64,000 nt of DNA from Kiloniellales bacterium (lineage in GTDB: Bacteria > Pseudomonadota > Alphaproteobacteria > Kiloniellales > JAKSDN01), in the NCBI GenBank assembly GCA_028280455.1, contig JANQLT010000157.1:28215-92214 (forward strand). The letters are read 5' to 3'. This document shows, one piece after another, positions 1 to 64,000 of this stretch; position 1 is the first letter of the stretch; every line of letters starts with the position of its first letter. The notes under the pieces were generated by a model. It saw only the letters and a list, made by a program, of their open reading frames with translations. It had not been told where the DNA came from and made no database searches. Both the position numbers and the translations under genes were made by a program.

Positions 1-52
1 CGCTGATCTTAGGTAGCGGCCATATCACCTCGCCTAACCTTGGAAGCCAACT

Positions 53-92
53 GAGCCCCGTCGCCCCCAGAAAGGACGGGGCTCTTTCTTTT
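53..92 (+). terminator. Rho-independent terminator-like hairpin with T-tract
   Basis: GAGCCCCGTC (53-62) pairs with GACGGGGCTC (75-84) and is followed by TTTCTTTT (85-92). It sits just beyond the stop (113) of the convergent cyclase gene. Confidence 0.55.
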
Positions 93-112
93 GCGCCCCG
101 CCGGCGCCGGGA

Positions 113-1129
113 TCAGTCTTCCCCGACCAGACCGTAGAGCGAGACGGGCTGGGCCTTGCCCTTCAGCTCGACGGCGTCGAGGGGCTCGGCGGCGAGGCCG
201 GCGGGCAGCGCCAGCCGCTCCAGCAAGGGGCCGGAGACGACCAGGTCGCGGCCGGCCGCCTTGGCCGCGGCCTCGATGCGCGCCGTGGTGTTGACCGTGT
301 CGCCGAGGAAGACGATCTCGCGCTTCAGATCGCCCATCTCGCCGGTGACCACCGGGCCCGTGTGCAGAACCTGGCGCATCCGCGGCTCGACGCCGTAGCG
401 ATCGCGGTAGCGCGGGGCCAGGCGGCCGAGTGTCTCCTGGATCGCCACGGCGCAGGCCAGGCAGCGGCCCGCCTCCAGGCCCTCGGCCTCGCGCCAGGTG
501 ACGATCACCTCGTCGCCGACGTAGCGATAGATCTCGCCGCGGTGGCGGACGATGGGGTCGGCGAGATCGAAGAAAAGCTGGTCGAGCATCGCGTGGAAGG
601 CCAGGTCGCCGATGCGCTCGGCGAGAGCCGTCGAGCCGATCAGGTCGGCGAAGAGAAAGATCCGCCGCTCGACCCTCGGCCGGTGGTAGCGGCCCAGGAT
701 GAAGCGCAGCAGCACGCCGCCGCCGAGCAGCCGGTCGATCTCGACGAAGAGGATGATGCCGAAGCTGACGGAGAGCGAGAAGGCGAGGTCGCGCAGCAGG
801 TCGGGTATGTAGATGACGCTCTGGCGACCTTCGAACAGCAGGTCGGGCCCGTAGATCAGCACGACGATGATCAGCGCGAAGACCAGGCTCTTGATCAGCA
901 CGAAGATGGCGAAGGGCCGCTTGGCGAGCCAGCGACCGCCGGGCCGCTGGCTATAGAAGAGCTCGATGCTGGTCAGCGTGCCGCCGATCAGGGCGCCGGT
1001 CAGACCGCCGCGCAGCAGGTTGGTCAGCGTGAACTCATTGGTCGCGCCGCCGTAGACGGCGCCAATAGACACCGAAAAGGCGATGACCCAGGCGAGCAGC
1101 TTCAGGTCGGCCAGGTCGCGGGGATTCAT
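113..1129 (-). CDS. Membrane-anchored class III adenylate/guanylate cyclase
   Basis: 338-aa ORF. The N-terminal half is made of hydrophobic helices. The C-terminal half carries cyclase core motifs (RIFLFADLIGSTALAE, YRYVGDEVIVTW, FLGDTVNTTARIE). Confidence 0.85.
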   Translation of the reverse strand: MNPRDLADLKLLAWVIAFSVSIGAVYGGATNEFTLTNLLRGGLTGALIGGTLTSIELFYSQRPGGRWLAKRPFAIFVLIKSLVFALIIVVLIYGPDLLFEGRQSVIYIPDLLRDLAFSLSVSFGIILFVEIDRLLGGGVLLRFILGRYHRPRVERRIFLFADLIGSTALAERIGDLAFHAMLDQLFFDLADPIVRHRGEIYRYVGDEVIVTWREAEGLEAGRCLACAVAIQETLGRLAPRYRDRYGVEPRMRQVLHTGPVVTGEMGDLKREIVFLGDTVNTTARIEAAAKAAGRDLVVSGPLLERLALPAGLAAEPLDAVELKGKAQPVSLYGLVGED

Positions 1130-1145
1130 GGGCGTCGCTGCCGCG

Positions 1146-3053
1146 TCATTCGGCGTCTCCGAGCCAGAAGGTATCGGGCCGGTAGATGCCGAAGTAGGCG
1201 CCCGGCTCGTAGAGGTAGGGCGCCTCGGCGGGCAGGTTGCGCAGCCGCGGATCGGCGGCGACCGGCTGCAGGACCTGGCCGATCAGGCCGATGGTGAAGA
1301 CCTGCTCGGCGTGGATCGCCAGCATCTCGCGCCAGGCGTCCCGGCGGGCCTCGGTCGTCACGGCCTCGGACCAGGCGCGGTGCAGCGCCGACAGCCGCTG
1401 CACGGCGGGCAGGTCCGGCGCCTCGCCCCGCCGGCCGCCGGTCATGCCGTAGCGGCCCCAGCGCGGCCAGTTGTTCTGCCGGTCGCTGGTCGGCGCCAGC
1501 TCGGCCGGGTTGGACTCGGCCGTCGCGAAGCCGTCGGCCAGGCCGTAGAAGACCGTCATCACGGCCGCGCCGGCCTGCACCCGCTCGCGGAAGGCCTGGC
1601 GGCCTTGCGGCCGGATCAGCAGCTCGACGCCGACCGCGGCCCAGTGGTCGCGGACCAGCTCCAGCAGCGACACCTCGTCCGGATCGGTGTCGCCGGTCTC
1701 GACCACGACGCCGAGCCTGTCGCCGCCCGCCATGCGCCGGATGCCGTCGCTGCCGCGCGGCAAGTCCAGGCCGTCCAACAGTGCCTCGGCCCTGGCCGGG
1801 TCGTGGCCTGCCCAGGCGTCGCGCAGGGCCGGGTCGTAGAGCGGGCTGCCCGGCAGCACGGCGTTGCCGCCGCCGATGGCGAAGCCCTTGTAGACCACCG
1901 AGACCAGCTCCGCGCGGTCGATGGCCAGCGACAGGGCGCGGCGGAAGTCGACCGACTGCAGCAGCGCGCGCCAGGCCGGGTCGGCGGCGTTCAGGTTGGG
2001 ATAGAGGGCGAGCTGGGCGCCGCGACCGATCGGCCAGAGCCGCAGCGAGATCGCGCCGCGCGCCTCGGCTTCCTTGAGCAGGGCCGCGTCGCCGAAGCCG
2101 AGGCCGATCGATTGCAGGCCGCTTTGGCCGGCCGCGGCCTGGGCCGGGATCAGCCGGGCCTGGGTCTTGGCGATGATCACTTCGTCGAGGTAGGGGAGCT
2201 GGCGGCCGGCGCCGTCGACCCGGTGGAAGTAGGGATTGCGCCTGCCGATGAAGCGCTCGCTCGGCGGCTGCACGGTGTTGATCCAAGGCTGCAGGCTCGG
2301 CCGCTCGGGATTGCTGTAGCGGAACGGCACGTCCAGCCGCCGGAAGCGGGCCACCCAGTCGGGCTGGCCGGCCGCTTCAGCCTCGGCCTGCAGCGCCGCG
2401 GCCTCGCGGTAGCGCGGATGGAAGCGCTTCAGGTAGTGCGCCGGGGCGTAGATGAAGGTCGGGCTGGTGCCCGCCAGGGCCGGCAGGAAGCGGTTGTTCG
2501 GTTTCGGCCAGCTAAAGCGCACTCGAGCCCGGTCGAGGATCTCGACGATGGGCGGCTTGCCGTCGACCAGCAGGGCCGAAGGCGGCCCGCCGGGCGAGAG
2601 GTCCGGGTCGGTCGCGATGTCCTGCCACCAGAAGCGGAAGTCCTCGCTGGTGAAGGGCGCGCCGTCCGACCAGCGGTGGCCGCCCCGCAAGCTGAGCGTG
2701 AAGCTGCGGCCGTCCTCGACCTCGACGGTCTCGAGGATGTCCGGCACCAGCCGGGCGATGCCGGCTTCGTCGCGCTGCCAGGCCATCAGCCGGGCATAGC
2801 CGAAGACCACCAGGGCCCGTGCGTCGCGGCCGCCGCGGTCGAGCATGGTCAGCGATCCGCCGTGCTGGCCCGGCGCCCAGTCCGGCCGCGTCGGCAGGTC
2901 GCGGCGCGGCGACGCGGGCAGGCGCTCGCTCAGGGGCGGCAGGCGCCCGGCGGCGACCGCCTCGGCCAGGGCCGGCGGCTCTTCGGCACCGCGGGCGGGT
3001 GAGTGGGCCGCGACCAGCAGAACGAGACAAAGGAGTGCGAGGGCGGCCTTCAT
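1146..3053 (-). CDS. ABC-type solute-binding protein, family 5 (peptide/opine-like), orphan
   Basis: I moved the start to the ATG at 3053, which gives the signal peptide MKAALALLCLVLLVAAHSPARG. The length (~635 aa) and sequence resemble family-5 periplasmic binding proteins. No permease or ATPase gene is adjacent. Its stop lies 16 nt upstream of the cyclase start. Confidence 0.8.
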   Translation of the reverse strand: MKAALALLCLVLLVAAHSPARGAEEPPALAEAVAAGRLPPLSERLPASPRRDLPTRPDWAPGQHGGSLTMLDRGGRDARALVVFGYARLMAWQRDEAGIARLVPDILETVEVEDGRSFTLSLRGGHRWSDGAPFTSEDFRFWWQDIATDPDLSPGGPPSALLVDGKPPIVEILDRARVRFSWPKPNNRFLPALAGTSPTFIYAPAHYLKRFHPRYREAAALQAEAEAAGQPDWVARFRRLDVPFRYSNPERPSLQPWINTVQPPSERFIGRRNPYFHRVDGAGRQLPYLDEVIIAKTQARLIPAQAAAGQSGLQSIGLGFGDAALLKEAEARGAISLRLWPIGRGAQLALYPNLNAADPAWRALLQSVDFRRALSLAIDRAELVSVVYKGFAIGGGNAVLPGSPLYDPALRDAWAGHDPARAEALLDGLDLPRGSDGIRRMAGGDRLGVVVETGDTDPDEVSLLELVRDHWAAVGVELLIRPQGRQAFRERVQAGAAVMTVFYGLADGFATAESNPAELAPTSDRQNNWPRWGRYGMTGGRRGEAPDLPAVQRLSALHRAWSEAVTTEARRDAWREMLAIHAEQVFTIGLIGQVLQPVAADPRLRNLPAEAPYLYEPGAYFGIYRPDTFWLGDAE

Positions 3054-3090
3054 GGCGCGGACCTTAACTCTGGCCCGCGACAGGCGGGAG

Positions 3091-3759
3091 TCAGTTCTCC
3101 GACCAGCGCCGCAGCAGGTTCGAGTAGGTCTTGAAGGCCAGGTCGGTCTCGAGCCAGTCGGCGGCATCGCGCGACAGGCGCCGGCAGACCTTGTGCAGAT
3201 CGTAGAGCAGCTCGCGCTGGCCGTGGTCGCGGATGTAGCTCTCGACCCAGGTCACCGCGGCCAGGCGCTCGCCTTCCTCGACCGGCGCCACCCAGTGGAG
3301 GTTGCCCGAGGCGTAGAGGAAGGCGCTGCCGGCCGCCAGCTTGACCTTCTGCTCGCCGAGGCTGCTGGAGACCACCAGCTCGCCGCCCTTGTAGCTGTCG
3401 GGCTCGCTCAGGAAGAGGGTGACCGAGAGGTCCGTGCGGTAGCGCGGCTCGGTGCCCATCAGGGCGTCGTCGGAATGCCGGCCGTATTCCATGCCGGGCT
3501 GATAGCGGCTGATCAGCGGCGACTGGACCCGGCGGGGCAGGGCGGCGGACTTGAACTCCGGGTGCAGGCGCAGGCGCTCCAGCACCCGGCGCTTGACCTC
3601 CTTGGCCTTCTTGTCGTCGCGCGCGAGCTGCTCGTTCTTCTTGACCCGCTTGGCCCGGAAGCCGGCGGTCTTCTTGCCGTCGATGAACTGGGCCTCATCG
3701 ATCATGGCGCGCAGCGCCTGCAGCATCTTGGCGTCGAGGACGTTCTTGATCACCAGCAT
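3091..3759 (-). CDS. Fe(II)/2-oxoglutarate-dependent hydroxylase, PiuC/YbiX (PKHD) type
   Basis: 222 aa. It has an HxD motif (YGRHSDDAL), a distal His (GNLHWVAPV), and an N-terminus MLVIKNVLD typical of YbiX-like proteins. Confidence 0.75.
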   Translation of the reverse strand: MLVIKNVLDAKMLQALRAMIDEAQFIDGKKTAGFRAKRVKKNEQLARDDKKAKEVKRRVLERLRLHPEFKSAALPRRVQSPLISRYQPGMEYGRHSDDALMGTEPRYRTDLSVTLFLSEPDSYKGGELVVSSSLGEQKVKLAAGSAFLYASGNLHWVAPVEEGERLAAVTWVESYIRDHGQRELLYDLHKVCRRLSRDAADWLETDLAFKTYSNLLRRWSEN

Positions 3760-3817
3760 GGCGGTCTCGATTGCTTGTTGGCCCGAGAATACTGCCTTGA
3801 ATTGATGCAGAAAGTCC

Positions 3818-4678
3818 TTAGTCGGCCGGGGGCGCCGCGTAGCGCCGGCCGGCTTCCAGCGGCTCCTGCCGGCCGCCGCCCAGGTCGAAGGTCAGGGGCA
3901 GGCTCTCGAAGGCCCAGGGACCGGCCTCGCGCGGCGATGCGACGTGGAAATGCAGGTGGGGCTCGCTGCTGTGGCCGCTGTGGCCGGATCGGGCGATCGG
4001 CTGGCCGGCGGCGACGCTCTCCCCCGGGCCGACCAGCAGGCTGTCGGCCTGCAGATGCAGGTACTGGCCGACCGTGCCGTCGGCGTGGCGGATCCAGACG
4101 AAGTTCTCCCGGCCGCGCAAGGCCGGGTCGGGGCCGCCCGCCGGCTGGTCGCCGCGCAGGCCGATCACCTCGCCGCCGCGCGCGGCGCGGACCTCGCTGC
4201 CGAGCGGCATGGCCCAGTCGATGGCATGCGCCAGCGGCCCGCTGTGGCTCCAGCCGCCGCCGGCCTGGATGACCCGGTAGGCCTGGCCCGGCGCGTAGGG
4301 CAGCCGGTAGGGCCCGCGCGGCGCATGGCGGGCCGGCGGGCCGGCGGGATGGAAGCTGTAGGTCCAATCCAGGCGCCAGGCCCCGGGCCGCTCGATTTGG
4401 AAGCGCTGCAAGCGGACCCGCTCGGCGCCTTTGGTCAGGCGGCGCAGGGGCCCCGGGTCGCCGGCCAGGCCGTCGGCCTCCGGCAGCACGACGACGATCA
4501 GAGGATCGGCCGCCTGGACGGCCAGCCAGAGGTCGATCCGGTCGTCCCGGCGCTCGGCCTCGATGCAGAACAGGCCCTGCTGGCAGTGCGGCTGGTGGAC
4601 CAGGGGCTCGGCGGCGGGGCCGGGGCCCGCCGACGCGGCCAGCAGCAAGAGTCCGGCGATGGCGGGGCGCGGGCTCAT
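3818..4678 (-). CDS. Secreted M23 family metallopeptidase
   Basis: Signal peptide (AIAGLLLLAASAG) plus the M23 motifs HAIDW and GHSGHSSEPHLHFHV. Its start overlaps the upstream binding-protein stop by 4 nt (ATGA). Confidence 0.8.
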   Translation of the reverse strand: MSPRPAIAGLLLLAASAGPGPAAEPLVHQPHCQQGLFCIEAERRDDRIDLWLAVQAADPLIVVVLPEADGLAGDPGPLRRLTKGAERVRLQRFQIERPGAWRLDWTYSFHPAGPPARHAPRGPYRLPYAPGQAYRVIQAGGGWSHSGPLAHAIDWAMPLGSEVRAARGGEVIGLRGDQPAGGPDPALRGRENFVWIRHADGTVGQYLHLQADSLLVGPGESVAAGQPIARSGHSGHSSEPHLHFHVASPREAGPWAFESLPLTFDLGGGRQEPLEAGRRYAAPPAD

Positions 4679-5520
4679 TCCTCCGGCGGCCGGGCGTTGG
4701 GGAAGAAGACCTGCTGCCCCTCGAGGCGGAACTCGGCGATGGTCGCCTGGCCCTCCTCGGAGGTCAGCCAGACCAGGAAGGTCTGCGCCTCCAGGCTGCG
4801 GACATGGGGGTGGCGCTGCGGGCTGACCAGGACCAGGCCGTACTGGTTGAACAGCGCCGGGTCGCGGTCGAACAGCAGGCGCAGCGCCGAGCGGTTGGCG
4901 AAGGCGATCCAGGAGGCGCGGTCGGTCAGGCTGTAGGCGCCCAGGTCGTTGGCGGCGTGCAGCGCCGTGCCGCTGGCCAGGCCGCTGTCGCGGTACCAGC
5001 CGCCGCTGGCCGCCTGCGGGTCGACCTCGGCGGCGGCCCAGATCGCCAGCTCGCGGGCATGGGCGCCGCCGCCGTCGCCGGCCGCGGCGAAGCGGGCCTG
5101 GAGGGCCGCGATGCGGGCGAAGGCCTCGCGCGCCGTCTCGGCCAGGCGGATCGCCGCCGGGTCGGCCTCGGGCCCGACGATGACGAAGTCGTTGTACATC
5201 ACCTCGACGCGCTCGAGCCCGTGGCCGTCGGCGACCAGCCGGCGCTCGGCATCGGCGTCATTGAGCAGCAGCAGGTCGGCGTCGCCGTTGCGGGCCAGGC
5301 GCAGGGCCTTGCCGCTGCCGACGGCGAGCAGCCGCACCGTGACGCCGGTGCGGCCGGTGAAGCGGGGCAGGAGGTGGCCGAAGATCCCGGAATTGTCCGT
5401 GGCGGCGGTGGTCGCCAGGGTGAAGTAGCGCTCCGCGCCGGCGGCCTCGGGGCCGCAGAGCAGCAGCGCCGCCAGCGCCAGCGCCGGCCCCAGCCCCAGC
5501 CAGCGGCCGAAGCGCCTCAC
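4675..5520 (-). CDS. TupA-like (tungstate-type) ABC transporter periplasmic binding protein
   Basis: Signal peptide followed by FTLATTAATDNSGIF, which resembles the TupA anion-binding TTTS-x-DSG segment. Size ~280 aa. Lies in an operon with a small permease and ATPase, next to fdhD/mobA. Confidence 0.6.
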   Translation of the reverse strand: MRRFGRWLGLGPALALAALLLCGPEAAGAERYFTLATTAATDNSGIFGHLLPRFTGRTGVTVRLLAVGSGKALRLARNGDADLLLLNDADAERRLVADGHGLERVEVMYNDFVIVGPEADPAAIRLAETAREAFARIAALQARFAAAGDGGGAHARELAIWAAAEVDPQAASGGWYRDSGLASGTALHAANDLGAYSLTDRASWIAFANRSALRLLFDRDPALFNQYGLVLVSPQRHPHVRSLEAQTFLVWLTSEEGQATIAEFRLEGQQVFFPNARPPEE

Positions 5521-6230
5521 CAGATCAGCTCGCCCCGCAGGAAGGCGCTCGCCAGGGCGGTCTTGGGCTGCTCGAAGAAGCGCTTCGCCAGGCCCCGCTC
5601 GACCAGCTTGCCGCGATGCAGGAAGAAGACCTCCTCGCCGAGGCGCCGGGCCTGTCCCAGGTCGTGGGTGGTCATGACCACCTTGGTACCGGACTCATGG
5701 ATCGCGGTCACGATGGTTTCCACCGCCCGGCTGGCGGTCGGGTCGAGGTTGGCGGTCGGCTCGTCGAGGAACAGCACCTGTGGCCGGATCGCCCAGGCCC
5801 GGGCCAGGGACAGCCGCTGCTGCTCGCCGGCCGAGAGCACGCGGGCCGGCCGCTGGGCCAGGTGCGTCAGGCCGGTCAGGGTCATGACCCGCTCGCGGCG
5901 GCGCTGCCGCTCCTGCCGGCTCCAGCCCTGCAGCTTCATGCCGAAGTCGATGTTGCCGGCGACCGTCCGGCGCATCAGCACCGGCCGCTGGAACACCATG
6001 GCCTGGTGGCGGATCGCGTCGGGGCCGCCGGTCCAGAAGACCTTGCCGCTGCTCGGCCGCAGCAGGCCGTGGGCGAGGCGCAAGGTCAGGCTCTTGCCGG
6101 CGCCGTTGGGGCCGAGGATGACGCTAAGCGGGCCGGGCTGGAAGGTCAGGGTCAGGTCCTCGATCAGCCGCTCGCCGCCGGCCTCGAAGCTGACCGACTG
6201 CAGCCCGCCCGGGAGGATCGTCCGGCTCAT
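5517..6230 (-). CDS. ABC transporter ATP-binding protein (TupC-like)
   Basis: I placed the start at the ATG at 6230 (MSRTILPGG), not the track's 7001. It has Walker A GPNGAGKS, signature LSAGEQQR and Walker B VLFLDEP. There are 4-nt overlaps with both neighbouring genes. Confidence 0.85.
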   Translation of the reverse strand: MSRTILPGGLQSVSFEAGGERLIEDLTLTFQPGPLSVILGPNGAGKSLTLRLAHGLLRPSSGKVFWTGGPDAIRHQAMVFQRPVLMRRTVAGNIDFGMKLQGWSRQERQRRRERVMTLTGLTHLAQRPARVLSAGEQQRLSLARAWAIRPQVLFLDEPTANLDPTASRAVETIVTAIHESGTKVVMTTHDLGQARRLGEEVFFLHRGKLVERGLAKRFFEQPKTALASAFLRGELIW

Positions 6231-6931
6231 AGGCCGGAGGCGCGGGCGGCCCCGCGCAGCAGGTAGGCGGTGCCGTTGACCGTCAGGGACAGCACCAGGA
6301 GGATCAGCCCGAGGCCGAGCGCCAGGGCCAGGTCGCCCTTGCTGGTCTCCAGGGCGATGGCGGTGGTCATGACCCGGGTCAGGTGGTCGATGTTGCCGCC
6401 GACGATCATCACCGCGCCGACCTCGGCCGAGGCCCGCCCGAAGCCCGCCAGCACCGCCGTCACCAGGCTGAAGCGGCCGTCCCAGAGCAGGGCCGGGATG
6501 GCCCGCCCCGGCCCGCAGCCGAGCGAGCGGAGCTGCTCCTCGTACTCGAACCAGAGGTCCTCGACCACCTGGCGGCAGAGCGCGGCGACGATCGGCAGCA
6601 CCAGCAGGGTCTGGGCGATGATCATGGCCGTCGGCGTGAACAGCAGGCCGAGCACCCCGAGCGGCCCGGCCCGGGACAGCAGCAGGAAGACGATCAGGCC
6701 GAGCACCACCGGCGGCAGGCCCATCAGGGCGTTCAGCAGCACGGCGGCGACCTGGCGGCCGGGAAAGCGGAACAGCGCCACGGCGGCGCCCAGGGGCAGG
6801 CCGAGCAGGGTCGCCAGGAGCACGGCGGTCAGGCTGACCCGCAGCGACAGCAGGACGATCTCGTAGAGATCCGGGTCCAGGGTCGCGATCAGCCAGAAGG
6901 CGGCGGCGAAGGCCTCGCCGAAGTCGTTCAT
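6227..6931 (-). CDS. ABC transporter permease (TupB-like)
   Basis: 234-aa polytopic membrane protein of the BPD-transporter type. It is the first gene of the operon. Confidence 0.8.
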   Translation of the reverse strand: MNDFGEAFAAAFWLIATLDPDLYEIVLLSLRVSLTAVLLATLLGLPLGAAVALFRFPGRQVAAVLLNALMGLPPVVLGLIVFLLLSRAGPLGVLGLLFTPTAMIIAQTLLVLPIVAALCRQVVEDLWFEYEEQLRSLGCGPGRAIPALLWDGRFSLVTAVLAGFGRASAEVGAVMIVGGNIDHLTRVMTTAIALETSKGDLALALGLGLILLVLSLTVNGTAYLLRGAARASGL

Positions 6932-7042
6932 GGGCTGGCGGTCCTGGATCCGGGGCGGTCGGCGCGGCGGCGCGCGAGCCGCGCCGGCGCGGCCTAGTCA
7001 AGACGAGCCGCCGGCCGGGCGCAAGGGCTTGTCATCGGGCGG

Positions 7043-7066
7043 TTTATGGCGATTTCTATGCTATGC
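7043..7066. promoter_or_regulatory. AT-rich repeat TTTAT-N7-TCTAT / CTATGCTATG in the divergent tup / fdhD-mobA intergenic region
   Basis: This is the only AT-rich patch in the 173-nt divergent region. It loosely resembles ModE-type TAYAT repeats. No cognate regulator gene is present in the window. Confidence 0.2.
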
Positions 7067-7103
7067 TCCGACACTCCCTTGGGCGATCGAAGAGGTCTTG
7101 AGA

Positions 7104-8063
7104 ATGCCCCGCGAGACGGCGGAAAGCGGCGGCGCCGCGGCGCCGCGCCAGGTCAGCCGGGCGCGCCCGAAGCTGCTCGACCCGGCGGCCCGGGCCGAGC
7201 TGCTGGTGGCGCCGAACCCGGACGACCCGCGGCTGACCGAGGCGGTGCGCGGGATCGACGAGAGCGGCGAGGCGATCGAGACCCGGGTGGTGGTCGAGCG
7301 GCCGCTGACCCTGTTCCTCAACGGCCAGGAGATCGTCACCATGATGACGATCGGCGACTATCCCGACTACCTGGCCGTCGGCTACCTGCTGAACCAGAAC
7401 ATGCTGCGGCCGGACGACGTCATCACCGACATCGAGCACGACGAGGAGCTCGAGCTGGTGGTGGTCCGCACCGAGCGCGAGACCGACTACGAGGAGAAGC
7501 TGAAGAAGAAGATCCGCACCTCCGGCTGCGCCCAGGGCACGGTCTTCGGCGACGTCATGGAGAAGTTCGAGGGCGCCGACCTGCCGGCCGAGGCCCGGCT
7601 CAAGACCTCCTGGATCTATGCGCTCAGCCGCAAGATCAACGCCTTGCCGAGCCTCTACCTGGGCGCCGGCGCGATCCACGGCTGCGTGCTCTGCGCCGGC
7701 GACCGGCCGCTGGTCTACATGGAGGACGTCGGCCGGCACAACGCGGTCGACAAGATTGCCGGCTACATGCTGCTCGAGGGCCTGGCACCTCAGGACAAGA
7801 TCTTCTACACCACCGGCCGCCTGACCTCGGAGATGGTCATCAAGACGGTGCAGATGGGCATCCCGATCCTGGTCAGCCGCTCCGGCTTCACCGCCTGGGG
7901 CGTCGAGCTGGCCCGCCAGGCGAACCTGACCCTGGTCGGCCGGGCCAAGGGCAAGCGCTTCATCGCCCTGGCCGGCGAGCAGCGGATCGAGTTCGACGAG
8001 GACCCCGGCGCGGTCGCCGAGGAGGATCCGCGGCATGCCCGCAAGGGCGCGCGGGAGGCTTGA
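7104..8063 (+). CDS. fdhD: Formate dehydrogenase accessory sulfurtransferase FdhD
   Basis: I placed the start at the ATG at 7104. FdhD-like sequence throughout (TSGCAQGTVFG, GAIHGCVLC, EDVGRHNAVDK, SRSGFTAWGVELA). Confidence 0.85.
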   Translation: MPRETAESGGAAAPRQVSRARPKLLDPAARAELLVAPNPDDPRLTEAVRGIDESGEAIETRVVVERPLTLFLNGQEIVTMMTIGDYPDYLAVGYLLNQNMLRPDDVITDIEHDEELELVVVRTERETDYEEKLKKKIRTSGCAQGTVFGDVMEKFEGADLPAEARLKTSWIYALSRKINALPSLYLGAGAIHGCVLCAGDRPLVYMEDVGRHNAVDKIAGYMLLEGLAPQDKIFYTTGRLTSEMVIKTVQMGIPILVSRSGFTAWGVELARQANLTLVGRAKGKRFIALAGEQRIEFDEDPGAVAEEDPRHARKGAREA

Positions 8064-8111
8064 GGTGGTTCCCGCAGCCTCTCCGGATCGGATTCTAAGG
8101 CGCTCCAAAGG

Positions 8112-8741
8112 TTGACAGGTCGAGTCGCAGGCGTGGTGCTGGCCGGCGGCCTGTCGCGGCGCATGGGCGGCGGCGACAAGGCGCTCAAGACTCTGGCCGG
8201 GCGGCCGATCCTCGAGCATGTCATCGAGCGCGCCCGGCCGCAGGTGGCGGCCCTGGTGCTCAACGCCAACGGGCCGGCGGAGCGCTTTTCCGACTTCGGC
8301 CTGCCAGTGGCGGGCGACGTGGTCGAGGGCTATGCCGGACCCCTGGCCGGGGTGCTGACCGGCCTCGACTGGGCGGCGCGGGAGGCGCCGGACTGCACCT
8401 GGCTGGCCAGCTTCGCCTGCGACGCGCCCTTCTTCCCGGCCGACCTGGTCGCGCGGTTCCTGGCCGCCGTCGAGGCCGAGGGCGCCGACATGGCCTGCGC
8501 CGCCTCCTTGGACAGAAGCCATCCGGTGTTCGGGCTCTGGCCGCTCAGTCTCAGGGGCGAGCTGCGGCAGGCGATGCTGGAGGAGGAGATCCGCAAAGTC
8601 GACGTCTGGACCGCCCGTTACCGTCTTTCCACTGTCCAATTCGAAGAAGTGAAGCTCCCCGGTGGGCCGGTCGACCCCTTCTTCAACGCCAATCGCCCGG
8701 ACGACCTGGCGGAAGCCGAGTCGCTCCTCGCCAGCGCTTAG
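8112..8741 (+). CDS. mobA: Molybdenum cofactor guanylyltransferase MobA
   Basis: TTG start. The N-terminal motif GVVLAGGLSRRMGGGDK and length (209 aa) are typical of MobA. Confidence 0.85.
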   Translation: MTGRVAGVVLAGGLSRRMGGGDKALKTLAGRPILEHVIERARPQVAALVLNANGPAERFSDFGLPVAGDVVEGYAGPLAGVLTGLDWAAREAPDCTWLASFACDAPFFPADLVARFLAAVEAEGADMACAASLDRSHPVFGLWPLSLRGELRQAMLEEEIRKVDVWTARYRLSTVQFEEVKLPGGPVDPFFNANRPDDLAEAESLLASA

Positions 8742-8852
8742 ACTGACCAAGGTGGCTAGCTGAAAGCGCGGTCGGCGGGCGCGCGTCGGCGGACTCGCGA
8801 GGTCGTGTTTCACCCTGTCGCGGCTTCTGCCCGCAGCTCTGCCAGACAGGTC

Positions 8853-8930
8853 CGAGGGATCGGCAGGGACGGCGTGCATCGGGCCTGGATCGGCAGATCC
8901 CAGCCGTCCGCGCGCCGGTCCTGCCGCTCG
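8853..8930 (+). other. Structured segment in a gene-free 345-nt leader upstream of the FDH operon
   Basis: Nested pairings: CGAG/CTCG (8853-56 with 8927-30), CGGCAGG/CCTGCCG (8861-67 with 8920-26), GACGGC/GCCGTC (8868-73 with 8903-08), and an inner hairpin GGATC-GGCA-GATCC (8887-8900). GGATCGGCAG occurs twice (8858, 8888). Confidence 0.25.
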
Positions 8931-9085
8931 AGCCCGAGGTCTTCTTCGGCGATATCTATCAGCGCTGTACCGCCACGGGTTGATCAAGACACCGTGAGGT
9001 CTCGCCAGGCGGTCGTGGCCTGTGGTATACCACTGGTTAACAATGGTGCGGCGATGCCCTCAAGGCGCGCCACGGGAGGCATTTC

Positions 9086-9670
9086 TTGAAGGATCAGGCG
9101 AGCTTGCCGCTCGGCGTGGTGGTCGAGCGGCGCGAGCTGGAGAGCCGTTGGATCCGCTACGGCTGGCGGCCGGTCGCGGTGATCCCCGGCGCCGGGCCGC
9201 TCGATCCGGAGGGCGACTGGACCCTGCTGGACAGCGGCGCGGGCTGGACCCAGTTCCACGCCGGCACCCTGTCCCTGGAGCTCTTCCCGAAGGAGACGGA
9301 GGGCTACCGCCTGAACCTCTCACAGCAGCCGCCGCGGGTCTTCGTCGTGCTCCGCACCCTCGACGACGACGACCTGCCGCACGACGTGCTGCCCTTCCGG
9401 GTCACCGCCTGTCCCTACGAGGCGCAGGACTACCTCGACAGCGGCGACGACATCGTCGAGGCTGTGGCCATGCCCGATGCGGTGATCGCCTTCGTGCAGG
9501 CCTACATCGACCGGCATCACGTCGACGAGCCCTTCGAGAAGCGCAAGCGCAAGCGCTGGGCCGAGCAGAGCGCCGGGATCGGCCTGCGCTCCTCAAGCGG
9601 CCGGGGGAGCGGCCCGGGGAGCGGACGGGGCGGCAACCGGGGCCCCGGCCGGGCGAACGGCCATGGCTGA
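9086..9670 (+). CDS. DUF3305 family protein (FDH-associated)
   Basis: TTG start preceded by GGGAGG. The sequence (LPLGVVVERRELESRW..GWRPVAV) matches my recollection of DUF3305 proteins encoded upstream of alphaproteobacterial FDH operons. Confidence 0.6.
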   Translation: MKDQASLPLGVVVERRELESRWIRYGWRPVAVIPGAGPLDPEGDWTLLDSGAGWTQFHAGTLSLELFPKETEGYRLNLSQQPPRVFVVLRTLDDDDLPHDVLPFRVTACPYEAQDYLDSGDDIVEAVAMPDAVIAFVQAYIDRHHVDEPFEKRKRKRWAEQSAGIGLRSSSGRGSGPGSGRGGNRGPGRANGHG

Positions 9671-10310
9671 GCAGGACGAGGGCTTCCTGACCCGCTGGGC
9701 GCGGCGCAAGGCCGAGCCCGAGGCGCCGGCGGCCCCCGAAGAGCCTGCGCCGCCTGAGGCGCCCGAGTCGCGCGGCGCGCTGACGGAGGCCGAGCGCCAG
9801 GCCCTGATCGAGAGCCTGCCCGACGTCGAAAGCCTGGACGAGGGCTCGGACTTCTCCGCTTTCATGCAGGAGGGCGTGCCGGAAGCCCTGAAGCGCCGGG
9901 CCCTGCGCCGGCTCTGGCGGCTGAACCCGATCTTCGCCCAGCTTGACGGGCTCAACGACTACGACGACGACTTCACCGACGCCGCCCTGGTCGTCGAGGG
10001 CATGCAGACCCTGTTTCAGGTCGGCAAGGGCATGGTGACCCCCGAGACCTCGGAGGAACCCGACGAGGCGCCCGTCGCCGACTCCGCGGAAAGCGCCGAG
10101 CCGACGCCCGAAGCGGCCGGCGAGGCAGCGGAAGAGCCGCCCCGCGAGGGTGAGGCTATCGAGGTTGTCGAGGCGGTCGAGGCCGACTCGGCGACGCCCC
10201 TGCCGGTCGCCCTGGCGGCGGCGCAGCCGGAGAACGCTCCGGCCGAGGAAGCGCCGCGCGGCAGCGGCCGGCCGGCCTCGGCCCGGCGCTGGGGGCTGCC
10301 CGATGCGTGA
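9663..10310 (+). CDS. DUF3306 family protein (FDH-associated), acidic low-complexity centre
   Basis: Overlaps the DUF3305 stop (ATGGCTGA). It has an N-terminal FLTRWARRKAE motif and a conserved LRRLWRLNPIFAQLDGLNDYDDDFTD block. Confidence 0.6.
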   Translation: MAEQDEGFLTRWARRKAEPEAPAAPEEPAPPEAPESRGALTEAERQALIESLPDVESLDEGSDFSAFMQEGVPEALKRRALRRLWRLNPIFAQLDGLNDYDDDFTDAALVVEGMQTLFQVGKGMVTPETSEEPDEAPVADSAESAEPTPEAAGEAAEEPPREGEAIEVVEAVEADSATPLPVALAAAQPENAPAEEAPRGSGRPASARRWGLPDA

Positions 10311-10383
10311 TCGCCGTGCCCTATCAGAGACCCCTCGGTTCCGTTGCTGTACCGGCCGGGCAAAGACCCTAGGTCAGGCTCGG

Positions 10384-10412
10384 TTGACACCCCACGGGAA
10401 AAGCTCTGTAAT
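10384..10412 (+). promoter_or_regulatory. Sigma70-like promoter candidate for the FDH structural genes
   Basis: TTGACA (10384-89), a 17-nt spacer, then TGTAAT (10407-12), in an unusually AT-rich stretch. Confidence 0.35.
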
Positions 10413-10532
10413 GGATACAACGTCAAAAAACCCTTTGATTATGAGGGGATAAACACCGGAAAGAGCAAACGAATGGCGCTTCTTGCAGGCGGCGTTCGCT
10501 CTCTTCGGACCAACGGGAGGATTGCGGTGTCG

Positions 10533-11132
10533 ATGGCGGCAACGCCCATCGAAATCAGCGAAGAAGACCGACTGAGAGCCAACTGGTATGGCCTGCTGGC
10601 GAAGCTCCTGGGAGCGGCGCCGGGGTCCGAGACGCTTGCCCAGGTGGCGGCGCTGCCGGGCGACGACAGCGAGCTCGGCAAGCTGCTCGGCTCTCTCGCC
10701 GCTGCCGCCCGCGGCAGCTCCGCCGAAGCCCTGCGCGACGAGTACTTCAGCCTGTTCATCGGCGTCGGCCGCGGCGAGCTGGTGCCTTACGGCTCCTACT
10801 ACCTGACCGGCTTCCTGCACGAGAAGCCCCTGGCCCGTCTGCGCGCCGACATGACCAAGCTGGGCGCCGAGCGGGCCGAAGGCGTGGTCGAGACCGAAGA
10901 CCACATCGCCTCGCTCTGCGACACCATGGTCGGCCTAATAACCGGCCAGTTCGGCGCGCCGGCGCCGCTGGAGACCCAGCGCAGCTTCTTCCGCGATCAC
11001 ATCGGCTCTTGGGCGCCGCGGTTCTTCGAGGACCTGCAGGCCGCCAAGGGCGCGGCGTTCTACATGCCCGTGGGCGCGATCGGCGGCCTCGTCATGGCCA
11101 TCGAAGCCCAGGCGTTCGAGATGGCGGCCTAG
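10533..11132 (+). CDS. TorD/DmsD-family redox enzyme maturation chaperone
   Basis: TorD-like sequence (RANWYGLLAKLL, EYFSLFIG, LVPYGSYYLTGFL, EDHIASLCDTM). I chose the ATG at 10533; a GTG at 10526 is an alternative. Confidence 0.7.
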   Translation: MAATPIEISEEDRLRANWYGLLAKLLGAAPGSETLAQVAALPGDDSELGKLLGSLAAAARGSSAEALRDEYFSLFIGVGRGELVPYGSYYLTGFLHEKPLARLRADMTKLGAERAEGVVETEDHIASLCDTMVGLITGQFGAPAPLETQRSFFRDHIGSWAPRFFEDLQAAKGAAFYMPVGAIGGLVMAIEAQAFEMAA

Positions 11133-11249
11133 CGCCCAAGGGGATCAACAACCCCCCGGGGGCGGGCGGCCCCCTCTAGGCAGACCTCCCGCCCGACAAC
11201 GGCGCGACCCCGAAGCGAAGGGCGAGCGCCACAGGAGAAAGGTGACTCG

Positions 11250-11447
11250 ATGAGCAAGAAGGAACCGACGTCCCTCGGTCGTCGCGACTTCTTCAAGACA
11301 GCGGGTGTCGGCGTTGCCGGCGCTGCGGCTGTCGGGCTTACCGCCGCCAAGGCGGGAGCCGTGGAGTCGAAAGACCGGTCGGCCGACAGCGCCGGCTATC
11401 GCGAGACCGAGCACGTGAAGAAGTACTACGAGCTCTCTCGGTTCTAA
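11250..11447 (+). CDS. Small Tat-signal protein of the 'formate dehydrogenase region TAT target' type
   Basis: 65 aa, with an AGGAGA Shine-Dalgarno and a twin-arginine motif GRRDFFKTAGVGVAGAAA. It lies immediately upstream of the FDH alpha subunit. Confidence 0.65.
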   Translation: MSKKEPTSLGRRDFFKTAGVGVAGAAAVGLTAAKAGAVESKDRSADSAGYRETEHVKKYYELSRF

Positions 11448-11478
11448 TCCGACGAATTGCAACTTCTAGGAGAAGTCG

Positions 11479-14346
11479 ATGCTTACGAAGAAGACGAATG
11501 GGGTGGCGAATGGCCCCCGTTTGTCCAAGGCGTTGGCAGGCGTCGTCGGCAGTGCGATCGATCGCCGGACCTTCCTGAAGCGTTCCGGTCTGACCGCGGG
11601 TGGTGCCGCGGCCTTGACCGCGATGTCCTCGGGCATGGTCCGCAAGGCGGAAGCCGCGGCGGCCTCTGGCTCTGTCCAGATGGTCAAATCGATCTGTACG
11701 CACTGCTCGGTGGGCTGCACGGTTGTCGCCGAGGTACAAAACGGGGTCTGGGTCGGTCAGGAGCCCGGCTGGGACAGCCCCTTCAATCTCGGCGCCCATT
11801 GCGCCAAGGGCGCGTCGGTGCGCGAGCATGCGCACGGCGAGCGCCGCCTGAAGCACCCTGTCAAGCTCGTCGACGGCAAGTGGCAGAGGGTGAGCTGGGA
11901 AGACGCGGTCAACGAGATCGGCGACAAGATGCTCGAGATCCGCGAGAAGTCGGGTCCCGACTCCGTCTACTGGCTCGGCTCCGCCAAGTTCAGCAACGAG
12001 CAGGCCTATCTCTTCCGTAAGTTCTACGCCTTCTGGGGCTCGAACAACGGCGATCACCAGGCGCGGATCTGTCACTCGACCACGGTCGCGGGTGTTGCGA
12101 ACACCTGGGGCTACGGCGCGATGACGAACTCCTACAACGACATCCACAACTCCCGCGCCATCTTCGAGATCGGCGGCAACCCCGCCGAGGCTCACCCGGT
12201 CGCCCTGCAGCACATGCTCAAGGCGAAGGAGCAGAACAACGCGCCCTTCATCGTGTGCGACCCGCGCTTCACGCGCACGGCCGCGCATGCCGACGAGTTT
12301 GTCCGCTTCCGTCCAGGCACCGACGTGGGCCTGATCTGGGGCATCCTCTGGCACGTCTTCGAGAACGGCTGGGAGGACAAGGAGTTCATCCGCCAGCGTG
12401 TCTGGGGCATGGACCAGATCCGGGCCGAGGTCGCCAAGTGGACGCCGGAAGAGACCGAGCGCGTCACCGGCGTGCCGGGCTCGCAGCTCAAGCGCGTCGC
12501 GCGGACGCTGGCCAATCACCGCCCCTTCACGATCATCTGGTGCATGGGCGGCACGCAGCACACCAACGGCAACAACAACACCCGTGCCTATTGCGCCCTG
12601 GGCCTGGCCCTCGGCGTGATCGGGACCTCGGGCGGCGGGGCCAACATCTTCCGCGGCCACGACAACGTCCAAGGCGCCACGGACTTCTGTGTGCTGTCGC
12701 ACAGCCTGCCCGGCTACTACGGCCTGAAGACCGGCTCGTGGAAGCACTGGGCGCGGGTTTGGGATGTCGACTACGACTACCTGCTGGGCCGTTTCGCCAG
12801 CAAGGAGCTGATGGAGTCGAAGGGCATCCCGGTCTCGCGTTGGGCCGACGGCGTGCTCGAAGCCAAGGAGAACATGGATCAGCCTGACAAGCTCAAGGCG
12901 ATGGTGTTCTGGGGTCATGCGCCCAACTCGCAGACCCGCGGCGTCGACCAGAAGAAGGCCATGGAGGCCCTCGATCTGCTGGTCGTCATCGATCCCTATC
13001 CGACGATGACGGCGGTGGTTCACGACCGCAAGGACGGCGTCTATCTCCTGCCGGCGGCGACCCAGTTCGAGACCTACGGCTCGGTGACAGCGTCGAACCG
13101 CTCGCTGCAGTGGCGCGACAAGATCTTCGAGCCGCTGTTCGAGGCCCGGCCCGACCAGGACATCATCTACGCGATGGCCGAGAAGTTCGGCTTCGCCGAC
13201 GAGATGTTCAAGCACATCAAGGTCGAGAACGGTGCCCCGCTGGTCGAGGACGTGACCCGCGAGTTCAACAAGGGCATGTGGACCATCGGCTACACCGGCC
13301 AGTCGCCGGAGCGCATGAAGGCGCACATGGCCCATCAGCACACCTTCGACAGGACCACCCTGCAAGCCGTGGGCGGCCCGGTCGATGGCGACTACTACGG
13401 TCTGCCGTGGCCTTGCTGGGGCACGGCGGAGATGGGCCATCCCGGCACCCCGATCCTCTACGACACCTCGAAGCCGGTCGCCGAAGGCGGCCTCTGCTTC
13501 CGGGCGCGTTTCGGGGTCGAGCGGGAAGGCGACAACCTCTTGGCCGAAGGCAGCTATCCGGCCGGCTCGGAGATCCAGGACGGCTATCCCGAGTTCACCA
13601 TGGCCATGCTCAAGGAGCTTGGCTGGGATGGCGATCTGACCGCCGACGAGCGCTCGACGATCGAGGCCATCGCCGGCGACAAGACCAACTGGAAGACCGA
13701 CCTCTCCGGCGGCATCCAGCGGGTCGCCATCAAGCATGGCTGCGCGCCCTTCGGCAACGCCAAGGCCCGTACCGTGGTCTGGACCTTCCCGGACCCGGTG
13801 CCCCTGCACCGCGAGCCTCTCTACACCTCGCGGCGCGACCTCGTGGCCGACTATCCGACCTATTCGGATCGCAAGGCCTATCGCCTGCCGACCCTCTACG
13901 AGTCGATCCAGAAGAACGATTTCTCGGGCGAGTTCCCGATCATTCTGACTTCCGGACGCCTCGTGGAATACGAGGGCGGCGGCGACGAGACGCGCTCGAA
14001 CCCCTGGCTGGCCGAGCTGCAGCAGGACATGTTCGCCGAGATCAATCCCTTCGATGCCAACGAGAACGGCATCAAGGACGGCGACATGGTCTGGCTGCAC
14101 ACCCCGGAAGGCGCCAAGGTCAAGGTTATGGCCCAGGTGACCGAGCGGGTCGGCCGCGGCGTCGCCTTCATGCCGTTCCACTTCGGCGGGCATTTCCAGG
14201 GTGAGGACCTCCGCAGCAAGTATCCGGAGGGTGCCGATCCCTATGTCCTCGGCGAGGCCTGTAACACGGCCATGACCTACGGCTACGACTCCGTGACGCA
14301 GATGCAGGAGTCGAAGGTCAGCCTGTGTCGTCTCGAGCGCGCGTAA
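11479..14346 (+). CDS. Formate dehydrogenase alpha subunit (Tat-exported molybdopterin enzyme, Cys type)
   Basis: 955 aa. Tat signal DRRTFLKRSGL; FeS motif CTHCSVGCTV; active-site HQARICHSTTVAG with Cys (TGT at 12070-12072) where Sec-type enzymes have U. Confidence 0.95.
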   Translation: MLTKKTNGVANGPRLSKALAGVVGSAIDRRTFLKRSGLTAGGAAALTAMSSGMVRKAEAAAASGSVQMVKSICTHCSVGCTVVAEVQNGVWVGQEPGWDSPFNLGAHCAKGASVREHAHGERRLKHPVKLVDGKWQRVSWEDAVNEIGDKMLEIREKSGPDSVYWLGSAKFSNEQAYLFRKFYAFWGSNNGDHQARICHSTTVAGVANTWGYGAMTNSYNDIHNSRAIFEIGGNPAEAHPVALQHMLKAKEQNNAPFIVCDPRFTRTAAHADEFVRFRPGTDVGLIWGILWHVFENGWEDKEFIRQRVWGMDQIRAEVAKWTPEETERVTGVPGSQLKRVARTLANHRPFTIIWCMGGTQHTNGNNNTRAYCALGLALGVIGTSGGGANIFRGHDNVQGATDFCVLSHSLPGYYGLKTGSWKHWARVWDVDYDYLLGRFASKELMESKGIPVSRWADGVLEAKENMDQPDKLKAMVFWGHAPNSQTRGVDQKKAMEALDLLVVIDPYPTMTAVVHDRKDGVYLLPAATQFETYGSVTASNRSLQWRDKIFEPLFEARPDQDIIYAMAEKFGFADEMFKHIKVENGAPLVEDVTREFNKGMWTIGYTGQSPERMKAHMAHQHTFDRTTLQAVGGPVDGDYYGLPWPCWGTAEMGHPGTPILYDTSKPVAEGGLCFRARFGVEREGDNLLAEGSYPAGSEIQDGYPEFTMAMLKELGWDGDLTADERSTIEAIAGDKTNWKTDLSGGIQRVAIKHGCAPFGNAKARTVVWTFPDPVPLHREPLYTSRRDLVADYPTYSDRKAYRLPTLYESIQKNDFSGEFPIILTSGRLVEYEGGGDETRSNPWLAELQQDMFAEINPFDANENGIKDGDMVWLHTPEGAKVKVMAQVTERVGRGVAFMPFHFGGHFQGEDLRSKYPEGADPYVLGEACNTAMTYGYDSVTQMQESKVSLCRLERA

Positions 14347-14360
14347 GGAGGATCTGAACT

Positions 14361-14960
14361 ATGGCTGCACGTATGAAGTTCCTCTGCGACGCCGAGCGCT
14401 GCATCGAGTGCAACGCTTGCGTCACCGCGTGTAAGAACGAGCACGAAGTCCCCTGGGGTGTGAACCGCAGGCGGGTCGTGACCATCAACGACGGCAAGCC
14501 CGGCGAGCGCTCGATCTCGGTGGCCTGCATGCATTGCTCCGACGCACCCTGCATGGCGGTCTGCCCGGTCGACTGCTTCTACGAGACCGAGGAAGGCGTG
14601 GTCCTGCACTCCAAGGACCTTTGCATCGGTTGCGGCTACTGCTTCTACGCCTGCCCCTTCGGGGCACCGCAGTACCCGCAGGCCGGCAACTTCGGCAGCC
14701 GGGGCAAGATGGACAAGTGCACCTTCTGTGCTGGCGGACCGGAAGAGGATCACTCCTCGATCGAGTTCTCCAAGTACGGACGCAACCGTCTTGCGGAAGG
14801 CAAGCTCCCGCTTTGCGCCGAGATGTGCGCCACCAAGGCGCTCCTCGCCGGCGATGGCGACACGGTGTCCGACATCTACCGCGAGCGCGTGGTCGCCCGC
14901 GGCTTCGGGTCGGGCGCCTGGGGCTGGGGCACGGCTTACGAAGTCAAGTCGGGCTCCTGA
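14361..14960 (+). CDS. Formate dehydrogenase beta (4x[4Fe-4S] ferredoxin) subunit
   Basis: Multiple CxxCxxCxxxC clusters (CIECNACVTAC, CMHCSDAPC, CIGCGYCFYAC, CTFC). Confidence 0.9.
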   Translation: MAARMKFLCDAERCIECNACVTACKNEHEVPWGVNRRRVVTINDGKPGERSISVACMHCSDAPCMAVCPVDCFYETEEGVVLHSKDLCIGCGYCFYACPFGAPQYPQAGNFGSRGKMDKCTFCAGGPEEDHSSIEFSKYGRNRLAEGKLPLCAEMCATKALLAGDGDTVSDIYRERVVARGFGSGAWGWGTAYEVKSGS

Positions 14961-15001
14961 AGATCGGTCGAGAGACCGGCCTCGACGGTCGTTACGGCGC
15001 G

Positions 15002-15023
15002 GGGGCGGCGGTTTCGCCGCCCC
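15002..15023 (+). other. GC-rich stem-loop between FDH beta and downstream genes
   Basis: GGGGCGGCG-GTTT-CGCCGCCCC with no U-tract. It may be an intra-operon processing or stability element. Confidence 0.3.
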
Positions 15024-15191
15024 GTGGCCGCCTTCGACCCAGGCGGTCTTCCGACCGGGGCCGCGCGAGAGCGGCGAAAGCCGGGCGGCAACGCGGGCCG
15101 CGGCGGCCACAGGTAAGCGAAACTGAGACCGGCGGGGCGCCCGGGGGCGGCCTCTCGCGGTCTGTCTTGGGTTGGAGGAGGCGGAGCCATC

Positions 15192-15389
15192 ATGGCTAGG
15201 CGGTCGTCAGCTCTGTTGCTTTGGCCTCTTGTCGCGCTGCCGCTGGTCCTGGCAGGTTGCGACGAGGCGGAGCAGGGCCGGATCCTGCGCTACGAGAAAG
15301 GCGTCTACTTGGGTCCGGAGGACACCAAGCTGGATCAAGAGACGCTCGACCAATTGCGTCAGCGCACGCGTCTGCAGCAGGGCAGCTAG
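15192..15389 (+). CDS. Small lipoprotein (65 aa), function unknown
   Basis: Strong Shine-Dalgarno (GGAGGAGGCGGAG) and a lipobox LVLAGC after a hydrophobic signal. It lies between the FDH beta and gamma genes. Confidence 0.5.
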   Translation: MARRSSALLLWPLVALPLVLAGCDEAEQGRILRYEKGVYLGPEDTKLDQETLDQLRQRTRLQQGS

Positions 15390-15431
15390 GCGCGACAAGA
15401 AGCGATTTCCTAGGGTCAGGGACGAAGGCGA

Positions 15432-16592
15432 ATGGTTGACTTGAAGCAGAGGGCGCTCGGGCGCTTCTTTGAGGGCGGCGTGGCGATGCTCGTTGCCGCC
15501 TTGCTGGTGCTGGGCCTGGCTACGGCCGTCAGCCCGGAGGCCTTGGCCCAGGGCGCACAGGACAGCCTGCGCGAAGTGGCACCAGAGTCGCCGACGGGCG
15601 GGACGGTGCCGGGGCAGTCGCTCGGATTCAACAGCGATTCCGAGATCTGGCGCGCGGTGCGCGAGGGCGCGTTTGGCGCGGTGTCCGGGCCCAACAAGGC
15701 GTCGGGCAACTTGATCCAGTCCGAGGGCGACAACTGGCGGGCCATCCGAAATGGCCCGCTGTTGGTTTACGGCGGCAGCCTCGTGCTCGGCTTCATCGGC
15801 TTGACGGCCCTGTTCTTCCTGTTCCGCGGCCGGATCCGCATCGACGCAGGGCCGAGCGGCAGGACGATGTTGCGCTTCAACGGCATCGAGCGTTTCGCCC
15901 ACTGGATGACGGCGGTCAGCTTCATCATCCTGGCGCTGACCGGCTTGAACCTGCTCTACGGCAAGGAGGTCCTGATCCCGCTGCTTGGCAAGGAGGCCTT
16001 CGCCACGATCAGCGGCTGGGGCAAGATTGCCCACAACTACTTGGCTTTCCCCTTCATGTTCGGCGTGGTGATGATGTTCGTCCTCTGGGTGGCGCACAAC
16101 ATCCCGAACCGGCACGATATCAAGTGGCTGCTCATCGGCGGCGGCCTCTTCGTCAAGAACGTCCATCCGCCGGCGCGCAAGTTCAATGCCGGCCAAAAGC
16201 TGATCTTCTGGTCCGTGATCCTGGGTGGCCTTTCTCTCGGCCTCTCCGGTTGGGCTCTGTTGTTTCCCTTCACCACGACCTTCTTCGCCGACACCTTCGC
16301 GGTCCTGAACGTGTTCGGCTTGGGCCTGCCGACCGATCTGACCCTGATGCACGAGATGCAGCTCAACCAGCTCTGGCACGGCATCGTCGGCTTCATCATG
16401 ATGGGCGTCATCGTCGGGCACATCTACATCGGGACGCTCGGCATGGAAGGCGCCTTCGCCGCGGTGGGGAGCGGCCATGTCGACGTCAACTGGGCGCGCG
16501 AGCACCACAGCCTCTGGGTCGAAGAGCACGAGGACTTCATGGATCCGGCACCCGACGCGGAAGGGCCCGGCAGGGCTCAGCCGGCGGAATAG
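15432..16592 (+). CDS. Formate dehydrogenase gamma (cytochrome b) subunit with N-terminal periplasmic extension
   Basis: 386 aa. Multiple TM helices with the conserved His residues of FdnI-like cytochrome b (ERFAHWMTAVSF, IAHNYLAFPF, QLWHGIVGF, HIYIGT). Confidence 0.85.
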   Translation: MVDLKQRALGRFFEGGVAMLVAALLVLGLATAVSPEALAQGAQDSLREVAPESPTGGTVPGQSLGFNSDSEIWRAVREGAFGAVSGPNKASGNLIQSEGDNWRAIRNGPLLVYGGSLVLGFIGLTALFFLFRGRIRIDAGPSGRTMLRFNGIERFAHWMTAVSFIILALTGLNLLYGKEVLIPLLGKEAFATISGWGKIAHNYLAFPFMFGVVMMFVLWVAHNIPNRHDIKWLLIGGGLFVKNVHPPARKFNAGQKLIFWSVILGGLSLGLSGWALLFPFTTTFFADTFAVLNVFGLGLPTDLTLMHEMQLNQLWHGIVGFIMMGVIVGHIYIGTLGMEGAFAAVGSGHVDVNWAREHHSLWVEEHEDFMDPAPDAEGPGRAQPAE

Positions 16593-16689
16593 GCCCGGAG
16601 AGGAGATCACGGAGATCCAAGCCGCCCTTGGGGTGCCCATGTCCATGCAGTACGATGTCGGCACGGATGTCCGGCTGGGAGAGCGGCAG

Positions 16690-17358
16690 ATGCGCATGGC
16701 GGGTGGAGAGCGGCTGGCCGCCGTCGGGATGTCTTTGGCCGTCCTGATGGGCGCCTCGGCGCTGCCGGCCCTGGGGGACGAGCGGCTGCAGCAGGCGGTC
16801 GGCCCGGGCGGCGCGCCCGGCAGCGTGACTAGCCAGGTGCTGGCCAAGATGCCCGAGGGCTTCCCCATCGAGGTCGTGCTGTTCGACGACTCGGACACCA
16901 ACATCGAGCTGCGCGCGCTGCTGATTCAAGGCCTGGAGCGCCATGGCCATATCGTCGGCGAGGGAGCGCCGCTCGAGCTGGCCTTCGAGTCGGAGGTGAT
17001 GGAGGCGAACTTCCAGGACGATGACGCCCCGAGCCTCGGCCGCATCCAGTCCAGCAACCAGAACCAGACCGGCAACCGCGGCTCGGCGCGCGGCGTCGAG
17101 GCCGAAGTCAACCTCTGGTCGACGACCAAGGACTCCCTGCTCGGCGGCCGCCAGAAGCGCCTGGCCCAGTCGAAGCACTCGCTCTTCCACATCAATGCGA
17201 TCCTGCGCGATCGGGAGAGCGGTCGGGTGATCTGGCAAGGCGACGCGCTCTGCGAGATGCTGACCAGCAACCGCACGCGCCTGCTCCGCTCGATGGCGGA
17301 GCCCCTGGCCGCCTCGGTCGGCAAGACCGTGGTCGACGAGCCCTTCGATATTCGGTGA
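16690..17358 (+). CDS. Exported hypothetical protein
   Basis: I chose the ATG at 16690, preceded by GGGAGA, which gives the signal-like N-terminus MRMAGGERLAAVGMSLAVLMGASALPALG. The ATG at 16639 is an alternative. I recognise no domain. Confidence 0.5.
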   Translation: MRMAGGERLAAVGMSLAVLMGASALPALGDERLQQAVGPGGAPGSVTSQVLAKMPEGFPIEVVLFDDSDTNIELRALLIQGLERHGHIVGEGAPLELAFESEVMEANFQDDDAPSLGRIQSSNQNQTGNRGSARGVEAEVNLWSTTKDSLLGGRQKRLAQSKHSLFHINAILRDRESGRVIWQGDALCEMLTSNRTRLLRSMAEPLAASVGKTVVDEPFDIR

Positions 17359-17376
17359 GACGGCTCGCGGGGCTTC

Positions 17377-18768
17377 ATGAGTCGTTGGCACGTCACCGAT
17401 AGCCCGATCGTCCGGTTCTTCGCTCGACGCGGCGCCGTCGCGGCCCTTCTGCTGGCGCTCGGCCTCGTCGCGGCCCCCGGGCCGGCGCCCGCCGAGCTCA
17501 CCGGCCACGGCGGCTTCGTCAAGGGCGTCGCCGTCTCAGCGGACGGCAGCCTGGCGCTGAGCGCCAGCTTCGACTACCGGCTGATCCTCTGGGACATCGC
17601 CGAGCAGAGCGCCCTCTTGGTGCTCGAAGGCCACGAAGGCTCGGTCAACGCCGTGGCCTTCCTGCCGGACGGCGGCCGGGCGGTCTCGGGCGCCGACGAC
17701 GGCACGGTCCGGCTCTGGGACCTCGGCGAGGGGCGGCTGCTGCACAGCTTCGACGGGCATGCCGGCAAAGTCGCCCATGTCGCGGTCTCGCCCGACGGCC
17801 GGCGGGCGGCCTCGGCCGGCTGGGACAAGACCGTGCGTCTCTGGGACCTCGAGCGCCTGGAGCCGCTCGGCGTGCTCGAGGGCCACCGCAACAACGTCAA
17901 CGGCGTGGCCTTCCTGCCGGACGGCGAGCGCCTGCTGAGCGGCAGCTACGACTCGACCATGAAGCTCTGGCACCTGGCCGACGGGCGCAGCATCGCGACC
18001 TACGACGGGCACGACTTCGGGATCACCTCGGTCTCCGTCTCCGCCGACGGCCGCCTCGCGCTGACCGCGAGCGTCGACGAGACCTTGCGGCTCTGGGACC
18101 TCGACAGCGGCGAGACGCTGGAGACCTTCGTCGGCCACGACGGACCGATCTTCGGGGCGGCGCTGTCGGCCGACGGCAGCCGCGCGGCCTCCGGCGGCGC
18201 CGACCGCACGGTCCGCGTCTGGGACACCGACAGCGGCGAGCTGCAGTTCGAGCTGCTCGGCCACGGCCAGCCGATCTGGTCGCTCGCCTTCGTGCCCGGC
18301 GCCCGCTCCCTGTTGTCGGCCGGCTCTGACGAGGTGGTTCGGCTGTGGGATCTGGTCGATGGCCGCGAGATCGGCGGCGACGGCGACCGGGTGGCGAGCG
18401 CGACCCTGCCCGAGCCGCGCTCCGAGAGCGAGCGGCGCGGCGCCGCGCTCTACGCCAAGTGCAGCGTCTGCCACACCCTCGGCCCCGAGGGAGGCAACAA
18501 CCGCGCCGGCCCGAACCTGCACGGCCTGTTCGGCCGCCGCGCCGGCAGCCTGGAGGGCTACAGCTACTCGGAGGCCCTGCTGGCCAGCGACCTGGTCTGG
18601 AACGAGGAGACCATCGACCTGCTCTTCGCCGAGGGACCCGACGAGTACACCCCGGGCTCCAAGATGCCCTTGCAGCGCATGCCGAGCGCCGAGGACCGCG
18701 CCGATCTGATATCCTATCTGAAGCTGGTCACGGGTGCCGGGGGCGCCGAAGCCGGCGCGGACGACTGA
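17377..18768 (+). CDS. Periplasmic seven-bladed WD40 propeller fused to a C-terminal class I cytochrome c domain
   Basis: Signal peptide; seven GH...(L/V)WD(L/I/T) repeats (one ends in WH). The C-terminal domain has the heme motif CSVCH, a mitochondrial/c2-like GPNLHGLFGRRAG segment and the Met ligand region GSKMPLQ. Confidence 0.85.
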   Translation: MSRWHVTDSPIVRFFARRGAVAALLLALGLVAAPGPAPAELTGHGGFVKGVAVSADGSLALSASFDYRLILWDIAEQSALLVLEGHEGSVNAVAFLPDGGRAVSGADDGTVRLWDLGEGRLLHSFDGHAGKVAHVAVSPDGRRAASAGWDKTVRLWDLERLEPLGVLEGHRNNVNGVAFLPDGERLLSGSYDSTMKLWHLADGRSIATYDGHDFGITSVSVSADGRLALTASVDETLRLWDLDSGETLETFVGHDGPIFGAALSADGSRAASGGADRTVRVWDTDSGELQFELLGHGQPIWSLAFVPGARSLLSAGSDEVVRLWDLVDGREIGGDGDRVASATLPEPRSESERRGAALYAKCSVCHTLGPEGGNNRAGPNLHGLFGRRAGSLEGYSYSEALLASDLVWNEETIDLLFAEGPDEYTPGSKMPLQRMPSAEDRADLISYLKLVTGAGGAEAGADD

Positions 18769-18813
18769 GCGACGGGGGCGCGGCGGCGACATGAACACAA
18801 TGGGGATACGGAG

Positions 18814-18957
18814 ATGAGAGCCTTCCTGACCGGCTGCCTCGGCGCGCTCGTGATCGCCGTGGCAGCCCACTACGTGCTCGACTCGCTGGGCTACAGCTCG
18901 GAGAACGTCTACTCCAGCGACAACGTCCGCCTGCCGGAGGTCCGCACCGCGGAGTAG
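18814..18957 (+). CDS. Small membrane protein candidate (47 aa), absent from the ORF track
   Basis: My translation is MRAFLTGCLGALVIAVAAHYVLDSLGYSSENVYSSDNVRLPEVRTAE, with one TM helix. It is below the track's length cut-off. Confidence 0.3.
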   Translation: MRAFLTGCLGALVIAVAAHYVLDSLGYSSENVYSSDNVRLPEVRTAE

Positions 18958-18978
18958 GCGGGCGCGGGAGTCACGCTC

Positions 18979-19069
18979 GTCATCGCGCGCGCAGCGAAGC
19001 GATCCAGCCTGTCGCAGGTGCGATGCGGTTCCTGGATTGCCGCGCCGGCTGACGCCGGCTCGCAATGAC
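18979..19069. repeat. Alphaproteobacterial palindromic intergenic repeat (GTCATYGCG...GCGAAGCGATCCAG / CTGGATTGC...CGCAATGAC type)
   Basis: The left arm (18979-19007) and right arm (19032-19069) are imperfect reverse complements ending in GTCAT.../...CAATGAC. Confidence 0.6.
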
Positions 19070-19092
19070 GGCGCCGAGTCGCGTCTCCTTTT

Positions 19093-19298
19093 CCCTCTCC
19101 CCCGACGAGGGAGAGGGATGCGCAGCCTTCTCGAGGCGTAGCCGAGATTTAGGCGAAGCTGGGTGAGGGGGCGGTCGTTTTCCACCTCAACATTGCATCA
19201 TTCTCGCGCGCCGGCGTCGTGGAGGAGCGCGACGAAAGACACCCTCACCCTCCCACCGCTTCGCGGCGGGCCCCTCCCTCTCCCCTCGAGGGAGAGGG
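19093..19298. repeat. Composite inverted repeat (MITE/REP-like): two CCCTCTCCC-loop-GGGAGAGGG hairpins plus a GGGTGAGGG / CCCTCACCC pair
   Basis: Hairpin A is at 19093-19117 and hairpin B at 19276-19298. GGGTGAGGG (19161-69) faces CCCTCACCC (19242-50). The layout is roughly symmetric around ~19205. Confidence 0.55.
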
Positions 19299-19372
19299 GA
19301 CAAGGGGCTCGCTTTACCTTCACCCGTCGGCTGGGCAAGGACAGGGGAGCTTCCATTTACGGCGAAGGAGGA

Positions 19373-20548
19373 TCACTCCCGCGCGCCGGCCTCGCGAAGC
19401 AGCGCGGCGATCTCGTCGTCGCCGATCATCTCGGCGGCCTGCAGGGCGGTCCAGCCGTCCTTGGCGGCGATGTTGGGATCGGCGCCGGCGCGCAGCAGCA
19501 TGCGAACCGCCTCCAAGCGGCCGCGGTTGGCGGCCAGCATGAGGGCCGTGTTGCCGCTCTCCGCCACCGTCGCATCGACGTCGGCGCCGCGCGTCAGCAG
19601 GACGTAGAGCGTGCTGCGCTGGTCGGCGAGGGCGGCCAGCATCAGGGGGCGGTGGCCGTCGTGGCCCGGCGCCTCGATGGGGGCGAGGTTCTCGAGCAGG
19701 GCGATCACCGTGTCGACGTGGCCGGAGACCACGGCGCGGCCGAGCGGCGTGCGGCCCTCGTCGTCGGCCGCCTCGGTGTCGCCGCCGGCCGCGATCAGGC
19801 GGCGCAGCGCCTCGGTCGCGCCGACCGCGGCGGCGCGCAGGACGGCGCTGGCGCCGCCGGCGTCGCGGGCCGTGGCATCGGCGCCGGCGTCGAGCAGCAG
19901 GTCGACCGCCGGCCTGTTGCCGCGCGCGGCGGCCGCGATCAGGGCGGTGGTGCCGTCCTCGGCCGCGATCTCGACGCTGGCGCCGGCCGCCAGGAGATAC
20001 GCGACGATCTGCGGGAAATCCGGGTTGAAGGCGGCGTTGATCAGCGGCGTGTTGCCGTCGCTGCTGTCGCGGGCGTCGAGCGCCGCGCCGGCCTCGACCA
20101 GCGCGGCCACCACCCGCCGCTGGCCGCGGCGGGCGGCGAGCAGCAACGGCGAGTTGCCGTGGTCGCGCTCGCGTGCCTCCAGCGGTGCTCCGGCCGCGAT
20201 CAGCGCGCGGGCGATGCGGTCGTTGCCGGCGTAGGCGGCGTAGTGCAGGGCGGTCCAGAGGTCATCGGGCGTCGCCGCGCCCGGGTCGGCGCCGCGCTCC
20301 AGCAGGAGGGTCGCGACCTCCAGGCTCTTGGTCGCGGCGGCGATCATCAGCGCCGTGTTGCCGTCGGCGTCACGGGCTTCCAGGTCGGCGCCCTTCTCCA
20401 GGGCGAAGTCGGCGAGCTCGCCGTCGTCGAGCCGGGCGGCCTGCAGCAGTGCCTGATCGGGAACCGCTTCCTGGGCGAGCCCGGGCGCCGCCGCCGGGCC
20501 CGCGAGGACCAGAAGCAGGCAGAAGCCGAGTGCGGCCCTCAGGCCCAC
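19373..20548 (-). CDS. Exported ankyrin-repeat protein (about 11 repeats)
   Basis: The GTG start lies 1 nt after the fdsA stop, with GGAG upstream. Signal peptide MGLRAALGFCLLLVLAGPAAAPGLA. Tandem ankyrin consensus (G.TALM.AA..G....V..LL..GAD). Confidence 0.85.
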   Translation of the reverse strand: MGLRAALGFCLLLVLAGPAAAPGLAQEAVPDQALLQAARLDDGELADFALEKGADLEARDADGNTALMIAAATKSLEVATLLLERGADPGAATPDDLWTALHYAAYAGNDRIARALIAAGAPLEARERDHGNSPLLLAARRGQRRVVAALVEAGAALDARDSSDGNTPLINAAFNPDFPQIVAYLLAAGASVEIAAEDGTTALIAAAARGNRPAVDLLLDAGADATARDAGGASAVLRAAAVGATEALRRLIAAGGDTEAADDEGRTPLGRAVVSGHVDTVIALLENLAPIEAPGHDGHRPLMLAALADQRSTLYVLLTRGADVDATVAESGNTALMLAANRGRLEAVRMLLRAGADPNIAAKDGWTALQAAEMIGDDEIAALLREAGARE

Positions 20549-20549
20549 C

Positions 20550-23318
20550 TCACTCCGCCGCCAGCATGGTCTCGAGCTTCGTCACCCGGGCGGCGCAGGC
20601 CTTGAAGCCGGGGATCTTGCCGAAGGGATCGAGCTGCGGGCTGGTCAGCAGGTTGGCCGCGGCCTCGGCGTAGCAGAAGGGCAGGAAGACCATGCCCTCG
20701 GGCATGTCGGGGTCGACGCGGACCTGCACGTCGAGGCCGGCGCGCCGGGTCTCGACCCGGATGCAGTCGCCGGCCTTGAGGCCACGGCGGCGCATCTCGA
20801 GCGGCGAGAGGCTGGCGACGGCGCCGGGCTCCAGGTCGTCGAGCACGCCGGCGCGCCGGGTCATGGAGCCGGTGTGCCAATGCTCCAGCACGCGGCCGGT
20901 GCAGAGCACCATCGGGAACTCCTCGTCCGGCTGCTCGTCCTCGGCCAGCGAGCCGGCCGGAACCAGGCGGACGCGGCCGCTGGCGGTCGGGAAGCGCTCG
21001 GCGAAGATGATCTCGTTGCCGGGCTTGTCCGGCGCGTCGCAGGGGTAGGTGACGGAGTCCTCGCGCTCCAGGCGCTCCCAGGTGATGTTCTTGAGCGAGG
21101 GCATGGCCTGGGCCATCTCGGCGAAGACGTCGCTGGCGCCGCCGTAGGACCAGTCGAGACCCATGCGCTGGGCGATGTCCTGGATCAGCGCCAGGTCCTG
21201 ACGCGCCTCGCCGGGCGGCGGCACGATCGGGCGGGCGAGCTGCACCTGGCGGTTGGTGTTGGTGAAGGTGCCGTACTTCTCGGCCTTGGCCGAGGCCGGC
21301 AGGATGACGTCGGCCTGCCAGGCGGTCTCGGTCAGGAAGATGTCCTGCACGACAAGGTGCTCGAGCTTGGCCAAGGCCTGGCGGGCGTGCTGCTGGTCGG
21401 GGTCCGACATCGCCGGGTTCTCGCCCATGATGTACATGGCCTTGATCTCGTCGGCGAGGATGGCGTCGATGATCTCCACCACCGTGAGGCCGCGCTTGGG
21501 ATCGAGCTGGGTGCCCCAGAAGGCCTCGAACTCGCTGCGGATGTCCTCGGCCTCGACCGAGCGGTAGTCCGGGAAGACCATGGGGATCAGGCCGGCGTCG
21601 GAGGCGCCCTGCACGTTGTTCTGGCCGCGCAGCGGGTGCAGGCCGGTGCCGGGCCGGCCGACGTGGCCGGTGATCGCCGCCAGGGTGATCAGGCAGCGGG
21701 CGTTGTCGGTGCCGTGAACGGACTGCGAGATGCCCATGCCCCAGAAGATGATCGAGCGCTCGGAGCGGGCGTAGATGCGCGCCACCTCGCGGATGGTGTC
21801 GGCCGGAATGCCGCAGCGCTCGGCCATGGCCTCCGGCGAGAAGGCCTTGATGTTCTCGCGGACCTCCTCGAAGCCGTCGACATGGGCCTGTACGTACTGC
21901 TCGTCGTAGAGGCCTTCCTCGATGATGGTGTGGATCATCGCGTTGAGCAGCGCCACGTCCTGGTTGGACTTGAACTGCAGCATGTAGTCGGCGTAGCGCG
22001 ATAGCATCTGCTTGCGCGGGTCCATGACGATCAGCATCTTGCCGGCCTTGGCGGCGTTCTTCAGGAAGGTCGCCGCGACCGGGTGGTTCTGCGCCGGGCG
22101 GGCGCCGATGACGATGATGCAGTCGGCGTCCTTGGCCGCGGTGAAGGGTGCCGTCACGGCGCCGGAGCTGACGCCTTCCATCAGGGCGGCCACCGAGGAG
22201 GCGTGGCACAGCCGGGTGCAGTGGTCGACGTTGTTGGTGCCGAAGCCGGTGCGCACCAGCTTCTGGAACAGATAGGCCTCCTCGTTGGAGCCCTTGGCCG
22301 AGCCGAAGCCGGCGAGGCCCTTGCCGCCCTCGCGGTCGCGCACGCGCTTGAGGCCGGCGGCGGCGACCTCCAGCGCCTCCTCCCAGCTCGCCTCGCGGAA
22401 GTGGCTCCAGGGGTTCGCCGGGTCGATCTCCAGGTCGGCGCCCTTGGTGGCGCCCTCCAGGCGGATCAGGGGCTTGGTCAGGCGGTGCGGGTGGTTGATG
22501 TAGTCGAAGCCGAAGCGGCCCTTGACGCAGAGCCGGTTCTGGTTGGCCGGGCCGTTGCGGCCGTCGACGTAGAGGATCTTGTCGTCCTTGACCTTGGCCT
22601 CGATCAGGCAGCCGACGCCGCAGAAGGGGCAGACGGAGTTGACGCTGCGCTCTTCGAAGTTCACGCGAACGCCCTGCTCGTCGAGCAGGCTGGCCTCCAT
22701 CAGGGCGCCGGTCGGGCAGGCCTGCACGCACTCGCCGCAGGCCACGCAGGTGCTCTCGCCCATGGGATCGTCGAAGTCGAAGACCACCTTCGAGCCGTGG
22801 CCGCGGTAGGCCATGCCGATCACGTCGTTGACCTGGACCTCGCGGCAGGCGCGGACGCAGAGGTTGCAGTTTATGCAGGCGTCGAGGTTGACCCGCATGG
22901 CGCGGTGGCTGGAGTCCGGTGCGTGGGCCTCGCGGGCCGGGAATCGATTCTCGTCGACGCCGACCTTGTCGACCCAGTTCCAGAACTTGGACTCCGGATC
23001 GTGCGCCACGGCGCGCTCGGGCTGGTCGGCGACCAGCAGCTCGAAGACCAGCTCGCGCGACTTCTTGGCCCGCTCGCTGGCGGTCTTGACCTTCATGCCG
23101 GGGCTCGGCTTGCGGATGCAGGAGGCGGCCAGGACCCGCTCGCCCTCGATCTCGACCATGCAGGCGCGGCAGTTGCCGTCGGCGCGGTAGCCGGGCTCGG
23201 GCGAATAGCAGAGGTGCGGGATTTCGACTCCCTGGCGCTCGGCGACCTGCCAGATGGTCTCGCCGGGCTGCGCCTCGACCTCGCGGTCGTTCAAGGTGAA
23301 GGTTACGGTCTCGGTCAT
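20550..23318 (-). CDS. fdsA: NAD-linked formate dehydrogenase alpha subunit (NuoG-like N-terminus plus molybdopterin domain)
   Basis: The start is the ATG at 23318 (MTETVTFTLNDREVEA). It has a 2Fe-2S/4Fe-4S N-terminal module, CPFCGVGC and the active-site region DHCTRLCHASSV (Cys type). 922 aa. Confidence 0.95.
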   Translation of the reverse strand: MTETVTFTLNDREVEAQPGETIWQVAERQGVEIPHLCYSPEPGYRADGNCRACMVEIEGERVLAASCIRKPSPGMKVKTASERAKKSRELVFELLVADQPERAVAHDPESKFWNWVDKVGVDENRFPAREAHAPDSSHRAMRVNLDACINCNLCVRACREVQVNDVIGMAYRGHGSKVVFDFDDPMGESTCVACGECVQACPTGALMEASLLDEQGVRVNFEERSVNSVCPFCGVGCLIEAKVKDDKILYVDGRNGPANQNRLCVKGRFGFDYINHPHRLTKPLIRLEGATKGADLEIDPANPWSHFREASWEEALEVAAAGLKRVRDREGGKGLAGFGSAKGSNEEAYLFQKLVRTGFGTNNVDHCTRLCHASSVAALMEGVSSGAVTAPFTAAKDADCIIVIGARPAQNHPVAATFLKNAAKAGKMLIVMDPRKQMLSRYADYMLQFKSNQDVALLNAMIHTIIEEGLYDEQYVQAHVDGFEEVRENIKAFSPEAMAERCGIPADTIREVARIYARSERSIIFWGMGISQSVHGTDNARCLITLAAITGHVGRPGTGLHPLRGQNNVQGASDAGLIPMVFPDYRSVEAEDIRSEFEAFWGTQLDPKRGLTVVEIIDAILADEIKAMYIMGENPAMSDPDQQHARQALAKLEHLVVQDIFLTETAWQADVILPASAKAEKYGTFTNTNRQVQLARPIVPPPGEARQDLALIQDIAQRMGLDWSYGGASDVFAEMAQAMPSLKNITWERLEREDSVTYPCDAPDKPGNEIIFAERFPTASGRVRLVPAGSLAEDEQPDEEFPMVLCTGRVLEHWHTGSMTRRAGVLDDLEPGAVASLSPLEMRRRGLKAGDCIRVETRRAGLDVQVRVDPDMPEGMVFLPFCYAEAAANLLTSPQLDPFGKIPGFKACAARVTKLETMLAAE

Positions 23319-23338
23319 CGCCTGCTCCGTCGCATGCC

Positions 23339-25063
<1,725 letters not shown>

Positions 25064-25104
25064 TTGACAGCTCTTGCGCCTGTTCTCTTTCCGTCGGCTC
25101 CGGA

Positions 25105-25119
25105 TTGCGTCACGCGCAA
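25105..25119. promoter_or_regulatory. Inverted repeat TTGCG-N5-CGCAA upstream of fdsB
   Basis: A perfect 5-bp-arm palindrome about 45 nt upstream of the fdsB start. It is a candidate site for the adjacent LysR regulator. Confidence 0.25.
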
Positions 25120-25171
25120 AACCGACCCCGAAGCATGGACTCTCGGCGCGATCGCTTCGGCTGGCAAATTG

Positions 25172-26113
25172 CTATTGCGGATTGCCCGATAGACCCTGTC
25201 GATCAAGCCGGGCGGCCCCCAGGCCGTCCCTGAGATGCTCGGATTCACAGATACTTAGAAGGGCCCGCGCCATGGGGGTCGGGGGGTCGCGGTCGGAGAT
25301 CACCAGGCCGATGTCATGCCGCAGGTCTGGCTCAACCAGGGGCAGTGCGGAGAGGCCCTCCGGCACCCCGAAGACGTCGACCATGGCCTGGGGCATGACG
25401 CTCGACCAATGCCCGGAGCGGACGTGGGCATAGAGCGTGATCATCGAGTTGGTCTCGATCTCCGGCGTCGGCGTGGCGCCGATGCCCTGGAAGATCTCGT
25501 CGATGATGCGGCGGTTTTGCATCTCCGGCGTCAGCAGGCAAAGCGGCATCTCGGCCGCCTCGGTCCAGGTCACGGCCGCGCGCTCGCCGAGCGGCCCGTC
25601 GGCCGGCGTGAAGAGCACGTAGCCCTCGCGGTAGAGCGGCAGGCGGCGGACATGGTGCAGCGGCTCGTTGTCGAGGTAGGTGATGCCGCCGTCGATACTG
25701 TAGTCGTCGAGCCGGCGCTGGATCTCGATCGAGCTGATCGACAGGGCCTGGACGAAGACCCCCGGGTAGCGCGCCCGGAAGGTGCGGGTGATCAGCGGCA
25801 CCACCGGCAGGGCCGAGGGAATCACGCCGATCGAGAGCGTGCCGGTCAGCTCGGCGACCTGGGCGCTGGCCTCCTGGATCAGGGCATCGCAGTCCGAGAT
25901 GATGCGCCGCGCCCAGGCCAGCACCCGCTCGCCTTCCGGGGTCAGTCCCTCGTAGCGCTGGCCGCGGCGCACGATGGCGACGCCGAGCTCGTCCTCGAGC
26001 TGGCGGATCCGGGCCGAGAGCGTCGGCTGGGAGACGTGGCAGCTCTCGGCCGCGCGGGCGAAGTGGCGCTCGCGGGCCAGGGCCGAGAGATAGCGGAGCT
26101 GCCTCAGGTCCAT
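25172..26113 (-). CDS. LysR family transcriptional regulator
   Basis: N-terminal wHTH (MDLRQLRYLSALARERHFARAAESCHVSQPTLSARIRQLE) plus a LysR substrate-binding domain. Confidence 0.9.
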   Translation of the reverse strand: MDLRQLRYLSALARERHFARAAESCHVSQPTLSARIRQLEDELGVAIVRRGQRYEGLTPEGERVLAWARRIISDCDALIQEASAQVAELTGTLSIGVIPSALPVVPLITRTFRARYPGVFVQALSISSIEIQRRLDDYSIDGGITYLDNEPLHHVRRLPLYREGYVLFTPADGPLGERAAVTWTEAAEMPLCLLTPEMQNRRIIDEIFQGIGATPTPEIETNSMITLYAHVRSGHWSSVMPQAMVDVFGVPEGLSALPLVEPDLRHDIGLVISDRDPPTPMARALLSICESEHLRDGLGAARLDRQGLSGNPQ

Positions 26114-26158
26114 GCGTCGGACAGGCTCGGCTGCGGCGGGCGTGGGGCGAGGGCGGCG

Positions 26159-26329
26159 CTAATCGCTCAAGACCTCGAGCTGAATCTCTTCGCTGTTGAT
26201 CGTGACCTTACCCGCGTGCTCGAAGTTGACGGTCACGCGCGCGCCGATCACGGACTGGACCTGACCGCGTCCCCAGTCCGGCTCTGCGGGGTGCGATACC
26301 AGCATGCCGGGCAGCAGATCCTGCGTCAT
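26159..26329 (-). CDS. DUF3553-like mini-protein (56 aa), absent from the ORF track
   Basis: My translation is MTQDLLPGMLVSHPAEPDWGRGQVQSVIGARVTVNFEHAGKVTINSEEIQLEVLSD. The P.WG.GQVQS..G.RVTVNFE.AGK pattern matches my recollection of DUF3553. Confidence 0.6.
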   Translation of the reverse strand: MTQDLLPGMLVSHPAEPDWGRGQVQSVIGARVTVNFEHAGKVTINSEEIQLEVLSD

Positions 26330-26457
26330 GCCCGCCCTCTCGAAGCCTCGGAGCGATAGTGTATAAGGACTGGCCGCCGGGCTGCAAACTGCGGAGACAG
26401 CGGGCGCCGGCGGGCTTCGGGAGGACCCTTGCGGGCGCTCGGCCCGCGACCAACGTC

Positions 26458-27132
26458 ATGAGGGGAACTGCAGCTTTGTCCTTGAATTCGATGATCGACA
26501 TGCGGGTCGCCGAGCTCCTGGCGTCCCGCCTTTGCCACGACATCGTCGGGCCGATCGGCGCGGTGAACAACGGCATGGAGCTGATGGCCGACGAGTCCTT
26601 CGGCATAGCCGACGACGCCCTCCAGCTCGCCGCCCGCTCGGCCGCCCAGGCGGCCGCCTCCCTGCAGTTCTTCCGGCTCGCCTACGGCACGGCCGGCGGC
26701 CAGGTCGAGGGCGGCCTGGCGACCATCGAGCGGATCGCCCGGGAGTTCCTGGAAGCCCACAGGTGCTCGCTCACCTGGGCCCCGGAGGTGGCGCCGCCGA
26801 CGGTGCCGGAAAGCGCCGGCAAGCTGATCCTCAACCTGCTCGCCCTGGCGGCCGAGGGCCTGCCGCGCGGCGGCGAGCTGACCGTGCGTCTGGACCCGGC
26901 CGGGCCGGCGACCTTGGAAGTCCTGGCGAGCGGCAGCGATGCCGGGCTGCGCCAGGAGGTGATCGAGGGATTGGCCGCCGACGCCGCCGTCGAGGCCCTG
27001 ACGCCGCGCAACGTCCACGGCTACTTCACCCGCCGGGTGGCCGCCCGTGCCCAGTCGGAGCTGAACCTCGAGCTGCCGAGCGTCGACAGCTTTCGCCTGC
27101 TGGCGACCTTGCCGGCCGAAACTCAGGCCTAG
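26458..27132 (+). CDS. chpT: Histidine phosphotransferase ChpT
   Basis: LASRLCHDIVGPIGAVNNGMELMADE contains the phosphorylatable His. A degenerate HK-like C-terminal domain follows. I chose the start at 26458 by analogy with the N-termini of other ChpT proteins. Confidence 0.75.
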   Translation: MRGTAALSLNSMIDMRVAELLASRLCHDIVGPIGAVNNGMELMADESFGIADDALQLAARSAAQAAASLQFFRLAYGTAGGQVEGGLATIERIAREFLEAHRCSLTWAPEVAPPTVPESAGKLILNLLALAAEGLPRGGELTVRLDPAGPATLEVLASGSDAGLRQEVIEGLAADAAVEALTPRNVHGYFTRRVAARAQSELNLELPSVDSFRLLATLPAETQA

Positions 27133-27310
27133 ACCTTAGTCAAATTGTGGATAATCTGCGCCGTCCGCCGCGCGGGGCCGGCGGCGCGGCGATAAGTGCG
27201 CTTGACTCGTGCGATTGCGAGGCATTATCACTGCGAATGAGATCAATTCTCAAGGGTCGCCGTGCAAGGCGCTCGCTATCTGGCATGACACTGGAGTGGA
27301 GAACATCGAC

Positions 27311-28381
27311 ATGAGGCGGCACGAACCTTCGACGAGCCCGGACGGCCGTAAAGCCCGGGAAATCAGCGGCCGACGGGCCGCGATCGCGGCGGGACTGATC
27401 GCCGCCCTCTGGGCCGGCCCGGCCATGGCCGCCGAGGTCAACCTCTACACCTCGCGGCACTATCAGACCGACGAGGCGCTCTACGAGAACTTCACCAAGG
27501 CGACCGGCATCAAGGTCAACCGGATCGAGGGCAAGGCCGGCGCCCTGCTCGAGCGCCTGAAGAGCGAAGGCGCCAACTCGCCGGCCGACGTCTTCATCAC
27601 CGTCGACGCCGGCAACCTCTGGCGCGCCGACCAGGCCGGGCTGTTCCAGCCGGTCGACTCGGACACGCTGAAGCGGCGCATCCCCGCGAACCTGCGCCAC
27701 CCCGACGGTCACTGGTTCGGTTTCTCGACCCGCGCCCGGGTGATCTACACCAGCATGGACCGGGTCAAGGACGGCGAGATCAGCAACTACGAAGACCTGG
27801 CCGACCCGAAGTGGAAGGGCCGCATCTGCATCCGTTCGAGCTCGAACATCTACAACCTCTCGCTGGTCAGCTCGCTGATCGACGTCAACGGCGAGGACGG
27901 CACCGAGTCCTGGGCCAAGAGCGTGGTCGGCAACTTCGCCCGTGACCCGCAGGGCGGCGACACCGATCAGATCCGCGCCGTCGCGGCCGGCGAGTGCGAC
28001 GTCGCCGTGGGCAATCACTACTACTACGTCCGCCTGGCCACCAAGCCGAAGGATGCCGACAAGGGCGTGGCGGACAAGGTCCGCGTGGTGTTCCCCAACC
28101 AGGGCGACCGCGGCACCCACGTCAACATCTCCGGTGCCGGTGTGCTGGCGAACGCGCCGAACAGGGACGCGGCGGTCGCGTTCCTCGAGTACCTGGCAAG
28201 CGGCGAAGCCCAGAGCTACTTCGCCGACGGCAACAACGAATTTCCTGTCGTGACCGAGGTAAAGGCCAACGGCGGCGTCATGGCCCTCGGCAAGTTCGAG
28301 ACCGATCCGATCAACGTTGCGGTCTACGGCAAGAACCAGCCGACGGCCCAGAAGCTGCTGGATCGCGCCGGCTGGAAGTAG
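27311..28381 (+). CDS. Fe(III)-type ABC transporter periplasmic binding protein (FbpA/AfuA/IdiA family)
   Basis: Start at the ATG at 27311. Signal peptide, then VNLYTSRHYQTDEALYENF and further family-typical blocks (ADVFITVDAGNLW, YYYV). Confidence 0.85.
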   Translation: MRRHEPSTSPDGRKAREISGRRAAIAAGLIAALWAGPAMAAEVNLYTSRHYQTDEALYENFTKATGIKVNRIEGKAGALLERLKSEGANSPADVFITVDAGNLWRADQAGLFQPVDSDTLKRRIPANLRHPDGHWFGFSTRARVIYTSMDRVKDGEISNYEDLADPKWKGRICIRSSSNIYNLSLVSSLIDVNGEDGTESWAKSVVGNFARDPQGGDTDQIRAVAAGECDVAVGNHYYYVRLATKPKDADKGVADKVRVVFPNQGDRGTHVNISGAGVLANAPNRDAAVAFLEYLASGEAQSYFADGNNEFPVVTEVKANGGVMALGKFETDPINVAVYGKNQPTAQKLLDRAGWK

Positions 28382-28415
28382 CCGCCGCTCCCGGCAAGTT
28401 ACTGATTTTGTTGGC

Positions 28416-28450
28416 GTCCCGGGCCCCTAGGGGTCCGGGACGTTCTATTT
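28416..28450. terminator. Long near-perfect palindrome between convergent genes, T-rich on the + strand
   Basis: GTCCCGGGCCCCTAGGGGTCCGGGAC (28416-28441) followed by GTTCTATTT. Confidence 0.5.
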
Positions 28451-30175
28451 GGACTCCGCTTCCGAAGCGTGGCCTGGGCGCGAGCGCCGGATGGCCGCGG
28501 ACAGCAGGATCACCGGCAGGATGCCGACGGCGACGATGGTGAGCGAGGCCGTCGAGGACTCCGCCAGGCGCTCGTCGGCGGCCAGGTTGTAGGCCTGCAC
28601 GGCCAGCGTGTCGAAGTTGAAGGGCCGCATCACCAGGGTCGCCGGCAGCTCCTTCATGACGTCGACCAGGACGATCAAGCCGGCGGCGAGCATGCTGCCG
28701 CGCATCAGCGGTATGTGAATGCGGAACAGCACGCCGCTGGGCCGCGAGCCGAGGTTGCGGGCGGCCTCGTCCATGCTGTTGCGGACCTTGGTCAGGCTCG
28801 CCTCCACCGTGCCCAGCGAGACGGCCAGAAAGCGCACGAGGTAGGCGAAGACCAGGGCGGCGATCGAGCCGGTCAGCAGCAGGCCGGTGGAGACTCCGAA
28901 GGTCTCGCGCATCCAGGCGTCCAGCGCGTTGTCGAAGGTCGCCATCGGGATCAGCACGCCGACGGCGATGACGGTGCCGGGTATCGCGTAGCCCATGGAG
29001 GCGATCCGGTTGACGCCGCTGCTGATGGCGCCCGGACTCAGTCTGCGGCTGTAGGCCAGCAGCATGGCGAGGGCGACGGCGAGCACGGCCGTCACCACGG
29101 AGAGGGTCAGGCTGTTGCCGACCAGCGAGAAGTAGCGCGGTCCGAACTGCGAATCGCCGACCTCGATGGCCATGTCGACCAGGATCAGGCCCGGCAGGAT
29201 AAAGCCGAGCATGAGCGGCACGAAGCAAACCAGGAACGCAGCGACCGCCCGCCAACCGCCGAGGCGGTAGCTCGGCAGTCGCTGGAACTTCGACGAGGTC
29301 TGATGGAAGCGCGCGGGTCCTCGGCTCCATCGCTCGAGCAGCAGGACCAGCAGGACGCAGCCGAGCAAGGCCGTGGCCAACTGGGCCGCGGCGATCGGAT
29401 CACCGTAAGAGATCCAGGCCCGGATGATGCCGGTCGTGAAGGTCGGCAAGCCGAAGAAGGAAACGGTGCCGTAGTCGGCCAGGGTCTCCATCAGGGCGAG
29501 GGCCGTGCCGGCGACGATCGCCGGTCGGGCGGTCGGCAGGGCCACCTGCCAGAAAGCCCGCCAGGCTGTGCAGCCCAGGGTCCGGCTGACCTCCAGGATG
29601 CAGATCGACTGCTCGATCAGGGCGGCGCGGGTCAGGAGGTAGACGTAGGGATAGAGCACCATGATCAGCATCAGCATGGCGCCCTCGATGGAGCGGACGT
29701 TGGGAAACCAGTAGCCGCCGGCCTCCCAGCCGGTGGCCGCGCGCAGGGCCGTCTGCAGGGGGCCGGCAAACTGCAGGAAGTCGGTGTAGCTGTAGGCCAT
29801 GACATAGGCCGGCACAGCCAGGGGCAGAACCAGGGTCCATTCGAAGACACGCACGCCGGGAAAGCGGCACATGGTGACCAGCCAGGCCGTGCTGACGCCG
29901 ATCACCAGCACGCCGAAACCGACGCCGAGCGTCAGGATGACGGTGTTGGCGATGTAGCGGGGCAGCACCGTTTCGGCCAGGTGCTGCCAGGTGCCCTCGC
30001 TTTCCAGGAAGGGGCTCGCCAGGATGCTGCCGATCGGCAGGATGAAGAGCAGGGCGGTGACCAGCGCGGCAGCCGTCAGGATCGGCAGGCGCAAGGAAGC
30101 GGACCGGCGCTCGCCTGTCGCCGGGCTCATGGGCAGGAGCTCGAGGGGCTCCCGGGTCGGCGGTAGGGCCGCCAT
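28445..30175 (-). CDS. Fe(III)-type ABC transporter permease (duplicated two-domain FbpB type)
   Basis: Two tandem BPD-transporter permease domains. I chose the ATG at 30175, preceded by AGGAG; the ATG at 30130 is an alternative. Confidence 0.85.
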   Translation of the reverse strand: MAALPPTREPLELLPMSPATGERRSASLRLPILTAAALVTALLFILPIGSILASPFLESEGTWQHLAETVLPRYIANTVILTLGVGFGVLVIGVSTAWLVTMCRFPGVRVFEWTLVLPLAVPAYVMAYSYTDFLQFAGPLQTALRAATGWEAGGYWFPNVRSIEGAMLMLIMVLYPYVYLLTRAALIEQSICILEVSRTLGCTAWRAFWQVALPTARPAIVAGTALALMETLADYGTVSFFGLPTFTTGIIRAWISYGDPIAAAQLATALLGCVLLVLLLERWSRGPARFHQTSSKFQRLPSYRLGGWRAVAAFLVCFVPLMLGFILPGLILVDMAIEVGDSQFGPRYFSLVGNSLTLSVVTAVLAVALAMLLAYSRRLSPGAISSGVNRIASMGYAIPGTVIAVGVLIPMATFDNALDAWMRETFGVSTGLLLTGSIAALVFAYLVRFLAVSLGTVEASLTKVRNSMDEAARNLGSRPSGVLFRIHIPLMRGSMLAAGLIVLVDVMKELPATLVMRPFNFDTLAVQAYNLAADERLAESSTASLTIVAVGILPVILLSAAIRRSRPGHASEAESK

Positions 30176-30368
30176 TCCGCTCCTGAATCCTCCAAACCGA
30201 CCGGCCCGATGCAGCCTCGTCCGAGCCGCTGCGCCGCCCCGCCCGGGCAGCGCCCTGCTGTACTCAATCGGCGCCGCGATCACAACCGGCCGCCGGGCCG
30301 CCGAAATCGCCGGCGCCGGTCGAAAGACAAGGGATGGCGCGACCTTTGGCCTAGTCCGACAACTAGGG

Positions 30369-30383
30369 GTAACGCCTTCTTAA
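30369..30383. promoter_or_regulatory. CtrA-box-like sequence GTAA-N7-TTAA upstream of cheA
   Basis: One mismatch to TTAA-N7-TTAA, about 105 nt upstream of the cheA start. Confidence 0.2.
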
Positions 30384-30488
30384 TCTCTTTTTGGGACCGT
30401 TCGGGAGGATTTTCGGGGGGCGAAGGTCCTGCGCCCTGACCCCGCCTCGCTCTTCCTTGACCAAATAGGTTAATCGGGAACAGGGTCC

Positions 30489-33152
30489 ATGGACGATCTA
30501 CTGAGCGAATTCTTGACGGAGACCAACGAGAGCCTCGAGGTACTCGATCAGGAACTGATCAAGCTGGAGCAGAACCCGGACGATCCGGAATTGCTCGGCA
30601 ACATCTTCCGCTTGATGCACACCATCAAGGGTACTTGCGGCTTTCTCGGGCTGCCTCGTCTCGAATCCGTCGCCCATGCCGGCGAGAACGTTCTCGGCAA
30701 GCTCCGCGAAGGCGAGCTCGAGATGTCTGCCGAGACCGTCTCCATCATTCTCGAGGCGCTCGACAAGATCCGCGAGATCCTCTCCGTGCTCGAGGCGACG
30801 GAAGCCGAGCCGGAAGGCGAGGACTCGGACCTGATCGCGCGATTGAACGCCGCCGCAGAGGGCGGCGGCGCGGCTGCCGTCGAGGAAGCGCCGGCCGAGG
30901 CGGACTCCGCCGAGGAAGAGGTCGCCGCCGAGAGCGAGGAGGAAGCTCCCGCAGAGGCCGAGGCCACGCCCGAGCTGCCGGCCGAGGTCGCGCCGGTGGC
31001 CGCGAGCAGCCCGCCCCCGGCGCCCCGCGCGCCGAGCGAGAAGCCGCAGACGGCGGCCTCGGAGGAGGCCCATCGCGAGTCGGCCGTCGCCAACCAGTCC
31101 CTGCGGGTCAACGTCGAGGTGCTCGAGAACCTCATGACGATGGTCTCCGAGCTCGTGCTGACCCGCAATCAGCTCCTGCAGATCCTGCGGACCAAGAAGG
31201 AAAGCGACTTCGCGGGCCCGCTGCAGCAGCTCAACCACGTCGTCTCGGAGCTGCAGGACGGTGTCATGCAGACCCGCATGCAGCCGATCGGCAATGCCTG
31301 GTCGAAGCTGCCGCGCATCATCCGCGACCTGGCGCTCGAGCTGGACAAGAAGATCGAGCTGGTGATGAAGGGCGCGGACACCGAGCTGGACCGCCAGGTG
31401 CTCGAGCTGATCAAGGATCCGCTGACTCACATGGTGCGGAACTCCGCCGACCATGGCCTGGAGACCCCGCAGGACCGGGTCGCCAACGGCAAGGCGGAAA
31501 CCGGCACGGTGACCTTGAACGCCTACCACGAAGGCGGCCACATCATCATCGAGATCGCCGACGACGGTCGCGGCATCCCCATCGAGAAGGTCAAGGAGAA
31601 GGTGCTGGCCAACGGCCTCGCCAGCGAGGCCGAGCTCGAGACGATGACCGACCAGCAGATCCAGCAGTTCATCTTCAAGGCCGGTTTCTCGACGGCGGCC
31701 GCCGTCACCTCCGTCTCCGGCCGCGGCGTCGGCATGGACGTGGTGCGCACCAACATCGAGAAGATCGGCGGCACCATCGAGCTCAACTCCACCGAGGGCA
31801 AGGGCTCGACCTTCACCATCAAGATCCCGCTGACCCTGGCCATCGTCTCGGCGCTGATCGTCGAGTGCGCCGGCGAGCGCTTCGCCATTCCGCAGCTCTC
31901 GGTGGTCGAGCTGGTCCGCGCCTCGGCCAATTCCGAGCACACGATCGAGACCATCAAGGACACGCCGGTCCTGCGCCTGCGCAGCCGGCTCCTGCCGCTG
32001 GTCAGCCTGCAGGATCTCCTGGGCATCCGCGCGCCCGACGGCGAGGAGACCGAAGGCGATCAGGGCAAGATCGACTCCCACGGCTTCATCGTCGTGGCCC
32101 AGGTCGGCACCTACACCTTCGGCATCATCGTCGATCGCGTCTTCGATACCGAGGAGATCGTGGTCAAGCCGGTGGCGCCGATCCTGCGCAACATCTCGCT
32201 CTACTCCGGCAACACTATCCTCGGCGACGGCAGCGTCGTGATGATCCTCGACCCCAACGGGATCGCGGCGGCCACCGGCGAGATCAGCGTGACCGAGAAC
32301 TCCGGCCAGGATGTCGGCGAGCGCGCCGGCCGCGGCGGCTCGGAGCGCATCGCCATGCTGCTGTTCCATGCCGGCGACGACTCGCCCAAGGCGGTGCCCT
32401 TGGCCCTGGTCGCCCGACTGGAAGAGGTGGACTGCGACGACATCGAGATCACCAACGGCCGACATGTCGTGCAGTACCGCGGTCAGCTCATGCCGCTGGT
32501 CGGCTCGACGGGCGAGATCCACGTCAAGGAGGGCGGCAAGCTGCCGGTCCTGGTGTTCAGCGACAAGGGCCGGAACATGGGCCTGGTGGTCGACGACATC
32601 GTCGACATCGTCGAGGACAACATGGCCGTCGAGCTCGCCGATTCCCGGCCCGGCTTCATCGGCAGCGCGGTCATCGGCGGCAAGGCTACCGACATCATCG
32701 ATGCAGCCTACTACCTGCGGCAGGCCTTCCCCGACTGGTTCAACATGGACTCCAACGACAGCCCGTTGCAGCGCCAGAAGATCCTGCTGGTCGACGACAG
32801 CAGCTTCTTCCGGCACCTGCTGGCGCCCTTGCTGCAGACCGCCGGCTACCAGGTGGTCGCCGCCGAGAGCGCAAAGGAGGCGCTCAGCCTCTGCGACGAC
32901 GGCGAGGTCTTCGATCTGATCGTCTCGGACATCGAGATGCCGGAGATGGACGGCTTCGCCTTCGCCGAGTCCGTAAAGCAGAGCAGCCGCTGGTCGCAGA
33001 CTCCGATCCTGGCCCTCTCGTCCCACCACGGCCCGAACGAGCTCGCCCGCGGTCGGGAGGTCGGCTTCATCGACTATGTCGCCAAGGACGACCGCGACGG
33101 TCTCCTCAGCTCCATCGAGCAGACGCTCACTGAACTTCGAGGTGCCGCATGA
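30489..33152 (+). CDS. cheA: Chemotaxis histidine kinase CheA with C-terminal receiver domain
   Basis: HPt (FRLMHTIKGTCGF), an acidic Ala/Glu linker, the dimerisation and HATPase domains (DHGLE, DDGRGI, GRGVGMDVV), a CheW-like domain, and a C-terminal REC (ILLVDDS...SDIEMPEMDG). Confidence 0.95.
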   Translation: MDDLLSEFLTETNESLEVLDQELIKLEQNPDDPELLGNIFRLMHTIKGTCGFLGLPRLESVAHAGENVLGKLREGELEMSAETVSIILEALDKIREILSVLEATEAEPEGEDSDLIARLNAAAEGGGAAAVEEAPAEADSAEEEVAAESEEEAPAEAEATPELPAEVAPVAASSPPPAPRAPSEKPQTAASEEAHRESAVANQSLRVNVEVLENLMTMVSELVLTRNQLLQILRTKKESDFAGPLQQLNHVVSELQDGVMQTRMQPIGNAWSKLPRIIRDLALELDKKIELVMKGADTELDRQVLELIKDPLTHMVRNSADHGLETPQDRVANGKAETGTVTLNAYHEGGHIIIEIADDGRGIPIEKVKEKVLANGLASEAELETMTDQQIQQFIFKAGFSTAAAVTSVSGRGVGMDVVRTNIEKIGGTIELNSTEGKGSTFTIKIPLTLAIVSALIVECAGERFAIPQLSVVELVRASANSEHTIETIKDTPVLRLRSRLLPLVSLQDLLGIRAPDGEETEGDQGKIDSHGFIVVAQVGTYTFGIIVDRVFDTEEIVVKPVAPILRNISLYSGNTILGDGSVVMILDPNGIAAATGEISVTENSGQDVGERAGRGGSERIAMLLFHAGDDSPKAVPLALVARLEEVDCDDIEITNGRHVVQYRGQLMPLVGSTGEIHVKEGGKLPVLVFSDKGRNMGLVVDDIVDIVEDNMAVELADSRPGFIGSAVIGGKATDIIDAAYYLRQAFPDWFNMDSNDSPLQRQKILLVDDSSFFRHLLAPLLQTAGYQVVAAESAKEALSLCDDGEVFDLIVSDIEMPEMDGFAFAESVKQSSRWSQTPILALSSHHGPNELARGREVGFIDYVAKDDRDGLLSSIEQTLTELRGAA

Positions 33153-33640
33153 CCAGCCAACAGCAGACCGAGCAGACGGGCCACGGCACGGGCTTTGCCG
33201 CGGACGCTGCGGAATTCGTGACCTTCGTCATCGAAGGGCAGCTCTTCGGCATACCGGTGCTCGGCGTCCAGGACGTCCTGGCGGCGCACAAGATCACGCG
33301 CATCGCCCTGGCGCCCTCGGAGATCGCCGGCTCCTTGAACCTGCGGGGCCGGATCGTCACGGCTTTCGACGTCCGGCGCCGCCTCGGGCTGCAGCCCCGG
33401 GACTGCTACGAGGATTCCATGAGCATCGTCGTCGAGCACAGCGGCGAGCTCTACAGCCTGTTGGTCGACTCCGTGGGCGAGGTTCTCGCGCTCTCCGCGG
33501 ACGACTACGAGAAGAACCCGCCGACCTTGGCCGCGGGGATTCGGGAGTACTCCTCCGGAATCTATCGCCTCGATCAGCGGCTTCTCGTCGTGCTGGATGT
33601 GGATCGCCTGCTCGACTACGAGCCGGCCTTGGTGGCTTGA
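33149..33640 (+). CDS. cheW: Chemotaxis coupling protein CheW
   Basis: 163 aa with a CheW-like fold sequence (FVTFVIEGQLFGIPV, NLRGRIVT). ATGA overlap with cheA. Confidence 0.9.
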   Translation: MTSQQQTEQTGHGTGFAADAAEFVTFVIEGQLFGIPVLGVQDVLAAHKITRIALAPSEIAGSLNLRGRIVTAFDVRRRLGLQPRDCYEDSMSIVVEHSGELYSLLVDSVGEVLALSADDYEKNPPTLAAGIREYSSGIYRLDQRLLVVLDVDRLLDYEPALVA

Positions 33641-33723
33641 GCGAGAGGGGCCGCGAAAACGGTGCCGATCGCCGCTGCCCGCAATGACGAGGCAACGCGC
33701 GGAACGCGACTAGGAGATGCGCA

Positions 33724-34089
33724 ATGAAGACCTGCTTGGTGGTTGACGATTCCAGAGTCGTGCGAATGGTCGCCCGCAAGATCCTCGAAGGCTTGAGCAT
33801 GAAGGTCGTCGAGGCCGAGGACGGCCAGCAAGCCCTCGACCGCTGCGACGAGAGCATGCCGGATGCGGTCCTGCTCGACTGGAACATGCCGGTGATGAGC
33901 GGGATCGAGTTCCTGCGGGCGCTGCGCTCGAAGGCCGATGTGACTCAGCCGATCGTCGTTTTCTGCACGACCGAGAACGACATGGCCCACATTCAGGAGG
34001 CCATAAGCAGCGGCGCCAACGAGTACATCATGAAGCCCTTCGATAGCGAGATCATCGAATCGAAGTTCAGCCAGGTCGGTCTGCTTTGA
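33724..34089 (+). CDS. cheY: Chemotaxis response regulator CheY
   Basis: 121-aa single REC domain (LVVDDS, LLDWNMPVMSG, MKPF). Confidence 0.9.
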   Translation: MKTCLVVDDSRVVRMVARKILEGLSMKVVEAEDGQQALDRCDESMPDAVLLDWNMPVMSGIEFLRALRSKADVTQPIVVFCTTENDMAHIQEAISSGANEYIMKPFDSEIIESKFSQVGLL

Positions 34090-34126
34090 CGCAGGCCAAT
34101 CGCCGTTTTTTGGGGGCAGACGCCTT

Positions 34127-35236
34127 ATGACCGCGCCTTATCGCGTGATGGTGGTGGATGACTCGGCCGTGGTGCGCGGCCTGCTCGTGCGTGCGCTCGA
34201 CGCCGACCCGGCGATCGAAGTCGCGGCTTCCGTCGCTGACGGGCTGACCGCAATCAAGAGAGCCGGCCGCGACGAGATCGAGGTCGTCGTGCTCGACATC
34301 GAGATGCCGGTGATGGACGGCTTGACCGCGCTGCCGAAGATCATCGAGGCGCGGCCGGACGCGCAGGTCATCGTCGCCTCGACCCTGACCCGCCGGAACG
34401 CCGAGATCAGCCTGCGCGCCTTGCGTGCCGGGGCGGCGGACTACATCGCCAAGCCCAGCTCGAGCTCGGACCTGCACTCGCCCGAGGGCTTCAACAAGGA
34501 GCTGATCGACAAGGTCAAGGCGCTCGGCGCCGCCCGCCGCTCGGTTTCCGGCGAGCCTGCCGCCAGTCCGGCCAAGGCGGCCAAGGCCATTGGCGAGCCG
34601 GTCCCGCAAGGGGCGCCCGCCAAGGAGATCAAGCTCCGCCCGGCGCCGAGCTTCGTGCCGCGGGCCCTGGCCATCGGCAGCTCGACGGGCGGCCCGCAGG
34701 CGCTGCACGACCTCTTCGCGGCGCTGCCGTCGCGCATTCCAGTGCCGATCTTCCTGGTCCAACACATGCCGCCGGCCTTCACGAACCTGCTGGCCGAGCA
34801 TCTCAGCCGCAGCTCGTCGATCGCCTGCAGCGAAGGCAAGGACGGCGAGCCCGTGGTTGCCGGACGGGCCTATCTGGCACCCGGCGACTACCACATGGAA
34901 GTGGAGGCCAAAGGCGGCTCGCCGGCGATCCGGCTGCACCAGGGGCCGCAGGAGAATTTCTGCCGGCCGGCAGTCGATCCGACCTTGCGGAGCCTCGCGA
35001 AGGTCTATGGCGGCAAGGTTCAGGTGGTCATCCTGACCGGTATGGGGGCCGATGGGATGAAGGGCTCGCGGGCAATCGTCGAATCCGGCGGCGCCGTCGT
35101 TGCACAGGACGAGGAGTCGAGCGTCGTTTGGGGCATGCCCGGCGCCGTGGCTTCGGCCGGCCTCTGCTCCGCCGTGCTGCCCTTGCCCGAGATCGCGCCC
35201 TATTTGAATGGACTCCTGATGAGGTCCGCGGCATGA
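34127..35236 (+). CDS. cheB: Chemotaxis methylesterase CheB
   Basis: REC domain plus a CheB methylesterase domain (IGSSTGGPQAL, VQHMP, GMGADG, VVWGMPG). Confidence 0.9.
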   Translation: MTAPYRVMVVDDSAVVRGLLVRALDADPAIEVAASVADGLTAIKRAGRDEIEVVVLDIEMPVMDGLTALPKIIEARPDAQVIVASTLTRRNAEISLRALRAGAADYIAKPSSSSDLHSPEGFNKELIDKVKALGAARRSVSGEPAASPAKAAKAIGEPVPQGAPAKEIKLRPAPSFVPRALAIGSSTGGPQALHDLFAALPSRIPVPIFLVQHMPPAFTNLLAEHLSRSSSIACSEGKDGEPVVAGRAYLAPGDYHMEVEAKGGSPAIRLHQGPQENFCRPAVDPTLRSLAKVYGGKVQVVILTGMGADGMKGSRAIVESGGAVVAQDEESSVVWGMPGAVASAGLCSAVLPLPEIAPYLNGLLMRSAA

Positions 35237-36078
35237 ACGTCAGCGATTTCGATATGATCACGCGAATCTTGCGTGAGCGCTCAGGTCTGGTCCTGTCGAA
35301 GGACAAGGCATACCTGATCGAGAGCCGTCTCAACCCGGTTGCGCGCAAGTGGCAGTTCAAGAACTTCGACGACCTGGCCAGCGCGCTGCGCCTCGGCAAC
35401 GACGAGAAGCTGCTGCGCGACGTCACCGAGGCCATGACCACGAACGAGTCGTTCTTCTTCCGCGACAGCAAGCCGTTCGACCAGTTCAAGGCCATCGTCC
35501 TGCCGCACCTGATCAACGCCCGGGCGTCGAAACGCTCCTTCCGCATCTGGTCCGCGGCCTGCTCCAGCGGCCAGGAGCCCTACTCGCTGGCCATGATCCT
35601 CAAGGAGGCGGGGGCCAGCCTGTCGGGCTGGAGGATCGAGATCGTCGCCACCGACCTCAGCACGGAGATCCTGCAGAAGGCGCAGGAGGGAGCCTACTCC
35701 CAGTTCGAAGTGCAGCGCGGCCTGCCGATCGAGTACCTGGTGAAGTACTTCAAGCAGGAAGGCGAGCGCTGGATGATCGATCCCTCGATCCGCCAGATGG
35801 TCACCTACAAGACCTTCAACCTGCTCGAGGACCCTATGGCTCTCGGTACCTTCGACGTGGTCTTCCTGCGCAACGTGCTGATCTACTTCGACCAGCCGAC
35901 CAAGTCCCAGGTGCTGGCCGGCATTGCCCGCAACATGCCGGCCGACGGCTTCCTCTACCTGGGCGGCGCCGAGACCGTGCTGGGCATCTCGGATTCCTTC
36001 CAGCTGATTCCCGGCCAACGCGGCATCTACGGCCTGATCCCCTCCGGCGCAGCGGCGGCGAAGTCGGCCGTCGGCTGA
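35233..36078 (+). CDS. cheR: Chemotaxis methyltransferase CheR
   Basis: Start at the ATG at 35233 (ATGA overlap with cheB). CheR motifs (TTNESFFFRD, IWSAACSSGQEPYS, FLRNVLIYFD). Confidence 0.9.
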   Translation: MNVSDFDMITRILRERSGLVLSKDKAYLIESRLNPVARKWQFKNFDDLASALRLGNDEKLLRDVTEAMTTNESFFFRDSKPFDQFKAIVLPHLINARASKRSFRIWSAACSSGQEPYSLAMILKEAGASLSGWRIEIVATDLSTEILQKAQEGAYSQFEVQRGLPIEYLVKYFKQEGERWMIDPSIRQMVTYKTFNLLEDPMALGTFDVVFLRNVLIYFDQPTKSQVLAGIARNMPADGFLYLGGAETVLGISDSFQLIPGQRGIYGLIPSGAAAAKSAVG

Positions 36079-36194
36079 CAAGGCACTTGCGGCCGGCGCG
36101 CCGCGACGGCGACAGCCGCTTCCGCGCCAGCACTCCAGATCGCATGGCGATGAGCCCGGCTCATCACGGCGCGGCACTCGCCGTCGAACCGAGG

Positions 36195-36704
36195 CTACAC
36201 AGCGATGTCGGAGTATCGACCGCGGAAGAAGAGCAGCGCGTTTCTGCCGGTATCCCGTAAGGTGCCGAGGGCTTCCACGAGGCCCAGTATGACCAAATGG
36301 TCGCCGGCGTCGACCTGCCTGTAGGTGCGGCACTCGAGAGTCGCCAGGGCGTCGGCGATCAGCGGCGCATCGATGCTGATGCTGCGAGACTTCGGTACAT
36401 CGCGCCATTTGTCGGCCAGGGGCGCCGCGAACTGCCTCGACAGGTGTTGCTGATCGCTGGCCAGGATGTTCACCGCAAAGCCCCGGGCCCGCTTCCATTT
36501 GTCATAGGCATGGGAGCTCTTGGCGACGCTCCACAAGACGAGGGGCGGGTCGAGGGAGACCGAGTTGAAGGAGCTCACCGTTGCACCGAGGTCTTCGCCA
36601 TGCTCGGTCGTCGCGGTGACGACGACCACGCCTGTCGGAAACATCCCGAGAGCGTGTCGGAACTCGGAGCTTGAGAAGGGTCTCGTTCCCTCTGCCGATG
36701 CCAT
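36195..36704 (-). CDS. Flavin reductase (HpaC-like reductase component of a two-component monooxygenase)
   Basis: 169 aa. FRHALGMFPTGVVVVT and SSFNSVSLDPPLVLW are typical of the flavin reductase family. Confidence 0.85.
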   Translation of the reverse strand: MASAEGTRPFSSSEFRHALGMFPTGVVVVTATTEHGEDLGATVSSFNSVSLDPPLVLWSVAKSSHAYDKWKRARGFAVNILASDQQHLSRQFAAPLADKWRDVPKSRSISIDAPLIADALATLECRTYRQVDAGDHLVILGLVEALGTLRDTGRNALLFFRGRYSDIAV

Positions 36705-36789
36705 CGTGCCGCCCTGTTCTGTCGTCTGCCGCCACTGGCTGGCGAGCCGGTATCACGCCCGCGCGCTTCAATCACTTTGCCTGGGCGGA

Positions 36790-36802
36790 ATTGTAATACA
36801 AG
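36790..36802. promoter_or_regulatory. GntR-type operator copy 1 (ATTGTAATACAAG)
   Basis: ATTGT-N3-ACAAg palindrome 86 nt upstream of the flavin reductase start. It shares its arms with the sites at 43720 and 44742. Confidence 0.45.
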
Positions 36803-36825
36803 AAAGCTTTTTTTCAAAGGTAAAA

Positions 36826-37422
36826 TCAGGACTCGTCGACCCGCACGTCGCCGATGTGGCGCAGCAACGACAATGCCCGATCGGTAGAGGCGACGAGACG
36901 CGGCATGATCTCCCTTACACGATCGAAATCATCTCGAGTCAGGTTGCCGAAGTGCACGTCGTTGACCTGAGACTGCAAGCCGGACAGCTTGTCCAGCCGC
37001 TCCCATCCGTCATCGGTGATCTCGAGATTGACCCGTCGGCGATCCTGGTCGTTCTCGGACTTACTGATCAGTCCGAACTCCGTCAGCTTCTTGCATTCGT
37101 TCGTGACGAAGGAGCCGCTCAGGTGCAAGTGCGATGCGATGTCGGAGACCGTGACCGGGCCTTTCTCGGTGAGATGGGCGATCGAGATGATGATCGTGTA
37201 TTGCGGGCCGGACACGCCGATCAGTCTGGCGTATCCGTCTCTGACGGCGGTCAGTCGTGCGGCAAAGGCGAGGGAGTCGTGAACGAACTTGCGGAAATGA
37301 AAATCGTTGCCGTCGACCAGGAGCTCGTCTCGGCTGACCGTGTTGTTGGCCCTTCTGCGCGGTCGACGCGATGCAGACTTGCCCCTTGTCTTGGTTCTTA
37401 CGCCCGCCATGGGTCCTCTCAT
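36826..37422 (-). CDS. MarR family transcriptional regulator
   Basis: wHTH region (VTVSDIASHLHLSGSFVTNECKKLTEFGLISKSENDQDRRRVNLEITDDG) with a basic N-terminal extension. Confidence 0.8.
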   Translation of the reverse strand: MRGPMAGVRTKTRGKSASRRPRRRANNTVSRDELLVDGNDFHFRKFVHDSLAFAARLTAVRDGYARLIGVSGPQYTIIISIAHLTEKGPVTVSDIASHLHLSGSFVTNECKKLTEFGLISKSENDQDRRRVNLEITDDGWERLDKLSGLQSQVNDVHFGNLTRDDFDRVREIMPRLVASTDRALSLLRHIGDVRVDES

Positions 37423-37596
37423 CGGATAGCTCAGGCAAACGAGCGAAGGCGAGCAGGGAGTGCCAGCCCTTCACACGACGACTCAGCCTACAAACTGACC
37501 GCCGAATATCAACGCCAGATCCGCACGAAGGGGAAGGGTGCGGCGGCCTTTTGCCGCTCGGTCGCTCCGCTTCCCGCTGCGGCCGCGGCCCAGGGG

Positions 37597-39102
37597 CTAG
37601 GAGGCCAGTGACTGCGCCCTGGCCGATTCCGTCGCGCTCGAGCCATGCGGCGACTCGTAGCTGTCGATTATGCCCTTCAGAATCTCGTCCGCGCCGGCCC
37701 AGTCGTAGGTTCGGAAGCTGTTGCCGGCCGTCGTGAACTGTGCGCCGGCGTAGAACATCTCGTATTGAACGTGCCGGCCGGCGAACTCCGAGCCGACGGC
37801 GTCCCACGCAAGCTTGAAGAGCTTCATGCGCTCATAGGCGTCGTCCCCCTCGCGCGCCGAGGCCTGCGTGCTGTTCAGCATCGAGAGCAGCTCGGGGTTT
37901 GCCAAGTCCGCCACCGAGGACGGCAGCATGATCAAGCCGCCGCCGGCCAATTCACGGATCTCATTGATAAACTTCGGGTACAGAGCCTGCGTGTAGACCT
38001 GTGCCGCGTAGAGAAGGTGGCGGTTCGGCACGTAGTATTCGCCGTGGAACCGGCCGGAGGCTTCCATGCCGTAGAGCATGCCCTCGGCGGCGCCGATCTC
38101 GGCAGCCATGCGGCCGAGCTTCTCGCGGACCGGCGGCATGTTGATGGTGCCGATCGTCTCGGTTATCCGCCGGGCGATGGCCAAGAGGAACTTCATCTTG
38201 ACGCAGTAGCGGACCTGCGCCTGGTAGTTCTGGCTCACATGGCCCGGCGTGTCATGGAACTGCGCCCGACAGACGTTGGTGTCTCGGTAGACGAAAATGC
38301 GCTCCCAAGGCACCTTGACGTCGTCGAAGTAGATGATGGCGTCGTTCTCGTCGAAGCGATAGGAAAGCGGGTAGTCCCATTGGCTGAGGGCATGGGCCTC
38401 GTAGCTCTTGCGGGAGATGGTCTTGATCCCCTTGCTGGCCATCGGCAGAGCAAAGGAAATGGCCAGGTCTTCCTCACCCGGCTTCAGGGGTTGCAGGTTT
38501 GCGACGAAAATCTCCTCGGCCATGATCGAGCTGGTACCGAGCATCTTGGCGCCCCGCACGGTGACGCCTTCGGAGTCCTCGTCGACGATGTGCATCGTCA
38601 TATCTTCTTTTTCTTGCTCTCCCCAGGCCTTGGACCTGTCGGCCTGGGGGTTGATGATCACGTAGGTCAGGAAGATGTCGTTGTCGCGGGCGTAGCGGTA
38701 GTAGTCCTCGTAGGCCTTGGCATAGCGCTCTCCGTGCGCCCTGAAGACCTCGAGCCCGGCGATTTGCCCACCGATGGCGCAGGCGAGGTGGTCCGGAGAG
38801 CGCCCCATGAAGCCGCCATGCAGCTCGGCCCAGGCGGTCATCGCCTTGCGCTTCGCAACCAGCTCTTCATAGCTCCTCGGAATCTGCCAGGCGCGGTTGG
38901 CGCGAACGCCGGTGCCCGTGTCGAAGGTCATGAGATCGATGTTCTCGTCTCTCGACTGGAAGTCGTAGAGAGCCGCCGTCGTTCTGCAGCTCTCCCGGAA
39001 GGCTGGATGCTCGGTCACGCGCTTGATGAGCTGGCCGTCAAGAAAGACCTCTCTATCCACGTCCAAAGCCGCCAGATGCGCCTTGCCGTCCTTGATCTTC
39101 AT
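37597..39102 (-). CDS. HpaB-family (4-hydroxyphenylacetate 3-monooxygenase-like) flavin-dependent oxygenase component
   Basis: Start at the ATG at 39102, preceded by AGGAGG. 501 aa with HpaB/4-HBA-CoA dehydratase family resemblance along the whole length. The substrate cannot be inferred. Confidence 0.8.
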   Translation of the reverse strand: MKIKDGKAHLAALDVDREVFLDGQLIKRVTEHPAFRESCRTTAALYDFQSRDENIDLMTFDTGTGVRANRAWQIPRSYEELVAKRKAMTAWAELHGGFMGRSPDHLACAIGGQIAGLEVFRAHGERYAKAYEDYYRYARDNDIFLTYVIINPQADRSKAWGEQEKEDMTMHIVDEDSEGVTVRGAKMLGTSSIMAEEIFVANLQPLKPGEEDLAISFALPMASKGIKTISRKSYEAHALSQWDYPLSYRFDENDAIIYFDDVKVPWERIFVYRDTNVCRAQFHDTPGHVSQNYQAQVRYCVKMKFLLAIARRITETIGTINMPPVREKLGRMAAEIGAAEGMLYGMEASGRFHGEYYVPNRHLLYAAQVYTQALYPKFINEIRELAGGGLIMLPSSVADLANPELLSMLNSTQASAREGDDAYERMKLFKLAWDAVGSEFAGRHVQYEMFYAGAQFTTAGNSFRTYDWAGADEILKGIIDSYESPHGSSATESARAQSLAS

Positions 39103-39145
39103 GGGAGCAGACCTCCTGCGTTCGCTAGAAACTATAGTAAAATAG

Positions 39146-39164
39146 CTTTGCAACGAATGCAAAG
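39146..39164. promoter_or_regulatory. Perfect inverted repeat CTTTGCA-N5-TGCAAAG next to a TATAGT -10-like box
   Basis: Lies in the 70-nt AT-rich gap between the ABC ATPase gene and the oxygenase gene. Candidate MarR-type operator and internal promoter. Confidence 0.35.
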
Positions 39165-39172
39165 AGAATGCA

Positions 39173-39889
<717 letters not shown>

Positions 39890-39890
39890 G

Positions 39891-40652
39891 TCAGTGCTCC
39901 GAGCGCCCGATGTAGGCTTCCCGCACGAGGGGGTCGCGGCGGATCTCGGCCAGAGTCCCTTCGGCGATCTTCCGCCCGAAGTTCAGGACGATGGTGTGAT
40001 CGCACAACTGATCGACGAAGTGCATGTCGTGCTCGATGATCAACAAGGTCAGGCCGGCGTCCGAGAGCTTGAGCAGGACGCGGGAGAGCTCGGCCGCTTC
40101 CTCGGCATTGAGGCCGGCCGCGGGCTCGTCGAGCAGGAGGATGCTCGGTCCCGCCATCAGCGCCCGGGCGATCTCGATCTGCTTGCGTATCCCGTAGGGC
40201 AGGCCGCCGGCTTTCTGGCGGTCGAAGCGCTGCAGATCGATCTCGGCGAGAACCGAGCGGGCCTGCGCGCGGGCCCCGCTGTCACCGAGCCAGCGGATCG
40301 GCGCCAGGTAGGGGCGAATGCCCTTGCAGAGGCTCTGCTCACCGAGGATCACGTTGTCGATGACGTCGAGCTCCGGGACCAGGCGGATGTTCTGGAAGGT
40401 CCGAGCGATGCCTGCCTCGATGCGCTTGCGGGAGGGCAGCTCGTCGATTCGCCGATCCGATGCGGTGACACGGCCCGCATCGACCGGATAGACGCCGGTG
40501 ATCAGGTTGAACACGGTCGTCTTGCCGGCGCCGTTCGGGCCGATGAGGGCAACGCGCTCGCCTTGCGCGACGCTGAAGCTGACGTCGTGAACGACGGACA
40601 AGCCGCCGAAGCTCTTGCAGACACCGGCCAGCTCCAAGGCCGGCGCGCTCAT
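39891..40652 (-). CDS. HAAT ABC transporter ATP-binding protein, LivG-like
   Basis: Start at the ATG at 40652 (MSAPALELAGVCKSFGG). Contains GPNGAGKTT and LLLDEPAAGL. Confidence 0.9.
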   Translation of the reverse strand: MSAPALELAGVCKSFGGLSVVHDVSFSVAQGERVALIGPNGAGKTTVFNLITGVYPVDAGRVTASDRRIDELPSRKRIEAGIARTFQNIRLVPELDVIDNVILGEQSLCKGIRPYLAPIRWLGDSGARAQARSVLAEIDLQRFDRQKAGGLPYGIRKQIEIARALMAGPSILLLDEPAAGLNAEEAAELSRVLLKLSDAGLTLLIIEHDMHFVDQLCDHTIVLNFGRKIAEGTLAEIRRDPLVREAYIGRSEH

Positions 40653-41497
40653 CGGGAACGCCCGACCCATCGCGCGACAAGGCTGCCCGGGCCTGAAGGC
40701 CAAGGCGCCACGATGCCTTCGGGGCGGAAGGCGATGAACGCGATGATCAGCGCGGAGAAGATGACGAATCGCCATTCGCCGCTATCGCGAAGCAGCTCCG
40801 GGAGAAAGGTGTAGATCAAGGCCCCCACGATCGGCCCCCAAACCGACCGCGTGCCCCCGACGACCACGTAGAGGATCGTCGTGATGGAGAGAAACACGGT
40901 GAAGTGCTGCGCCTCGATGAAACTGAAGTAGTGCGCATAGAGGCTGCCGCCGGCCGCGGCCAGGCCCGCGCTGACGACGAAGACGATCAACTGGACGAGC
41001 CGGATGTTGACCCCGAAGAGGTCCGAGACGGCTTCGTCGCGCCTGACCGACGCCAGGACGATGTGCGCCCTCGTCGCGCCGGAGTAGACCATCAGGAGCG
41101 TCACGACCGCCGCGACCAGCGCGGGAAAGAGGATGCCTGAATAGACGGCGACGGGATAGCCGGCCGCGCCGCCGACGAGCTCGATGTTCAGGAACAGCGA
41201 TCGGACGATCTCGTTCAGGGCGAAGGTCGCGAAGGCCAGATAGATGCCGGTTGTCCGCAACACCGGATAGGCGATCAGCGCGGCGGCGACCGCGGCCACG
41301 GCGATGGCCGAGAACAGTCCGAGAATCAGGGGAAAGCCGAGCTCGTTGGTGACGATCGCCGAGGTGTAGGCGCCGATCGCCATGAAACCGGCGATGCCGA
41401 GGTTGATCTGTCCGATGGACAGGGGCAGGTAGGCGGCGTAGCCGAGGACGGCATTGATGCACAGCACGACCAGGATGCCTTCGAGATATCCGGTCAT
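40649..41497 (-). CDS. HAAT ABC transporter permease, LivM-like
   Basis: 282-aa polytopic membrane protein with a 4-nt overlap with the LivG-like gene. Confidence 0.85.
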   Translation of the reverse strand: MTGYLEGILVVLCINAVLGYAAYLPLSIGQINLGIAGFMAIGAYTSAIVTNELGFPLILGLFSAIAVAAVAAALIAYPVLRTTGIYLAFATFALNEIVRSLFLNIELVGGAAGYPVAVYSGILFPALVAAVVTLLMVYSGATRAHIVLASVRRDEAVSDLFGVNIRLVQLIVFVVSAGLAAAGGSLYAHYFSFIEAQHFTVFLSITTILYVVVGGTRSVWGPIVGALIYTFLPELLRDSGEWRFVIFSALIIAFIAFRPEGIVAPWPSGPGSLVARWVGRSR

Positions 41498-41506
41498 GGC
41501 TGCGCG

Positions 41507-42382
41507 TCAAATCCGCTGCGTGCTTTGCAGGGCACCGCCGAGGATCCCGCTCGGTCGGACGACCAGCAGCAAGAGGAGCAGGGCGTAGATCACGATATCG
41601 ACCGTGTCCGCACCGAACAGGCCGATTGTGGTGACTTCCAGGATTCCGATCAGCATGCCGCCGACCACGGCACCCCAGATGCTCCCGACACCGCCGATGA
41701 TCATGGCGGCGATCGCCTTCAGGCCGATCTCCTGTCCCATGAGGGCCGAGACCTGGAGATAGTTGAGAGAGAACAGCAGCCCGCCTAGGGCCGTGAACAG
41801 CCCGACCGCCACGAACATCATCTGGACATGCCGCCTGACATTGATGCCCAGGATGGTCGCAGTCTCGGTGCTCTCCGATATCGCCCTGAGGTTTCGGCCG
41901 ACCGGCGTGTGCTTGAGGAGGTAGGAGAGCCCGAAGACCAGCAGGATCGAGATGGCGAAGCCGCAGAGCTGGCCCAGCCCCACAACGATGTCGCCGAAAC
42001 GGATGTTGAAATCGGGCAAGAGCGCCGGGAAGGCCTGCTGGTCGGAGCCCAGGATATGGATCACCAGGTGCTCGTAGAGAATCAGGAAAGCCAAGGAGCC
42101 GATCAGCGAGATCACCGGGTCCCGGCCGCTCAATCGCTTGTAGAGAACCTGCTCGACGGCCATGGACGCGACGATCCCGACGAGCAAGCCGGCGACCAAG
42201 GCGAGGGGGGCCACCACGCCCACGTTCAGCAGCGCCCAGGCCGTCATCGCCCCCAGCATGAAGAGGGCCGGGATGCTGAAGTTCACGAAGTTGATGATGC
42301 CGATGATCATCGTGAAGGCGATCCCGACGAAGACATAGACCGAGCCCAGCATCAGGCCGTTCACGATCTGTTGGACGTGCAT
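41507..42382 (-). CDS. HAAT ABC transporter permease, LivH-like
   Basis: 291-aa polytopic membrane protein (MHVQQIVNGLMLGSVY...), a typical LivH N-terminus. Confidence 0.85.
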   Translation of the reverse strand: MHVQQIVNGLMLGSVYVFVGIAFTMIIGIINFVNFSIPALFMLGAMTAWALLNVGVVAPLALVAGLLVGIVASMAVEQVLYKRLSGRDPVISLIGSLAFLILYEHLVIHILGSDQQAFPALLPDFNIRFGDIVVGLGQLCGFAISILLVFGLSYLLKHTPVGRNLRAISESTETATILGINVRRHVQMMFVAVGLFTALGGLLFSLNYLQVSALMGQEIGLKAIAAMIIGGVGSIWGAVVGGMLIGILEVTTIGLFGADTVDIVIYALLLLLLVVRPSGILGGALQSTQRI

Positions 42383-42487
42383 CGTTCGACCACCGTCTTG
42401 GAAGCGGGAAGGCCAGGCCTGCCAGGGCCGACAAAAGAAGGCCCAGGCGGAGCGTTCCGTTCCGCCCGGGCAGCTTTGCAGGCTAAC

Positions 42488-43660
42488 TCAGGGATTGTAG
42501 ACGCCGAGCAGCTCCCACTTGCGTCCGACGATCTCCATGACGTAGATCGGCTTCAGGGCGTCGCCGTCGGCATTGAAGGTGACCTCGCCGGCCAAGGTGG
42601 GGAAGTCCTTCAGCTTGGCAAGCTCCGCCTGGATCGCGACGCGCTCCGCGGCGACCTCGGATTGCTTGCCGGTGACATTCGCGCGGCGCATGACCTCGGC
42701 ATAGATCATGGCGATCTGGTAGGCGTTGACGTCGTACATGTTGGGCTCGGTCCGCGCGATCCCGGCGGCCTTGGCCCGCTCGGCGAAGGCCTCCGAGAAG
42801 CTCTTGGTGCTCTCGTCGTAGCCGCCGAAGAAGGTCGCGCCGATCGTCATCCGCTGCCCGGCACCGTCCATGCGCTTCGGTAGATCGGGGTCGGCCGCCG
42901 GCGTGCCCGCGATCAGCCGGACGTCGACCTCCTGCCGCTGCAGCTCCTTGGCGAGCTTCAATGCCGCTTCCGGGGGCGAGCCGAGACCCACGATGTCGAC
43001 ATTCTCGGCCTTGATCTGCGACACCTGCGTGGAGACGTCGAAGGCCTTGTACTGGAAGGTCACGGTCTTCTTCTGCTCGATGCCGTACTGCTCGAACAGC
43101 GGCGGCAGAACCTTGGTGCCGATGGCCTTCGAGACGACGTCATCGGTCGCGTGGGCGATGGCCGCCGTCTTCGCGGGCAGGCCCTTCTCCTTCAGGGCTT
43201 TCATCACCGAGCCGATGATGGCGCCCTCGTTGATGCTGTTCCTGAAACCGTAGGCAAAGGGCTCGGAGAGCTTCGGTGCCGCGGAGGCGATAGCGATCTG
43301 CGGGATCTTGAGCCTCTCGCCGGCCGGAAAGGCGACGCGGCATTCGCTCGAGCTGAACGGCCCGATGACGCCGAGCGCGAAGTCGTCCTTGGCGAAGCGC
43401 GAGACGGCGATGCTCGCCTGTTTCGGGTCGCCGCCCGTGTCGAACTTGATGAGCCTGATCTTCTTGCCGTTGACGCCGCCCGACGCGTTGATCTCCTCGA
43501 CAGCCATGTCGACGGCGATCTCGTTGGTGAGCGTGAGACTGACGAAGGGGCCCGTCTTGGCTATGGAGAAGCCGAGCGTCAGGTCTTCCGCGCTCGCGGG
43601 CGACGTCGACGCCATTGCCGCAAGGACCGTCAGTGCGATGCCGGACACCAGGTGTTTCAT
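42488..43660 (-). CDS. HAAT ABC transporter periplasmic binding protein, LivK-like
   Basis: Start at the ATG at 43660, preceded by GGGAGG. Signal peptide MKHLVSGIALTVLAAMASTSPASA and a type I PBP (Leu/Ile/Val-binding family) sequence. Confidence 0.85.
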   Translation of the reverse strand: MKHLVSGIALTVLAAMASTSPASAEDLTLGFSIAKTGPFVSLTLTNEIAVDMAVEEINASGGVNGKKIRLIKFDTGGDPKQASIAVSRFAKDDFALGVIGPFSSSECRVAFPAGERLKIPQIAIASAAPKLSEPFAYGFRNSINEGAIIGSVMKALKEKGLPAKTAAIAHATDDVVSKAIGTKVLPPLFEQYGIEQKKTVTFQYKAFDVSTQVSQIKAENVDIVGLGSPPEAALKLAKELQRQEVDVRLIAGTPAADPDLPKRMDGAGQRMTIGATFFGGYDESTKSFSEAFAERAKAAGIARTEPNMYDVNAYQIAMIYAEVMRRANVTGKQSEVAAERVAIQAELAKLKDFPTLAGEVTFNADGDALKPIYVMEIVGRKWELLGVYNP

Positions 43661-43719
43661 TCCCGCCTCCCATTGTTGATCGCCGGCCACGCCGCTTGGC
43701 TTCGTGACCAATTTCTTAG

Positions 43720-43732
43720 ATTGTATGATAAT
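43720..43732. promoter_or_regulatory. GntR-type operator copy 2 (ATTGTATGATAAT)
   Basis: Lies 60 nt upstream of the binding-protein start in a strongly AT-rich stretch. One mismatch to the perfect palindrome at 44742. Confidence 0.45.
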
Positions 43733-43849
43733 ATAATAAATCAGACAACGTTTTCCACAAAGCTTTTTTGGCGCAAGCAGACGACTGACTCCATCCCCGC
43801 CTATGCAGTCGAAGCTCGACAGAGGGCCGAGCCGCCTGTTTCAGCCTGC

Positions 43850-44512
43850 CTAGAGGAACTCGTCGAACTTGCTTCGTGCCGATTCGGCCGCCATCTCGAC
43901 GTGGTGGCGGCAGGCCTTGGCCGCCGCGACCGGGTCTCGCCTGGCGATCGCCTCGGCGATCGCGCGCATCTCGACGAGTGAATGCGGACTGCGGTCCGGC
44001 GACGACATGGAGGTCGATCTAAGGATGCTGATCCGAGCCCGCAGGTTGCCCAGCATCTCGGCCACGACATCGTCCCGCGAAGCGCCCAGCAGGACCATGT
44101 AGAAGGAATCGGCATGGCGGACGAGGTTCTTGAGGTCCTTTTTCGCGACGGCCTTTCCAAAGCGATCGACCGCTTCCTGAAGCGCTTCGATCTCCGCCTC
44201 GGAGGCCCGTTCCGCCGCGTGACCGCCGGCAAAAGCCTCGAGTTCCGCCCGAATCGCGTAGATTTGCTCGGCCTGCGCCCGGGTCGGCGTGGCGACGACG
44301 ATGCCGCGGTGCGGCTGCGATTCGATGATTCCCTCGCCCTCGAGGATCCGCATCGCCTCCCGAACGGAGGTTCGGCTGGCGCCGGTCAGCTCGCAGAGCT
44401 CCTTGTCGACGAGTCGCTGACCGAACTCGAAGTGGCCGGATACGATGGCCTCCCTGATCTGATCGACCGCCTGCCGAACCACCGTGTTGCGGGTATCCTT
44501 GAGCCTCGTCAT
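43850..44512 (-). CDS. GntR family (FadR/FCD subfamily) transcriptional regulator
   Basis: Start at the ATG at 44512. wHTH (LVDKELCELTGASRTSVREAMRILEGEGIIES) plus an alpha-helical FCD-like C-terminus. Confidence 0.85.
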   Translation of the reverse strand: MTRLKDTRNTVVRQAVDQIREAIVSGHFEFGQRLVDKELCELTGASRTSVREAMRILEGEGIIESQPHRGIVVATPTRAQAEQIYAIRAELEAFAGGHAAERASEAEIEALQEAVDRFGKAVAKKDLKNLVRHADSFYMVLLGASRDDVVAEMLGNLRARISILRSTSMSSPDRSPHSLVEMRAIAEAIARRDPVAAAKACRHHVEMAAESARSKFDEFL

Positions 44513-44741
44513 CGCATCGTGATCCTCTCGGCGCGCGCCATGGCTATCGCACCGCTTGCCGGTTAGAGAGGCGCGATCGCCCGGGTATTGTGCCAGATTC
44601 GGCCAAGCGACTTGTCGACAGCAGACCATGGAAGGGTGCGAAGAGTCTGCGGTCGAGCGTCATGCCGGCCCTTCGGGCAGTGCCTGGAAAGAAGCTTGTT
44701 GCCAGGCTCATGTCGATGGCATAGAAACTACCGCTGTTCAA

Positions 44742-44754
44742 ATTGTATGACAAT
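44742..44754. promoter_or_regulatory. GntR-type operator copy 3 (ATTGTATGACAAT, perfect arms)
   Basis: ATTGT-ATG-ACAAT, 84 nt upstream of the amidohydrolase start, in the region divergent from the GntR gene. Confidence 0.5.
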
Positions 44755-44837
44755 CATTGATCTGGGGTCATACCGGTTGGCTTTGCGGAGAAGTGCGACG
44801 TTTCGCGTTTCGGCCATTCGAAAGGAACCGTGCCGTC

Positions 44838-46034
44838 ATGAAGACTGCCATCGTCAACCTTGGGACGATCGTCACGGGCGACTGGCGCGCGCCGACGATC
44901 GAGGGCGATACGATCATCATGGAGCAGGGCAAGATCCAATCCGTGGGCACGGCCTCGGCCGATGCCGTTTCCTCCTGCGACGTCGTGATCGACGCGGATG
45001 GCGCAACCGCTGTCCCGGGCTTCATCGATTCACAGATACACAACACCTTCGGTGACTATACGCCGAGGCAGAAGACCGTCGGCTTCCTGGAGAGCTACTT
45101 GCACGGCGGGACTACGACCGCCATCAGTGCCTCGGAGGTCCATGTCACCGGGCGCCCCAAGGACCCGGAGGGCGTAAAGGCCCTCGCGGTCGCGGCGCAG
45201 AGGTGCTTCCAGACCTATCGCCCCGGCGGGATGCGTGTCTGGGCCGGCTCGATCATCTTGGAGCCCGGGCTTGTCGAAGAGGACTTCAAGGAGATCGCCG
45301 ACAAGGGAGTCTGGCTTGCGAAGGCGGGCTTCGGCGCCGTCGGCACCCCCTATGACTACGCGCCCATGGTCGGCTGGGCCAAGAAGCACGGGATGGTGAC
45401 CACGGTGCACACGGGCGGCGCCTCGATCCCGGGCTCGTCCGGCATTTGGGCGGATCATCTCCTGAGGATGCAGCCCGACGTCTCCTTCCACGTCAACGGC
45501 GGTCCGGTCGCCATACCGGACGAGGACTTCGCCACGCTGCTCCATGAGAGCGAGATCGCCCTGCAGGTCTGTACCGCGGGCAATCTACGGACCCTGCTGA
45601 TGCTGGCCGACATGGTGAGAGAGGCCGATCAGTTCGACCGGCTCCTGATCGCCACCGACACGCCGACCGGCTCGGGGATCATGCCGCTCGGCATGATGTA
45701 CACGATCACCCACCTCGCCAGCCTGACGGACATGCCGGTCGAGCATGCCATCGCGGCGGCGACCGGCAACAACGCCCGTGTCTACAATCTCAACGCCGGC
45801 TTCATCGCGGAGGGAAAGGACGCGGACGTCCTGGTTCTGGACGCCTGCGTCGGCGGCACGAAGACGGAAGCGCTGGACGGCCTGACCAACGGCGACATCG
45901 TCGCGGTTTGCGCCGTGGTCACCGACGGCATTCCGAGATTCGTCGGCCGCAGCCGAAACACGCCGGCCGGCAATCGCAAGGTTCGCGTCGCCGAGAGCCG
46001 CATCATGCGGGATTTCAAGACTCCATCGAGCTAG
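44838..46034 (+). CDS. Amidohydrolase superfamily protein, enamidase-like
   Basis: Start at the ATG at 44838 (MKTAIVNLGTIVTGDW). The N-terminal composite-domain pattern (VIDADGATAVPGFIDSQIH) and overall length resemble cyclic-amidase/enamidase relatives. Confidence 0.75.
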   Translation: MKTAIVNLGTIVTGDWRAPTIEGDTIIMEQGKIQSVGTASADAVSSCDVVIDADGATAVPGFIDSQIHNTFGDYTPRQKTVGFLESYLHGGTTTAISASEVHVTGRPKDPEGVKALAVAAQRCFQTYRPGGMRVWAGSIILEPGLVEEDFKEIADKGVWLAKAGFGAVGTPYDYAPMVGWAKKHGMVTTVHTGGASIPGSSGIWADHLLRMQPDVSFHVNGGPVAIPDEDFATLLHESEIALQVCTAGNLRTLLMLADMVREADQFDRLLIATDTPTGSGIMPLGMMYTITHLASLTDMPVEHAIAAATGNNARVYNLNAGFIAEGKDADVLVLDACVGGTKTEALDGLTNGDIVAVCAVVTDGIPRFVGRSRNTPAGNRKVRVAESRIMRDFKTPSS

Positions 46035-46084
46035 CGCGAAGCGACGCCGCTGGAGCCAACGCACGCCGACAGCAAGGAGCGACG

Positions 46085-46684
46085 ATGCCGAAAGCCGTAG
46101 AGGGTTACCGGATCCGGAAATGGTACGGATTCTCCGAAGACGCTCTGGCGAACGAGAGCGGGAACGCGGCCGATGGCGAGCCGGTCCGGAAGGTCGCCGT
46201 CGCGGCCGTCGTTCACAATCCCTATGCCGGCGCCTTCAGCGAGGATCTATCGCTCCTTGTCGATCCGTCGCCCAAGCTCGGCGAGGAGTTCGGCCGCCGC
46301 CTCTTGAATTTGGCCGAAGGCGCCGGCATCGAGAGCTACGGCAAAGCCTGCCTGGTCGGCGTCAATGGAGAATACGAGCATGGCAACGCCTGCCTGACGA
46401 CCGCCTTCGCGAATCCGGTGAGGGAGGCCATCGGTGGCGCGGCGGCTTGGATCCCCTCGACCGGCAAGCGGGGCGGGCCGGGCGCCACGATCGACGTTCC
46501 CTTGGCGCACAAGGACGCGCTCTATGTGCGATCCCACTACGACACCTTCACCTTGTCTTTCGCGGACGCGCCCGGCCCCGACGAGATCCTGGTGATCTTC
46601 GCGGCCGCGACGCGGGGCCGGCTCCACGCCCGTCTCGGCGGGCTCAAGGCCGAGGACGTTCAGGGGAAAGACGGGCTGAGCTAG
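46085..46684 (+). CDS. Amino-acid-synthesis family protein (AA_synth, formerly DUF1185)
   Basis: Start at the ATG at 46085, preceded by AAGGAG. Family-typical blocks: VAVAAVVHNPYAG, YGKACLVGVNGEYEHG, GGPGATIDVPLAHKDA, APGPDEILVIFAAATRGRLHARLGG. Confidence 0.8.
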   Translation: MPKAVEGYRIRKWYGFSEDALANESGNAADGEPVRKVAVAAVVHNPYAGAFSEDLSLLVDPSPKLGEEFGRRLLNLAEGAGIESYGKACLVGVNGEYEHGNACLTTAFANPVREAIGGAAAWIPSTGKRGGPGATIDVPLAHKDALYVRSHYDTFTLSFADAPGPDEILVIFAAATRGRLHARLGGLKAEDVQGKDGLS

Positions 46685-46736
46685 CGATTCGGACTGAGTT
46701 TCTGGTCAGGTCGGAATCTCGGCGCGCAGAAAGGCC

Positions 46737-46760
46737 AAGGGCGCTCGAATGAGCGCCCTT
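46737..46760. terminator. Hairpin between convergent genes (DUF1185 gene / ctrA)
   Basis: AAGGGCGCTC-GAAT-GAGCGCCCTT. The flanking T/A runs are short on both strands. Confidence 0.45.
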
Positions 46761-46801
46761 TGACGTCGGAGGATCGGGGATCGGCGCTGGGGCCGTCTCG
46801 C

Positions 46802-47521
46802 TCAGCCGTTGGCGACCTTCTTCGGGGCCGGGTCGTCGACGGTCTCGACCGGGTCGCGCAGCACGTAGCCGCGGCCCCAGACCGTCTCGATGTAGTTGTC
46901 GCCGCCGGTCGCCGCCGCGAGCTTCTTGCGCAGCTTGCAGACGAAGACGTCGATGATCTTGAGCTCCGGCTCGTCCATGCCGCCGTAGAGATGGTTCAGG
47001 AACATCTCCTTGGTCAGCGTCGTGCCCTTGCGCAGGGAGAGCAGCTCGAGGATGCCGTATTCCTTGCCGGTCAGGTGCAGCGGCTGGCTCTCCACCTCGA
47101 CCGTACGCGTATCGAGGTTAACCTTGAGCTTGCCGGTCTCGATGATCGAGTCCGAGTGGCCCTTGGCGCGGCGGACGATCGCCTGGATCCGGGCGACCAG
47201 CTCACGCCGGTCGAACGGCTTGGTGAGATAGTCGTCGGCGCCGAAGCCGAGGCCCTTGATCTTGTCGTCCAGGCCCGAGAGGCCGGAGAGGATCAGGATC
47301 GGCGTCTTGACCCTTGCGGCCCGCAGGCGGCGCAGGACCTCGTAGCCGTCGATGTCCGGCAGCATGAGATCGAGGACGATGATGTCGTAGTCGTAGAGCT
47401 TGCCGATCTCGAGGCCGTCTTCGCCCATGTCGGTCGTGTCGCAGATGTAACCTTCCGACCGGAGCATCATCTCGATGCTCTGGGACGTGGCCGAATCATC
47501 CTCGACGAGTAGTACACGCAT
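46802..47521 (-). CDS. ctrA: Cell-cycle response regulator CtrA
   Basis: OmpR-type regulator with the highly conserved CtrA sequence ([67 protein letters not shown]). Confidence 0.9.
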
Positions 47522-47584
47522 TGAGAAACCCCCAGGTCCTTCTTCGATTCTTCCTCAACGGTTAACCATTTTGGTCCGTGATTG

Positions 47585-47599
47585 TTAATAATCCCTTAG
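47585..47599. promoter_or_regulatory. CtrA-box-like sequence TTAA-N7-TTAG in the ctrA / fliI divergent region
   Basis: TTAATAATCCCTTAG has one mismatch to TTAA-N7-TTAA and lies about 64 nt upstream of the ctrA start. Confidence 0.3.
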
Positions 47600-47734
47600 C
47601 GCCGCCACAAAACTGTCCTAGGCCCTTGCCGTTTTACCGAAGCTTAAGCCTGTCACCAGATACTGGCCGAGCTTCGACGCGCCCAGATAATGACAATGAA
47701 TCGCATACGATTCAACTGCTTATAAGGCGTTCTT

Positions 47735-49120
47735 GTGACCGATTCCCTGGAAGGACTGCTGCACGACATCCGCCGCCTGCCGCGCTTGCGCTTCTATGGC
47801 AGGGTCAGCGGCATCCTCGGCCTGGTGGTCGAGGTCGAAGGCCTGGAGCCGGCCCTGGCCGTCGGCAGCCGCTGCCATGTCGTCGCCCGCGACGGCCGCC
47901 GGGTCGCCTGCGAGGTCATCGGTTTCCGAGCCGGACGGGCCATTCTGCTGCCTTTCGGCAAGCTGGAGGGCATCGGCCTGGGCTGCCGGGCGGAGCTGGC
48001 CGAGACGGAATTCGTGGTGCGGCCCAGCCGGGCCTGGCTCGGCCGGGTGGTCAACGCCCTGGGGCAGCCGCTCGACGGCAAGGGCCCGCTGCCGGGCGGC
48101 ACCGAGGGCTACGCGCTCAACGCCGCGCCGCCGCCGGCCCACGACCGGGGCCGGGTTTCCGGGCGCATCGACCTCGGCGTGCGGGCCATCAACTGCTTCC
48201 TGACCACCTGTCGTGGCCAGCGCATGGGGATTTTCTCGGGCTCGGGCGTCGGCAAGTCGACCCTGCTGTCGATGCTGGCGCGTTACACCGAGGCCGACGT
48301 CAACGTCATCGGCCTGATCGGCGAGCGCGGCCGCGAGGTGCAGGAGTGGCTCGAGGACGAGCTGGGCGAGGAGGGCCTGGCCCGCTCGGTCGTGGTCGTG
48401 GCCACCTCGGACGAAGCACCGCTGATGCGCCGTCAGGCTGCCTATATGATGATGGCCCTTGCGGAGTTCTTCCGCGACCAGGGCGAGGATGTTCTCTGCC
48501 TGATGGATTCCGTGACCCGTTTCGCCATGGCGCTGCGCGAGATCGGCCTGGCCGCCGGCGAGCCGCCGGCCAGCAAGGGCTACACGCCCTCGGTCTTCGC
48601 CGAGCTGCCGCGCCTGCTGGAGCGGGCCGGGCCGGGCCGCTGCACGGGCTCGATCACCGGCCTCTTCACAGTCCTGGTCGAGGGCGACGACCATAACGAG
48701 CCGATCTCCGACGCCGTACGTGGCATACTGGACGGTCATATCGTGCTGGAGCGCTCGATCGCCGAGCGCAACCGCTTCCCGGCGATCAATGTCCTGCGCA
48801 GCGTGTCGCGGACCATGCCGGGCTGCAACGGACCGGAGGAGACCAGCCTGATCGCCCAAGCCCGGGGTCATATGGCCACTTACGAGAACATGGCCGAGCT
48901 GATCCGCATCGGCGCCTACAAGCGGGGCGCCGACCCGGCGGTCGACGCCGCGATCACCTTCTATCCGCGTCTCGAGGCCTTCCTCGGCCAGCGCCGCGAC
49001 GAGCGCAGCGGCCTGGAAGAGGGCTTCGCCGGCTTAGGCGCAATCCTCGGCGCGCCGCCGCAGACCGCCGCCGAGCCGCCGGAGGCGGCGGCCCTGGCTG
49101 ACAGCGTCGAGGCCGCCTGA
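47735..49120 (+). CDS. fliI: Flagellum-specific ATPase FliI
   Basis: GTG start. Walker A GSGVGKST and F1/T3SS-ATPase blocks ([38 protein letters not shown]). Confidence 0.9.
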
Positions 49121-49122
49121 TC

Positions 49123-49554
49123 ATGGCCGCCCTCGATTCCATGGTGCGGGTGCACCGCTGGATGCTCGACGAGAAGCGCCGCAAGCTGGTCGAGCTGGAG
49201 CGCTTCGTCGGCCGGATCCGCGACGAGCTGCTGGCGCTGGACCAACAGATCGAGCGCGAGCGCGAGACCGCCAACCGCTCGCCCTACGAGTCCCTGGCCG
49301 CCTATGCCGCCTTCCACGCGGCCTCGAACGAGCGGCGGCAGAGGCTGGCCAAGACGGTGGAAAACCTGCAGGCGGAGGTCGATTCGGCGCGCGAGGAGGT
49401 CAACGAGGCCTTCCGCGAGCTCAAGGGCTACGAAAGCGCCCGCGAGCGGGCCGCGCAGCGCCAGCGCGACGAGCGGGCCCGGCGCGAGCAGCTCACCCTG
49501 GACGAGACCGCCATCGGCATCTACCGCCGCCGCTCCGGGCCGCGTGCCGGCTAA
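49123..49554 (+). CDS. fliJ: Flagellar export chaperone FliJ-like coiled-coil protein
   Basis: 143-aa charged coiled-coil protein immediately after fliI. The assignment rests on position and composition. Confidence 0.55.
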   Translation: MAALDSMVRVHRWMLDEKRRKLVELERFVGRIRDELLALDQQIERERETANRSPYESLAAYAAFHAASNERRQRLAKTVENLQAEVDSAREEVNEAFRELKGYESARERAAQRQRDERARREQLTLDETAIGIYRRRSGPRAG

Positions 49555-49673
49555 GGCCGTTCCTGGCCGCTCCCATCCCCAGCGACCGTCGATCACAGGC
49601 AGGTCCGAGGTGATCCATGGGAAGATTTCCCACGTAGAAGGGAAATCTACCACGCTCACGGGGATGGCAAACC

Positions 49674-50171
49674 ATGTCTTTTCTCAAGTCGTTGCGGGCG
49701 ATCGTGCTCGCCTTTCCCTTCGCCCTGGCCGCCTGCGCCGGCCAGCAGCAGGCCGAGACCGCGCCCGATATCGTCGACACGGCGGTGGCGGCCGGCCAGT
49801 TCCAGACCCTGGTCGCCGCGGTCCAGGCGGCCGATCTGGTGCCGACCTTGAAGAGCGACGGCCCCTTCACGGTCTTCGCGCCGACCGACGAGGCCTTCGC
49901 CAAGCTGCCGGCCGGCACCGTGGAGAGCCTGCTCGAGCCGGCCAACAAGGACCAGCTTGTCGCCGTGCTGACCTACCACGTGGTGCCGGGCAAGCTGATG
50001 TCGGGCGACATCGCCGGCCGGCAGGGCCGGGTAAAGACGGTGCAGGGCAGCGAGCTCAGCTTCGATGCGACCAGCGGCGTCTCGGTCGACAACGCCAAGG
50101 TGATCGCCGCCGACATCGAGGCGTCGAACGGCGTCATTCACGTCATCGATACGGTGGTGCTGCCGAAGTAG
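49674..50171 (+). CDS. Fasciclin (FAS1) domain lipoprotein
   Basis: Lipobox FALAAC and FAS1 motifs ([32 protein letters not shown]). Confidence 0.85.
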
Positions 50172-50195
50172 GCTCGGCGCTACCGGCGGCGGAAG

Positions 50196-50221
50196 CGCCC
50201 CGCCAAGACGGCGGGGCCTTT
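50196..50221 (+). terminator. Terminator-like hairpin after the fasciclin gene
   Basis: GCCCCGCC-AAGAC-GGCGGGGC followed by CTTTC. Confidence 0.4.
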
Positions 50222-50265
50222 CGTCGTGGCGCGCGGCGAGCGGATCCGGGGATCGGCAGGCGGCC

Positions 50266-50700
50266 ATGAGCATCTACGTCTCGATCACCGGCCTGACCTT
50301 GAGGCGGCCCTGGCACGCCTTCCGCTTCTACTGGTACGCGATCCCGTCGATCCGCCAGGCGCGGGCGGCCGAGGGCAACCTTCACACCGCGGTCAAGACC
50401 GTGAATGGCGTGCACCACACCCTGACGGCCTGGCGCGACGAGCAGGCGATGCGGGCCTTTCTCCAGAGCGGCGCCCATGGCCGGGCGATGCGGTCCTTCG
50501 ACGACTTCGCCGAGGGCAAGACCTTCGGCTTCGAGGCCGTGGCCATACCGTCCTGGGACGAGGCCCTGACCCTCTGGCGCGCCATGGGCCGCGACGTCCG
50601 GGTCATGGCGCGGGGCCGGAATCGGAACGGCGGCTCCGGGGAGCCGCCGTCCGAGGAAGCGCGCGGCGCCGATCGGGCTCAGCTCGGATCGGGCACGTAG
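50266..50700 (+). CDS. Hypothetical protein, possible ABM/DUF3291-like alpha+beta barrel
   Basis: 144 aa. The segment TLTAWRDEQAMRAFLQSGAHGRAM resembles the W.S.EA..AF..S..H..AM signature of DUF3291/ABM-like proteins. The 3' end overlaps the convergent peroxiredoxin gene by 22 nt. Confidence 0.45.
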   Translation: MSIYVSITGLTLRRPWHAFRFYWYAIPSIRQARAAEGNLHTAVKTVNGVHHTLTAWRDEQAMRAFLQSGAHGRAMRSFDDFAEGKTFGFEAVAIPSWDEALTLWRAMGRDVRVMARGRNRNGGSGEPPSEEARGADRAQLGSGT

Positions 50701-51338
50701 CGCAGGTAGGGCAGCGGCGCGCGCCAGCCGTCCGGGTACTTCTTCTTCGCTTCTTCGTCGTTGATCGCCGGCACGATCACCACGTCCTCGCCGTGCTTCC
50801 AGTTGACCGGCGTCGCGACCTTCTCCTTGGCCGTGAGCTGGCAGGAGTCGAGCAGGCGGAGGATCTCGTCGAAGTTGCGGCCGGTGCTCATGGGATAGGT
50901 GAGGGTCGCCTTGATCTTCTTGTCCGGGCCGATGACGAAGACCGAGCGCGCGGTGGCGTTGTCGACGGCCGTCCGGCCCTCGGAGCTGTCGCCGCTGTCG
51001 GCCGGCAGCATGTCGTAGGCCTTGACCACCTTGAGCTCGGGATCGCCGATCAGCGGATAGTTCAGGGCCTGGCCCTGGGAGCTCTCGATGTCCTTCGACC
51101 AGCGCTCGTGCTCCGGCACGCCGTCGACGGAGATGCCGATCACCTTGGTGTTGCGCTTGTCGAACTCCGGCTTGAGCTTCGCCATGTAGCCCAGCTCAGT
51201 GGTGCAGATCGGCGTGAAGTCCTTGGGGTGGGAGAAGAGGATGGCCCAACCTTCGCCGATCCAGTCATGGAACGAGATCGTGCCCTCCGTGGTGTCGGAG
51301 GTGAAGTTGGGTGCCTCGTCGTTGATTCTCAGAGTCAT
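50679..51338 (-). CDS. 1-Cys peroxiredoxin (Prx6 type)
   Basis: APNFTSDTTEG..WAILFSHPKDFTPICTTEL contains the peroxidatic Cys motif. 219 aa. Confidence 0.9.
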   Translation of the reverse strand: MTLRINDEAPNFTSDTTEGTISFHDWIGEGWAILFSHPKDFTPICTTELGYMAKLKPEFDKRNTKVIGISVDGVPEHERWSKDIESSQGQALNYPLIGDPELKVVKAYDMLPADSGDSSEGRTAVDNATARSVFVIGPDKKIKATLTYPMSTGRNFDEILRLLDSCQLTAKEKVATPVNWKHGEDVVIVPAINDEEAKKKYPDGWRAPLPYLRYVPDPS

Positions 51339-51542
51339 AGCGTCGTTCCTTGTCTAGCCCTGTATCCGGAACCCCCGAATGGGCCGGGGTGTAGCATAGA
51401 GGCCGGTGCCGAGACAGCGCCGCGCGCGTTTCATTTGTATGTGACACAACGCGGCAACGCGCCCGAAGGCCGCCGATTCCCATGGTCTCCGCTCCTGGCC
51501 GCGCTGTAGGCTCGCCCCGGAGAAGGCCAAGAGGAGGGAGCC

Positions 51543-52666
51543 TTGATCCCAGCGACCATGACGGGCGTGCAGCTTATCGGCTACGGCGGGCTCGACAAGC
51601 TACAGCTCCGCGACGACCTGCCGACGCCCCAGCCCGGACCGGGCGAGGTCCTGATCCAGGTCTCGGCGGCCGGCATGAACAACACCGACATCAACACCCG
51701 CACCGGCTGGTACAGCCAGACGGTGGAGAGCGGGACCACCGCCGACGGCGGCCAGGGCGGTTTCGGCGTCGAGAGCGGCGGCATGGGCGACTGGGGCGGC
51801 GACATCGCCTTCCCGCGCATCCAGGGCGCCGACGTGGTCGGCCGGATCGTCGCGGTCGGCGCGGGCGTCGCCGAGCAGCGGCTCGGCGAGCGGGTGGTCT
51901 GCGACCCCTACCTGCTCGATCCCGACGACGAGACGGGCCTCGATAGCGCCGGCTTCCTCGGCGCGGCCCATGACGGCGGCTTCGCCCAGTTCACCTGCGT
52001 GCCGGACAGCAACGCCGTCGCCATCCCCGAGGGCGTCGCGGCCTCGGACGCCGAGATCGCCACCTTGCCCTGCTCGGGCGGCACGGCCATGAACATGTAC
52101 CTGATGGCCGGCCTCGAGGCGGGCGACCGCGTCCTGGTGACCGGCGCTTCCGGCGGGGTCGGCAGCTTCCTGGTGCAGATCGCCAAGCATGCCGGCGCCG
52201 AGGTGGTCGGCGTCTGCGGCCGCTCGAAGGCGCAGGCGGTGCGGGATCTCGGCGCCGACGCGGTGGTCGACCGCGCGGCCGAGGATCTGGTCGGCGCGGC
52301 GATGGCGGCGACGGGCGCTCGCCCCTACACGCTGGTCGCCGATGTCGTCGGCGGCCCGCAGTTCGCCCAGTACCTCGCCCTGCTCGCCCGCGGCGGGCGC
52401 TACGTCACCGCCGGAACCGCCGCCGAGGCCCCCGCCCGTGTCGCAAACTGCGCACGCTCTACCTCAAAAGCCTCGCCTTCTTCGGCTCGACGGTCTACCG
52501 CCGGGACGCCTTCCCGGCCTTGTTGCGAATCCTGGCCGAGGGCGGGCTCAAGCCGGCCGTCGAGGCGGTCCGGCCGCTGATGGAGATCCAGGCGGCCCAG
52601 GAGGCCTTCCTGGAGAAGCGCCATGTCGGCAGCTTCGTGCTGGAGCCGCCGCCGCTCGGTCAGTGA
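51543..52666 (+). pseudogene. Zn-independent quinone oxidoreductase / MDR-family dehydrogenase with a frameshift near 52445-52448
   Basis: Frame 1 is MDR-like up to ...LLARGGRYVTAG and then turns into low-complexity sequence. The conserved C-terminus (LRTLYLKSLAFFGSTVY...AQEAFLEKRHVGSFVLEP, stop at 52664-66) continues in another frame from 52448. Confidence 0.6.
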
Positions 52667-52677
52667 AGACTGTACGG

Positions 52678-53730
52678 CTAGGGCGCGTCGGCAGGCGGCG
52701 GCCCGGTCGAGCCGCGGACGATCAGCTCGACGTCGAGCGGCGAGGGCGGCACGGCTTCCTCGCCGGCCAGCACCGAGAGCAGGTGGCGGCCGGCGAGCCG
52801 GCCCATCTCGCTCTGTGGCGTGCGCACCGTGGTCAGGCCCGGGGTCATCTGCGCCGCCAGCCAGAAATCGTCGAAGCCGGTGATCGAGACCTCGTCCGGC
52901 ACCTTGAGCCCGAGGGCCTGGGCTTCGAAGAGCGCGCCGTAGGCGAAGGGCTCCGAGCCGCAGATGACGGCGGTCGGGCGGGGCCGCCGGGTCATCAGGA
53001 GACGAAAGGCCTCGCGCCCTTCGGTCGAGCCGAAGGGCCGCTCGAGGACCAGGGATTCGTCCAGGGTGAGACCCTGCTCGGCGAGGGCCGAGCGGGTGCC
53101 GGCGATGCGCGCCGCCGCCCGGTCGTTGTCCTTGACGAAGCCCGAGATGACGCCGATGCGGCTATGGCCCATGTCCAGGAGGTGTCGTGCCGCGCGACGG
53201 GCGGCTTCGGCGTTGTCGAAGCCGATACAGGGCCGCTCGCCGTCGCTCTCGGAGATCCAGATCAGCACGTAGGGCACGCCGTTGCGCTCGATCAGGCGGT
53301 AGACCGAGTCGTCGCGGATGCCGCCGACCAGCACCAGGGCATCGATGCCGCTGGTCAGCAGGTTCCGGACATGGTGCTGCTCTCGTTCCAGGTCGTAGCC
53401 GTAGGAGGCCACGACCAGCGTGTAGCCGGCCTCGCCGACCTCCTGTTGCAGGGCCTCCAGGGTGCGGCCGAACAGCGTGGTGTCGAGGATCGGGAAGATC
53501 GCGCCGATCATCCGCGAGCGCCGGGAGGCGAGGGAGCGGGCGCCGCCGTGGGGCACGTAGTCGAGCAGGCGGATCGCCGCCTCGACCTTGCTCTTCAACG
53601 CCGGCCGGACCAGGTCCGGGCTGTTCAGGCAGCGCGAGACCGTGGCCGGCGAGACCCCGGCGTGGCGCGCCACCTCTTCCAGGGTCGCGCCGGTTTTGGC
53701 GCGGTTCTTGAAAGCGCCTTCAGGCGCCAT
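52678..53730 (-). CDS. LacI family transcriptional regulator
   Basis: HTH ATLEEVARHAGVSPATVSRCLN plus a periplasmic-binding-protein-like effector domain. Confidence 0.9.
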   Translation of the reverse strand: MAPEGAFKNRAKTGATLEEVARHAGVSPATVSRCLNSPDLVRPALKSKVEAAIRLLDYVPHGGARSLASRRSRMIGAIFPILDTTLFGRTLEALQQEVGEAGYTLVVASYGYDLEREQHHVRNLLTSGIDALVLVGGIRDDSVYRLIERNGVPYVLIWISESDGERPCIGFDNAEAARRAARHLLDMGHSRIGVISGFVKDNDRAAARIAGTRSALAEQGLTLDESLVLERPFGSTEGREAFRLLMTRRPRPTAVICGSEPFAYGALFEAQALGLKVPDEVSITGFDDFWLAAQMTPGLTTVRTPQSEMGRLAGRHLLSVLAGEEAVPPSPLDVELIVRGSTGPPPADAP

Positions 53731-53870
53731 GGCGCGCTCTAGCCATGGTCCTGACCCCGTCGTATGGAGCCGATCAGGTGCATTCGGCGGAGAATAGCAC
53801 AGAGATCTGCCGTGTCAGGCCCTGGAATCTCCAGGCACTTGACTCCCTAGGGTAAGCAATGCTCTAGTCA

Positions 53871-53886
53871 TTGAAAGCGCTTTCAA
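53871..53886. promoter_or_regulatory. LacI-family operator, perfect 16-bp palindrome TTGAAAGCGCTTTCAA
   Basis: Matches the generic LacI/GalR operator pattern (TGNAANCGNTTNCA). It lies between the divergent LacI gene and the aminotransferase gene, 69 nt upstream of the latter. Confidence 0.7.
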
Positions 53887-53954
53887 GGCGCGAACCCACC
53901 GGCGCGGCCAAATGGGCCGGGCATGCGGGCCGGTGAAGGCAGGGACGCAAGACG

Positions 53955-55205
53955 ATGGCGACGATCTCTCTGGACGATCGGGCGACGGGCCCGTCCGTGC
54001 GGCCGAACCGGACGGTCTTCGCCGGCGACCTCTCCGCGCCGGAGCCGATCCCGGAAGCGGGCATCGAGGCGGCCCTGCGCCTGATGCGCGACGGCCGGCT
54101 GTTCCGCTACGGCGAGGACCGCAGCGGCCTGCCCGAGGCGGCGCTCCTGGAAGAGGAGTATGCGGCCTACATGGGCCGCAAGTACTGCGTCGCCATCAAC
54201 TCCGGCGGCTGCGCCCTGTTCATCGCCCTGCGCGCGGCCGGCGTCGAGCCCGGCGACGCGGTCCTGGTCAATGCCTTCACCCTGGCGCCGGTGCCGGGGG
54301 CCATCGCCCACGCCGGCGCGAAGCCGGTGCTGGTCGACATCGATGACCGCTACGTCATCGACCTGGAGGACCTGGACCGCAAGGCAGAGGAGAGCGGCGC
54401 CAAGGTCCTGATGCTGTCCTACATGCGCGGCCACATCCCGGACATGGACGCGCTGATGGCGCTCTGCGCGCGCCGCGGCCTGACCGTGATCGAGGACTGC
54501 GCCCACACCATGGGCGCCCGCTGGGACGGCCGGCTGAGCGGCAGCTTCGGCGCCGTCGCCTGCTTCAGCACCCAGACCTTCAAGCACATCAACTCCGGCG
54601 AGGGCGGCCTGCTGGTCACCGACGACGAGGACATCGCCGCCAAGGCGATCCTGCTCAGCGGCAGCTACATGCTCTACGCCCAGCACCGGGCCCGGCCGGA
54701 CATGGTGGTCTTCGAGCGGCACCGCTTCACGACGCCGAACTGCTCGATGCGCATGTCGGCCCTGGTCGCCTCGCTGCTGCGCCCGCAGGTCGCCGAGATC
54801 GAAGAGCGCAACGAGCGCTGGCGGACGATCCACGCCCGGCTCGCGCCCCTGGTCGACGCCATCGACCACATCGCGGTGCCGGCGCGGCCGGCGGCCGAGG
54901 CCTTCGTGCCCTCGTCGCTGCAGTTCTCGCTGGTCGATCTGGAGGACGCCCGGGCCGAGCGCTTCGTCGCCGCGGCCAACGCGCACGGCGTCCACGTCAA
55001 GTGGTTCGGGACCGAGGGCCCGGTCGGCTTCACCAGCCGCCACGACCACTGGCGCTACATCGAGACGACGGACGCGGTGCCCAACGCCGACCGCGTCCTG
55101 CACGGCCTCTGCGACATTCGGCTGCCGCTCTGGCTGACCGACGAGGACTGCGAGACCATCGCGGCCGTGCTGCGCGAGGCCATGGCGGACGCCCTGGCGG
55201 CATGA
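53955..55205 (+). CDS. DegT/DnrJ/EryC1/StrS-family PLP-dependent aminotransferase
   Basis: Fold-type I blocks (INSGGCALFIALRA, VIEDCAHTMGA) and a Lys-containing FSTQTFKHINSGEGG. Confidence 0.75.
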   Translation: MATISLDDRATGPSVRPNRTVFAGDLSAPEPIPEAGIEAALRLMRDGRLFRYGEDRSGLPEAALLEEEYAAYMGRKYCVAINSGGCALFIALRAAGVEPGDAVLVNAFTLAPVPGAIAHAGAKPVLVDIDDRYVIDLEDLDRKAEESGAKVLMLSYMRGHIPDMDALMALCARRGLTVIEDCAHTMGARWDGRLSGSFGAVACFSTQTFKHINSGEGGLLVTDDEDIAAKAILLSGSYMLYAQHRARPDMVVFERHRFTTPNCSMRMSALVASLLRPQVAEIEERNERWRTIHARLAPLVDAIDHIAVPARPAAEAFVPSSLQFSLVDLEDARAERFVAAANAHGVHVKWFGTEGPVGFTSRHDHWRYIETTDAVPNADRVLHGLCDIRLPLWLTDEDCETIAAVLREAMADALAA

Positions 55206-55245
55206 GCGCTCGCAGGCACCCGGAGCCGACGCGGGGGATCGGCGC

Positions 55246-57663
55246 GTGAAGAGCCATGCCCGCGCAGTGGTGATCGGCGGCGGCATCGGCGGCTGCAGCA
55301 CCCTCTATCACCTGACCCGCGAGGGCTGGAGCGACGTGGTCCTGGTCGAGCGCGACGAGCTGACCTCGGGCTCGACCTGGCACGCTGCCGCGCAGGTCAC
55401 GCAGTTCGGCGCCAACCAGGTCATGGTCGGCCTCAAGCGGCACAGCGTGCAGCTCTACCGCGAGCTGGCCGACGACCCGGAGCATCCGATCAACTACCAC
55501 ATCACCGGCGGCATCCGCCTGGCCCACAGCGACGACCATATCGACGGCTACAAGCACTTCATCGGCATGGCCCGGGGCATGGGCGTCGAGCTCGAATTGC
55601 TGTCGGCCGAGGAGTGCGGCCGGCGCCACCCGCTGATGGCGACCCACGGCCTCAAGGGCGGCCTCTGGGACCCGCTCGACGGCGACATCGACCCCAGCCA
55701 GCTCACCCAGGCGCTGGCCCGGCGGGCCCGGCAGGCCGGCGCCGAGATCTATCGCTTCAACCCGGTCGAGGCGATCGAGCGGCGGCCGGGCGGCGAGTGG
55801 CTGGTGCGCACCAGGAACGGCGACATCCTCTGCGAGGTCGTCGTCAACGCCACCGGCTACCGGGTCAACGAAGTCGGCCGCATGCTCGGCGTCGAGCACC
55901 CCGTCGTCTCCATGGAGCACCAGTACTTCCTGACCGAGCCGATCGCCGCCCTGGAAGAGATGGACAAGCGGGTGCCGATCATCCGCGACCCGGGCGACGA
56001 CTTCTACAGCCGCCAGGAGAAGCACGGCCTGCTGGTCGGCATCTACGAGCAGGGCTGCAAGACCTGGGGGCTCGACGGCATCGACCCGAGCTTCACCATG
56101 GAGCTCTGCCCGAACGACCTCGACCGCCTGCTCGACAACATGGAGCGGGTCTTCGAGCGGCTGCCGGCGCTGACCGAGACCGGCATCACCCGCACCATCA
56201 ACGGGCCGATCACCTACTCGGCCGACGGCCTGCCGCTGATCGGCAAGATCCCGGGCCTGCGCAACGCCTACGCCTGCCTCGGCCTGCGCGCCGGCATCGG
56301 CGAGGGCGGCGGCCACGGCAAGCTGCTGGCCGAGATCATCGTCCACGGCGAGGCCGAGTGGGACACCTGGCCGCTCGACCCGCGGCGCTTCACCGGCCAC
56401 TGCAACACCGAGTACACGGCCCTGAAGGCGATCGAGGACTACCGGAACGAGTTCCGCTTCCATATGCCGCACGAGCATCGGCCGGCCGGGCGGCCGGCCA
56501 AGACCACGCCGCTCTACGGCCACCTGGCGGAAGCCGGCGCCGCGTTCGGCACGGTCGCCGGCTGGGAGCGGGCGCTGTTCTTCAAGCCGAGCCCGGACTT
56601 CGAGGACCGGCACAGCTTCCGTTTCACGCCGACGGAGGCGGTCGTCGCCGAGGAGATCGCGGCGGTGCAGGAGCGGGTCGGCCTGATGGAGGTCTCCGGC
56701 TTCAACCGCTTCGAGATCGCCGGCCCGGGCGCGGCCGACTGGCTCGACGGCCTGGTCTGCGGGCCGATCCCCAAGAGCGTCGGCCGGGTCGGCCTGAGCT
56801 ACTTCCTGACCGAGCAGGGCCACGTGCTGGGCGAGGCCACCCTCGCCAAGCTCGGCGAGGACCGCTTCTGGTACGGCTCGGCGGCGGCGGCCGAGTACCA
56901 CGACTGGGACTGGCTGAGCGAGCGCCTGCCGGCGGAGGGCATCGCGCTCAGCAACCTGACCGCCTCGCATAGCATCCTGGTCGTCGCCGGGCCGCGCTCC
57001 CGGGATCTCCTGGCGCAGGTCGCGCCGCGGAGCGACTGGTCGAACGAAGCCTTTCCCTGGCTGACCCTGCAGCCGGTCTTCATCGGCTCGGCGCGGGCCC
57101 TGGCCATGCGGGTCAGCTTCTCCGGCGAGCTGGCCTGGGAGCTGCACCTGCCCAACGAGCAGCTCGTCCTCGCCTACCGGGCCCTGGAAGCCGTGGGCGC
57201 CGAGTTCGGCCTGCGGCCCTTCGGGCTCTACGCCACCGAGTCCATGCGCCTGGAGAAGGGCTTCCGCCACTGGAAGGCCGACCTGGTGACGGACTACTCG
57301 GTCCTCGAGTCCGCGCTCGACCGCTTCCTCAAGCTCGACAAGCCGGGCTTCGTCGGCCGCGAGGCCGTCCTGGTTGAGCAGCAGCGCGGGGCGCGGAACC
57401 GCTTCGTCTCCCTGGTGGTCGACTGCGACGTCGGGCCCGCCCACAGCGGCGACCCGATCTACAGCAACGGCAGCCAGGTCGGCACCGTCACCTCCGGTGG
57501 CTACGGCCACCGCGTGCGCAAGAACATCGCCATGGGCTTCGTCGAGACCGTCCACGCGGCGCCGGGCAGCGGTCTCGAGATCGGCATCATCGGCGAGCGC
57601 TATCCGGCGCAGGTCGTCGAGGCGCCGCTCTACGATCCCGAGCACGCGCGGATGAGGGCCTAG
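55246..57663 (+). CDS. FAD-dependent oxidase fused to a GcvT-like folate-binding domain (dimethylglycine/sarcosine dehydrogenase family)
   Basis: GTG start. Dinucleotide fold VVIGGGIGGCS; 805 aa with a C-terminal aminomethyltransferase-like domain (FNRFEIAGPGAADWLD, GYGHRVRKNIAMGFV). Confidence 0.85.
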   Translation: MKSHARAVVIGGGIGGCSTLYHLTREGWSDVVLVERDELTSGSTWHAAAQVTQFGANQVMVGLKRHSVQLYRELADDPEHPINYHITGGIRLAHSDDHIDGYKHFIGMARGMGVELELLSAEECGRRHPLMATHGLKGGLWDPLDGDIDPSQLTQALARRARQAGAEIYRFNPVEAIERRPGGEWLVRTRNGDILCEVVVNATGYRVNEVGRMLGVEHPVVSMEHQYFLTEPIAALEEMDKRVPIIRDPGDDFYSRQEKHGLLVGIYEQGCKTWGLDGIDPSFTMELCPNDLDRLLDNMERVFERLPALTETGITRTINGPITYSADGLPLIGKIPGLRNAYACLGLRAGIGEGGGHGKLLAEIIVHGEAEWDTWPLDPRRFTGHCNTEYTALKAIEDYRNEFRFHMPHEHRPAGRPAKTTPLYGHLAEAGAAFGTVAGWERALFFKPSPDFEDRHSFRFTPTEAVVAEEIAAVQERVGLMEVSGFNRFEIAGPGAADWLDGLVCGPIPKSVGRVGLSYFLTEQGHVLGEATLAKLGEDRFWYGSAAAAEYHDWDWLSERLPAEGIALSNLTASHSILVVAGPRSRDLLAQVAPRSDWSNEAFPWLTLQPVFIGSARALAMRVSFSGELAWELHLPNEQLVLAYRALEAVGAEFGLRPFGLYATESMRLEKGFRHWKADLVTDYSVLESALDRFLKLDKPGFVGREAVLVEQQRGARNRFVSLVVDCDVGPAHSGDPIYSNGSQVGTVTSGGYGHRVRKNIAMGFVETVHAAPGSGLEIGIIGERYPAQVVEAPLYDPEHARMRA

Positions 57664-57668
57664 AGGCC

Positions 57669-58706
57669 ATGGCCGCCGACCACAGCGCCGCCGAGCTGCG
57701 CCGCAACGAAGAGGTCTTCCTGCAGGGCCTCTACTGGTGGGGGATCCCGACGCTGTTCCGCTGCCCCGCCGCCGACTCGCCGGCCGACTGCGACATCGCC
57801 CTGGTCGGCGTGCCGCACAGCACCGGCAACGGCACGACGGAGCGCGATCAGCACCTGGGGCCGCGGGCGGTGCGCGACATCTCGGCCCTCGGCCGGCGCG
57901 TCCACATGAAGTACCAGCTCGACCCCTGGACCAGCGCGCGGATTCACGATCTGGGCGACGTGCCCCTGCCGGAAGGCAACAACAACGAGAAGTCGATCGA
58001 GCACATCACCGAGTTCTATCGCGTCCTCGACGAGGCCGGCACGCCGGCGGTCTCGATCGGCGGCGACCACTCGATCACCGGCGGCATCCTGCAGGCCTTC
58101 GGCGGCCGCGGCTCGAGGCTCTCCGGCGGCGAGAAGGTCTCCCTGCTGCACTTCGACGCCCACACCGACGCCTTCCAGAACATGGAGCACTTCCTCGGCG
58201 CGCGGAAATCGGCGGCCCACTGGGCGGCCTATCTGGTGACCGACGAGCACGTCGACGCCTCGCGCAGCGTGCAGGTCGGCATCCGCGGCAATCCCCGGAC
58301 CCTGGATTGGCTGCAGCCGAGCTACGACCTGGGCTACGAGGTCGTCACGATGGACCGCTACGCCGAGCTCGGCCCGGCGCGCTGCATCGAGATCATCCGC
58401 GAGCGGCTCGAGGGGCGTCCGGTCTACGTGACCTTCGATCTGGATTGCCTCGACCCGACCGTCGCGCCCGGCGTCGCCAACATCGAGGCGGGCAGCACCG
58501 GCTTCACCGCGGCGCAGGCCATCGAGCTGATCCAGGCGGCGCGCGGCCTGAACGTCATCGGCGGCGACGTGGTCTGCCTGATGCCGACGCGCGACAACCC
58601 GAACCGCATCACATCCATGGTGGCCAACGCCGTCATGTTCGAGATCGTCTGCCTGATCGCCGACCGCCTGCGCCAAGGCGGCGGCGATGGGGCGGCGGCA
58701 AGTTGA
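57669..58706 (+). CDS. Ureohydrolase (agmatinase / guanidino-acid hydrolase family)
   Basis: Mn-binding motifs SIGGDHSITGG, LLHFDAHTD and VTFDLDCLDP. Confidence 0.85.
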   Translation: MAADHSAAELRRNEEVFLQGLYWWGIPTLFRCPAADSPADCDIALVGVPHSTGNGTTERDQHLGPRAVRDISALGRRVHMKYQLDPWTSARIHDLGDVPLPEGNNNEKSIEHITEFYRVLDEAGTPAVSIGGDHSITGGILQAFGGRGSRLSGGEKVSLLHFDAHTDAFQNMEHFLGARKSAAHWAAYLVTDEHVDASRSVQVGIRGNPRTLDWLQPSYDLGYEVVTMDRYAELGPARCIEIIRERLEGRPVYVTFDLDCLDPTVAPGVANIEAGSTGFTAAQAIELIQAARGLNVIGGDVVCLMPTRDNPNRITSMVANAVMFEIVCLIADRLRQGGGDGAAAS

Positions 58707-58818
58707 ACGAGAGAACAGGGAGCTTGAACCGAGAATCAACAAGTTAAAGCGGCTCACGGGGCCGCCGAGTCGAAAGCAAGCAATGACGCGTGAAACCCAG
58801 AACAAGGGAGCGAGTTCG

Positions 58819-59778
58819 ATGAGAACCTCAGCAAAGTTGATTTCCACCTGTGTCGCCGCCCTCATGGCGTCGGCCTTGAGCGCGCAGGCCGCCGATGTCG
58901 TCATCGGCGTGCCCAACTGGCCGTCGGTCAATGCCGAGGCGCACATTCTGAAGGTCATCATGGAAGACAACCTCGGCCTCGAGGTCGAGCTTCAGAACGG
59001 CACCAACCCGGTCATCTTCGAGGCCATGGACAAGGGCAGCATGCACGTCCATCCCGAGGTCTGGCTGCCGAACCAGCAAAATCTGCACGACAAGTTCGTC
59101 AAGACCAACGACACGGTTCGGATGAACCCGAACGGGGCCGAAGCCTTCCAGGGCATGTGCGTCGCCAAGCATACCGCCGACGCCCTCGGCATCTCCTCGA
59201 TCACCGATCTCTCCGATCCCGACATGGCCGCCAACTTCGATTCCAACGGCGACGGCAAGGGCGAGATCTTCATCGGGGCGCCCGGCTGGGCCTCGACCAT
59301 CGTCGAGAAGATCCGGGCCAAGAGCTACGGCTACGACGAGGTCCTGGAGCTGACCGAGATGGACGAGTCCGTGGCCTACGGCAACCTCGACTCGGCGATC
59401 AGCGCCAACAAGCACTGGGTCGGCTTCTGCTACACGCCGCACCATCTCTTCAACCTGCATGAGCTGGTCGTGCTCGACGAGCCGGCGCACAACCCCGACA
59501 CCTGGGAGGTGATCCAGCCGACCGACGATCCGGACTGGCTCGCCAAGTCCAAGGCGGGGAGCGCCTGGTCCTCCGCCTACCTGCACATCCACTACTCGGC
59601 GGCGCTCGAGAAGGCGCAGCCGCAGGCGGCGGCTCTGCTGGCCAACATGGCCTTCACCACCGAGCAGATCAGTGGCATGAGCTATGCGCTGGTGGTCGAG
59701 GACGCTGACCCGCTCGAGTACGCCAACCAGTGGGTGATCGACAACGCCGACCTCGTGGCGGAGTGGCTCACCAAGTAG
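58819..59778 (+). CDS. Glycine betaine/proline-betaine-type ABC transporter binding protein (ProX-like)
   Basis: Start at the ATG at 58819, preceded by AAGGGAG. Signal peptide ending SAQA and an OpuAC-type sequence (VIGVPNWPSVNAEAHIL, HVHPEVWLPNQ). Confidence 0.8.
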   Translation: MRTSAKLISTCVAALMASALSAQAADVVIGVPNWPSVNAEAHILKVIMEDNLGLEVELQNGTNPVIFEAMDKGSMHVHPEVWLPNQQNLHDKFVKTNDTVRMNPNGAEAFQGMCVAKHTADALGISSITDLSDPDMAANFDSNGDGKGEIFIGAPGWASTIVEKIRAKSYGYDEVLELTEMDESVAYGNLDSAISANKHWVGFCYTPHHLFNLHELVVLDEPAHNPDTWEVIQPTDDPDWLAKSKAGSAWSSAYLHIHYSAALEKAQPQAAALLANMAFTTEQISGMSYALVVEDADPLEYANQWVIDNADLVAEWLTK

Positions 59779-59904
59779 CAGGACCGGACCCGCGGGCGCC
59801 GGCTCCATAGCGAGCCGGCGCCCCGGCCCTCCGGCCTCTCGATTCGACAAGAAAAACAGGGGCGTCGCCCGCGGCCTCGGGGGTGTCCCGGACAGGGGGT
59901 TGCA

Positions 59905-60963
59905 ATGGACCAGCCGGTATCGGACGCGGTCATAGACCTGCAAGGCGTCTGGAAGATCTTCGGCGACAAGTCGGCGGAGGCGATGACGGCGATCAAGAAC
60001 GAGGGCCTGGGCAAGGCCGAGGTCTTGCAGCAGTACGGCTGCGTCGTCGGGATCGCCGATGTCTCCTTCTCCATTCCGCGCGGCGAGGTCTTCTGCATCA
60101 TGGGCCTCTCCGGCAGCGGCAAATCGACGCTGGTGCGCCACCTCAATCGGCTGATCGAGCCGACCTCGGGCACCATCCGCGTGCTCGGCGAGGACGTCAT
60201 GGGCCTGCCGGACGACCAGCTTCGCGCCATGCGGGCGAAGAAGATCGGCATGGTCTTCCAGCACATGGCGCTGATGCCCCATCGCAGCGTGCGCGACAAC
60301 GTGGCTTTCCCCCTGGAAGTGCAGGGCGAGCCGAAGATCAAGCGCTGGGAGGTGTCGCAGCACGCGCTCTCCCTGGTCAATCTCGACGGCTTCGAGGACC
60401 ACATGCCCCGGCAGCTCTCCGGCGGCATGCAGCAGCGCGTCGGCCTGGCCCGCGCGCTGGCCTCCGATCCCGACGTGCTGCTGATGGACGAGCCCTTCAG
60501 CGCCCTGGACCCGCTGATCCGGCGGCAGCTCCAGACGCAGTTCCTGGAGCTCTCCGAGAAGCTGCACAAGACCACGGTCTTCATCACCCACGATCTCGAC
60601 GAGGCGATCCGCATGGGCAATCGCATCGCCATCATGAAGGACGGCCGGATCGTCCAGATCGGCACGCCGGAAGAGATCGTCACCCAGCCGGCGGACGACT
60701 ATGTCGCCGACTTCGTGCGCAACATCTCGAGACTGAAGCTGGTCTTCGCCCACACCGTCATGGAGCCGCTCGACAGCTACAAGCCGGCCAACGGCGAGGA
60801 CACCAGCAAGTTCCCCCGCGTGACCGAGGACACCGACCTCGATCACCTGATCGACGTCGCCGTCGAAAGCGACGGGCCGATCATCGTCACGGACGCCGGC
60901 GGCAGCGAGATCGGCATCGTCACCAAGAGCGCGCTGCTCACCGGCATTCAGGGAGGCAAGTAG
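59905..60963 (+). CDS. Glycine betaine/proline-type ABC transporter ATP-binding protein (ProV-like) with C-terminal CBS-like region
   Basis: GLSGSGKST, LSGGMQQRVGLARAL, LLMDEPFSALDP. Confidence 0.9.
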   Translation: MDQPVSDAVIDLQGVWKIFGDKSAEAMTAIKNEGLGKAEVLQQYGCVVGIADVSFSIPRGEVFCIMGLSGSGKSTLVRHLNRLIEPTSGTIRVLGEDVMGLPDDQLRAMRAKKIGMVFQHMALMPHRSVRDNVAFPLEVQGEPKIKRWEVSQHALSLVNLDGFEDHMPRQLSGGMQQRVGLARALASDPDVLLMDEPFSALDPLIRRQLQTQFLELSEKLHKTTVFITHDLDEAIRMGNRIAIMKDGRIVQIGTPEEIVTQPADDYVADFVRNISRLKLVFAHTVMEPLDSYKPANGEDTSKFPRVTEDTDLDHLIDVAVESDGPIIVTDAGGSEIGIVTKSALLTGIQGGK

Positions 60964-62493
60964 ATGGCCAGCGAAGCGACCATGGAAGAAGGCGTCGGCC
61001 TGGAGCACTCCGTCGGTGAGTTCGTCGGCCGGGGCGAGACCTACTACTCGCAAGCCTTCACCAAGATCCAGTCGACCCTGGGTTTCGCCTATACCTTCAA
61101 CTGGGCGGCGGCGCTCCTCGGGCCGATCTGGGCGGCGGCGCGCAACCTCTGGGGCTTCTTCTGGATCTTCTCGATCCTCGAGCTGATCGCCCTGGTGCAG
61201 CTCGGCCGCGGCCTCTGGGGCGACCTCGGGGCCGACGAGCTGGCCAAGGCGGCGCGCCTGAGCGAGAAGGCCGAGGTCATGCGCCAGAAGGCGGAGGAAG
61301 CCGCGGCCGCCCAGCAGGACAACGCCGGCGCGCTGGCCACCGTCGCCGAGAACCTGCAGAAGGCGGCCGAGCAGGCGCAGGTGGCGGCCGATGCGGCGAC
61401 CTCGGGCGCCTTCACCGTCACCCTCATCGGCTTGGCCTTGCTGGTCGTGATCAAGGCGATCGAGGGCTTCTACGCCAACGTCCATTACGAGCACCGCTAC
61501 ACGGCCTGGCGGGCCGACCCGGGCATCGGCGCCGGCTTCTCCATGCCCAACCTGCTGCTCGGGCTGGCGCTGCTCGCGGCCATGGTGCCCTTGACGCTCT
61601 ACCGCTTCACGGCCAGCCAGCCGGCCGATCTGGTGACCGAGTTCCCGGTCGACAAGGCCTTCTACAACGGCGTCGCCACCTGGCTGGACGAGTCCTTCTT
61701 CGACCGCATCGCCAACGCCTGGTCGGGCCTGTTCGACGGCATCACCGCGGCGATCCGCAGCCTGCTCGACGGGCTCGAGCTGATCCTGGTCGGCACGCCC
61801 TGGATGGTCTCGCTGGTGGTCATCGTCGCCATCGCCTGGCGCCTGGCCGGCGTGCGCGTCGCCATCTTCACGACGGCGGGCCTGCTCTATCTCGGCTTCT
61901 TCGGCTTCTGGGAGAAGAGCATGATCACCGTGGCCCTGCTCGGCGCCGCGGCCCTGCTGTGCATCTTGATCGGCATTCCGCTCGGCATCTGGTGCGGCAA
62001 GAACAACACGGTCTACACGATCGTCCGGCCGATCCTGGACTTCATGCAGACCATGCCGGCCTTCGTCTACCTGATCCCGGTGATCGCCTTCTTCGGCACC
62101 GGCAAGCCGCCCGGCATCCTGGCCACGGTGATCTTCGGCATGCCGCCGGTGGTGCGCTTGACGGCGCTCGGCATCAAGGGGGTGCCGGAGAACATCAAGG
62201 AGGCGGCGATCGCCTTCGGTTGCAGCCGGCGCAAGCTGCTGTTCGACGTCGAGCTGCCGCTGGCCACGCCGAGCATCATGACCGGCGTCAACCAGACCAT
62301 CCTGATGTGCCTCTCGATGGTCGTCATCGCCTCGCTGATCGGCGCCGAGGGGCTCGGCAGCGAGGTGCTGCTGGCGCTGCAGTACGCGGCCAAGGGGCAG
62401 GGCCTCCTGGCCGGCCTGGCCATCCTGTTCTGCGCCATGATCATCGACCGCATCGTGCAGGGCCGCTTCCAGAAAGCCGAAGACGGTCGCTAG
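60964..62493 (+). CDS. Betaine-type ABC transporter permease (ProW-like) with a ~250-aa N-terminal extension
   Basis: The C-terminal half is a BPD-transporter permease. The N-terminal part has a DUF2628-like motif (YYSQAF...FNWAAALLGPIWAAARNLW) and an Ala/Glu/Gln-rich helix. Confidence 0.85.
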   Translation: MASEATMEEGVGLEHSVGEFVGRGETYYSQAFTKIQSTLGFAYTFNWAAALLGPIWAAARNLWGFFWIFSILELIALVQLGRGLWGDLGADELAKAARLSEKAEVMRQKAEEAAAAQQDNAGALATVAENLQKAAEQAQVAADAATSGAFTVTLIGLALLVVIKAIEGFYANVHYEHRYTAWRADPGIGAGFSMPNLLLGLALLAAMVPLTLYRFTASQPADLVTEFPVDKAFYNGVATWLDESFFDRIANAWSGLFDGITAAIRSLLDGLELILVGTPWMVSLVVIVAIAWRLAGVRVAIFTTAGLLYLGFFGFWEKSMITVALLGAAALLCILIGIPLGIWCGKNNTVYTIVRPILDFMQTMPAFVYLIPVIAFFGTGKPPGILATVIFGMPPVVRLTALGIKGVPENIKEAAIAFGCSRRKLLFDVELPLATPSIMTGVNQTILMCLSMVVIASLIGAEGLGSEVLLALQYAAKGQGLLAGLAILFCAMIIDRIVQGRFQKAEDGR

Positions 62494-62507
62494 CCCTGTA
62501 CCCCAGC

Positions 62508-62537
62508 GGGCCGGGCGGCTTCCTCCCCGCCCGGCCC
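62508..62537 (+). other. GC-rich stem-loop between the permease and methyltransferase genes
   Basis: GGGCCGGGCGG-8 nt-CCGCCCGGCCC, followed 9 nt later by ATTTT. Confidence 0.35.
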
Positions 62538-62555
62538 GTCCGAGGATTTTCCTGG

Positions 62556-64000
62556 ATGGTGTCGGAGACCTCACGCATTCGACGCGGCGGTGGGCGCGAG
62601 GCGAGGCGCGCCAGCCGCACGTCGGGCGAAGCGGAAGCGGATCCCTGTCCGCCCGGCCAGCGCGGCGGCGCCTATCGGCCGCTCGACGAGGCCGGCCTGC
62701 AGGCGATCTACGGGACCGCGCTGAAGATCCTCGACGAGATCGGCATGGGCGAGGCGCCGCCCGCCGTCGTCGAGCGGGCCGAGGCGCGCGGCGCCCGCCT
62801 GAACGGTCTCGGTCGGCTCTGCTTCCCGCCCGACCTGGTCGAGGCGGTGATCGAGCAGGCGGCCAAGCGCTTCGTCTTCCACGGCCGCGCGCCGGGCCAG
62901 GACATCGAGGTCGGCGGCGAGCGGGTCTACTTCGGCACCGGCGGCGCGGCGGTGCAGACGCTCGACCTGGACAGCGGTCTCTATAGGCCCTCGACCTTGC
63001 AGGACCTCTACGACTTCACGCGGCTGATCGACCAGTTGCGCAACGTCGCCTGGTTCACGCGCTGCTGCGTCGCCACTGACGTCGAGGACCCCTTCGACCT
63101 CGACGTCAACACCGCCTATGCCTTGCTGGTCGGCACCACGAAGCCGGTCGGCACCAGCTTCACCCTGGGCGCGCACGTCGCGCCGATCGTCGAGATGTTC
63201 GACTGGGCGCTCGGCGGCCCGGGCCGCTTTCGCGAGCGGCCCTTCTGCAAGGCGCACATCAGCCCGGTGATCTCGCCGCTGCGCTACGGCGAGGACGCCA
63301 CCGACGTGGTCGAAGCCTGCGTTCAGCACGGCGTGCCGATCAACTGCATCATCGCGGCGCAGTCGGGCGCGACCGCCCCGGCGACCCTGGCCGGCATGCT
63401 GGCCCAGACGACGGCGGAGACCCTGGCGGGCCTGATCCTGGTGCACCTCTACGGGCCCGGCCACCCGACGGTCTTCTCCAACTGGCCCCTGGTGATCGAC
63501 CTGCGCAGCGGCGCCTTCTCGGGCGGCGGCGGCGAGAGCGCGCTGCTGAACGCCGCCTCCGGGCAGATCGCCAACTGGCTCGGCCTGCCCGGCGGCGTCG
63601 CCTGCTCGATGGCCGACGCCAAGGCGGTCGACGCCCAGATGGGCTCGGAGAAGGCGCTCTCCGCGCTCGCCGCCGGCCTGGCCGGCGCCAACATGGTCTA
63701 CGAGTCCTCGGGCATGACGGCGAGCCTGCTCGGCGCCTCCTTCGAGGCCTTCGTGCTGGACGACGAGATGCTGAGCCACGTCTACCGGACCATGCGCGGC
63801 ATTGAGGTCGACGAGGAGACGCTGGGCTTTGAGGCGATCCGCGAGACGGTGAGCGGCGAGGGCCACTTCCTCGGCTCGGCCCACACCATGGCCGCCATGC
63901 AGCGCGACTACTTCTACCCGGCTCTGGCCGACCGCGAGACGCCGGCCACCTGGGCCGAGCAGGGCGCCCCCGACATCTGGCGCCAAGCGCGTGACAAGGC
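62556..64000 (+). CDS. Trimethylamine methyltransferase (MttB) superfamily protein, non-pyrrolysine type; 3' end outside the window
   Basis: This gene is not in the ORF track because it has no stop in the window. My translation from the ATG at 62556 is open for 481 codons. MttB-family blocks: RRGGGREARRA N-terminus, ALKILDEIGM, YFGTGGAAV, NCIIAAQSGATAPATLAG, FSGGGGESALLNAA, FVLDDEML, GHFLGSAHT. There is no in-frame TAG. Confidence 0.8.
   Translation, partial: MVSETSRIRRGGGREARRASRTSGEAEADPCPPGQRGGAYRPLDEAGLQAIYGTALKILDEIGMGEAPPAVVERAEARGARLNGLGRLCFPPDLVEAVIEQAAKRFVFHGRAPGQDIEVGGERVYFGTGGAAVQTLDLDSGLYRPSTLQDLYDFTRLIDQLRNVAWFTRCCVATDVEDPFDLDVNTAYALLVGTTKPVGTSFTLGAHVAPIVEMFDWALGGPGRFRERPFCKAHISPVISPLRYGEDATDVVEACVQHGVPINCIIAAQSGATAPATLAGMLAQTTAETLAGLILVHLYGPGHPTVFSNWPLVIDLRSGAFSGGGGESALLNAASGQIANWLGLPGGVACSMADAKAVDAQMGSEKALSALAAGLAGANMVYESSGMTASLLGASFEAFVLDDEMLSHVYRTMRGIEVDEETLGFEAIRETVSGEGHFLGSAHTMAAMQRDYFYPALADRETPATWAEQGAPDIWRQARDK

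Follow-up and report, generated by a model that had tools for sequence, protein, structure and literature searches.

The window analyzed here, a 64,000-nucleotide stretch of DNA from a Kiloniellales bacterium, encodes a genuine exported protein in which a seven-bladed WD40 propeller is joined to a mitochondrial-type cytochrome c. The gene follows an operon for a formate dehydrogenase (FDH) of the predicted periplasmic FDH3 type. We put at about even the chances that the fusion is a conserved accessory component and electron carrier of the FDH3-type (Fdh3ABC-like) system of Alphaproteobacteria, with its propeller docking and its heme domain relaying electrons.

A genuine fusion of a WD40 propeller and a cytochrome c

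The gene and its parts are as follows.

17377..18768, + strand: the whole WD40-cytochrome c fusion gene, 463 amino acids plus stop, open reading frame intact
17377..17493, + strand: Sec-type signal peptide, amino acids 1-39, read from the sequence, with predicted cleavage after A37-P38-A39
17494..18354, + strand: seven-bladed canonical WD40 beta-propeller, amino acids 40-326 (seven PF00400 repeats, AlphaFold2, Foldseek)
18355..18435, + strand: interdomain linker, amino acids 327-353, flexible, with pLDDT down to 64-71
18436..18732, + strand: class I mitochondrial-type cytochrome c domain, amino acids 354-452 (PF00034, phmmer against the PDB, alignment with horse cytochrome c)
18460..18474, + strand: heme-attachment motif C362-S-V-C365-H366, invariant in 34/34 and 6/6 sequences
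18664..18666, + strand: Met430, the predicted sixth heme ligand, in the signature PG[ST]KMPxQ and aligned with Met80 of mitochondrial cytochrome c

An earlier sequence-only reading of this DNA had raised the concern that two genes might have been joined by artefact. Such an origin, whether by frameshift, by misassembly or as a chance open reading frame in GC-rich DNA, now has a negligible probability and is already refuted. The frame is intact, its codon-position GC is typical of genuine genes in the window (GC3 = 0.94), and both domains are matched significantly. The identical 463-amino acid gene call comes from L091, a second and independent assembly of this sequence. Hundreds of genomes, complete ones from cultured strains among them, encode homologs over the full length.

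The N-terminus runs from a basic to a hydrophobic segment and then to A-P-A|E, and an N-terminus of this type, with AxA directly ahead of HGG, is present in every family member compared (n=34). The pair R17-R18 prompted the idea of Tat export, which was ruled out. The twin arginine is not kept in relatives, and for this reason we infer Sec rather than Tat export. The predicted Sec-type signal would place the mature protein in the periplasm.

The AlphaFold2 model of the fusion has a mean pLDDT of 88.7 and a pTM of 0.82. Within it, the propeller (pLDDT ~95-98) consists of 28 strands, arranged as seven four-stranded blades with an N-terminal closing strand, and Pfam finds seven tandem PF00400 repeats (E 6e-74, 241.8 bits against a cut-off of 27). 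Residues ~40-330 superpose in Foldseek on the bacterial WD40 propeller 5yzv (TM 0.96, target; rmsd 1.4 A; 41% identity). The closest Foldseek matches are bacterial, at 40-41% identity to bacterial WD40 proteins versus 25-31% to eukaryotic ones. Conservation in the propeller peaks in blades 1-3, together with blade 7, and H44-G45-G46, F65-D66 and W149-D150 are invariant in three orders. The propeller is strongly acidic across the family (net charge -6 to -28), with a conserved patch, and shows no sign of a cofactor site. The best 25 of the 45 Pfam matches of the fusion are all WD40-type families, with no PQQ family, no PF02239 and no NB-ARC domain among them. PQQ-related accessions and PF02239 turn up only for some homologs, in Pfam lists computed beforehand.

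The linker is 20-40 amino acids long among 34 members and its sequence is unconserved. This variability in length and sequence, along with the low pLDDT, fits a mobile heme domain.

The C-terminal domain alone matches PF00034 (E 4e-9, 38.1 bits against a cut-off of 21.3). In a phmmer search of the PDB it matches yeast iso-1 cytochrome c with E 1.8e-24, and it shares 41% identity with horse cytochrome c. M430, which lies in PGSKM, is invariant in 34/34 family members and in 6/6 sequences from three orders, as is the family-specific heme-edge signature KMPxQ across those orders. The domain is thus predicted to be a six-coordinate His/Met cytochrome of class I. Its surface has changed, however. 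Asp and Glu replace horse Lys72 and Lys73, and the lysine-rich surface is mostly lost, with 1-8 lysines in the family versus 19 in the horse protein. The covalent fusion with its signal peptide, seven repeats, CSVCH and Met ligand had been recognized in the sequence-only reading, and Pfam, AlphaFold2, Foldseek and phmmer now bear it out.

A widespread and undescribed family

Full-length relatives of the fusion form more than 100 protein clusters and are found in 494 species-representative genomes. They span three orders of Alphaproteobacteria and include cultured model organisms, with members in Sinorhizobium meliloti, Bradyrhizobium, Methylobacterium bullatum and Sagittula stellata. Database names for them are limited to "c-type cytochrome" or "hypothetical protein," and no family model for the whole fusion was found in databases. 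When a profile of the family alignment was searched against a 1.84-billion representative library, the best 150 matches were giant multi-propeller WD40 proteins. Literature searches on a WD40/cytochrome c/formate dehydrogenase fusion returned no publication. No WD40-cytochrome c partner is mentioned in two papers on FDH3 (PMC2991311 and bioRxiv 10.1101/329011), a scope that does not extend to the original 2004/2007 descriptions. We conclude that a fusion family adjoining FDH3-type genes across Alphaproteobacteria is undescribed.

The fusion gene and its FDH3-type neighbors

The genes around the fusion in the window are listed here.

11250..11447, + strand: 65-amino acid "formate dehydrogenase region TAT target" protein, with the motif YRETEHVKKYY
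11479..14346, + strand: FDH alpha subunit (Mo/W-bisPGD), with a twin-arginine signal and the Cys-type active site HQARICHS
14361..14960, + strand: FDH3 beta subunit, short 4Fe-4S ferredoxin-type (NF038355 FDH3_beta, 346 bits against a cut-off of 240)
15192..15389, + strand: 65-amino acid predicted lipoprotein with an LAGC lipobox, between the beta and gamma genes, kept in 61/70 loci
15432..16592, + strand: FDH gamma subunit, a di-heme cytochrome b of 386 amino acids (PF01292; TIGR01583, 137.6 bits against a cut-off of 115.85)
16639..17358, + strand: 239-amino acid exported hypothetical protein, ending 18 nt before the fusion start
18814..18957, + strand: conserved microprotein of 47 amino acids, with one N-terminal transmembrane helix and the tail ..VYSSDNVRL(+7)
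19373..20548, - strand: exported ankyrin-repeat protein (Ank repeats, E 3e-57), convergent with the fusion and microprotein genes

The beta and gamma subunits both score above their NCBIfam cut-offs, which marks the operon upstream of the fusion as that of a predicted periplasmic FDH of the FDH3 type. These scores and the positions of the open reading frames agree with the sequence-only reading, which had placed the fusion gene 18 nt behind an exported hypothetical gene and downstream of a periplasmic FDH operon. In the closest relative locus (L001), the homolog of the 65-amino acid Tat protein reaches 63.5 bits with TIGR02811 (cut-off 48.45). The beta subunit is short, at 198-200 amino acids, and the gamma subunit bears an extra N-terminal periplasmic segment and transmembrane helix. 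The 65-amino acid lipoprotein has no family match. Neither does the 239-amino acid hypothetical protein, which has homologs in only 25/79 loci and was ruled out as a core partner on that count. A homolog of the convergent ankyrin-repeat gene stands at the equivalent position in 26/70 loci. In a consensus scan of 14900-19500, the stretch from gamma to the fusion showed neither a sigma-70-like promoter nor a convincing terminator, a result of little weight in DNA of 68% GC.

Synteny was surveyed in 86 non-duplicate loci, with denominators that vary by gene. The gamma gene lies upstream of the fusion on the same strand in 68/70 loci, and alpha plus beta accompany the fusion in 47/53. A TorD-like chaperone gene is present in 48 of those 53 loci and the Tat small protein in 45/53. 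Other small exported or membrane proteins of the neighborhood include a PepSY-like protein of ~125 amino acids and a protein of 225 amino acids. The start of the fusion gene overlaps or almost abuts the preceding gene in Sagittula and Microbaculum, which, like the 18-nt gap in the window, is consistent with co-transcription.

The linkage survives rearrangement. In the Hyphomicrobiales (Sinorhizobium, Bradyrhizobium, Methylobacterium) a second gene order retains it, with the fusion ~6-10 kb from alpha, beta and gamma. A neighboring gene carries the PGAP label fdh3B in Sagittula, Sinorhizobium and Bradyrhizobium. The Methylobacterium bullatum homolog adjoins an FDH-type cluster; the genes of it that were detected are those for DUF3305, TorD-like and Tat small proteins. 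Three loci (L086, L088, L089) have neither alpha nor beta, and the fusion is found there still with gamma, the 65-amino acid lipoprotein gene and the microprotein gene; the cytochromes b of these loci score above the TIGR01583 cut-off.

The sequence-only reading had asked for profile searches and a look at neighborhood conservation, and had allowed that relatives might share no genomic context. The check came out strongly in favor of FDH linkage, and an FDH3-linked context is common to the relatives. Such a neighborhood fits the suggestion in that reading of a propeller that docks the heme domain onto a redox partner in the periplasm. Its further remark, that nothing more could be claimed from sequence, was too pessimistic; comparative genomics leads to a widespread FDH3-associated cassette with a microprotein partner gene.

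A microprotein gene downstream of the fusion

The gene neighborhood also reveals an unannotated conserved family of microproteins. A homolog lies directly 3′ of the fusion gene, on the same strand, in 73/82 non-duplicate loci, and nowhere else in those loci by HMM search of six-frame open reading frames. The gap from the fusion stop to the microprotein gene has a median of 70 nt. Gene calling predicts it, with a length of 41-47 amino acids, in several loci. V-R-L is the exact C-terminus of 46/59 unique microprotein sequences. There are no Pfam or NCBIfam family matches, and a word-index homology search gave 3 close relatives. Readthrough of the fusion stop codon into the microprotein was considered, as both genes share a frame in the window and a single stop codon separates them, and was ruled out by the spread of reading frames (23/26/16) over 65 loci. 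No microprotein was detected in the Hyphomicrobiales arrangement, and the L001 locus is likewise without one.

Proposed role in formate oxidation

The proposed mechanism starts from the position of the fusion family beside FDH3-type genes across Alphaproteobacteria, which suggests that the protein is FDH3's own electron carrier. The heme domain would be the redox-active part. The FDH3 chain would supply its electrons, through the iron-sulfur clusters of beta or else through the heme of the gamma cytochrome b that lies on the periplasmic side. A c-type acceptor could then receive them from the heme domain, for example a cytochrome c oxidase or a reductase in the periplasm. Formate oxidation would in this way gain a route to cytochrome c, besides or in place of the quinone pool. 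The propeller would dock or tether the carrier at the membrane-bound FDH3 complex. Its likely binding surface is formed by blades 7, 1, 2 and 3, as the invariant HGG, F65 and W149 are in loops expected on the top face. More speculatively, in the Rhodospirillales/Rhodobacterales operon type the microprotein of ~40 amino acids may anchor the propeller to the membrane, with its predicted periplasmic C-terminal ...VRL tail bound by the propeller. The microprotein is missing in Hyphomicrobiales and at L001, so such an anchor cannot be general. Electron transfer, docking and microprotein binding are all inferred from domain architecture and gene neighborhood.

Published work provides a precedent and a gap. 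For periplasmic FDHs of FdhAB type, c-type cytochromes are the reported redox partners (PMC4215793). Two accounts of FDH3 itself treat it as an enzyme that is predicted to be periplasmic and could not be assayed for activity (PMC2991311; bioRxiv 10.1101/329011), and by the first of these accounts it never was (PMC2991311). The short beta subunit and the FdhAB precedent were counted for a carrier role.

Several points count against that role. Enzymes resembling FDH-N that have a gamma cytochrome b normally deliver their electrons to quinone, with no need for a cytochrome c. A cytochrome c with a mitochondrial-type potential would waste most of the redox span of formate. Classical cytochromes c dock on bc1 and on oxidases through a lysine surface. 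That surface is largely missing in the fusion.

The same gene maps could be read in other ways. The propeller might organize or stabilize periplasmic FDH3 subunits or a supercomplex, with the cytochrome in a secondary part, for instance keeping cofactors reduced, off the main electron path. WD40 propellers are generic interaction platforms, and the acidity and conserved patch of this one would suit such a platform, as would the several small exported or membrane proteins encoded nearby (the lipoprotein, the PepSY-like and 225-amino acid proteins, and the microprotein). We nevertheless consider a scaffold unlikely. The invariance of CxxCH, the Met ligand and KMPxQ over three orders argues for a selected redox function, and some loci retain the fusion with no alpha or beta nearby. 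The absence of alpha and beta in those three loci would suit a carrier for another periplasmic pathway, serving for instance as donor for an oxidase, for a peroxidase or in denitrification, with proximity to fdh3 due to co-regulation or hitch-hiking. Such a carrier would also accommodate the Hyphomicrobiales, where other genes separate the fusion from alpha, beta and gamma, and the Algihabitans-type loci, where an opposite-strand gene splits it from the upstream FDH genes. This explanation is improbable in our judgment, however, as FDH3 linkage was found in every context examined (~80 species-level loci, two gene orders, three orders) and split operons keep the fusion with gamma.

The heme domain might instead sense periplasmic redox state or a ligand, with the propeller passing the signal on to a partner, for example a sensor kinase in the membrane. 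In Sagittula the cluster precedes a gene for a sigma-54-dependent regulator, and genes of a two-component system are near. Regulator genes are not conserved neighbors in the remaining loci, however, and the domain has the features of a standard six-coordinate His/Met mitochondrial-type cytochrome c, a type that typically serves as a carrier and not as a sensor. We regard a sensor as very unlikely, and the redox-sensing scaffold offered in the sequence-only reading gained no specific support.

A bolder form of the carrier proposal can be put forward tentatively, and we have more doubt than confidence in it as a whole. FDH3-type enzymes would be formate:cytochrome c oxidoreductases and the fusion, as their dedicated carrier, a novel type of membrane-tethered cytochrome c. 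Its WD40 module would capture the ...VRL tail of the microprotein and bind the gamma complex while the heme domain, on its flexible linker, shuttles electrons to terminal oxidases or reductases. The lipoprotein, gamma, fusion and microprotein genes would then make up a self-contained cytochrome b/cytochrome c module, able to exist apart from the catalytic subunits.

The carrier proposal matters for the physiology of FDH3, one of the formate dehydrogenases of methylotrophs and a cluster type that is also present in rhizobia and marine roseobacters. With a conserved cytochrome c linked to its operon, FDH3 has a concrete candidate acceptor, and a route by which periplasmic formate could feed the cytochrome c pool becomes accessible to testing. 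The fusion would also be unusual in itself, as a canonical WD40 interaction propeller in the bacterial periplasm and within a respiratory chain. Homologs occur in the tractable S. meliloti, Bradyrhizobium, Methylobacterium and Sagittula stellata E-37.

Comparison with known systems

The heme domain shares the CxxCH motif, the GPNLHGLFGR segment, the PGxKM Met ligand and the terminal helices with mitochondrial cytochrome c and bacterial cytochrome c2/c550. It differs from the mitochondrial protein in having lost most of the docking lysines and in carrying its own KMPxQ signature. While a free class I cytochrome c is a protein of ~100 amino acids, this one is tethered to a propeller of 290 amino acids.

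Covalent pairings of a propeller with a cytochrome c have precedents. In the periplasmic quinohemoprotein (type II) alcohol dehydrogenases, an N-terminal propeller is followed by a linker and then, at the C-terminus, by a class I cytochrome c; the propeller, eight-bladed and PQQ-binding, is the catalytic unit. The fusion has the same domain order, but with seven WD40 blades, and the catalytic enzyme, FDH3, is encoded separately. That it is itself such a dehydrogenase was ruled out by the seven blades and by the best 25 of the 45 Pfam matches, which hold no PQQ family. Cytochrome cd1 nitrite reductase, NirS, is also periplasmic, with an N-terminal cytochrome c domain and an eight-bladed catalytic heme d1 propeller (PF02239). 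NirS and the fusion both join a cytochrome c to a propeller covalently, in reversed order; the opposite domain order and the seven WD40 blades ruled out that the fusion is a NirS.

These precedents show that the sequence-only reading overstated its case in naming Apaf-1 as the only well-known WD40/cytochrome c relationship. In the apoptosome, Apaf-1 and cytochrome c interact non-covalently, in the cytosol and for signaling, and the interaction depends on lysines including Lys72. WD40 repeats and a mitochondrial-type cytochrome c are common to both systems, whereas the fusion has Asp at the Lys72 position and is without NB-ARC. With Asp and Glu at positions 72 and 73 and the lysine surface lost, no Apaf-1-like interaction is implied. 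Recognition of that kind was ruled out by the lysine-poor domain, its Asp at Lys72 and the lack of NB-ARC among the best 25 of 45 Pfam matches.

Anchored cytochromes provide another comparison. Cytochromes cy and c552 have a membrane anchor within the same polypeptide, which holds the cytochrome near its partners. The speculative anchor of the fusion would differ in being a separate polypeptide of ~40 amino acids. COPI WD40 propellers bind, on their top face, the dilysine tails at the extreme C-terminus of single-pass membrane proteins, and capture of the microprotein tail would resemble this as a functional analogy.

Among formate dehydrogenases, the periplasmic Mo/W enzymes of Desulfovibrio (FdhAB with Tp1-c3; FdhABC3) pass electrons from a short ferredoxin-type beta to a c-type cytochrome, which for some of them is a dedicated subunit (PMC4215793). 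These c3 partners are multiheme, of low potential and devoid of a propeller, and the present system adds the membrane cytochrome b gamma. The likeness to FDH3 of Methylobacterium extorquens (fdh3ABC) lies in the beta subunit, which in the window exceeds the NCBIfam cut-off for the FDH3_beta equivalog.

An exported propeller joined to a cytochrome c

17377..18768, + strand: WD40-cytochrome c fusion gene, an intact ORF of 463 aa

The sequence-only reading had placed a WD40 propeller and a cytochrome c domain in one ORF behind a signal peptide. Seven WD40 repeats are present (Pfam PF00400, E 6e-74), and the C-terminal part, scanned alone, scores 38.1 bits with PF00034 Cytochrom_C (cut-off 21.3). 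An AlphaFold2 model made from a family alignment of 34 sequences (mean pLDDT 88.7, pTM 0.82) arranges 28 strands in seven four-stranded blades, with an N-terminal closing strand and a helical cytochrome domain. In a Foldseek search of the PDB only the propeller superposed; the top matches were the bacterial WD40 proteins 5yzv (Thermomonospora) and 2ymu (40-41% identity, TM 0.96 on target), the eukaryotic WDR5, RACK1 and G-beta matched at 25-31% identity, and no solved structure matched the whole two-domain protein. The Pfam, PDB, AlphaFold2 and Foldseek results together confirm the fusion far beyond chance, and show the protein to be an exported propeller, a flexible linker and a His/Met cytochrome c.

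As read from the sequence, residues 1-39 run from a basic through a hydrophobic stretch to A-P-A|E, a Sec-type signal. We infer Sec export because the twin arginine of the window protein is not kept among its relatives; c-type apocytochromes are usually Sec-exported.

Among PDB entries, the cytochrome domain matches those of mitochondrial cytochrome c (yeast iso-1, E 1.8e-24), and it is 41% identical to the horse protein. C362-S-V-C365-H366 aligns with the heme-attachment motif and M430 (PGSKM) with Met80. Invariant across the family are CxxCH, Met430, AGPxL, FGR and a family-specific heme-edge signature, PG[ST]KMPxQ. Across the family the domain carries 1-8 lysines, with net charges from -4 to +8; horse cytochrome c has 19 lysines and +9. 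Asp and Glu occupy the positions of horse Lys72 and Lys73. The classical lysine docking surface is therefore not conserved.

The propeller has a strongly negative net charge (-6 to -28 across the family), and its residues H44-G45-G46, F65-D66 and W149-D150 are invariant family-wide. Conservation clusters in blades 7, 1, 2 and 3, in the GH-containing D-A loops and SxD B-C loops, the region in which F65 and W149 sit; judged by canonical WD40 topology, these loops would form the top face. The linker (about 327-353) is modelled at low confidence (pLDDT 64-71), and across the family it varies from 20 to 40 aa with no conserved sequence, which suggests that the heme domain is mobile.

A widespread family

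Among 5.8 billion protein clusters, more than 100 match the fusion protein at 48-68% identity over about 90-97% of the query (about 420-480 aa), and those named by their source are called "c-type cytochrome" or "cytochrome c". In a scan of one genome per GTDB species, the architecture is widely conserved at full length, with relatives encoded in 494 genomes. Nearly all of the best 80 carry labels of Rhodospirillales-type Alphaproteobacteria (Kiloniellales, Pelagibius, Rhodovibrionaceae, Algihabitans, Inquilinus, Ferruginivarius and others). A tblastn search of PLSDB added homologs of full length, covering residues 40-452 at 38-41% identity, on replicons of cultured Hyphomicrobiales and Rhodobacterales, namely Methylobacterium bullatum, Sinorhizobium meliloti, S. 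medicae, Bradyrhizobium, Sulfitobacter, Sagittula stellata E-37 and Alloyangia, and Microbaculum (Hyphomicrobiales, Tepidamorphaceae) encodes one as well. What had been called an intriguing curiosity is thus no peculiarity of the source genome. Its public annotation is generic: no NCBIfam model spans the fusion, cytochrome models giving just weak partial matches, and we found no published paper on a WD40-cytochrome c fusion.

That two genes were joined by misassembly or frameshift is hardly credible, since the family is conserved and the same gene stands in an independent public assembly of this sequence (L091), with gene calls of 65, 386, 239, 463 and 47 aa likewise. The ORF has a GC3 of 0.94 and codon-position GC like that of real genes in the window (68% GC). 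The exact protein sequences of the fusion (17377..18765) and of the ankyrin gene (19373..20548) were not found in a 15-billion-protein collection; the near neighbours (65, 239, 386 and 47 aa) are there, from a 108-kb NCBI contig and Logan assemblies.

Linkage to FDH3

Upstream of the fusion gene lie the genes of a periplasmic formate dehydrogenase of the FDH3 type and their neighbours, in this order:

Start of the series: FdhD, MobA, DUF3305, TorD-like chaperone
11250..11447, + strand: 65-aa Tat-signal protein of the TIGR02811 "formate dehydrogenase region TAT target" type, before alpha
11479..14346, + strand: FDH alpha, Mo/W-bisPGD, Tat-exported with its own twin-arginine motif, Cys-type active site HQARICHS
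After alpha: FDH beta, short (NF038355 FDH3_beta, 346 bits, cut-off 240)
15192..15389, + strand: 65-aa predicted lipoprotein with an LAGC lipobox, between beta and gamma
After the lipoprotein: FDH gamma, cytochrome b (TIGR01583, 137.6 bits, cut-off 115.85)
Between gamma and the fusion gene: 239-aa exported hypothetical protein

The alpha subunit has no selenocysteine, the lipoprotein matches no family, and the Tat-signal protein's homolog in the closest relative (L001) exceeds the TIGR02811 cut-off. The fusion gene does lie 18 nt 3' of the exported hypothetical gene and downstream of the periplasmic FDH genes, as first described. Homologs of this 239-aa neighbour occur in only 25 of 79 loci, so it is not part of the core.

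Conservation of the neighbourhood had been proposed as a check on the FDH link, and the outcome is positive. We surveyed 86 non-duplicate related loci by tblastn with the window proteins; of the 70 with enough flank, 68 have gamma upstream on the same strand. Alpha and beta were found in 47/53, the TorD-like gene in 48/53 and the Tat small protein in 45/53. The lipoprotein is kept in 61/70, and remains with gamma and the fusion gene where alpha and beta are absent. The gene order of the window recurs in Sagittula stellata E-37, where the PGAP annotations are fdh3B, formate dehydrogenase subunit gamma, c-type cytochrome and a 42-aa hypothetical protein. The order differs in S. meliloti, Bradyrhizobium and M. 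bullatum, where the fusion gene is convergent with a gene for a 650-690 aa 4Fe-4S protein; beyond it come lipoate-ligase-family, DUF6505, DUF6352, DUF3305, DUF3306 and TorD genes, then the Tat small protein, alpha, fdh3B and gamma (for M. bullatum, only the DUF3305, TorD-like and Tat small-protein genes were detected). The exceptions are instructive: at L086, L088 (the place of L065) and L089 (the place of L083) there is a compact cassette amid unrelated genes, and neither alpha nor beta lies within 10 kb. In L088 and L089 it comprises a 65-71 aa protein, gamma, a PepSY-like protein of about 125-170 aa, the fusion protein and a 42-aa ORF; L086 has the gamma and 65-aa genes downstream of, and convergent with, the fusion and 42-aa genes. 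The cytochromes b at these places still exceed the FDH-gamma cut-off. Where the operon is broken up, the fusion gene stays with gamma. The family is genomically tied to FDH3, most tightly to gamma, and survival of this linkage through rearrangement, across three bacterial orders, is strong evidence of a functional connection.

Several other genes recur in these loci. The multi-4Fe-4S protein stands beside FDH3 clusters in L092 (S. meliloti), L096 (Bradyrhizobium), L085, L087, L090 and L095. Genes of the lipoate-protein-ligase family and DUF6352 are also found in the clusters of S. meliloti, Bradyrhizobium and Microbaculum (L090), with DUF6505 in the first two; none of these four is close to the fusion gene in the window. 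The exported PepSY-like protein (L001 6825..7211; also L003, L004, L085 and L087-L089) has a core that looks PepSY-like by eye and no Pfam match. It lies between gamma and the fusion gene in 52/79 loci and is absent from the window. In L087 (4765..7601) FDH alpha is split into 562-aa and 89-aa pieces around an opposite-strand 201-aa ORF, with the gamma, fusion and microprotein genes intact.

A microprotein gene behind the fusion gene

18814..18957, + strand: microprotein gene, 47 aa, directly 3' of the fusion gene; one transmembrane helix, C-terminal ...NVRL

This product, MRAFLTGCLGALVIAVAAHYVLDSLGYSSENVYSSDNVRLPEVRTAE, comes from a partner gene that had so far gone unnoticed. Homologs detected by regex served to build an HMM, which was run against all six-frame ORFs of the loci. 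Of the 82 non-duplicate loci that extend far enough downstream, 73 have the gene, one copy each; it always follows closely on the fusion gene and shares its strand, and it occurs nowhere else in these loci of about 20 kb. The gap from the upstream stop is -4 to 136 nt (median 70), and the frame distribution (23/26/16) rules out readthrough from the fusion gene. The consensus is MKAF, a hydrophobic helix and ..S..VYSxxNVRL (median length 40 aa), and 46 of 59 unique sequences end exactly in V-R-L. Gene callers and PGAP annotate it as a hypothetical protein, and no family in Pfam or NCBIfam matches it. The positive-inside rule would place its N-terminus in the cytoplasm and the conserved tail in the periplasm. 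The microprotein might anchor the propeller to the membrane, an idea that is more speculative because the gene is not universal: the closest relative (L001/L002) lacks it, and none was detected in loci with the Hyphomicrobiales arrangement.

In L001 (68% identity) and L002, two radical SAM/SPASM genes and two small ORFs (L001 9746..11899) take its place after the fusion gene; they look like a peptide-maturation cassette.

The region downstream

19373..20548, - strand: exported ankyrin-repeat protein, 391 aa, with signal peptide; convergent with the fusion and microprotein genes
20550..25171 and 25172..26158, - strand: second FDH, cytoplasmic and NAD-linked (FdsA-like alpha, fused NuoE/NuoF-like subunit, LysR regulator)
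19080..19118 and 19278..19311: two copies of a G+C-rich palindrome, CCCTCTCCCC..GAGGGAGAGGG
19197-19235 and 19372-19410: second direct repeat

The NAD-linked FDH genes are convergent to the FDH3 cluster, a pairing that recurs in many related loci, and the ankyrin gene comes last after them. A convergent ankyrin homolog holds the same position in 26/70 loci, and in some of these neither FdsA nor FdsB follows it. Two predicted periplasmic proteins, each of a repeat type more familiar from eukaryotes, thus face each other between two FDH systems. The repeats lie in the 415-nt microprotein-ankyrin intergenic region and could be REP-like elements or bidirectional terminators.

Proposed role

We give about an even chance to the WD40-cytochrome c being a dedicated c-type electron carrier of FDH3. 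The propeller would dock or tether the protein at the membrane FDH3 complex, and the heme domain would carry electrons from the FDH3 chain to a c-type acceptor. Against a dedicated carrier, FDH-N-like enzymes normally reduce quinone through gamma, and passing electrons to a high-potential cytochrome c would waste redox span.

A carrier for another pathway, merely co-located with FDH3, is unlikely in view of the linkage that survives rearrangement. A structural or assembly scaffold is improbable to a similar degree, and a redox sensor is a fainter prospect than either. For the dedicated carrier there is precedent in periplasmic FdhAB-type enzymes, which use c-type cytochromes as partners and in some cases include a cytochrome subunit of their own (PMC4215793). 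FDH3 activity itself has yet to be assayed (PMC2991311), and its periplasmic location is only predicted (bioRxiv 10.1101/329011). The fusion protein is a widespread, uncharacterised accessory of this poorly understood formate dehydrogenase, and the hypotheses about it can be tested in model organisms.

Comparison with known systems

Taken singly, the domains are ordinary members of PF00034 and PF00400. A quinohemoprotein alcohol dehydrogenase is ruled out, as the propeller of the fusion is made of seven WD40 blades and none of the best 25 of its 45 Pfam matches is a PQQ family. So is a cd1 nitrite reductase, in which the domain order is opposite; the fusion has no d1 propeller. Nor is the fusion Apaf-1-like, since the protein is without NB-ARC and Lys72 is not conserved. 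The functional resemblance is to a tethered, dehydrogenase-specific cytochrome c, the tether here being an interaction propeller.

Follow-up and report, generated by a model that had tools for sequence, protein, structure and literature searches.

The window, meaning the whole 64-kb stretch of DNA that was analysed, contains a block of genes between a chemotaxis operon and ctrA which comprises the following features (relatives are referred to by locus numbers, L).

36079..46801, unstranded: whole block, 11 genes on 10.7 kb between the stop codons of cheR and ctrA
36195..36704, minus: NAD(P)H:flavin reductase, 169 aa, smaller partner in a two-component monooxygenase (Pfam Flavin_Reduct, E 2.5e-39)
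36790..36802, unstranded: putative operator copy 1, ATTGTAATACAAG, exact TTGT-N3-ACAA
36826..37410, minus: MarR-family regulator (Pfam MarR, E 4e-9)
37460..37512, minus: conserved non-coding block upstream of marR
37597..39102, minus: HpaB-family flavin-dependent oxygenase component, 501 aa (Pfam HpaB_N, 1.8e-86; HpaB, 4.5e-52)
39103..39172, minus: AT-rich spacer between livF and the oxygenase gene, 44% GC, with the inverted repeat CTTTGCA-N5-TGCAAAG (39146-39164)
39173-39889, minus: LivF-type component; this and the next three genes are the ABC ATPases and permeases at 39173..42382 (Pfam ABC_tran, BCA_ABC_TP_C, BPD_transp_2)
39891-40652, minus: LivG-type component
40649-41497, minus: LivM-type component
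41507-42382, minus: LivH-type component
42488..43660, minus: periplasmic substrate-binding protein heading the transporter operon, 390 aa (Pfam Peripla_BP_6, E 1.8e-45)
43720..43732, unstranded: putative operator copy 2, ATTGTATGATAAT, one mismatch to TTGT-N3-ACAA
43850..44512, minus: GntR/FCD (FadR-subfamily) regulator, 220 aa, proposed repressor (Pfam GntR, 1.5e-15; FCD, 3.2e-25)
44742..44754, unstranded: putative operator copy 3, ATTGTATGACAAT, a perfect palindrome and exact match between gntR and the amidohydrolase gene
44838..46034, plus: enamidase-like amidohydrolase (Amidohydro_1), 398 aa (E 1.5e-100 to enamidase 2VUN)
46085..46684, plus: AA_synth / DUF1185 protein, 199 aa (Pfam AA_synth, E 1.8e-67)

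Extent and origin of the block

Every gene family named by the first-pass annotation was confirmed by Pfam, but the number of genes is 11 and not ten, as was claimed there although its own list sums to 11; four of the gene starts match independent gene calls on Logan contigs. The block was described as wedged between the che operon and ctrA, which holds, since cheR ends at 36078 on the left and the gene on the right (46802-47521, minus strand) passes the CtrA equivalog cut-off (424.6 bits, cut-off 350). In two Kiloniellales relatives cheR and ctrA are adjacent, being part of a contiguous cheR, ctrA, fliI, fliJ order in L017 (CheR 82% identical) and in Kiloniella sp. EL199 (L020), while a third relative (L019) carries unrelated cargo at the same junction. 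The composition of the block is shifted as well, with a gene GC3 of 0.855 versus 0.923 for the flanks (Mann-Whitney p = 4e-5), in line with what had been estimated by eye, and an overall GC content of 63.8% versus 69.1%. The further claim of conspicuously AT-rich intergenic DNA applies to four spacers (36705-36825, 39103-39172, 43661-43849 and 44513-44837; 44-58% GC) but not to the other block spacers (37411-37596 and 42383-42487) and both boundary spacers, which range from 65 to 73% GC, most intergenic stretches elsewhere in the window having 60-73%. No tRNA gene, Rfam match or flanking repeat was found, and there are no mobility genes at the edges. The adjacency of the two flanking loci in relatives, the other cargo of L019 at this place and the shifted composition identify the block as inserted DNA.

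Candidate operators and regulators

The palindrome with ATTGT and ACAAT arms that had been noted at 36790, 43720 and 44742 was found at exactly these positions, each copy being intergenic and within the block. The distances, given earlier as 60-90 nt, were measured to be 85 nt to the ATG of the flavin reductase gene (36704) for copy 1, which also lies 24 nt past the marR stop, 59 nt to the ATG of the binding-protein gene (43660) for copy 2 and 83 nt to the amidohydrolase ATG (44838) for copy 3. Within the 64 kb, exact TTGT-N3-ACAA occurs twice where 0.09 occurrences are expected, both times in the block, and none of 100 shuffles reached two, which corresponds to an approximately 20-fold enrichment in the window. 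Each copy overlaps a -10-like TACAAT, and all six sigma-70-like matches between 36000 and 47800 (1.6 expected) locate to the three palindromes. On the minus strand, copy 1 is part of a promoter-like site consisting of TTGAAA (36817-36812), 16 nt and TACAAT (36795-36790), with 10 of 12 matches, and copy 2 of one consisting of TTGTCT (43748-43743), 17 nt and TACAAT (43725-43720). The minus-strand half of copy 3 serves as -10 in a promoter-like site directed towards gntR (ATGACC, 18 nt, TACAAT), which suggests that gntR may be autoregulated via this copy.

Related sequences accompany GntR orthologues in other genomes and in metagenome loci. Orthologues with 40-52% identity lie divergent from or adjacent to AA_synth in four loci (L014, L015, L016 and L107; hosts are Mesorhizobium pWSM4875, Mariluticola and A. 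vitis pAt for those other than L107), the first three of which also possess the enamidase-like gene, and in these four loci boxes of the type TTGTCATACAA, TYGTCWGACRA or TGTCATACAA are present in the promoters. In Mariluticola the core of copy 3, TTGTCATACAA, recurs 39 nt upstream of AA_synth, and in L106, whose GntR is 87% identical, position and core of copy 2 are kept (ATTATAATACAAA) while its flanks have diverged. Related clusters with MarR only have no GntR box beside the module. On the other side, such a box is also missing from the closest function-labelled GntR relatives, which adjoin an oxygenase of another, luciferase-like type (L110). Given its enrichment, its overlap with the -10, the boxes beside GntR orthologues and their absence from MarR-only clusters, the palindrome probably behaves like an operator of a FadR-subfamily GntR protein, as had been proposed from the motif.

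The three sites share a TACAAT, so part of their similarity could be promoter sequence, and the motif might be a common promoter element (a -10 TACAAT in AT-rich context), a MarR site or chance. Such a reading, which we regard as improbable, draws on the location of TACAAT at the -10 position in three of three copies, on scans with looser patterns, which were not significant (e.g., 9 matches versus 5.3 expected), and on the MarR protein encoded in the block. Against it, the two-fold symmetry extends past the hexamer in two of the three sites, the exact palindrome is enriched, and related palindromes accompany GntR orthologues as distant as those of Agrobacterium and Mariluticola and are missing where only MarR is found.

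The suggestion of one regulon is too simple, because MarR is the usual regulator of the enzyme module elsewhere: in about 15 related loci MarR and not GntR occurs alongside the oxygenase, hydrolase and DUF1185 genes, MarR homologues with 42-64% identity being found with the module in about ten related loci, and no GntR box was found upstream of marR or the oxygenase gene (hpaB) in the block. The marR start at 37410 is backed by a Shine-Dalgarno sequence and by conservation. Upstream of it, 37460..37512, which contains no GntR box, is nearly invariant in comparison to a relative with a 91%-identical oxygenase (L007/L008), whereas the flanking intergenic DNA has diverged, and this stretch is probably the marR promoter together with a MarR operator. 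The spacer 39103..39172 is 92% identical to that of a relative (L006/L007) and was flagged as terminator-like in a scan in which such sites were not above chance in the region. Co-transcription of the oxygenase gene with the liv genes is possible.

Substrate and proposed pathway

The oxygenase scores below both HpaB equivalog cut-offs (305 versus 480 and 279 versus 885), and the positions of R113, Y117 and H155, which are substrate residues of E. coli HpaB (PMC10816480), read R/H/Y in it, as they do in 120 of its 120 closest homologues and, without exception, in 19 more members of the clade that were inspected, with identities as low as 53%. Due to this altered triad it is not a true HpaB. The best NCBIfam matches of the reductase are of the HpaC/HsaB type, all below their cut-offs. 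The seven active-site positions that were examined are occupied identically in a sister group of the oxygenase (53-58% identity), whose genes are followed by cupin, amidase and DUF2848 genes, so that the hydroxylated product may still require oxygenolytic cleavage. The amidohydrolase aligns with 2VUN over its full length (residues 2-384, 42% identity), Gln taking the place of the leading His in its HxH metal motif (QxH), and the DUF1185 protein matches structure 2QTP (E 1.8e-40), its gene being next to or near the enamidase-like gene in almost every related locus. Enamidase acts on 6-oxo-1,4,5,6-tetrahydronicotinate, and KpiC, a relative with the amidohydrolase fold, was reported as ring-cleaving dioxygenase (PMC7356986); for TgnF, a relative of the DUF1185 protein, stimulation of the final dehydrogenase in trigonelline breakdown was reported (PMC7913881). 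The block's binding protein is no more than distantly related to solved amino-acid binding proteins (E 1e-17). Liv-type systems are found beside the oxygenase clade in seven further loci (L006, L022, L023, L103, L104, L065 and L072), and other transporters adjoining related modules include TRAP DctPQM, TAXI-TRAP and TctC, which are types that carry carboxylates.

Uptake and breakdown of an N-containing substrate, as was proposed, is sensible since the amidohydrolase closely resembles enamidase and members of the oxygenase clade occur in every case together with a C-N hydrolase. Most likely the substrate is an N-heterocyclic carboxylate, the block most likely importing and breaking down an N-containing ring acid. 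Taken together, we consider it probable, with considerable reserve, that the block is a horizontally acquired catabolic island of 11 genes for such an acid, switched by GntR, in an uncultured marine Kiloniellales bacterium. Points that speak against this reading are the lack of a GntR box before marR and the oxygenase gene, MarR as the regulator in most related loci, the luciferase-like oxygenase beside the closest labelled GntR relatives, the cupin, amidase and DUF2848 genes of the oxygenase sister group, the Gln in the metal motif of the amidohydrolase and the edges devoid of mobility genes and repeats. The Liv-type ABC importer would take up the ring compound, probably bearing a carboxylate, whereupon the HpaB-like oxygenase and the flavin reductase would hydroxylate the ring, yielding a lactam or enamide either directly or by tautomerisation. 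The enamidase homologue would then hydrolyse this C-N bond, in an opening or cleaving reaction with release of ammonia, the DUF1185 protein may assist the next step on an unstable product, e.g., an enamine or formyl acid, and the carbon would enter central metabolism requiring no further dedicated enzyme. GntR is envisaged as repressor at the three ATTGT-N3-ACAAT palindromes overlapping the -10 hexamers, thereby controlling the promoters of the reductase gene, of the transporter genes (possibly with the oxygenase gene) and of its own gene, which diverges from the amidohydrolase-DUF1185 operon; a substrate-derived effector would release it. MarR would probably provide a second layer of control, acting on itself and possibly on the oxygenase gene.

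A pyridine carboxylate related to nicotinate (hydroxynicotinate, hydroxypicolinate or trigonelline-like), broken down along a modified enamidase or (acylamino)methylene-succinate route, is a possible though rather doubtful substrate. The enamidase reaction itself points in this direction, as do the membership of the DUF1185 protein in the TgnF family, a Sulfitobacter plasmid on which an enamidase-like gene and two DUF1185 genes share a nicotinate-type cluster with a molybdenum hydroxylase and a 6-hydroxynicotinate reductase, and Mesorhizobium, where the same gene pair is found with an XDH-type hydroxylase and succinate-semialdehyde dehydrogenase. Furthermore, GntR shares 48% identity with proteins that bear the JGI label trigonelline degradation regulator, one of which adjoins luciferase-type monooxygenase and hydrolase genes. 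However, the oxygenase type of trigonelline degradation is luciferase-like and not HpaB-like, as it is beside the closest labelled relatives (L110); genes for a molybdenum hydroxylase, a 6-hydroxynicotinate reductase and an aldehyde dehydrogenase are all missing from the block, and its amidohydrolase is just 41% identical to that of Sulfitobacter, as compared to 60-76% among the members of its own group. The preferred reading can be narrowed to pyrrole-2-carboxylate as substrate, a version that is speculative and was judged unlikely. Here, oxygenase and reductase would constitute pyrrole-2-carboxylate monooxygenase (EC 1.14.13.130), tautomerisation of the 5-hydroxy product would give a cyclic enamide lactam, which the enamidase homologue would hydrolyse to 2-oxoglutarate and ammonia, and the DUF1185 protein would handle the enamine or imine. 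EC 1.14.13.130 is listed among the group D two-component FAD monooxygenases, the class of HpaB (PMC6165268). Neither a downstream dehydrogenase nor any other enzyme is a constant part of the module, which fits because the product would already be a central metabolite, and by chemical reasoning the hydroxylated five-membered ring could be hydrolysed without the reductase that six-membered pyridones need, a reductase of this type being present in the Sulfitobacter cluster and absent from the block; nearby carboxylate-type transporters fit an acid, and the literature search found no paper assigning genes to this pathway. On the other hand, the basis of this proposal is chemistry only, the cupin of the oxygenase sister clade would have no obvious role on this substrate, and the Rhodococcus plasmid homologue of the amidohydrolase adjoins Rieske and ferredoxin genes and not an HpaB-like gene.

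The annotations might finally be taken literally, i.e., as a true HpaBC phenol hydroxylase of the 4-hydroxyphenylacetate/tyrosine type, a branched-chain importer and an "amino acid synthesis" protein sharing no common pathway, which is what Pfam and the source names say and which agrees with 4-HPA 3-monooxygenases being the best solved relatives of the oxygenase (E 1e-78). The equivalog scores and the clade-wide exchange of the substrate triad speak against this, the block contains no homoprotocatechuate cleavage genes, the binding protein scores 61.6 where the LivJ/K-type model demands 477 bits, and about 15 loci have the genes for oxygenase, hydrolase and DUF1185 protein as a group, rendering a literal reading hardly credible.

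Comparison with known systems

No match to the gene set of the block was found among named pathways. A five-gene core encoding MarR, the DUF1185 protein, the HpaB-like oxygenase, the enamidase-like protein and the flavin reductase is shared by about 15 metagenome loci, across which no other enzyme family is constant. The block is built around a widespread enzyme trio that is not known to have been characterised. Within the orthologue group of the amidohydrolase, its 60-76% identical counterparts are paired with three types of hydroxylase, namely HpaB-like, FAD monooxygenase and XDH-type molybdenum enzyme. With regard to its control, the block has a mosaic appearance, an enzyme module of the MarR type being combined with a regulatory layout of the GntR type. 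This layout is the same as in Mesorhizobium, where the boxes likewise mark three promoters, one of them that of a liv transporter.

Gene content and position of the block

Calling of open reading frames guided by GC3, followed by Pfam and NCBIfam scans, identified eleven genes between the cheR and ctrA stop codons (36079-46801), where the first-pass annotation had counted ten, and every gene family that it had named was recovered by the profile scans. For four of these genes the chosen starts were matched by independent calls made on Logan contigs carrying an identical amidohydrolase.

Genes of the block between cheR and ctrA
36195-36704, minus strand, flavin reductase (PF01613, assigned by Pfam)
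36826-37410, minus strand, MarR regulator
37597-39102, minus strand, HpaB-family oxygenase
39173-42382, minus strand, importer components LivF, LivG, LivM and LivH
42488-43660, minus strand, Peripla_BP_6 binding protein
43850-44512, minus strand, GntR/FCD regulator
44838-46034, plus strand, Amidohydro_1 protein
46085-46684, plus strand, AA_synth/DUF1185 protein

The cheA-cheW-cheY-cheB-cheR operon forms one flank of the block; the other flank begins with a gene whose score exceeds the equivalog cut-off for CtrA, with fliI as the next gene. An exact-match search with the CtrA protein returned no hit. The ctrA-fliI intergenic region (47522-47734) stands out in this genome by its AT-richness (48% GC), and the full CtrA box TTAA-N7-TTAA occurs nowhere in the window. 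The importer possesses a five-component HAAT-type ABC architecture, in which the binding protein is joined by two permeases of the BPD_transp_2 family and a pair of ATPases, one carrying a BCA_ABC_TP_C domain. Its binding protein falls outside the LivJ/LivK branched-chain subfamily (NF011933, 61.6 bits versus a cut-off of 477), and the best solved relatives (E 1e-17) are too distant to give a clue to its ligand. The AA_synth/DUF1185 protein matches PF06684 over model positions 1-175 of 175 (E 1.8e-67) and 2QTP with an E-value of 1.8e-40. Automatic annotation is probably misleading in calling these proteins 4-hydroxyphenylacetate hydroxylase, branched-chain amino acid transporter and amino acid synthesis protein.

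By its CheR homologues the host belongs to the Kiloniellales. In the closest contig with context (L017, CheR 82% identical) cheR, ctrA, fliI and fliJ are contiguous, and in Kiloniella sp. EL199 (L020) cheR lies directly beside ctrA, again followed by fliI and fliJ; in a third relative (L019) the cheR-ctrA junction holds three unrelated genes (5153-12349). The eleven block genes have a mean GC3 of 0.855, compared with 0.923 in a set of 42 genes from the flanks (p = 4e-5), and overall GC is 63.8% in the block versus 69.1% in the flanks. The block was inserted between cheR and ctrA at a site hit more than once, and this junction (36079-36194 and 46685-46801 in the window) appears to be a recurrent Kiloniellales insertion site. 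At the block edges neither a tRNA gene nor an Rfam element nor a convincing flanking direct repeat was found, and no recombinase or integrase is encoded among the eleven genes. The L019 cargo encodes a 243-aa protein of unknown function, a 1124-aa SAM/guanylate-cyclase/AAA_16/TPR protein and an S8 peptidase.

Predicted GntR operators and the second regulator

The GntR regulator combines a winged-helix domain (PF00392, 1.5e-15) with an FCD domain (PF07729, 3.2e-25). Three 13-nt palindromes were located exactly where the first-pass annotation had placed them (36790-36802, 43720-43732 and 44742-44754), the distances to the downstream start codons being 85 nt for the reductase, 59 nt for the binding protein and 83 nt for the amidohydrolase. 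The FadR-type pattern TTGT-N3-ACAA, set a priori, occurs twice as an exact match in the 64-kb window versus 0.09 expected, a number reached in none of 100 shuffles, and both exact copies as well as the sole intergenic copy with one mismatch are found inside the block; looser palindrome patterns, taken alone, did not reach significance. Scanning 36000-47800 for the sigma-70 consensus returned six promoter-like matches versus 1.6 expected, all six of which coincide with the three sites. The minus-strand half of each palindrome constitutes a -10-like TACAAT preceded by a -35-like hexamer 16-18 nt before it, whereby the promoter-like site of copy 1 faces the reductase gene and that of copy 2 the transporter operon. 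In the case of copy 3, the TACAAT site faces gntR, and the other half, GACAAT, faces the amidohydrolase operon. An operator placed over the -10 element is the classical repressor arrangement.

The source organism is represented in the databases by short metagenome contigs only. A scan of genome contigs with the GntR protein returned only three loci, all distant, with a best identity of 42%. In a relative whose GntR is 87% identical, copy 2 is kept in place (ATTATAATACAAA) within flanks that have diverged. Two metagenome contigs, L105 and L106, share an identical GntR gene (87% identical to that of the block) and diverge fully shortly downstream of this gene, after position ~790, with only L106 running on into a region resembling operator 2, which reflects either an assembly chimera or a strain-level rearrangement of the block. 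GntR proteins of 40-52% identity adjoin AA_synth genes on pWSM4875 of Mesorhizobium sp. WSM4875, on a Mariluticola halotolerans plasmid, on pAt of Agrobacterium vitis T60/94 and on metagenome contig L107, and an enamidase-like gene is present in the first three of these. Boxes were found at all four loci: TTGTCATACAA lies 39 nt before AA_synth in Mariluticola, three TYGTCWGACRA boxes occupy the gntR-AA_synth interval in A. vitis, L107 carries TGTCATACAA and TTTTATGACAA, and in Mesorhizobium the boxes belong to three separate promoters, one of them that of a liv-type transporter. At a Shinella locus boxes lie beside AA_synth and downstream of the amidohydrolase gene, and no GntR gene was detected there. 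In related clusters possessing MarR only, no box was found beside the enzyme genes. Considering the enrichment, the overlap with the -10 element, the boxes beside GntR orthologues and their absence from MarR-only clusters, the best-supported reading of the palindromes is that of GntR operators, which on sequence grounds are to be regarded as predicted. The GntR protein and its box thus offer a directly testable regulator-operator pair, with boxes conserved from Kiloniellales to rhizobia.

The first-pass annotation had proposed one regulon for the block. This holds only in part, as regulation here probably has two layers: the promoters of the reductase and of the transporter and the divergent promoter of gntR and the amidohydrolase are covered by boxes, whereas marR has a conserved upstream block of its own without a GntR box. 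This segment (37460-37512, about 50 nt upstream of marR, with the core TTTGTAGGCTGAGTCGTCGTGTGAA on the minus strand) is almost invariant in comparison with a relative whose oxygenase is 91% identical, whereas the surrounding intergenic DNA has diverged, and it is hence a candidate for the marR promoter and a MarR operator. Elsewhere MarR accompanies the enzyme module and GntR accompanies AA_synth-enamidase pairs associated with other hydroxylases, and the block has both. Since the module's regulator elsewhere is MarR, the GntR boxes cover three promoters and the marR segment is boxless, the block appears to be a mosaic: a MarR-type enzyme module onto which the regulatory layout of the GntR type was superimposed.

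Conservation in the relative likewise extends to the AT-rich spacer of 70 nt that precedes the oxygenase gene. Within this livF-hpaB spacer a perfect 7-bp inverted repeat (39146-39164, CTTTGCA-TTCGT-TGCAAAG) is followed by a T-rich stretch, its symmetry being weaker in the close relative; it could serve as internal terminator, attenuator or regulator site. The motif TTGCA-N5-TGCAA contained in it was considered as a MarR site and rejected, as it is not conserved elsewhere.

The oxygenase, enamidase-like and DUF1185 module

The oxygenase comprises an HpaB_N domain (E 1.8e-86) and an HpaB C-terminal domain (4.5e-52), and it scores well below both HpaB equivalog cut-offs (TIGR02309, 305.2 versus 480.2; TIGR02310, 279 versus 885.2). 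Substrate binding by E. coli HpaB involves Arg113, Tyr117 and His155 (PMC10816480). The corresponding residues of the block oxygenase are Arg, His and Tyr, and the specificity loop (residues 210-212) differs as well. This R/H/Y triad was identified in 120 of the 120 closest database homologues and in 19 further sampled members of the clade, down to 53% identity. As the scores lie below the cut-offs and the triad is altered across the clade, the oxygenase is, judged by its sequence, a distinct and uncharacterised HpaB subfamily. A separate NAD(P)H:flavin reductase partner is present in the block (PF01613, 36195-36704), and a reductase adjoins relatives of the oxygenase at five compared loci (L034, L035, L044, L103 and L104).

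The R/H/Y clade (53-91% identity) is found in two contexts, one with the enamidase-like and DUF1185 proteins and one with cupin, amidase and DUF2848. Sister oxygenases of 53-58% identity possess identical residues at the seven active-site positions examined, and at the loci representing their context (L103, 8451-12990; L104, 8436-14221) a cupin, an amidase-signature enzyme and DUF2848 are located downstream, again together with MarR and a Liv-type transporter. This suggests that within the clade one hydroxylation feeds two alternative downstream routes. None of the partner monooxygenases, the cupin and DUF2848 of the related clusters received a specific name from NCBIfam.

The defining reaction of enamidase is the conversion of 6-oxo-1,4,5,6-tetrahydronicotinate into 2-formylglutarate and ammonia. 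The block amidohydrolase aligns with the Eubacterium barkeri enamidase 2VUN over residues 2-384 versus 3-385 (E 1.5e-100, 340 bits, 42% identity) and retains most conserved blocks of the amidohydrolase fold. Enamidase is known to hydrolyse a cyclic enamide with release of ammonia (PMC7356986), and the block enzyme is naturally predicted to cleave a C-N bond by hydrolysis and to set ammonia free. Its HxH metal motif reads QxH (DSQIH; residues ~60-74, window 45015-45059), which is also found in the homologues of L009, L022, L029, L031 and L038, while 13 other distinct homologues retain HxH. All five QxH lineages are linked to HpaB-like oxygenases, and QxH appears to be a tolerated variant or a functional one, perhaps forming a one-metal site. 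The Glu of the enamidase GEVGLG segment is replaced by Lys in all proteobacterial homologues examined.

Analysis of gene context covered 80 metagenome loci and several long contigs. Here, oxygenases of at least ~59% identity are typically accompanied by the enamidase-like protein (55-76%), AA_synth (47-60%), MarR (42-64%) and the flavin reductase (33-49%), and the module genes often form a single operon; Pfam profiling of 84 other neighbouring proteins revealed no further recurrent enzyme. The same enamidase-like orthologue group (60-76%) occurs with a single-component FAD monooxygenase and DUF4286 in Mariluticola and A. vitis and with an XDH-type molybdenum hydroxylase in Mesorhizobium, and two of these three clusters also encode a succinate-semialdehyde dehydrogenase. 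A more distant homologue (41% identity) belongs to a nicotinate-type cluster on plasmid P3 of Sulfitobacter mediterraneus (L102, 7995-17176), comprising a molybdenum hydroxylase, an annotated 6-hydroxynicotinate reductase, UPF0280, two tandem AA_synth genes, MarR and the enamidase-like gene, which suggests that aerobic marine bacteria use the enamidase route with DUF1185 partners. The order of logic is constant across the loci: a ring hydroxylase of any type, an enamidase-type hydrolase and DUF1185.

The Mesorhizobium cluster (L014, 448-13197) combines the enamidase-DUF1185-GntR trio with the XDH-type hydroxylase, a ThiO-like FAD oxidase, two type II dehydroquinase-like genes, a succinate-semialdehyde dehydrogenase and a gene of the Asp/Glu-racemase family (arylmalonate decarboxylase/EutA-like); it is another uncharacterised N-heterocycle cluster with the operator type of the block.

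DUF1185 is hence a consistent partner of enamidase-type hydrolases following three unrelated kinds of ring hydroxylase, which constitutes the clearest available clue to the role of this family. Proteins related to DUF1185 have been connected with the closing steps of N-heterocycle or lactone pathways; one of them, TgnF, reportedly stimulates the terminal dehydrogenase in trigonelline degradation (PMC7913881). The module is compact, widespread in metagenomes and on plasmids of cultured bacteria and has no characterised member, which renders it a concrete target for a new N-heterocycle degradation route; such a route might fill an orphan EC number. Cultured carriers of the oxygenase clade include Thioclava sp. 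GXIMD2076 and Caballeronia sp. NK8.

Proposed pathway and comparison with known systems

Transporters beside related modules include TRAP, TAXI and TctC systems, which are carboxylate carriers. Based on these, on the constant hydroxylase/enamidase/DUF1185 logic, on enamidase chemistry and on the role of TgnF, a four-step pathway is suggested. Initially, an N-heterocyclic carboxylate would be imported; flavin-dependent hydroxylation would then convert it into a lactam or enamide, the C-N bond of which would be cleaved hydrolytically with loss of ammonia. Finally, the unstable product would be turned into a central metabolite, a process presumably assisted by DUF1185.

As for the substrate, pyrrole-2-carboxylate is a specific but rather unlikely candidate. 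On chemical reasoning it fits the block's lack of a reductase and a dehydrogenase particularly well, and pyrrole-2-carboxylate monooxygenase belongs to the two-component enzymes of group D (PMC6165268); within the literature searched, the sole return was a review listing the enzyme, and no genes were assigned to this catabolism. It is correspondingly a doubtful idea that the five-gene module provides the missing genetic basis of this catabolism, with the oxygenase being the sequence-orphan EC 1.14.13.130 and the enamidase homologue being the lactam hydrolase yielding 2-oxoglutarate and ammonia. If this were true, a first defined role would fall to DUF1185, namely that of a partner to enamide hydrolases which processes the enamine or formyl-acid product. 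A pyridine carboxylate is at least as likely a substrate. Both substrate and route call for caution, because the sister clusters hold a cupin and because KpiC sets a precedent for ring cleavage by an amidohydrolase-fold enzyme. KpiC, of the Arthrobacter 4-hydroxypyridine pathway, is an Amidohydro_1 protein of 475 aa whose nearest characterised relative is enamidase (28% identity); it follows directly on a flavin monooxygenase, has a hydroxylated N-heterocycle as substrate and was reported to be an oxygen-dependent ring-cleaving enzyme (PMC7356986). Compared by description, KpiC is much less close to enamidase than the block amidohydrolase is.

With HpaBC of E. coli and Thermus thermophilus the block shares the two-component design, the HpaB_N/HpaB fold family and the separate flavin reductase. 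However, a true HpaBC system was rejected on the equivalog scores and the substrate triad; the 210-212 loop differs too, and the block oxygenase associates with C-N hydrolases, not with meta-cleavage genes. The likeness to Ena of E. barkeri nicotinate fermentation lies in the full-length homology of the amidohydrolase, but its partners here are a flavin monooxygenase and DUF1185 and its metal motif is QxH. Nicotinate dehydrogenase and 6-hydroxynicotinate reductase are absent from the block, and a canonical nicotinate/enamidase cluster was rejected.

The trigonelline (tgn) catabolic cluster is said to have been described in Acinetobacter baylyi ADP1 by Perchat et al. in 2018. Like the block, it combines a GntR-family regulator with a DUF1185 helper protein, and a two-component flavin oxygenase whose substrate is an N-heterocyclic carboxylate with a nitrogen-releasing hydrolase, roles which are predicted for the block; the block GntR is 48% identical to proteins that JGI labels as trigonelline degradation regulator. 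Unlike the block, the tgn cluster uses a luciferase-like oxygenase and an alpha/beta-fold hydrolase and includes dehydrogenases, among them succinate-semialdehyde dehydrogenase, of which the block has none. Assignment to the tgn type was rejected, as the luciferase-like oxygenase, the alpha/beta hydrolase and succinate-semialdehyde dehydrogenase are present in the tgn-like locus L110 and absent from the block. The literature searched contained no described pathway with the block's gene set, which resembles the trigonelline and nicotinate systems in parts, yet fails the defining features of each.

The regulatory part resembles FadR-subfamily GntR repressors (FadR, PdhR and LldR type) in its N-terminal GntR winged helix and C-terminal FCD domain, in a t.GT-N-AC.a inverted-repeat candidate operator overlapping core promoter elements, and in a divergent layout that is probably autoregulated. 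FadR-type operators have TTGGT/ACCAA arms, whereas those of the block are TTGT/ACAA, and the locus holds MarR as a second regulator. By analogy, the block is predicted to work like a FadR-type repressor-controlled catabolic operon, an arrangement that is mechanistically unsurprising and readily testable in cultured carriers.

Follow-up and report, generated by a model that had tools for sequence, protein, structure and literature searches.

The 64,000-nucleotide stretch of Kiloniellales DNA analyzed here (the window) carries, in a marine-type alphaproteobacterial host, a LacI-type repressor gene and, divergent from it, a string of seven genes that runs to the window end. The locus raises the question of whether this string is one unit and, if so, what kind of compound it acts on. 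The reading that we favor, at a probability of about 0.4, is that it is a LacI-repressed operon of three merged modules that would act on an N-methylated zwitterion, most probably of the aminosulfonate class. We compared the window with the orthologous MttB loci of 80 species and counted linkage of CuyC-like and HpsN genes within 10 kb.

Gene content and layout of the string

Searches with Pfam and NCBIfam profiles confirm the gene content and order given in the original prediction for the whole string and for the LacI gene that diverges from it. The features are listed below.

52678-53730, minus strand: LacI/GalR-family repressor gene, divergent from the string (PF00356, Peripla_BP_1/3)
53708-53723, no strand: O2, operator-like but imperfect site that overlaps lacI at its 5' end (TTGAAAGCGCCTTCAG; 1 mismatch in the 14-bp core)
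53839-53845, plus strand: TTGACTC, -35-like promoter element, invariant in 9 aligned intergenic regions
53871-53886, no strand: O1, perfect 16-bp LacI-type palindrome TTGAAAGCGCTTTCAA, single copy in the window, core conserved
53955-55205, plus strand: DegT/DnrJ/EryC1-family PLP enzyme, CuyC-like (PF01041)
55246-57663, plus strand: DMGDH-like FAD-/folate-dependent oxidoreductase, putative N-demethylating, 805 aa (DAO, FAO_M, GCV_T, GCV_T_C)
57664-57711, no strand: junction, site of 1,165 extra bp in a close relative (alignment to L096)
57669-58706, plus strand: arginase-family guanidino-acid hydrolase, GpuA/GbuA-like (PF00491)
58783-59778, plus strand: OpuAC-family periplasmic binding protein, ProX-like (PF04069); start at 58783 or 58819 likely
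59905-60963, plus strand: ProV-type ABC ATPase (PF00005, TIGR01186)
60964-62493, plus strand: ProW-type ABC permease, 509 aa, with a long N-terminal extension (PF00528)
62556-64000, plus strand: non-Pyl MttB-superfamily methyltransferase (PF06253), 481 of 525 codons up to the window end

All of the string genes are on the plus strand, separated by gaps of 40, 5, ~76, 126, 0, and 62 bp, in that order. It is conceivable that they are not one unit but the product of a recent rearrangement, with unrelated gene roles and internal promoters: module order varies widely among species, the 76- and 126-bp gaps could hold promoters, and an opposite-strand LysR gene splits the string in a close relative. 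However, the same partners recur in ~25 species in several gene orders, spacing is 0 to 5 bp at two junctions, no plus-strand terminator-like site was found within the string, and the operator is conserved. We therefore consider separate units very improbable.

LacI repressor and operators

The hallmarks of a LacI-operator system are present, namely, a repressor with a helix-turn-helix and an effector domain (PF00356, 56.8 bits; Peripla_BP_3, 110.7 bits; Peripla_BP_1, 84.5 bits) and a palindrome with a central CG near a putative promoter. The perfect 16-bp palindrome that had been reported ahead of the string is unique in the window, in which 0.07 matches at ≤3 mismatches are expected by chance. 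Its core, TGAAAGCGCTTTCA, occurs once per locus in exactly 9 of the 80 orthologous loci, always in the intergenic region between lacI and the first gene. These 9 loci are the ones that encode an orthologous LacI (54 to 57% identity to that of the window), and the core is absent from those of the 81 loci compared that have no orthologous LacI. A close relative has the core as well, in 3 contigs. Alignment of the 9 intergenic regions, which come from different genera, reveals the invariant TTGACTC, located 26 bp upstream of O1 in the window and 26 to 45 bp upstream in the other loci. Because the core is confined to loci with an orthologous LacI and an invariant TTGACTC is nearby, the O1 palindrome is more than a chance occurrence, and because TTGACTC ends 26 bp before it, O1 would cover the -10/+1 region. 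An O2-like site (2 to 3 mismatches) is present at the start of lacI, 154 to 196 bp from O1, in all 9 of the other LacI loci and may function in autoregulation or looping.

The MttB-family methyltransferase and its DMGDH-like partner

The original prediction described the last gene as a non-Pyl MttB homologue with no in-frame amber codon in its 481 visible codons. There is no stop codon of any kind, and the open reading frame is intact to the full length of 525 aa (P0135). The visible part scores 356 bits on PF06253 and covers profile positions 1 to 466 of 500. Pyrrolysine-type MttB is excluded by the lack of a stop in 525 aa, with Met352 aligned to the Pyl (X) of 7XCL, and by a TIGR02369 score (309.7 bits) that stays below the cut-off of 525. 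Although the non-Pyl placement is upheld, assignment to MtgB is not. The protein is 29 to 31% identical to MtgB, to Sinorhizobium meliloti MtgB (4YYC), and to Pyl-MttB alike. The betaine-binding residues of MtgB are Y97, R312, H348, and F356 (D. hafniense numbering), and a carboxylate-binding Arg is conserved in all characterized members of the MttB superfamily that have acidic substrates (PMC13080624). The window protein has G130, G347, E383, and L391 at the four positions, which is 0 of 4 kept, and 42 orthologues have the same four without exception. In contrast, the true MtgB-type genes of S. meliloti (4YYC) and Paracoccus keep the Y, R, and H and adjoin genes for a B12-binding protein, DUF1638, MetF2, a methyl-THF:cobalamin methyltransferase, and a RamA-like protein. 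In anaerobes, too, the genes for the cognate corrinoid protein, methyl-THF methyltransferase, and reductive activase are neighbors of the MtgB gene. A tblastn search with S. meliloti queries for MtgC, MtgD, RamA-like, DUF1638, MetF2, and Bmt found none of these in the window or in ~90 related loci. MtgB identity is ruled out by the absence of the four betaine-binding residues, the invariance of the replacements throughout the clade, and the lack of adjoining corrinoid genes.

The corrinoid protein, MtgA-like, and RamA-like genes that were expected past the window end are not borne out. In a relative with 86 to 88% identity, MttB is followed by a ThrC-like gene and then by acdR/acdS-like genes, and a LysR gene follows MttB in 42 of the 80 species. 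In aerobic marine bacteria, corrinoid partners are unlinked from the methyltransferase and shared (PMC12478193). The window protein is like the MtgBCD system of Ruegeria pomeroyi and Phaeobacter inhibens (PMC12478193; bioRxiv 10.64898/2025.12.19.695462) in that it is a PF06253 non-Pyl methyltransferase of an aerobic alphaproteobacterium, for which corrinoid/pterin partners need not be linked and several paralogues with open specificity are expected per genome. It is unlike MtgB-type proteins in its low identity to them (29 to 30%), in its betaine-binding positions, and in the setting of its subfamily, which lies beside a DMGDH-like gene and LysR and never next to corrinoid genes in the loci compared. 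We conclude from the alignments and gene neighborhoods that this protein represents a distinct, uncharacterized, DMGDH-linked branch of the MttB family.

The DMGDH-like oxidase contains all four domains of its family (DAO, FAO_M, the GcvT folate domain, and the GcvT C-terminal barrel). Its best match among solved structures is human DMGDH (5L46; 542 bits), but at 38 to 42% identity human DMGDH is about as distant as the bacterial paralogues, and no NCBIfam equivalog passes. In 68 of the 80 species, the MttB orthologue has a DMGDH-like orthologue as its neighbor, and the divergence of the oxidase tracks that of MttB. The same pairing occurs in paralogous clades in S. meliloti, R. pomeroyi (SPOA0308-0313), and Roseovarius. 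Two of these have a second DMGDH-like gene, and the set would then suffice for three demethylations. The uncharacterized R. pomeroyi megaplasmid cluster SPOA0313-SPOA0308 follows a similar plan, in that its MttB is from the same subfamily (40% identity) and is accompanied by LysR, a PLP enzyme, and DMGDH-like oxidases. It differs in that the oxidases are two, the PLP enzyme is a class III aminotransferase, an Xsc-like TPP enzyme closes the cluster, and there is neither a transporter nor a hydrolase.

The CuyC-like enzyme and linkage to sulfonate genes

The first gene of the string had been called a DegT-type aminotransferase. The family is correct (197 bits on PF01041), but a sugar-type aminotransferase is probably not, as no NCBIfam sugar-aminotransferase equivalog is above its cut-off and the protein appears to group with CuyC, the DegT-family cysteinolate racemase whose biochemistry is described in PMC12814064. 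CuyC membership is defined there as PF01041 within a similarity cluster of ~45% identity/E ≤1e-110. A DegT protein encoded on a Leisingera plasmid shares 51% identity with the window protein (E of 3e-135); this reference is assigned by its hpsN-cuyB-X-cuyA context alone. Orthologues with 71 to 74% identity adjoin HpsN in five Pelagibius loci, and a second CuyC-like subclade is colocalized with HpsN, CuyB, or CuyA in loci L004, L008, and L037; there is no HpsN, CuyB, or CuyA within 5 ORFs of the window gene. We regard the DegT protein as CuyC-like and as a putative cysteinolate-type racemase or possibly an aminotransferase.

A CuyC-like gene is located ≤10 kb from the MttB orthologue in 24 of the 80 species, and HpsN is in 11 of the 80. 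The HpsN proteins score 549 bits against CpHpsN and 234 bits against HisD, and every copy has the GRY[A/S]H motif, which is specific for sulfonates. In at least 13 species, the immediate neighbor of the DMGDH-like gene, in the same orientation, is HpsN and/or the CuyC-like gene; the gap at this junction is 6 bp in L004. On the Leisingera plasmid, the order is sulfate exporter-hpsN-cuyB-DegT-cuyA-regulator-DMGDH-like, followed by MttB, LysR, and a betaine-type ABC transporter. Sulfatases flank the MttB/DMGDH-like pair in Pelagibius, in Roseobacter litoralis, and in L065. The Xsc-like gene of the R. pomeroyi paralogous cluster is a further sign of a sulfonate link. In sister genera, the orthologous LacI operon, with the same operator, contains HpsN. 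No hpsN, cuyA, cuyB, xsc, or sulfite exporter gene is present in the window cluster or in the whole 64 kb.

The D-cysteinolate cluster hpsN-cuyC-cuyA-cuyB of Bilophila and Desulfovibrio litoralis (PMC12814064) is matched by the DegT-family CuyC-type gene, by the adjoining HpsN in sister genera, and by the full cuy set that abuts the MttB/DMGDH-like pair on the Leisingera plasmid. It is unlike the window, which lacks hpsN, cuyA, and cuyB, and the published cluster has no MttB, DMGDH-like gene, OpuAC-type importer, or LacI regulator. The related genomes tie the string to genes for sulfonate (cysteinolate) breakdown rather than to the glycine betaine system. The most probable substrate class would be sulfobetaines, namely, N-methylated aminosulfonates akin to D-cysteinolate or taurine; the literature searched contains no report of N-methylated cysteinolate.

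An alternative is that the string is part of an osmolyte island centered on glycine betaine, in which MttB would produce dimethylglycine from glycine betaine, to be turned into sarcosine by the DMGDH-like enzyme, while the CuyC-like gene, transporter, and hydrolase would serve other osmolytes (cysteinolate, guanidino acids) and be merely co-located or co-regulated. Among methylated osmolytes, glycine betaine predominates, and demethylation genes often cluster (PMC12478193). The match of the oxidase to true DMGDH fits such a role. Most species have the pair without CuyC-like or HpsN genes. In 56 of the 80, the 10 kb around it contain none that is CuyC-like, so that, as a point against the aminosulfonate reading, a commoner compound may be its substrate. 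On some plasmids, the pair is bordered by carnitine-type genes and by GbdR-like GlxA regulators (the latter on those of Mesorhizobium and Ruegeria), which also counts against that reading and hints at carboxylate betaines. However, MttB has lost the carboxylate-binding Arg (PMC13080624) along with the other betaine-binding residues. S. meliloti and Leisingera also have an MtgB-type gene, which in S. meliloti, as in Paracoccus, is beside the corrinoid machinery; the DMGDH-like gene is in operons with HpsN and/or CuyC-like genes; and a sarcosine oxidase was not observed among the genes of these loci. We consider a glycine betaine role unlikely.

The ABC importer

The importer is a complete ProU/OpuA-type set, with an OpuAC binding protein, a ProV-type ATPase, and a ProW-type permease in one unit. 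The ProX-like protein scores 178 bits on PF04069 and ≤45 bits against any solved binding protein, including ProX, OpuAC, and 4XZ6. Its ORF opens at 58687, and a signal-peptide-like N terminus follows Met33/Met45. ProV scores 349.9 bits on TIGR01186 (betaine/proline/choline subfamily), above the cut-off of 326.6, and ProW scores 280 bits on the ChoW model and 255 bits on the ProW model, both below the cut-offs. The OpuAC fold, the ProV score, and the ProW permease are shared with the ProU, OpuA, and ChoXWV importers, but the binding protein is unlike their solved members in sequence and travels with CuyC-like and HpsN genes; the ProX-like gene co-occurs with a CuyC-like gene in 18 of 21 ProX-bearing loci.

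Since the best scores of ProV and ProW are on choline-transporter models, a nonacidic quaternary amine has to be considered, for example, choline from choline-O-sulfate, with MttB acting on choline and the oxidase on methyl-ethanolamines. The Arg loss, together with Glu383 where MtgB has His, points to a carboxylate-free substrate, the motif at the Pyl position (VACS-M) is like that of true MttB (VAGS-Pyl), and a choline-sulfatase-like gene with Choline_sulf_C follows the triad in 5 Pelagibius species. Nevertheless, the importer proteins do not reach the ChoX, ProX, ChoV, or ChoW equivalog cut-offs, choline already has the universal BetA/BetB route, ethanolamine genes are absent, and the HpsN motif is specific for sulfonates. 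A nonacidic amine such as choline is improbable in our view.

The guanidino-acid hydrolase cassette

The hydrolase scores 200 bits on PF00491 and has the GGDH, DAHxD, and DxDxxDP metal motifs in an alignment with 3NIP. It is a ureohydrolase, as originally proposed, and belongs to the arginase family, but it does not score as an agmatinase (SpeB), as it falls below the cut-offs of both TIGR01230 (108 versus 174 bits) and NF002564 (168 versus 302 bits). The nearest solved structures are Pseudomonas aeruginosa guanidinopropionase (3NIP, 170 bits) and guanidinobutyrase (3NIO, 134 bits), which suggests a guanidino-acid type nearest to GpuA/GbuA. P. aeruginosa has these hydrolases in regulator-hydrolase units, gpuR-gpuA and gbuR-gbuA. 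In relatives, the hydrolase is similarly paired with a divergent LysR; unlike these units, the putative hydrolase of the window has its LysR deleted and is embedded in the LacI operon. Alignment with the close relative L096 matches window positions 54006 to 57663 and 57712 to 60536, while L096 positions 4290 to 5454 have no window counterpart. These extra 1,165 bp are the LysR gene and the LysR/hydrolase intergenic region. In this relative, the hydrolase, behind its own LysR, heads a ProXVW-MttB unit. Elsewhere, orthologues are accompanied by a LysR of their own or by a different ABC importer; the hydrolase is near the MttB/DMGDH-like pair in 5 of the 80 species and missing from 75 of the 80 loci. 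We conclude that it is a portable LysR-plus-hydrolase cassette and that deletion of LysR in the window fused the hydrolase to the LacI operon. The idea that hydrolase and demethylases were designed as one pathway does not survive this comparison, in which the combination is not ancestral.

A convergent pathway to an omega-amino acid would give the hydrolase a direct role: beta-alanine betaine or gamma-butyrobetaine would be fully demethylated, 3-guanidinopropionate or 4-guanidinobutyrate would be hydrolyzed, and the common product would be transaminated by the DegT protein. The similarity of the hydrolase to GpuA and then GbuA fits this, as does its position in the close relative. Some of the 5 species have further aminotransferases (of class V in L041) or a DDAH-like gene next to it, and the R. 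pomeroyi paralogous cluster combines MttB and two DMGDH-like genes with a class III aminotransferase. On the other hand, MttB has no carboxylate-binding Arg, the DegT protein appears to group with CuyC and not with omega-transaminases, the cassette is portable and found in unrelated contexts, and HpsN with its sulfonate motif is left unexplained. We regard this pathway as quite unlikely.

Proposed pathway

The original view of a co-directional, catabolic string under a LacI operator that serves an imported N-methylated compound is supported by these comparisons. The string is, as far as can be judged from sequence, a repressor-controlled set for import and methyl stripping of a charged small nutrient. 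We infer the substrate and every catalytic step from the protein families, operator conservation, linkages, and residue signatures described above. In the aminosulfonate reading, when the effector is absent, LacI would occupy O1 over the promoter, and perhaps O2 as well, and block transcription. When it is present, ProXVW would import the N-methylated zwitterion. MttB, assumed to be corrinoid dependent, would start by taking one methyl group off the quaternary nitrogen and handing it to an MtgC-like corrinoid protein encoded elsewhere, from which an MtgD-like enzyme would pass it to tetrahydrofolate. The DMGDH-like enzyme would oxidize off the remaining N-methyl group(s) as 5,10-methylene-tetrahydrofolate, and the CuyC-like enzyme would racemize (or transaminate) the primary amine product before oxidation and lysis downstream. 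The hydrolase would convert a guanidino analogue to an amine and urea.

The first module would consist of the LacI-controlled CuyC-like PLP enzyme and the ProXVW importer, to which sister genera add the sulfonate dehydrogenase HpsN; the second would be the demethylation pair of MttB-family methyltransferase and DMGDH-like oxidase; and the third would be the guanidino-acid hydrolase cassette minus its own LysR. In related genomes, these three modules are found separately.

Organization and operator of the gene string

The region 53871-64000 was predicted from the sequence to hold a string of co-directional genes behind a LacI-type palindrome, and both elements are borne out. The G+C content of the window is ~70%. 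In 52678-64000, seven plus-strand genes follow a LacI gene on the minus strand:

52678-53730, minus strand, LacI-family regulator
53871-53886, TTGAAAGCGCTTTCAA, perfect 16-bp operator palindrome (O1)
First gene, plus strand, DegT/PF01041 PLP enzyme (CuyC-like)
Second gene, plus strand, DAO+FAO_M+GCV_T+GCV_T_C oxidoreductase, 805 amino acids (DMGDH-like)
Third gene, 57669-58706, plus strand, arginase-family hydrolase
Fourth gene, plus strand, OpuAC binding protein (ProX)
Fifth gene, plus strand, ProV ATPase
Sixth gene, plus strand, ProW permease
Seventh gene, plus strand, PF06253 MttB-family protein, running past the window end

The intergenic gaps along the string are, in order, 40, 5, ~76, 126, 0, and 62 bp. 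No terminator-like sites were found on the plus strand of the string, and an Rfam search of the window for riboswitches and other known RNAs gave no matches.

O1 is the sole perfect copy of the palindrome within the window, and with up to 3 mismatches allowed, 0.07 matches are expected by chance. A scan of one genome per species yielded 80 loci with an MttB orthologue at 60 to 77% identity. Among these 80, the 14-bp operator core occurs once in each of nine loci, which are exactly those that encode an orthologous LacI (54 to 57% identity), and it always lies between lacI and the first operon gene. The core is also present in three contigs of a close relative. The only invariant parts of the aligned lacI/first-gene intergenic regions are the palindrome and an upstream TTGACTC, which is 26 bp from O1 in the window. 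We infer that TTGACTC is a −35 element, which would place the operator over the −10/+1 region. A second, imperfect operator copy overlaps the 5' end of lacI in 10 of 10 LacI-bearing loci, 154 to 196 bp from the perfect site, which suggests autoregulation or DNA looping. Its positions in the window and in the loci of related genomes (L numbers) are as follows:

Window 53708-53723
L010 6235
L016 6220
L030 13611
L031 13606
L034 6239
L036 6234
L046 6214
L074 3977
L080 6155

An MttB subfamily linked to a DMGDH-like oxidase

Based on alignments to solved structures and annotated homologues, the MttB proteins form three groups: Pyl-MttB (structure 7XCL), the MtgB type, and a third group that contains the window protein and its orthologues (the window clade). 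S. meliloti 4YYC and a Paracoccus protein, together with their gene context, served as proxies for R. pomeroyi SPO2108/SPO2134 and P. inhibens MtgB1. 4YYC is 45% identical to D. hafniense MtgB, with Y97, R312, and H348 common to both. Its gene neighbors encode a cobalamin-binding protein, DUF1638, MetF2, a methyl-THF:cobalamin methyltransferase, and a RamA-like protein, with bmt nearby, and the Paracoccus orthologue (82% identity) has the same neighbors. Since both genes adjoin corrinoid machinery, we conclude that the MtgB type is the MtgB of the published MtgBCD system.

The third group is only 24 to 31% identical to Pyl-MttB and the MtgB type. It comprises the window clade, which shares 63 to 69% identity with plasmid-borne copies from Roseobacter litoralis, Ruegeria, Leisingera, and Mesorhizobium, and paralogous clades (S. 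meliloti, R. pomeroyi SPOA0312, and Roseovarius) at 40 to 45% identity. The four MtgB positions defined as binding glycine betaine (PMC13080624) are G130, G347, E383, and L391 in the window MttB, and its residue at the Pyl position is Met352; none of the five varies across 42 MttB orthologues. The structure model of the window MttB is moderate (pLDDT 71.5) and was left out of pocket inference. Aerobic marine bacteria have up to seven MttB-family paralogues, with genetic support for the glycine-betaine one only (PMC12478193). A model with glycine betaine as the substrate of the operon is a less probable rival.

Members of the third group always have a DMGDH-like gene and a LysR gene alongside; at two of the paralogous loci, there are two such oxidase genes. 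LysR is the gene after MttB or is divergent from MttB in 42 of the 80 species. The divergence of the oxidases parallels that of MttB, with 57 to 66% identity within a clade and 30 to 42% between clades. Each MttB/DMGDH-like pair would thus carry out the sequential N-demethylation of one particular quaternary amine. The locus yields a simple rule, that each such MttB has its own DMGDH-like oxidase and LysR, and it sets a large, widespread subfamily apart from MtgB in sequence, in residues, and in gene context. One scan recovered the subfamily from 80 species, and cultured strains of Roseobacter, Ruegeria, Leisingera, and Mesorhizobium have it on plasmids. None of the component families is new, and two recent papers account for parts of the picture. 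The searched literature contains no description of an MttB subfamily that is tied to DMGDH and separate from MtgB, of the repeated joining of this subfamily with CuyC, HpsN, and an OpuAC-type importer, or of the conserved LacI operator.

S. meliloti Ak57 (L092, 9373-11704) has a further DMGDH-like gene, missing from the annotation, in the space between MttB and the annotated oxidase. It is split into DAO and GcvT parts in different frames and is therefore a probable pseudogene in this strain. The homarine operon was also checked and is unrelated. One locus of the scan (L024, WNWL01000005.1) is labelled Oceanobacillus sp. HTM 045; it is on a 528-kb contig with 67.8% G+C over the 21 kb examined, and its cluster is alphaproteobacterial in type, with an MttB 71% identical to that of the window. 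The record is probably mislabelled or contaminated.

Linkage to sulfonate catabolism and the candidate substrate

CuyC, a DegT-family D-cysteinolate racemase that acts with HpsN (L-cysteinolate dehydrogenase), CuyB, and CuyA, has homologues most commonly in marine Alphaproteobacteria (PMC12814064). A Leisingera plasmid has an hpsN-cuyB-X-cuyA cluster whose DegT protein shares 51% identity (E = 3e-135) with that of the window. This cluster includes a sulfate exporter and directly abuts a DMGDH-like gene, MttB, LysR, and a betaine-type ABC transporter. In Pelagibius, the DegT orthologues (71 to 74%) are in an hpsN-DegT-proXVW operon behind the same LacI operator. Against C. pinatubonensis HpsN, the HisD-like protein of this operon reaches 549 bits, compared with 234 bits against true HisD, and the HpsN-specific sulfonate-recognition motif GRY[A/S]H (PMC11382572) is present in 13 of 13 HisD-like (HpsN) proteins of related loci. 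Within 10 kb of MttB, a CuyC-like gene is found in 24 of the 80 species, HpsN in 11, and ProX in 21; the CuyC-like gene is likewise present in 18 of these 21. The DMGDH-like gene directly adjoins HpsN and/or the CuyC-like gene, in the same orientation, in at least 13 species. Sulfatases flank the MttB/DMGDH pair in Pelagibius, R. litoralis, and locus L065.

The best-supported reading of these gene contents is an operon under repressor control that would import a methylated zwitterion and remove all of its N-methyl groups, with the PLP enzyme acting on the amine that is left. Gene linkage favors an N-methylated aminosulfonate as the substrate. Against this, hpsN, cuyA, cuyB, and xsc are absent from the window cluster, the searched literature contains no report of N-methyl cysteinolate, and most of the 80 species have the MttB/DMGDH pair without CuyC-like or HpsN genes. 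Some plasmid contexts of the pair hint at carboxylate betaines instead. A choline model is improbable.

On the R. pomeroyi DSS-3 megaplasmid (L093, 8965-19261, about SPOA0313-SPOA0308), a cluster is made up of LysR and, set off from it, MttB, a class III aminotransferase, two DMGDH-like genes, and, at the end, an Xsc-like TPP enzyme. This cluster resembles a full pathway that would start from a trimethylammonio compound, with trimethyltaurine as a candidate, and end in a cleaved aldehyde. Our specific proposal, to which we give a probability of roughly 0.2, is that the DMGDH-linked MttB proteins are sulfobetaine (N-methylated aminosulfonate) methyltransferases. The window clade, with the DMGDH-like oxidase, CuyC, HpsN, and the OpuAC-type importer, would then be a route for an undescribed marine N-methylated D-cysteinolate ("cysteinolate betaine"), and the SPOA0308-0313 paralogue would be the same for trimethyltaurine. 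If so, cobalamin-dependent demethylation in oxic oceans reaches beyond glycine betaine to organosulfur osmolytes. The locus ties the MttB subfamily to the recently solved cysteinolate pathway, and the cultured carriers and the conserved repressor-operator pair make the substrate question directly testable. The answer bears on oceanic cobalamin demand and on nitrogen and sulfur cycling.

On R. litoralis plasmid pRLO149_94 (L088, 1867-8628), two arylsulfatases, a DUF1254 protein, a transporter, and a SUMF1-like fragment are encoded directly upstream of the DMGDH-like/MttB/LysR triad.

The guanidino-acid hydrolase cassette

The third gene was predicted to encode an agmatinase-family ureohydrolase, and subtyping places it in the guanidino-acid hydrolase type. 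Its product scores 170 bits against P. aeruginosa guanidinopropionase (3NIP) and 134 bits against guanidinobutyrase (3NIO), its metal motifs are intact, and it does not reach the cut-offs of the agmatinase equivalog models. Orthologues at ≥70% identity are numerous in other contexts, either beside LysR alone or, in Pelagibius, after a different ABC importer.

In the close relative (L096), the order is lacI (minus), O1, DegT, DMGDH, LysR (minus), hydrolase, and ProX. Compared with L096 4290-5454, window positions 57664-57711 lack a 1,165-bp segment with a 302-amino-acid LysR gene, which in L096 separates the DMGDH-like gene from the hydrolase and runs in the opposite direction. With this extra segment, hydrolase-ProXVW-MttB may be a LysR-controlled unit in the relative. 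The L096 LysR is 64% identical to a LysR that adjoins a hydrolase orthologue elsewhere. The gene order of the relative, the 1,165-bp gap, and the LysR match indicate that a self-contained LysR-hydrolase cassette entered the operon in this lineage and that loss of LysR in the window genome brought the hydrolase under LacI control.

Hydrolase genes are near the MttB/DMGDH pair in 5 of the 80 species. A DDAH-like gene accompanies them in two of these species, and a second arginase-family gene and a class V aminotransferase do so in three:

L013 1249-2121 and L068 1321-2202, DDAH/arginine-deiminase-superfamily gene after ProW, in the two loci with the hydrolase adjoining MttB
L041 16631-19204 (also L042 and L065), two arginase-family genes together, beside a class V aminotransferase and downstream of ProX

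Because of this recurrence, a related substrate theme for the hydrolase and the pair is plausible but unproven. We rate an omega-betaine/guanidino-acid model for the operon below glycine betaine and above choline. A literature search on marine guanidino hydrolases found nothing specific. The gene in L013 and L068 is a second guanidino-modifying enzyme. The L041 genes are 32% and 59% identical to the window hydrolase, and their layout recalls, by analogy, heteromeric ureohydrolases.

The MttB gene end and its downstream neighbors

The concern that the MttB reading frame might be disrupted past the window end is settled by the database record, in which it is an intact protein of 525 amino acids (P0135). 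Exact-protein look-ups with ProW, ProV, and the full MttB yielded no native contig that reaches past the window end, and the hydrolase led only to a 3.6-kb contig. Genes past the window end were therefore read from contigs of a relative with 86 to 88% DNA identity. There, ProW and MttB (524 amino acids) are followed, after a 259-bp gap, by a ThrC-like PLP gene, an AsnC regulator, and an ACC-deaminase-like gene. The original prediction expected corrinoid partners just downstream; this was not upheld, since tblastn with S. meliloti MtgC, MtgD, RamA-like, DUF1638, MetF2, and Bmt found no match in the window or in ~90 related loci. Their absence is no obstacle to function, because R. pomeroyi encodes its corrinoid protein and pterin methyltransferase at unlinked sites and shares both with a split methionine synthase (PMC12478193).

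In two Rhodospirillales genomes, DegT-HpsN-DMGDH has beside it a gene 68% identical to the ThrC-like gene of the relative. The ThrC-like gene, which passes the NCBIfam "threonine synthase" model NF006050, and its counterparts are at:

L084 3899-5140, ThrC-like PLP gene
L004 3610-5055, ThrC-like PLP gene
L008, ThrC-like PLP gene

The ThrC-like gene may be a lyase of the operon's pathway rather than a housekeeping threonine synthase. The downstream PALP gene of the relative (337 amino acids) was considered as CuyA and rejected; it is 36% identical to CuyA-like proteins and paired with an AsnC regulator, and is therefore read as acdS/acdR.

Genes upstream of the region

To the left of the operon are unrelated genes for a Zn-ADH, a peroxiredoxin, fasciclin, FliI/FliJ, a response regulator, and a Liv-type ABC system. 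The Zn-ADH gene (51543-52580) and the preceding peroxiredoxin, fasciclin, and FliI/FliJ genes were considered as operon partners and excluded from the cluster because their linkage is not consistent. At 46802-49554, an OmpR-type response regulator adjoins FliI-like ATPase and FliJ genes, and flagellar export genes thus lie immediately upstream of the catabolic region. G+C falls to 63 to 65% at 36000-48000, compared with ~70% elsewhere in the window. Possibly acquired, this stretch contains the Liv-type ABC system along with a GntR regulator and an amidohydrolase.
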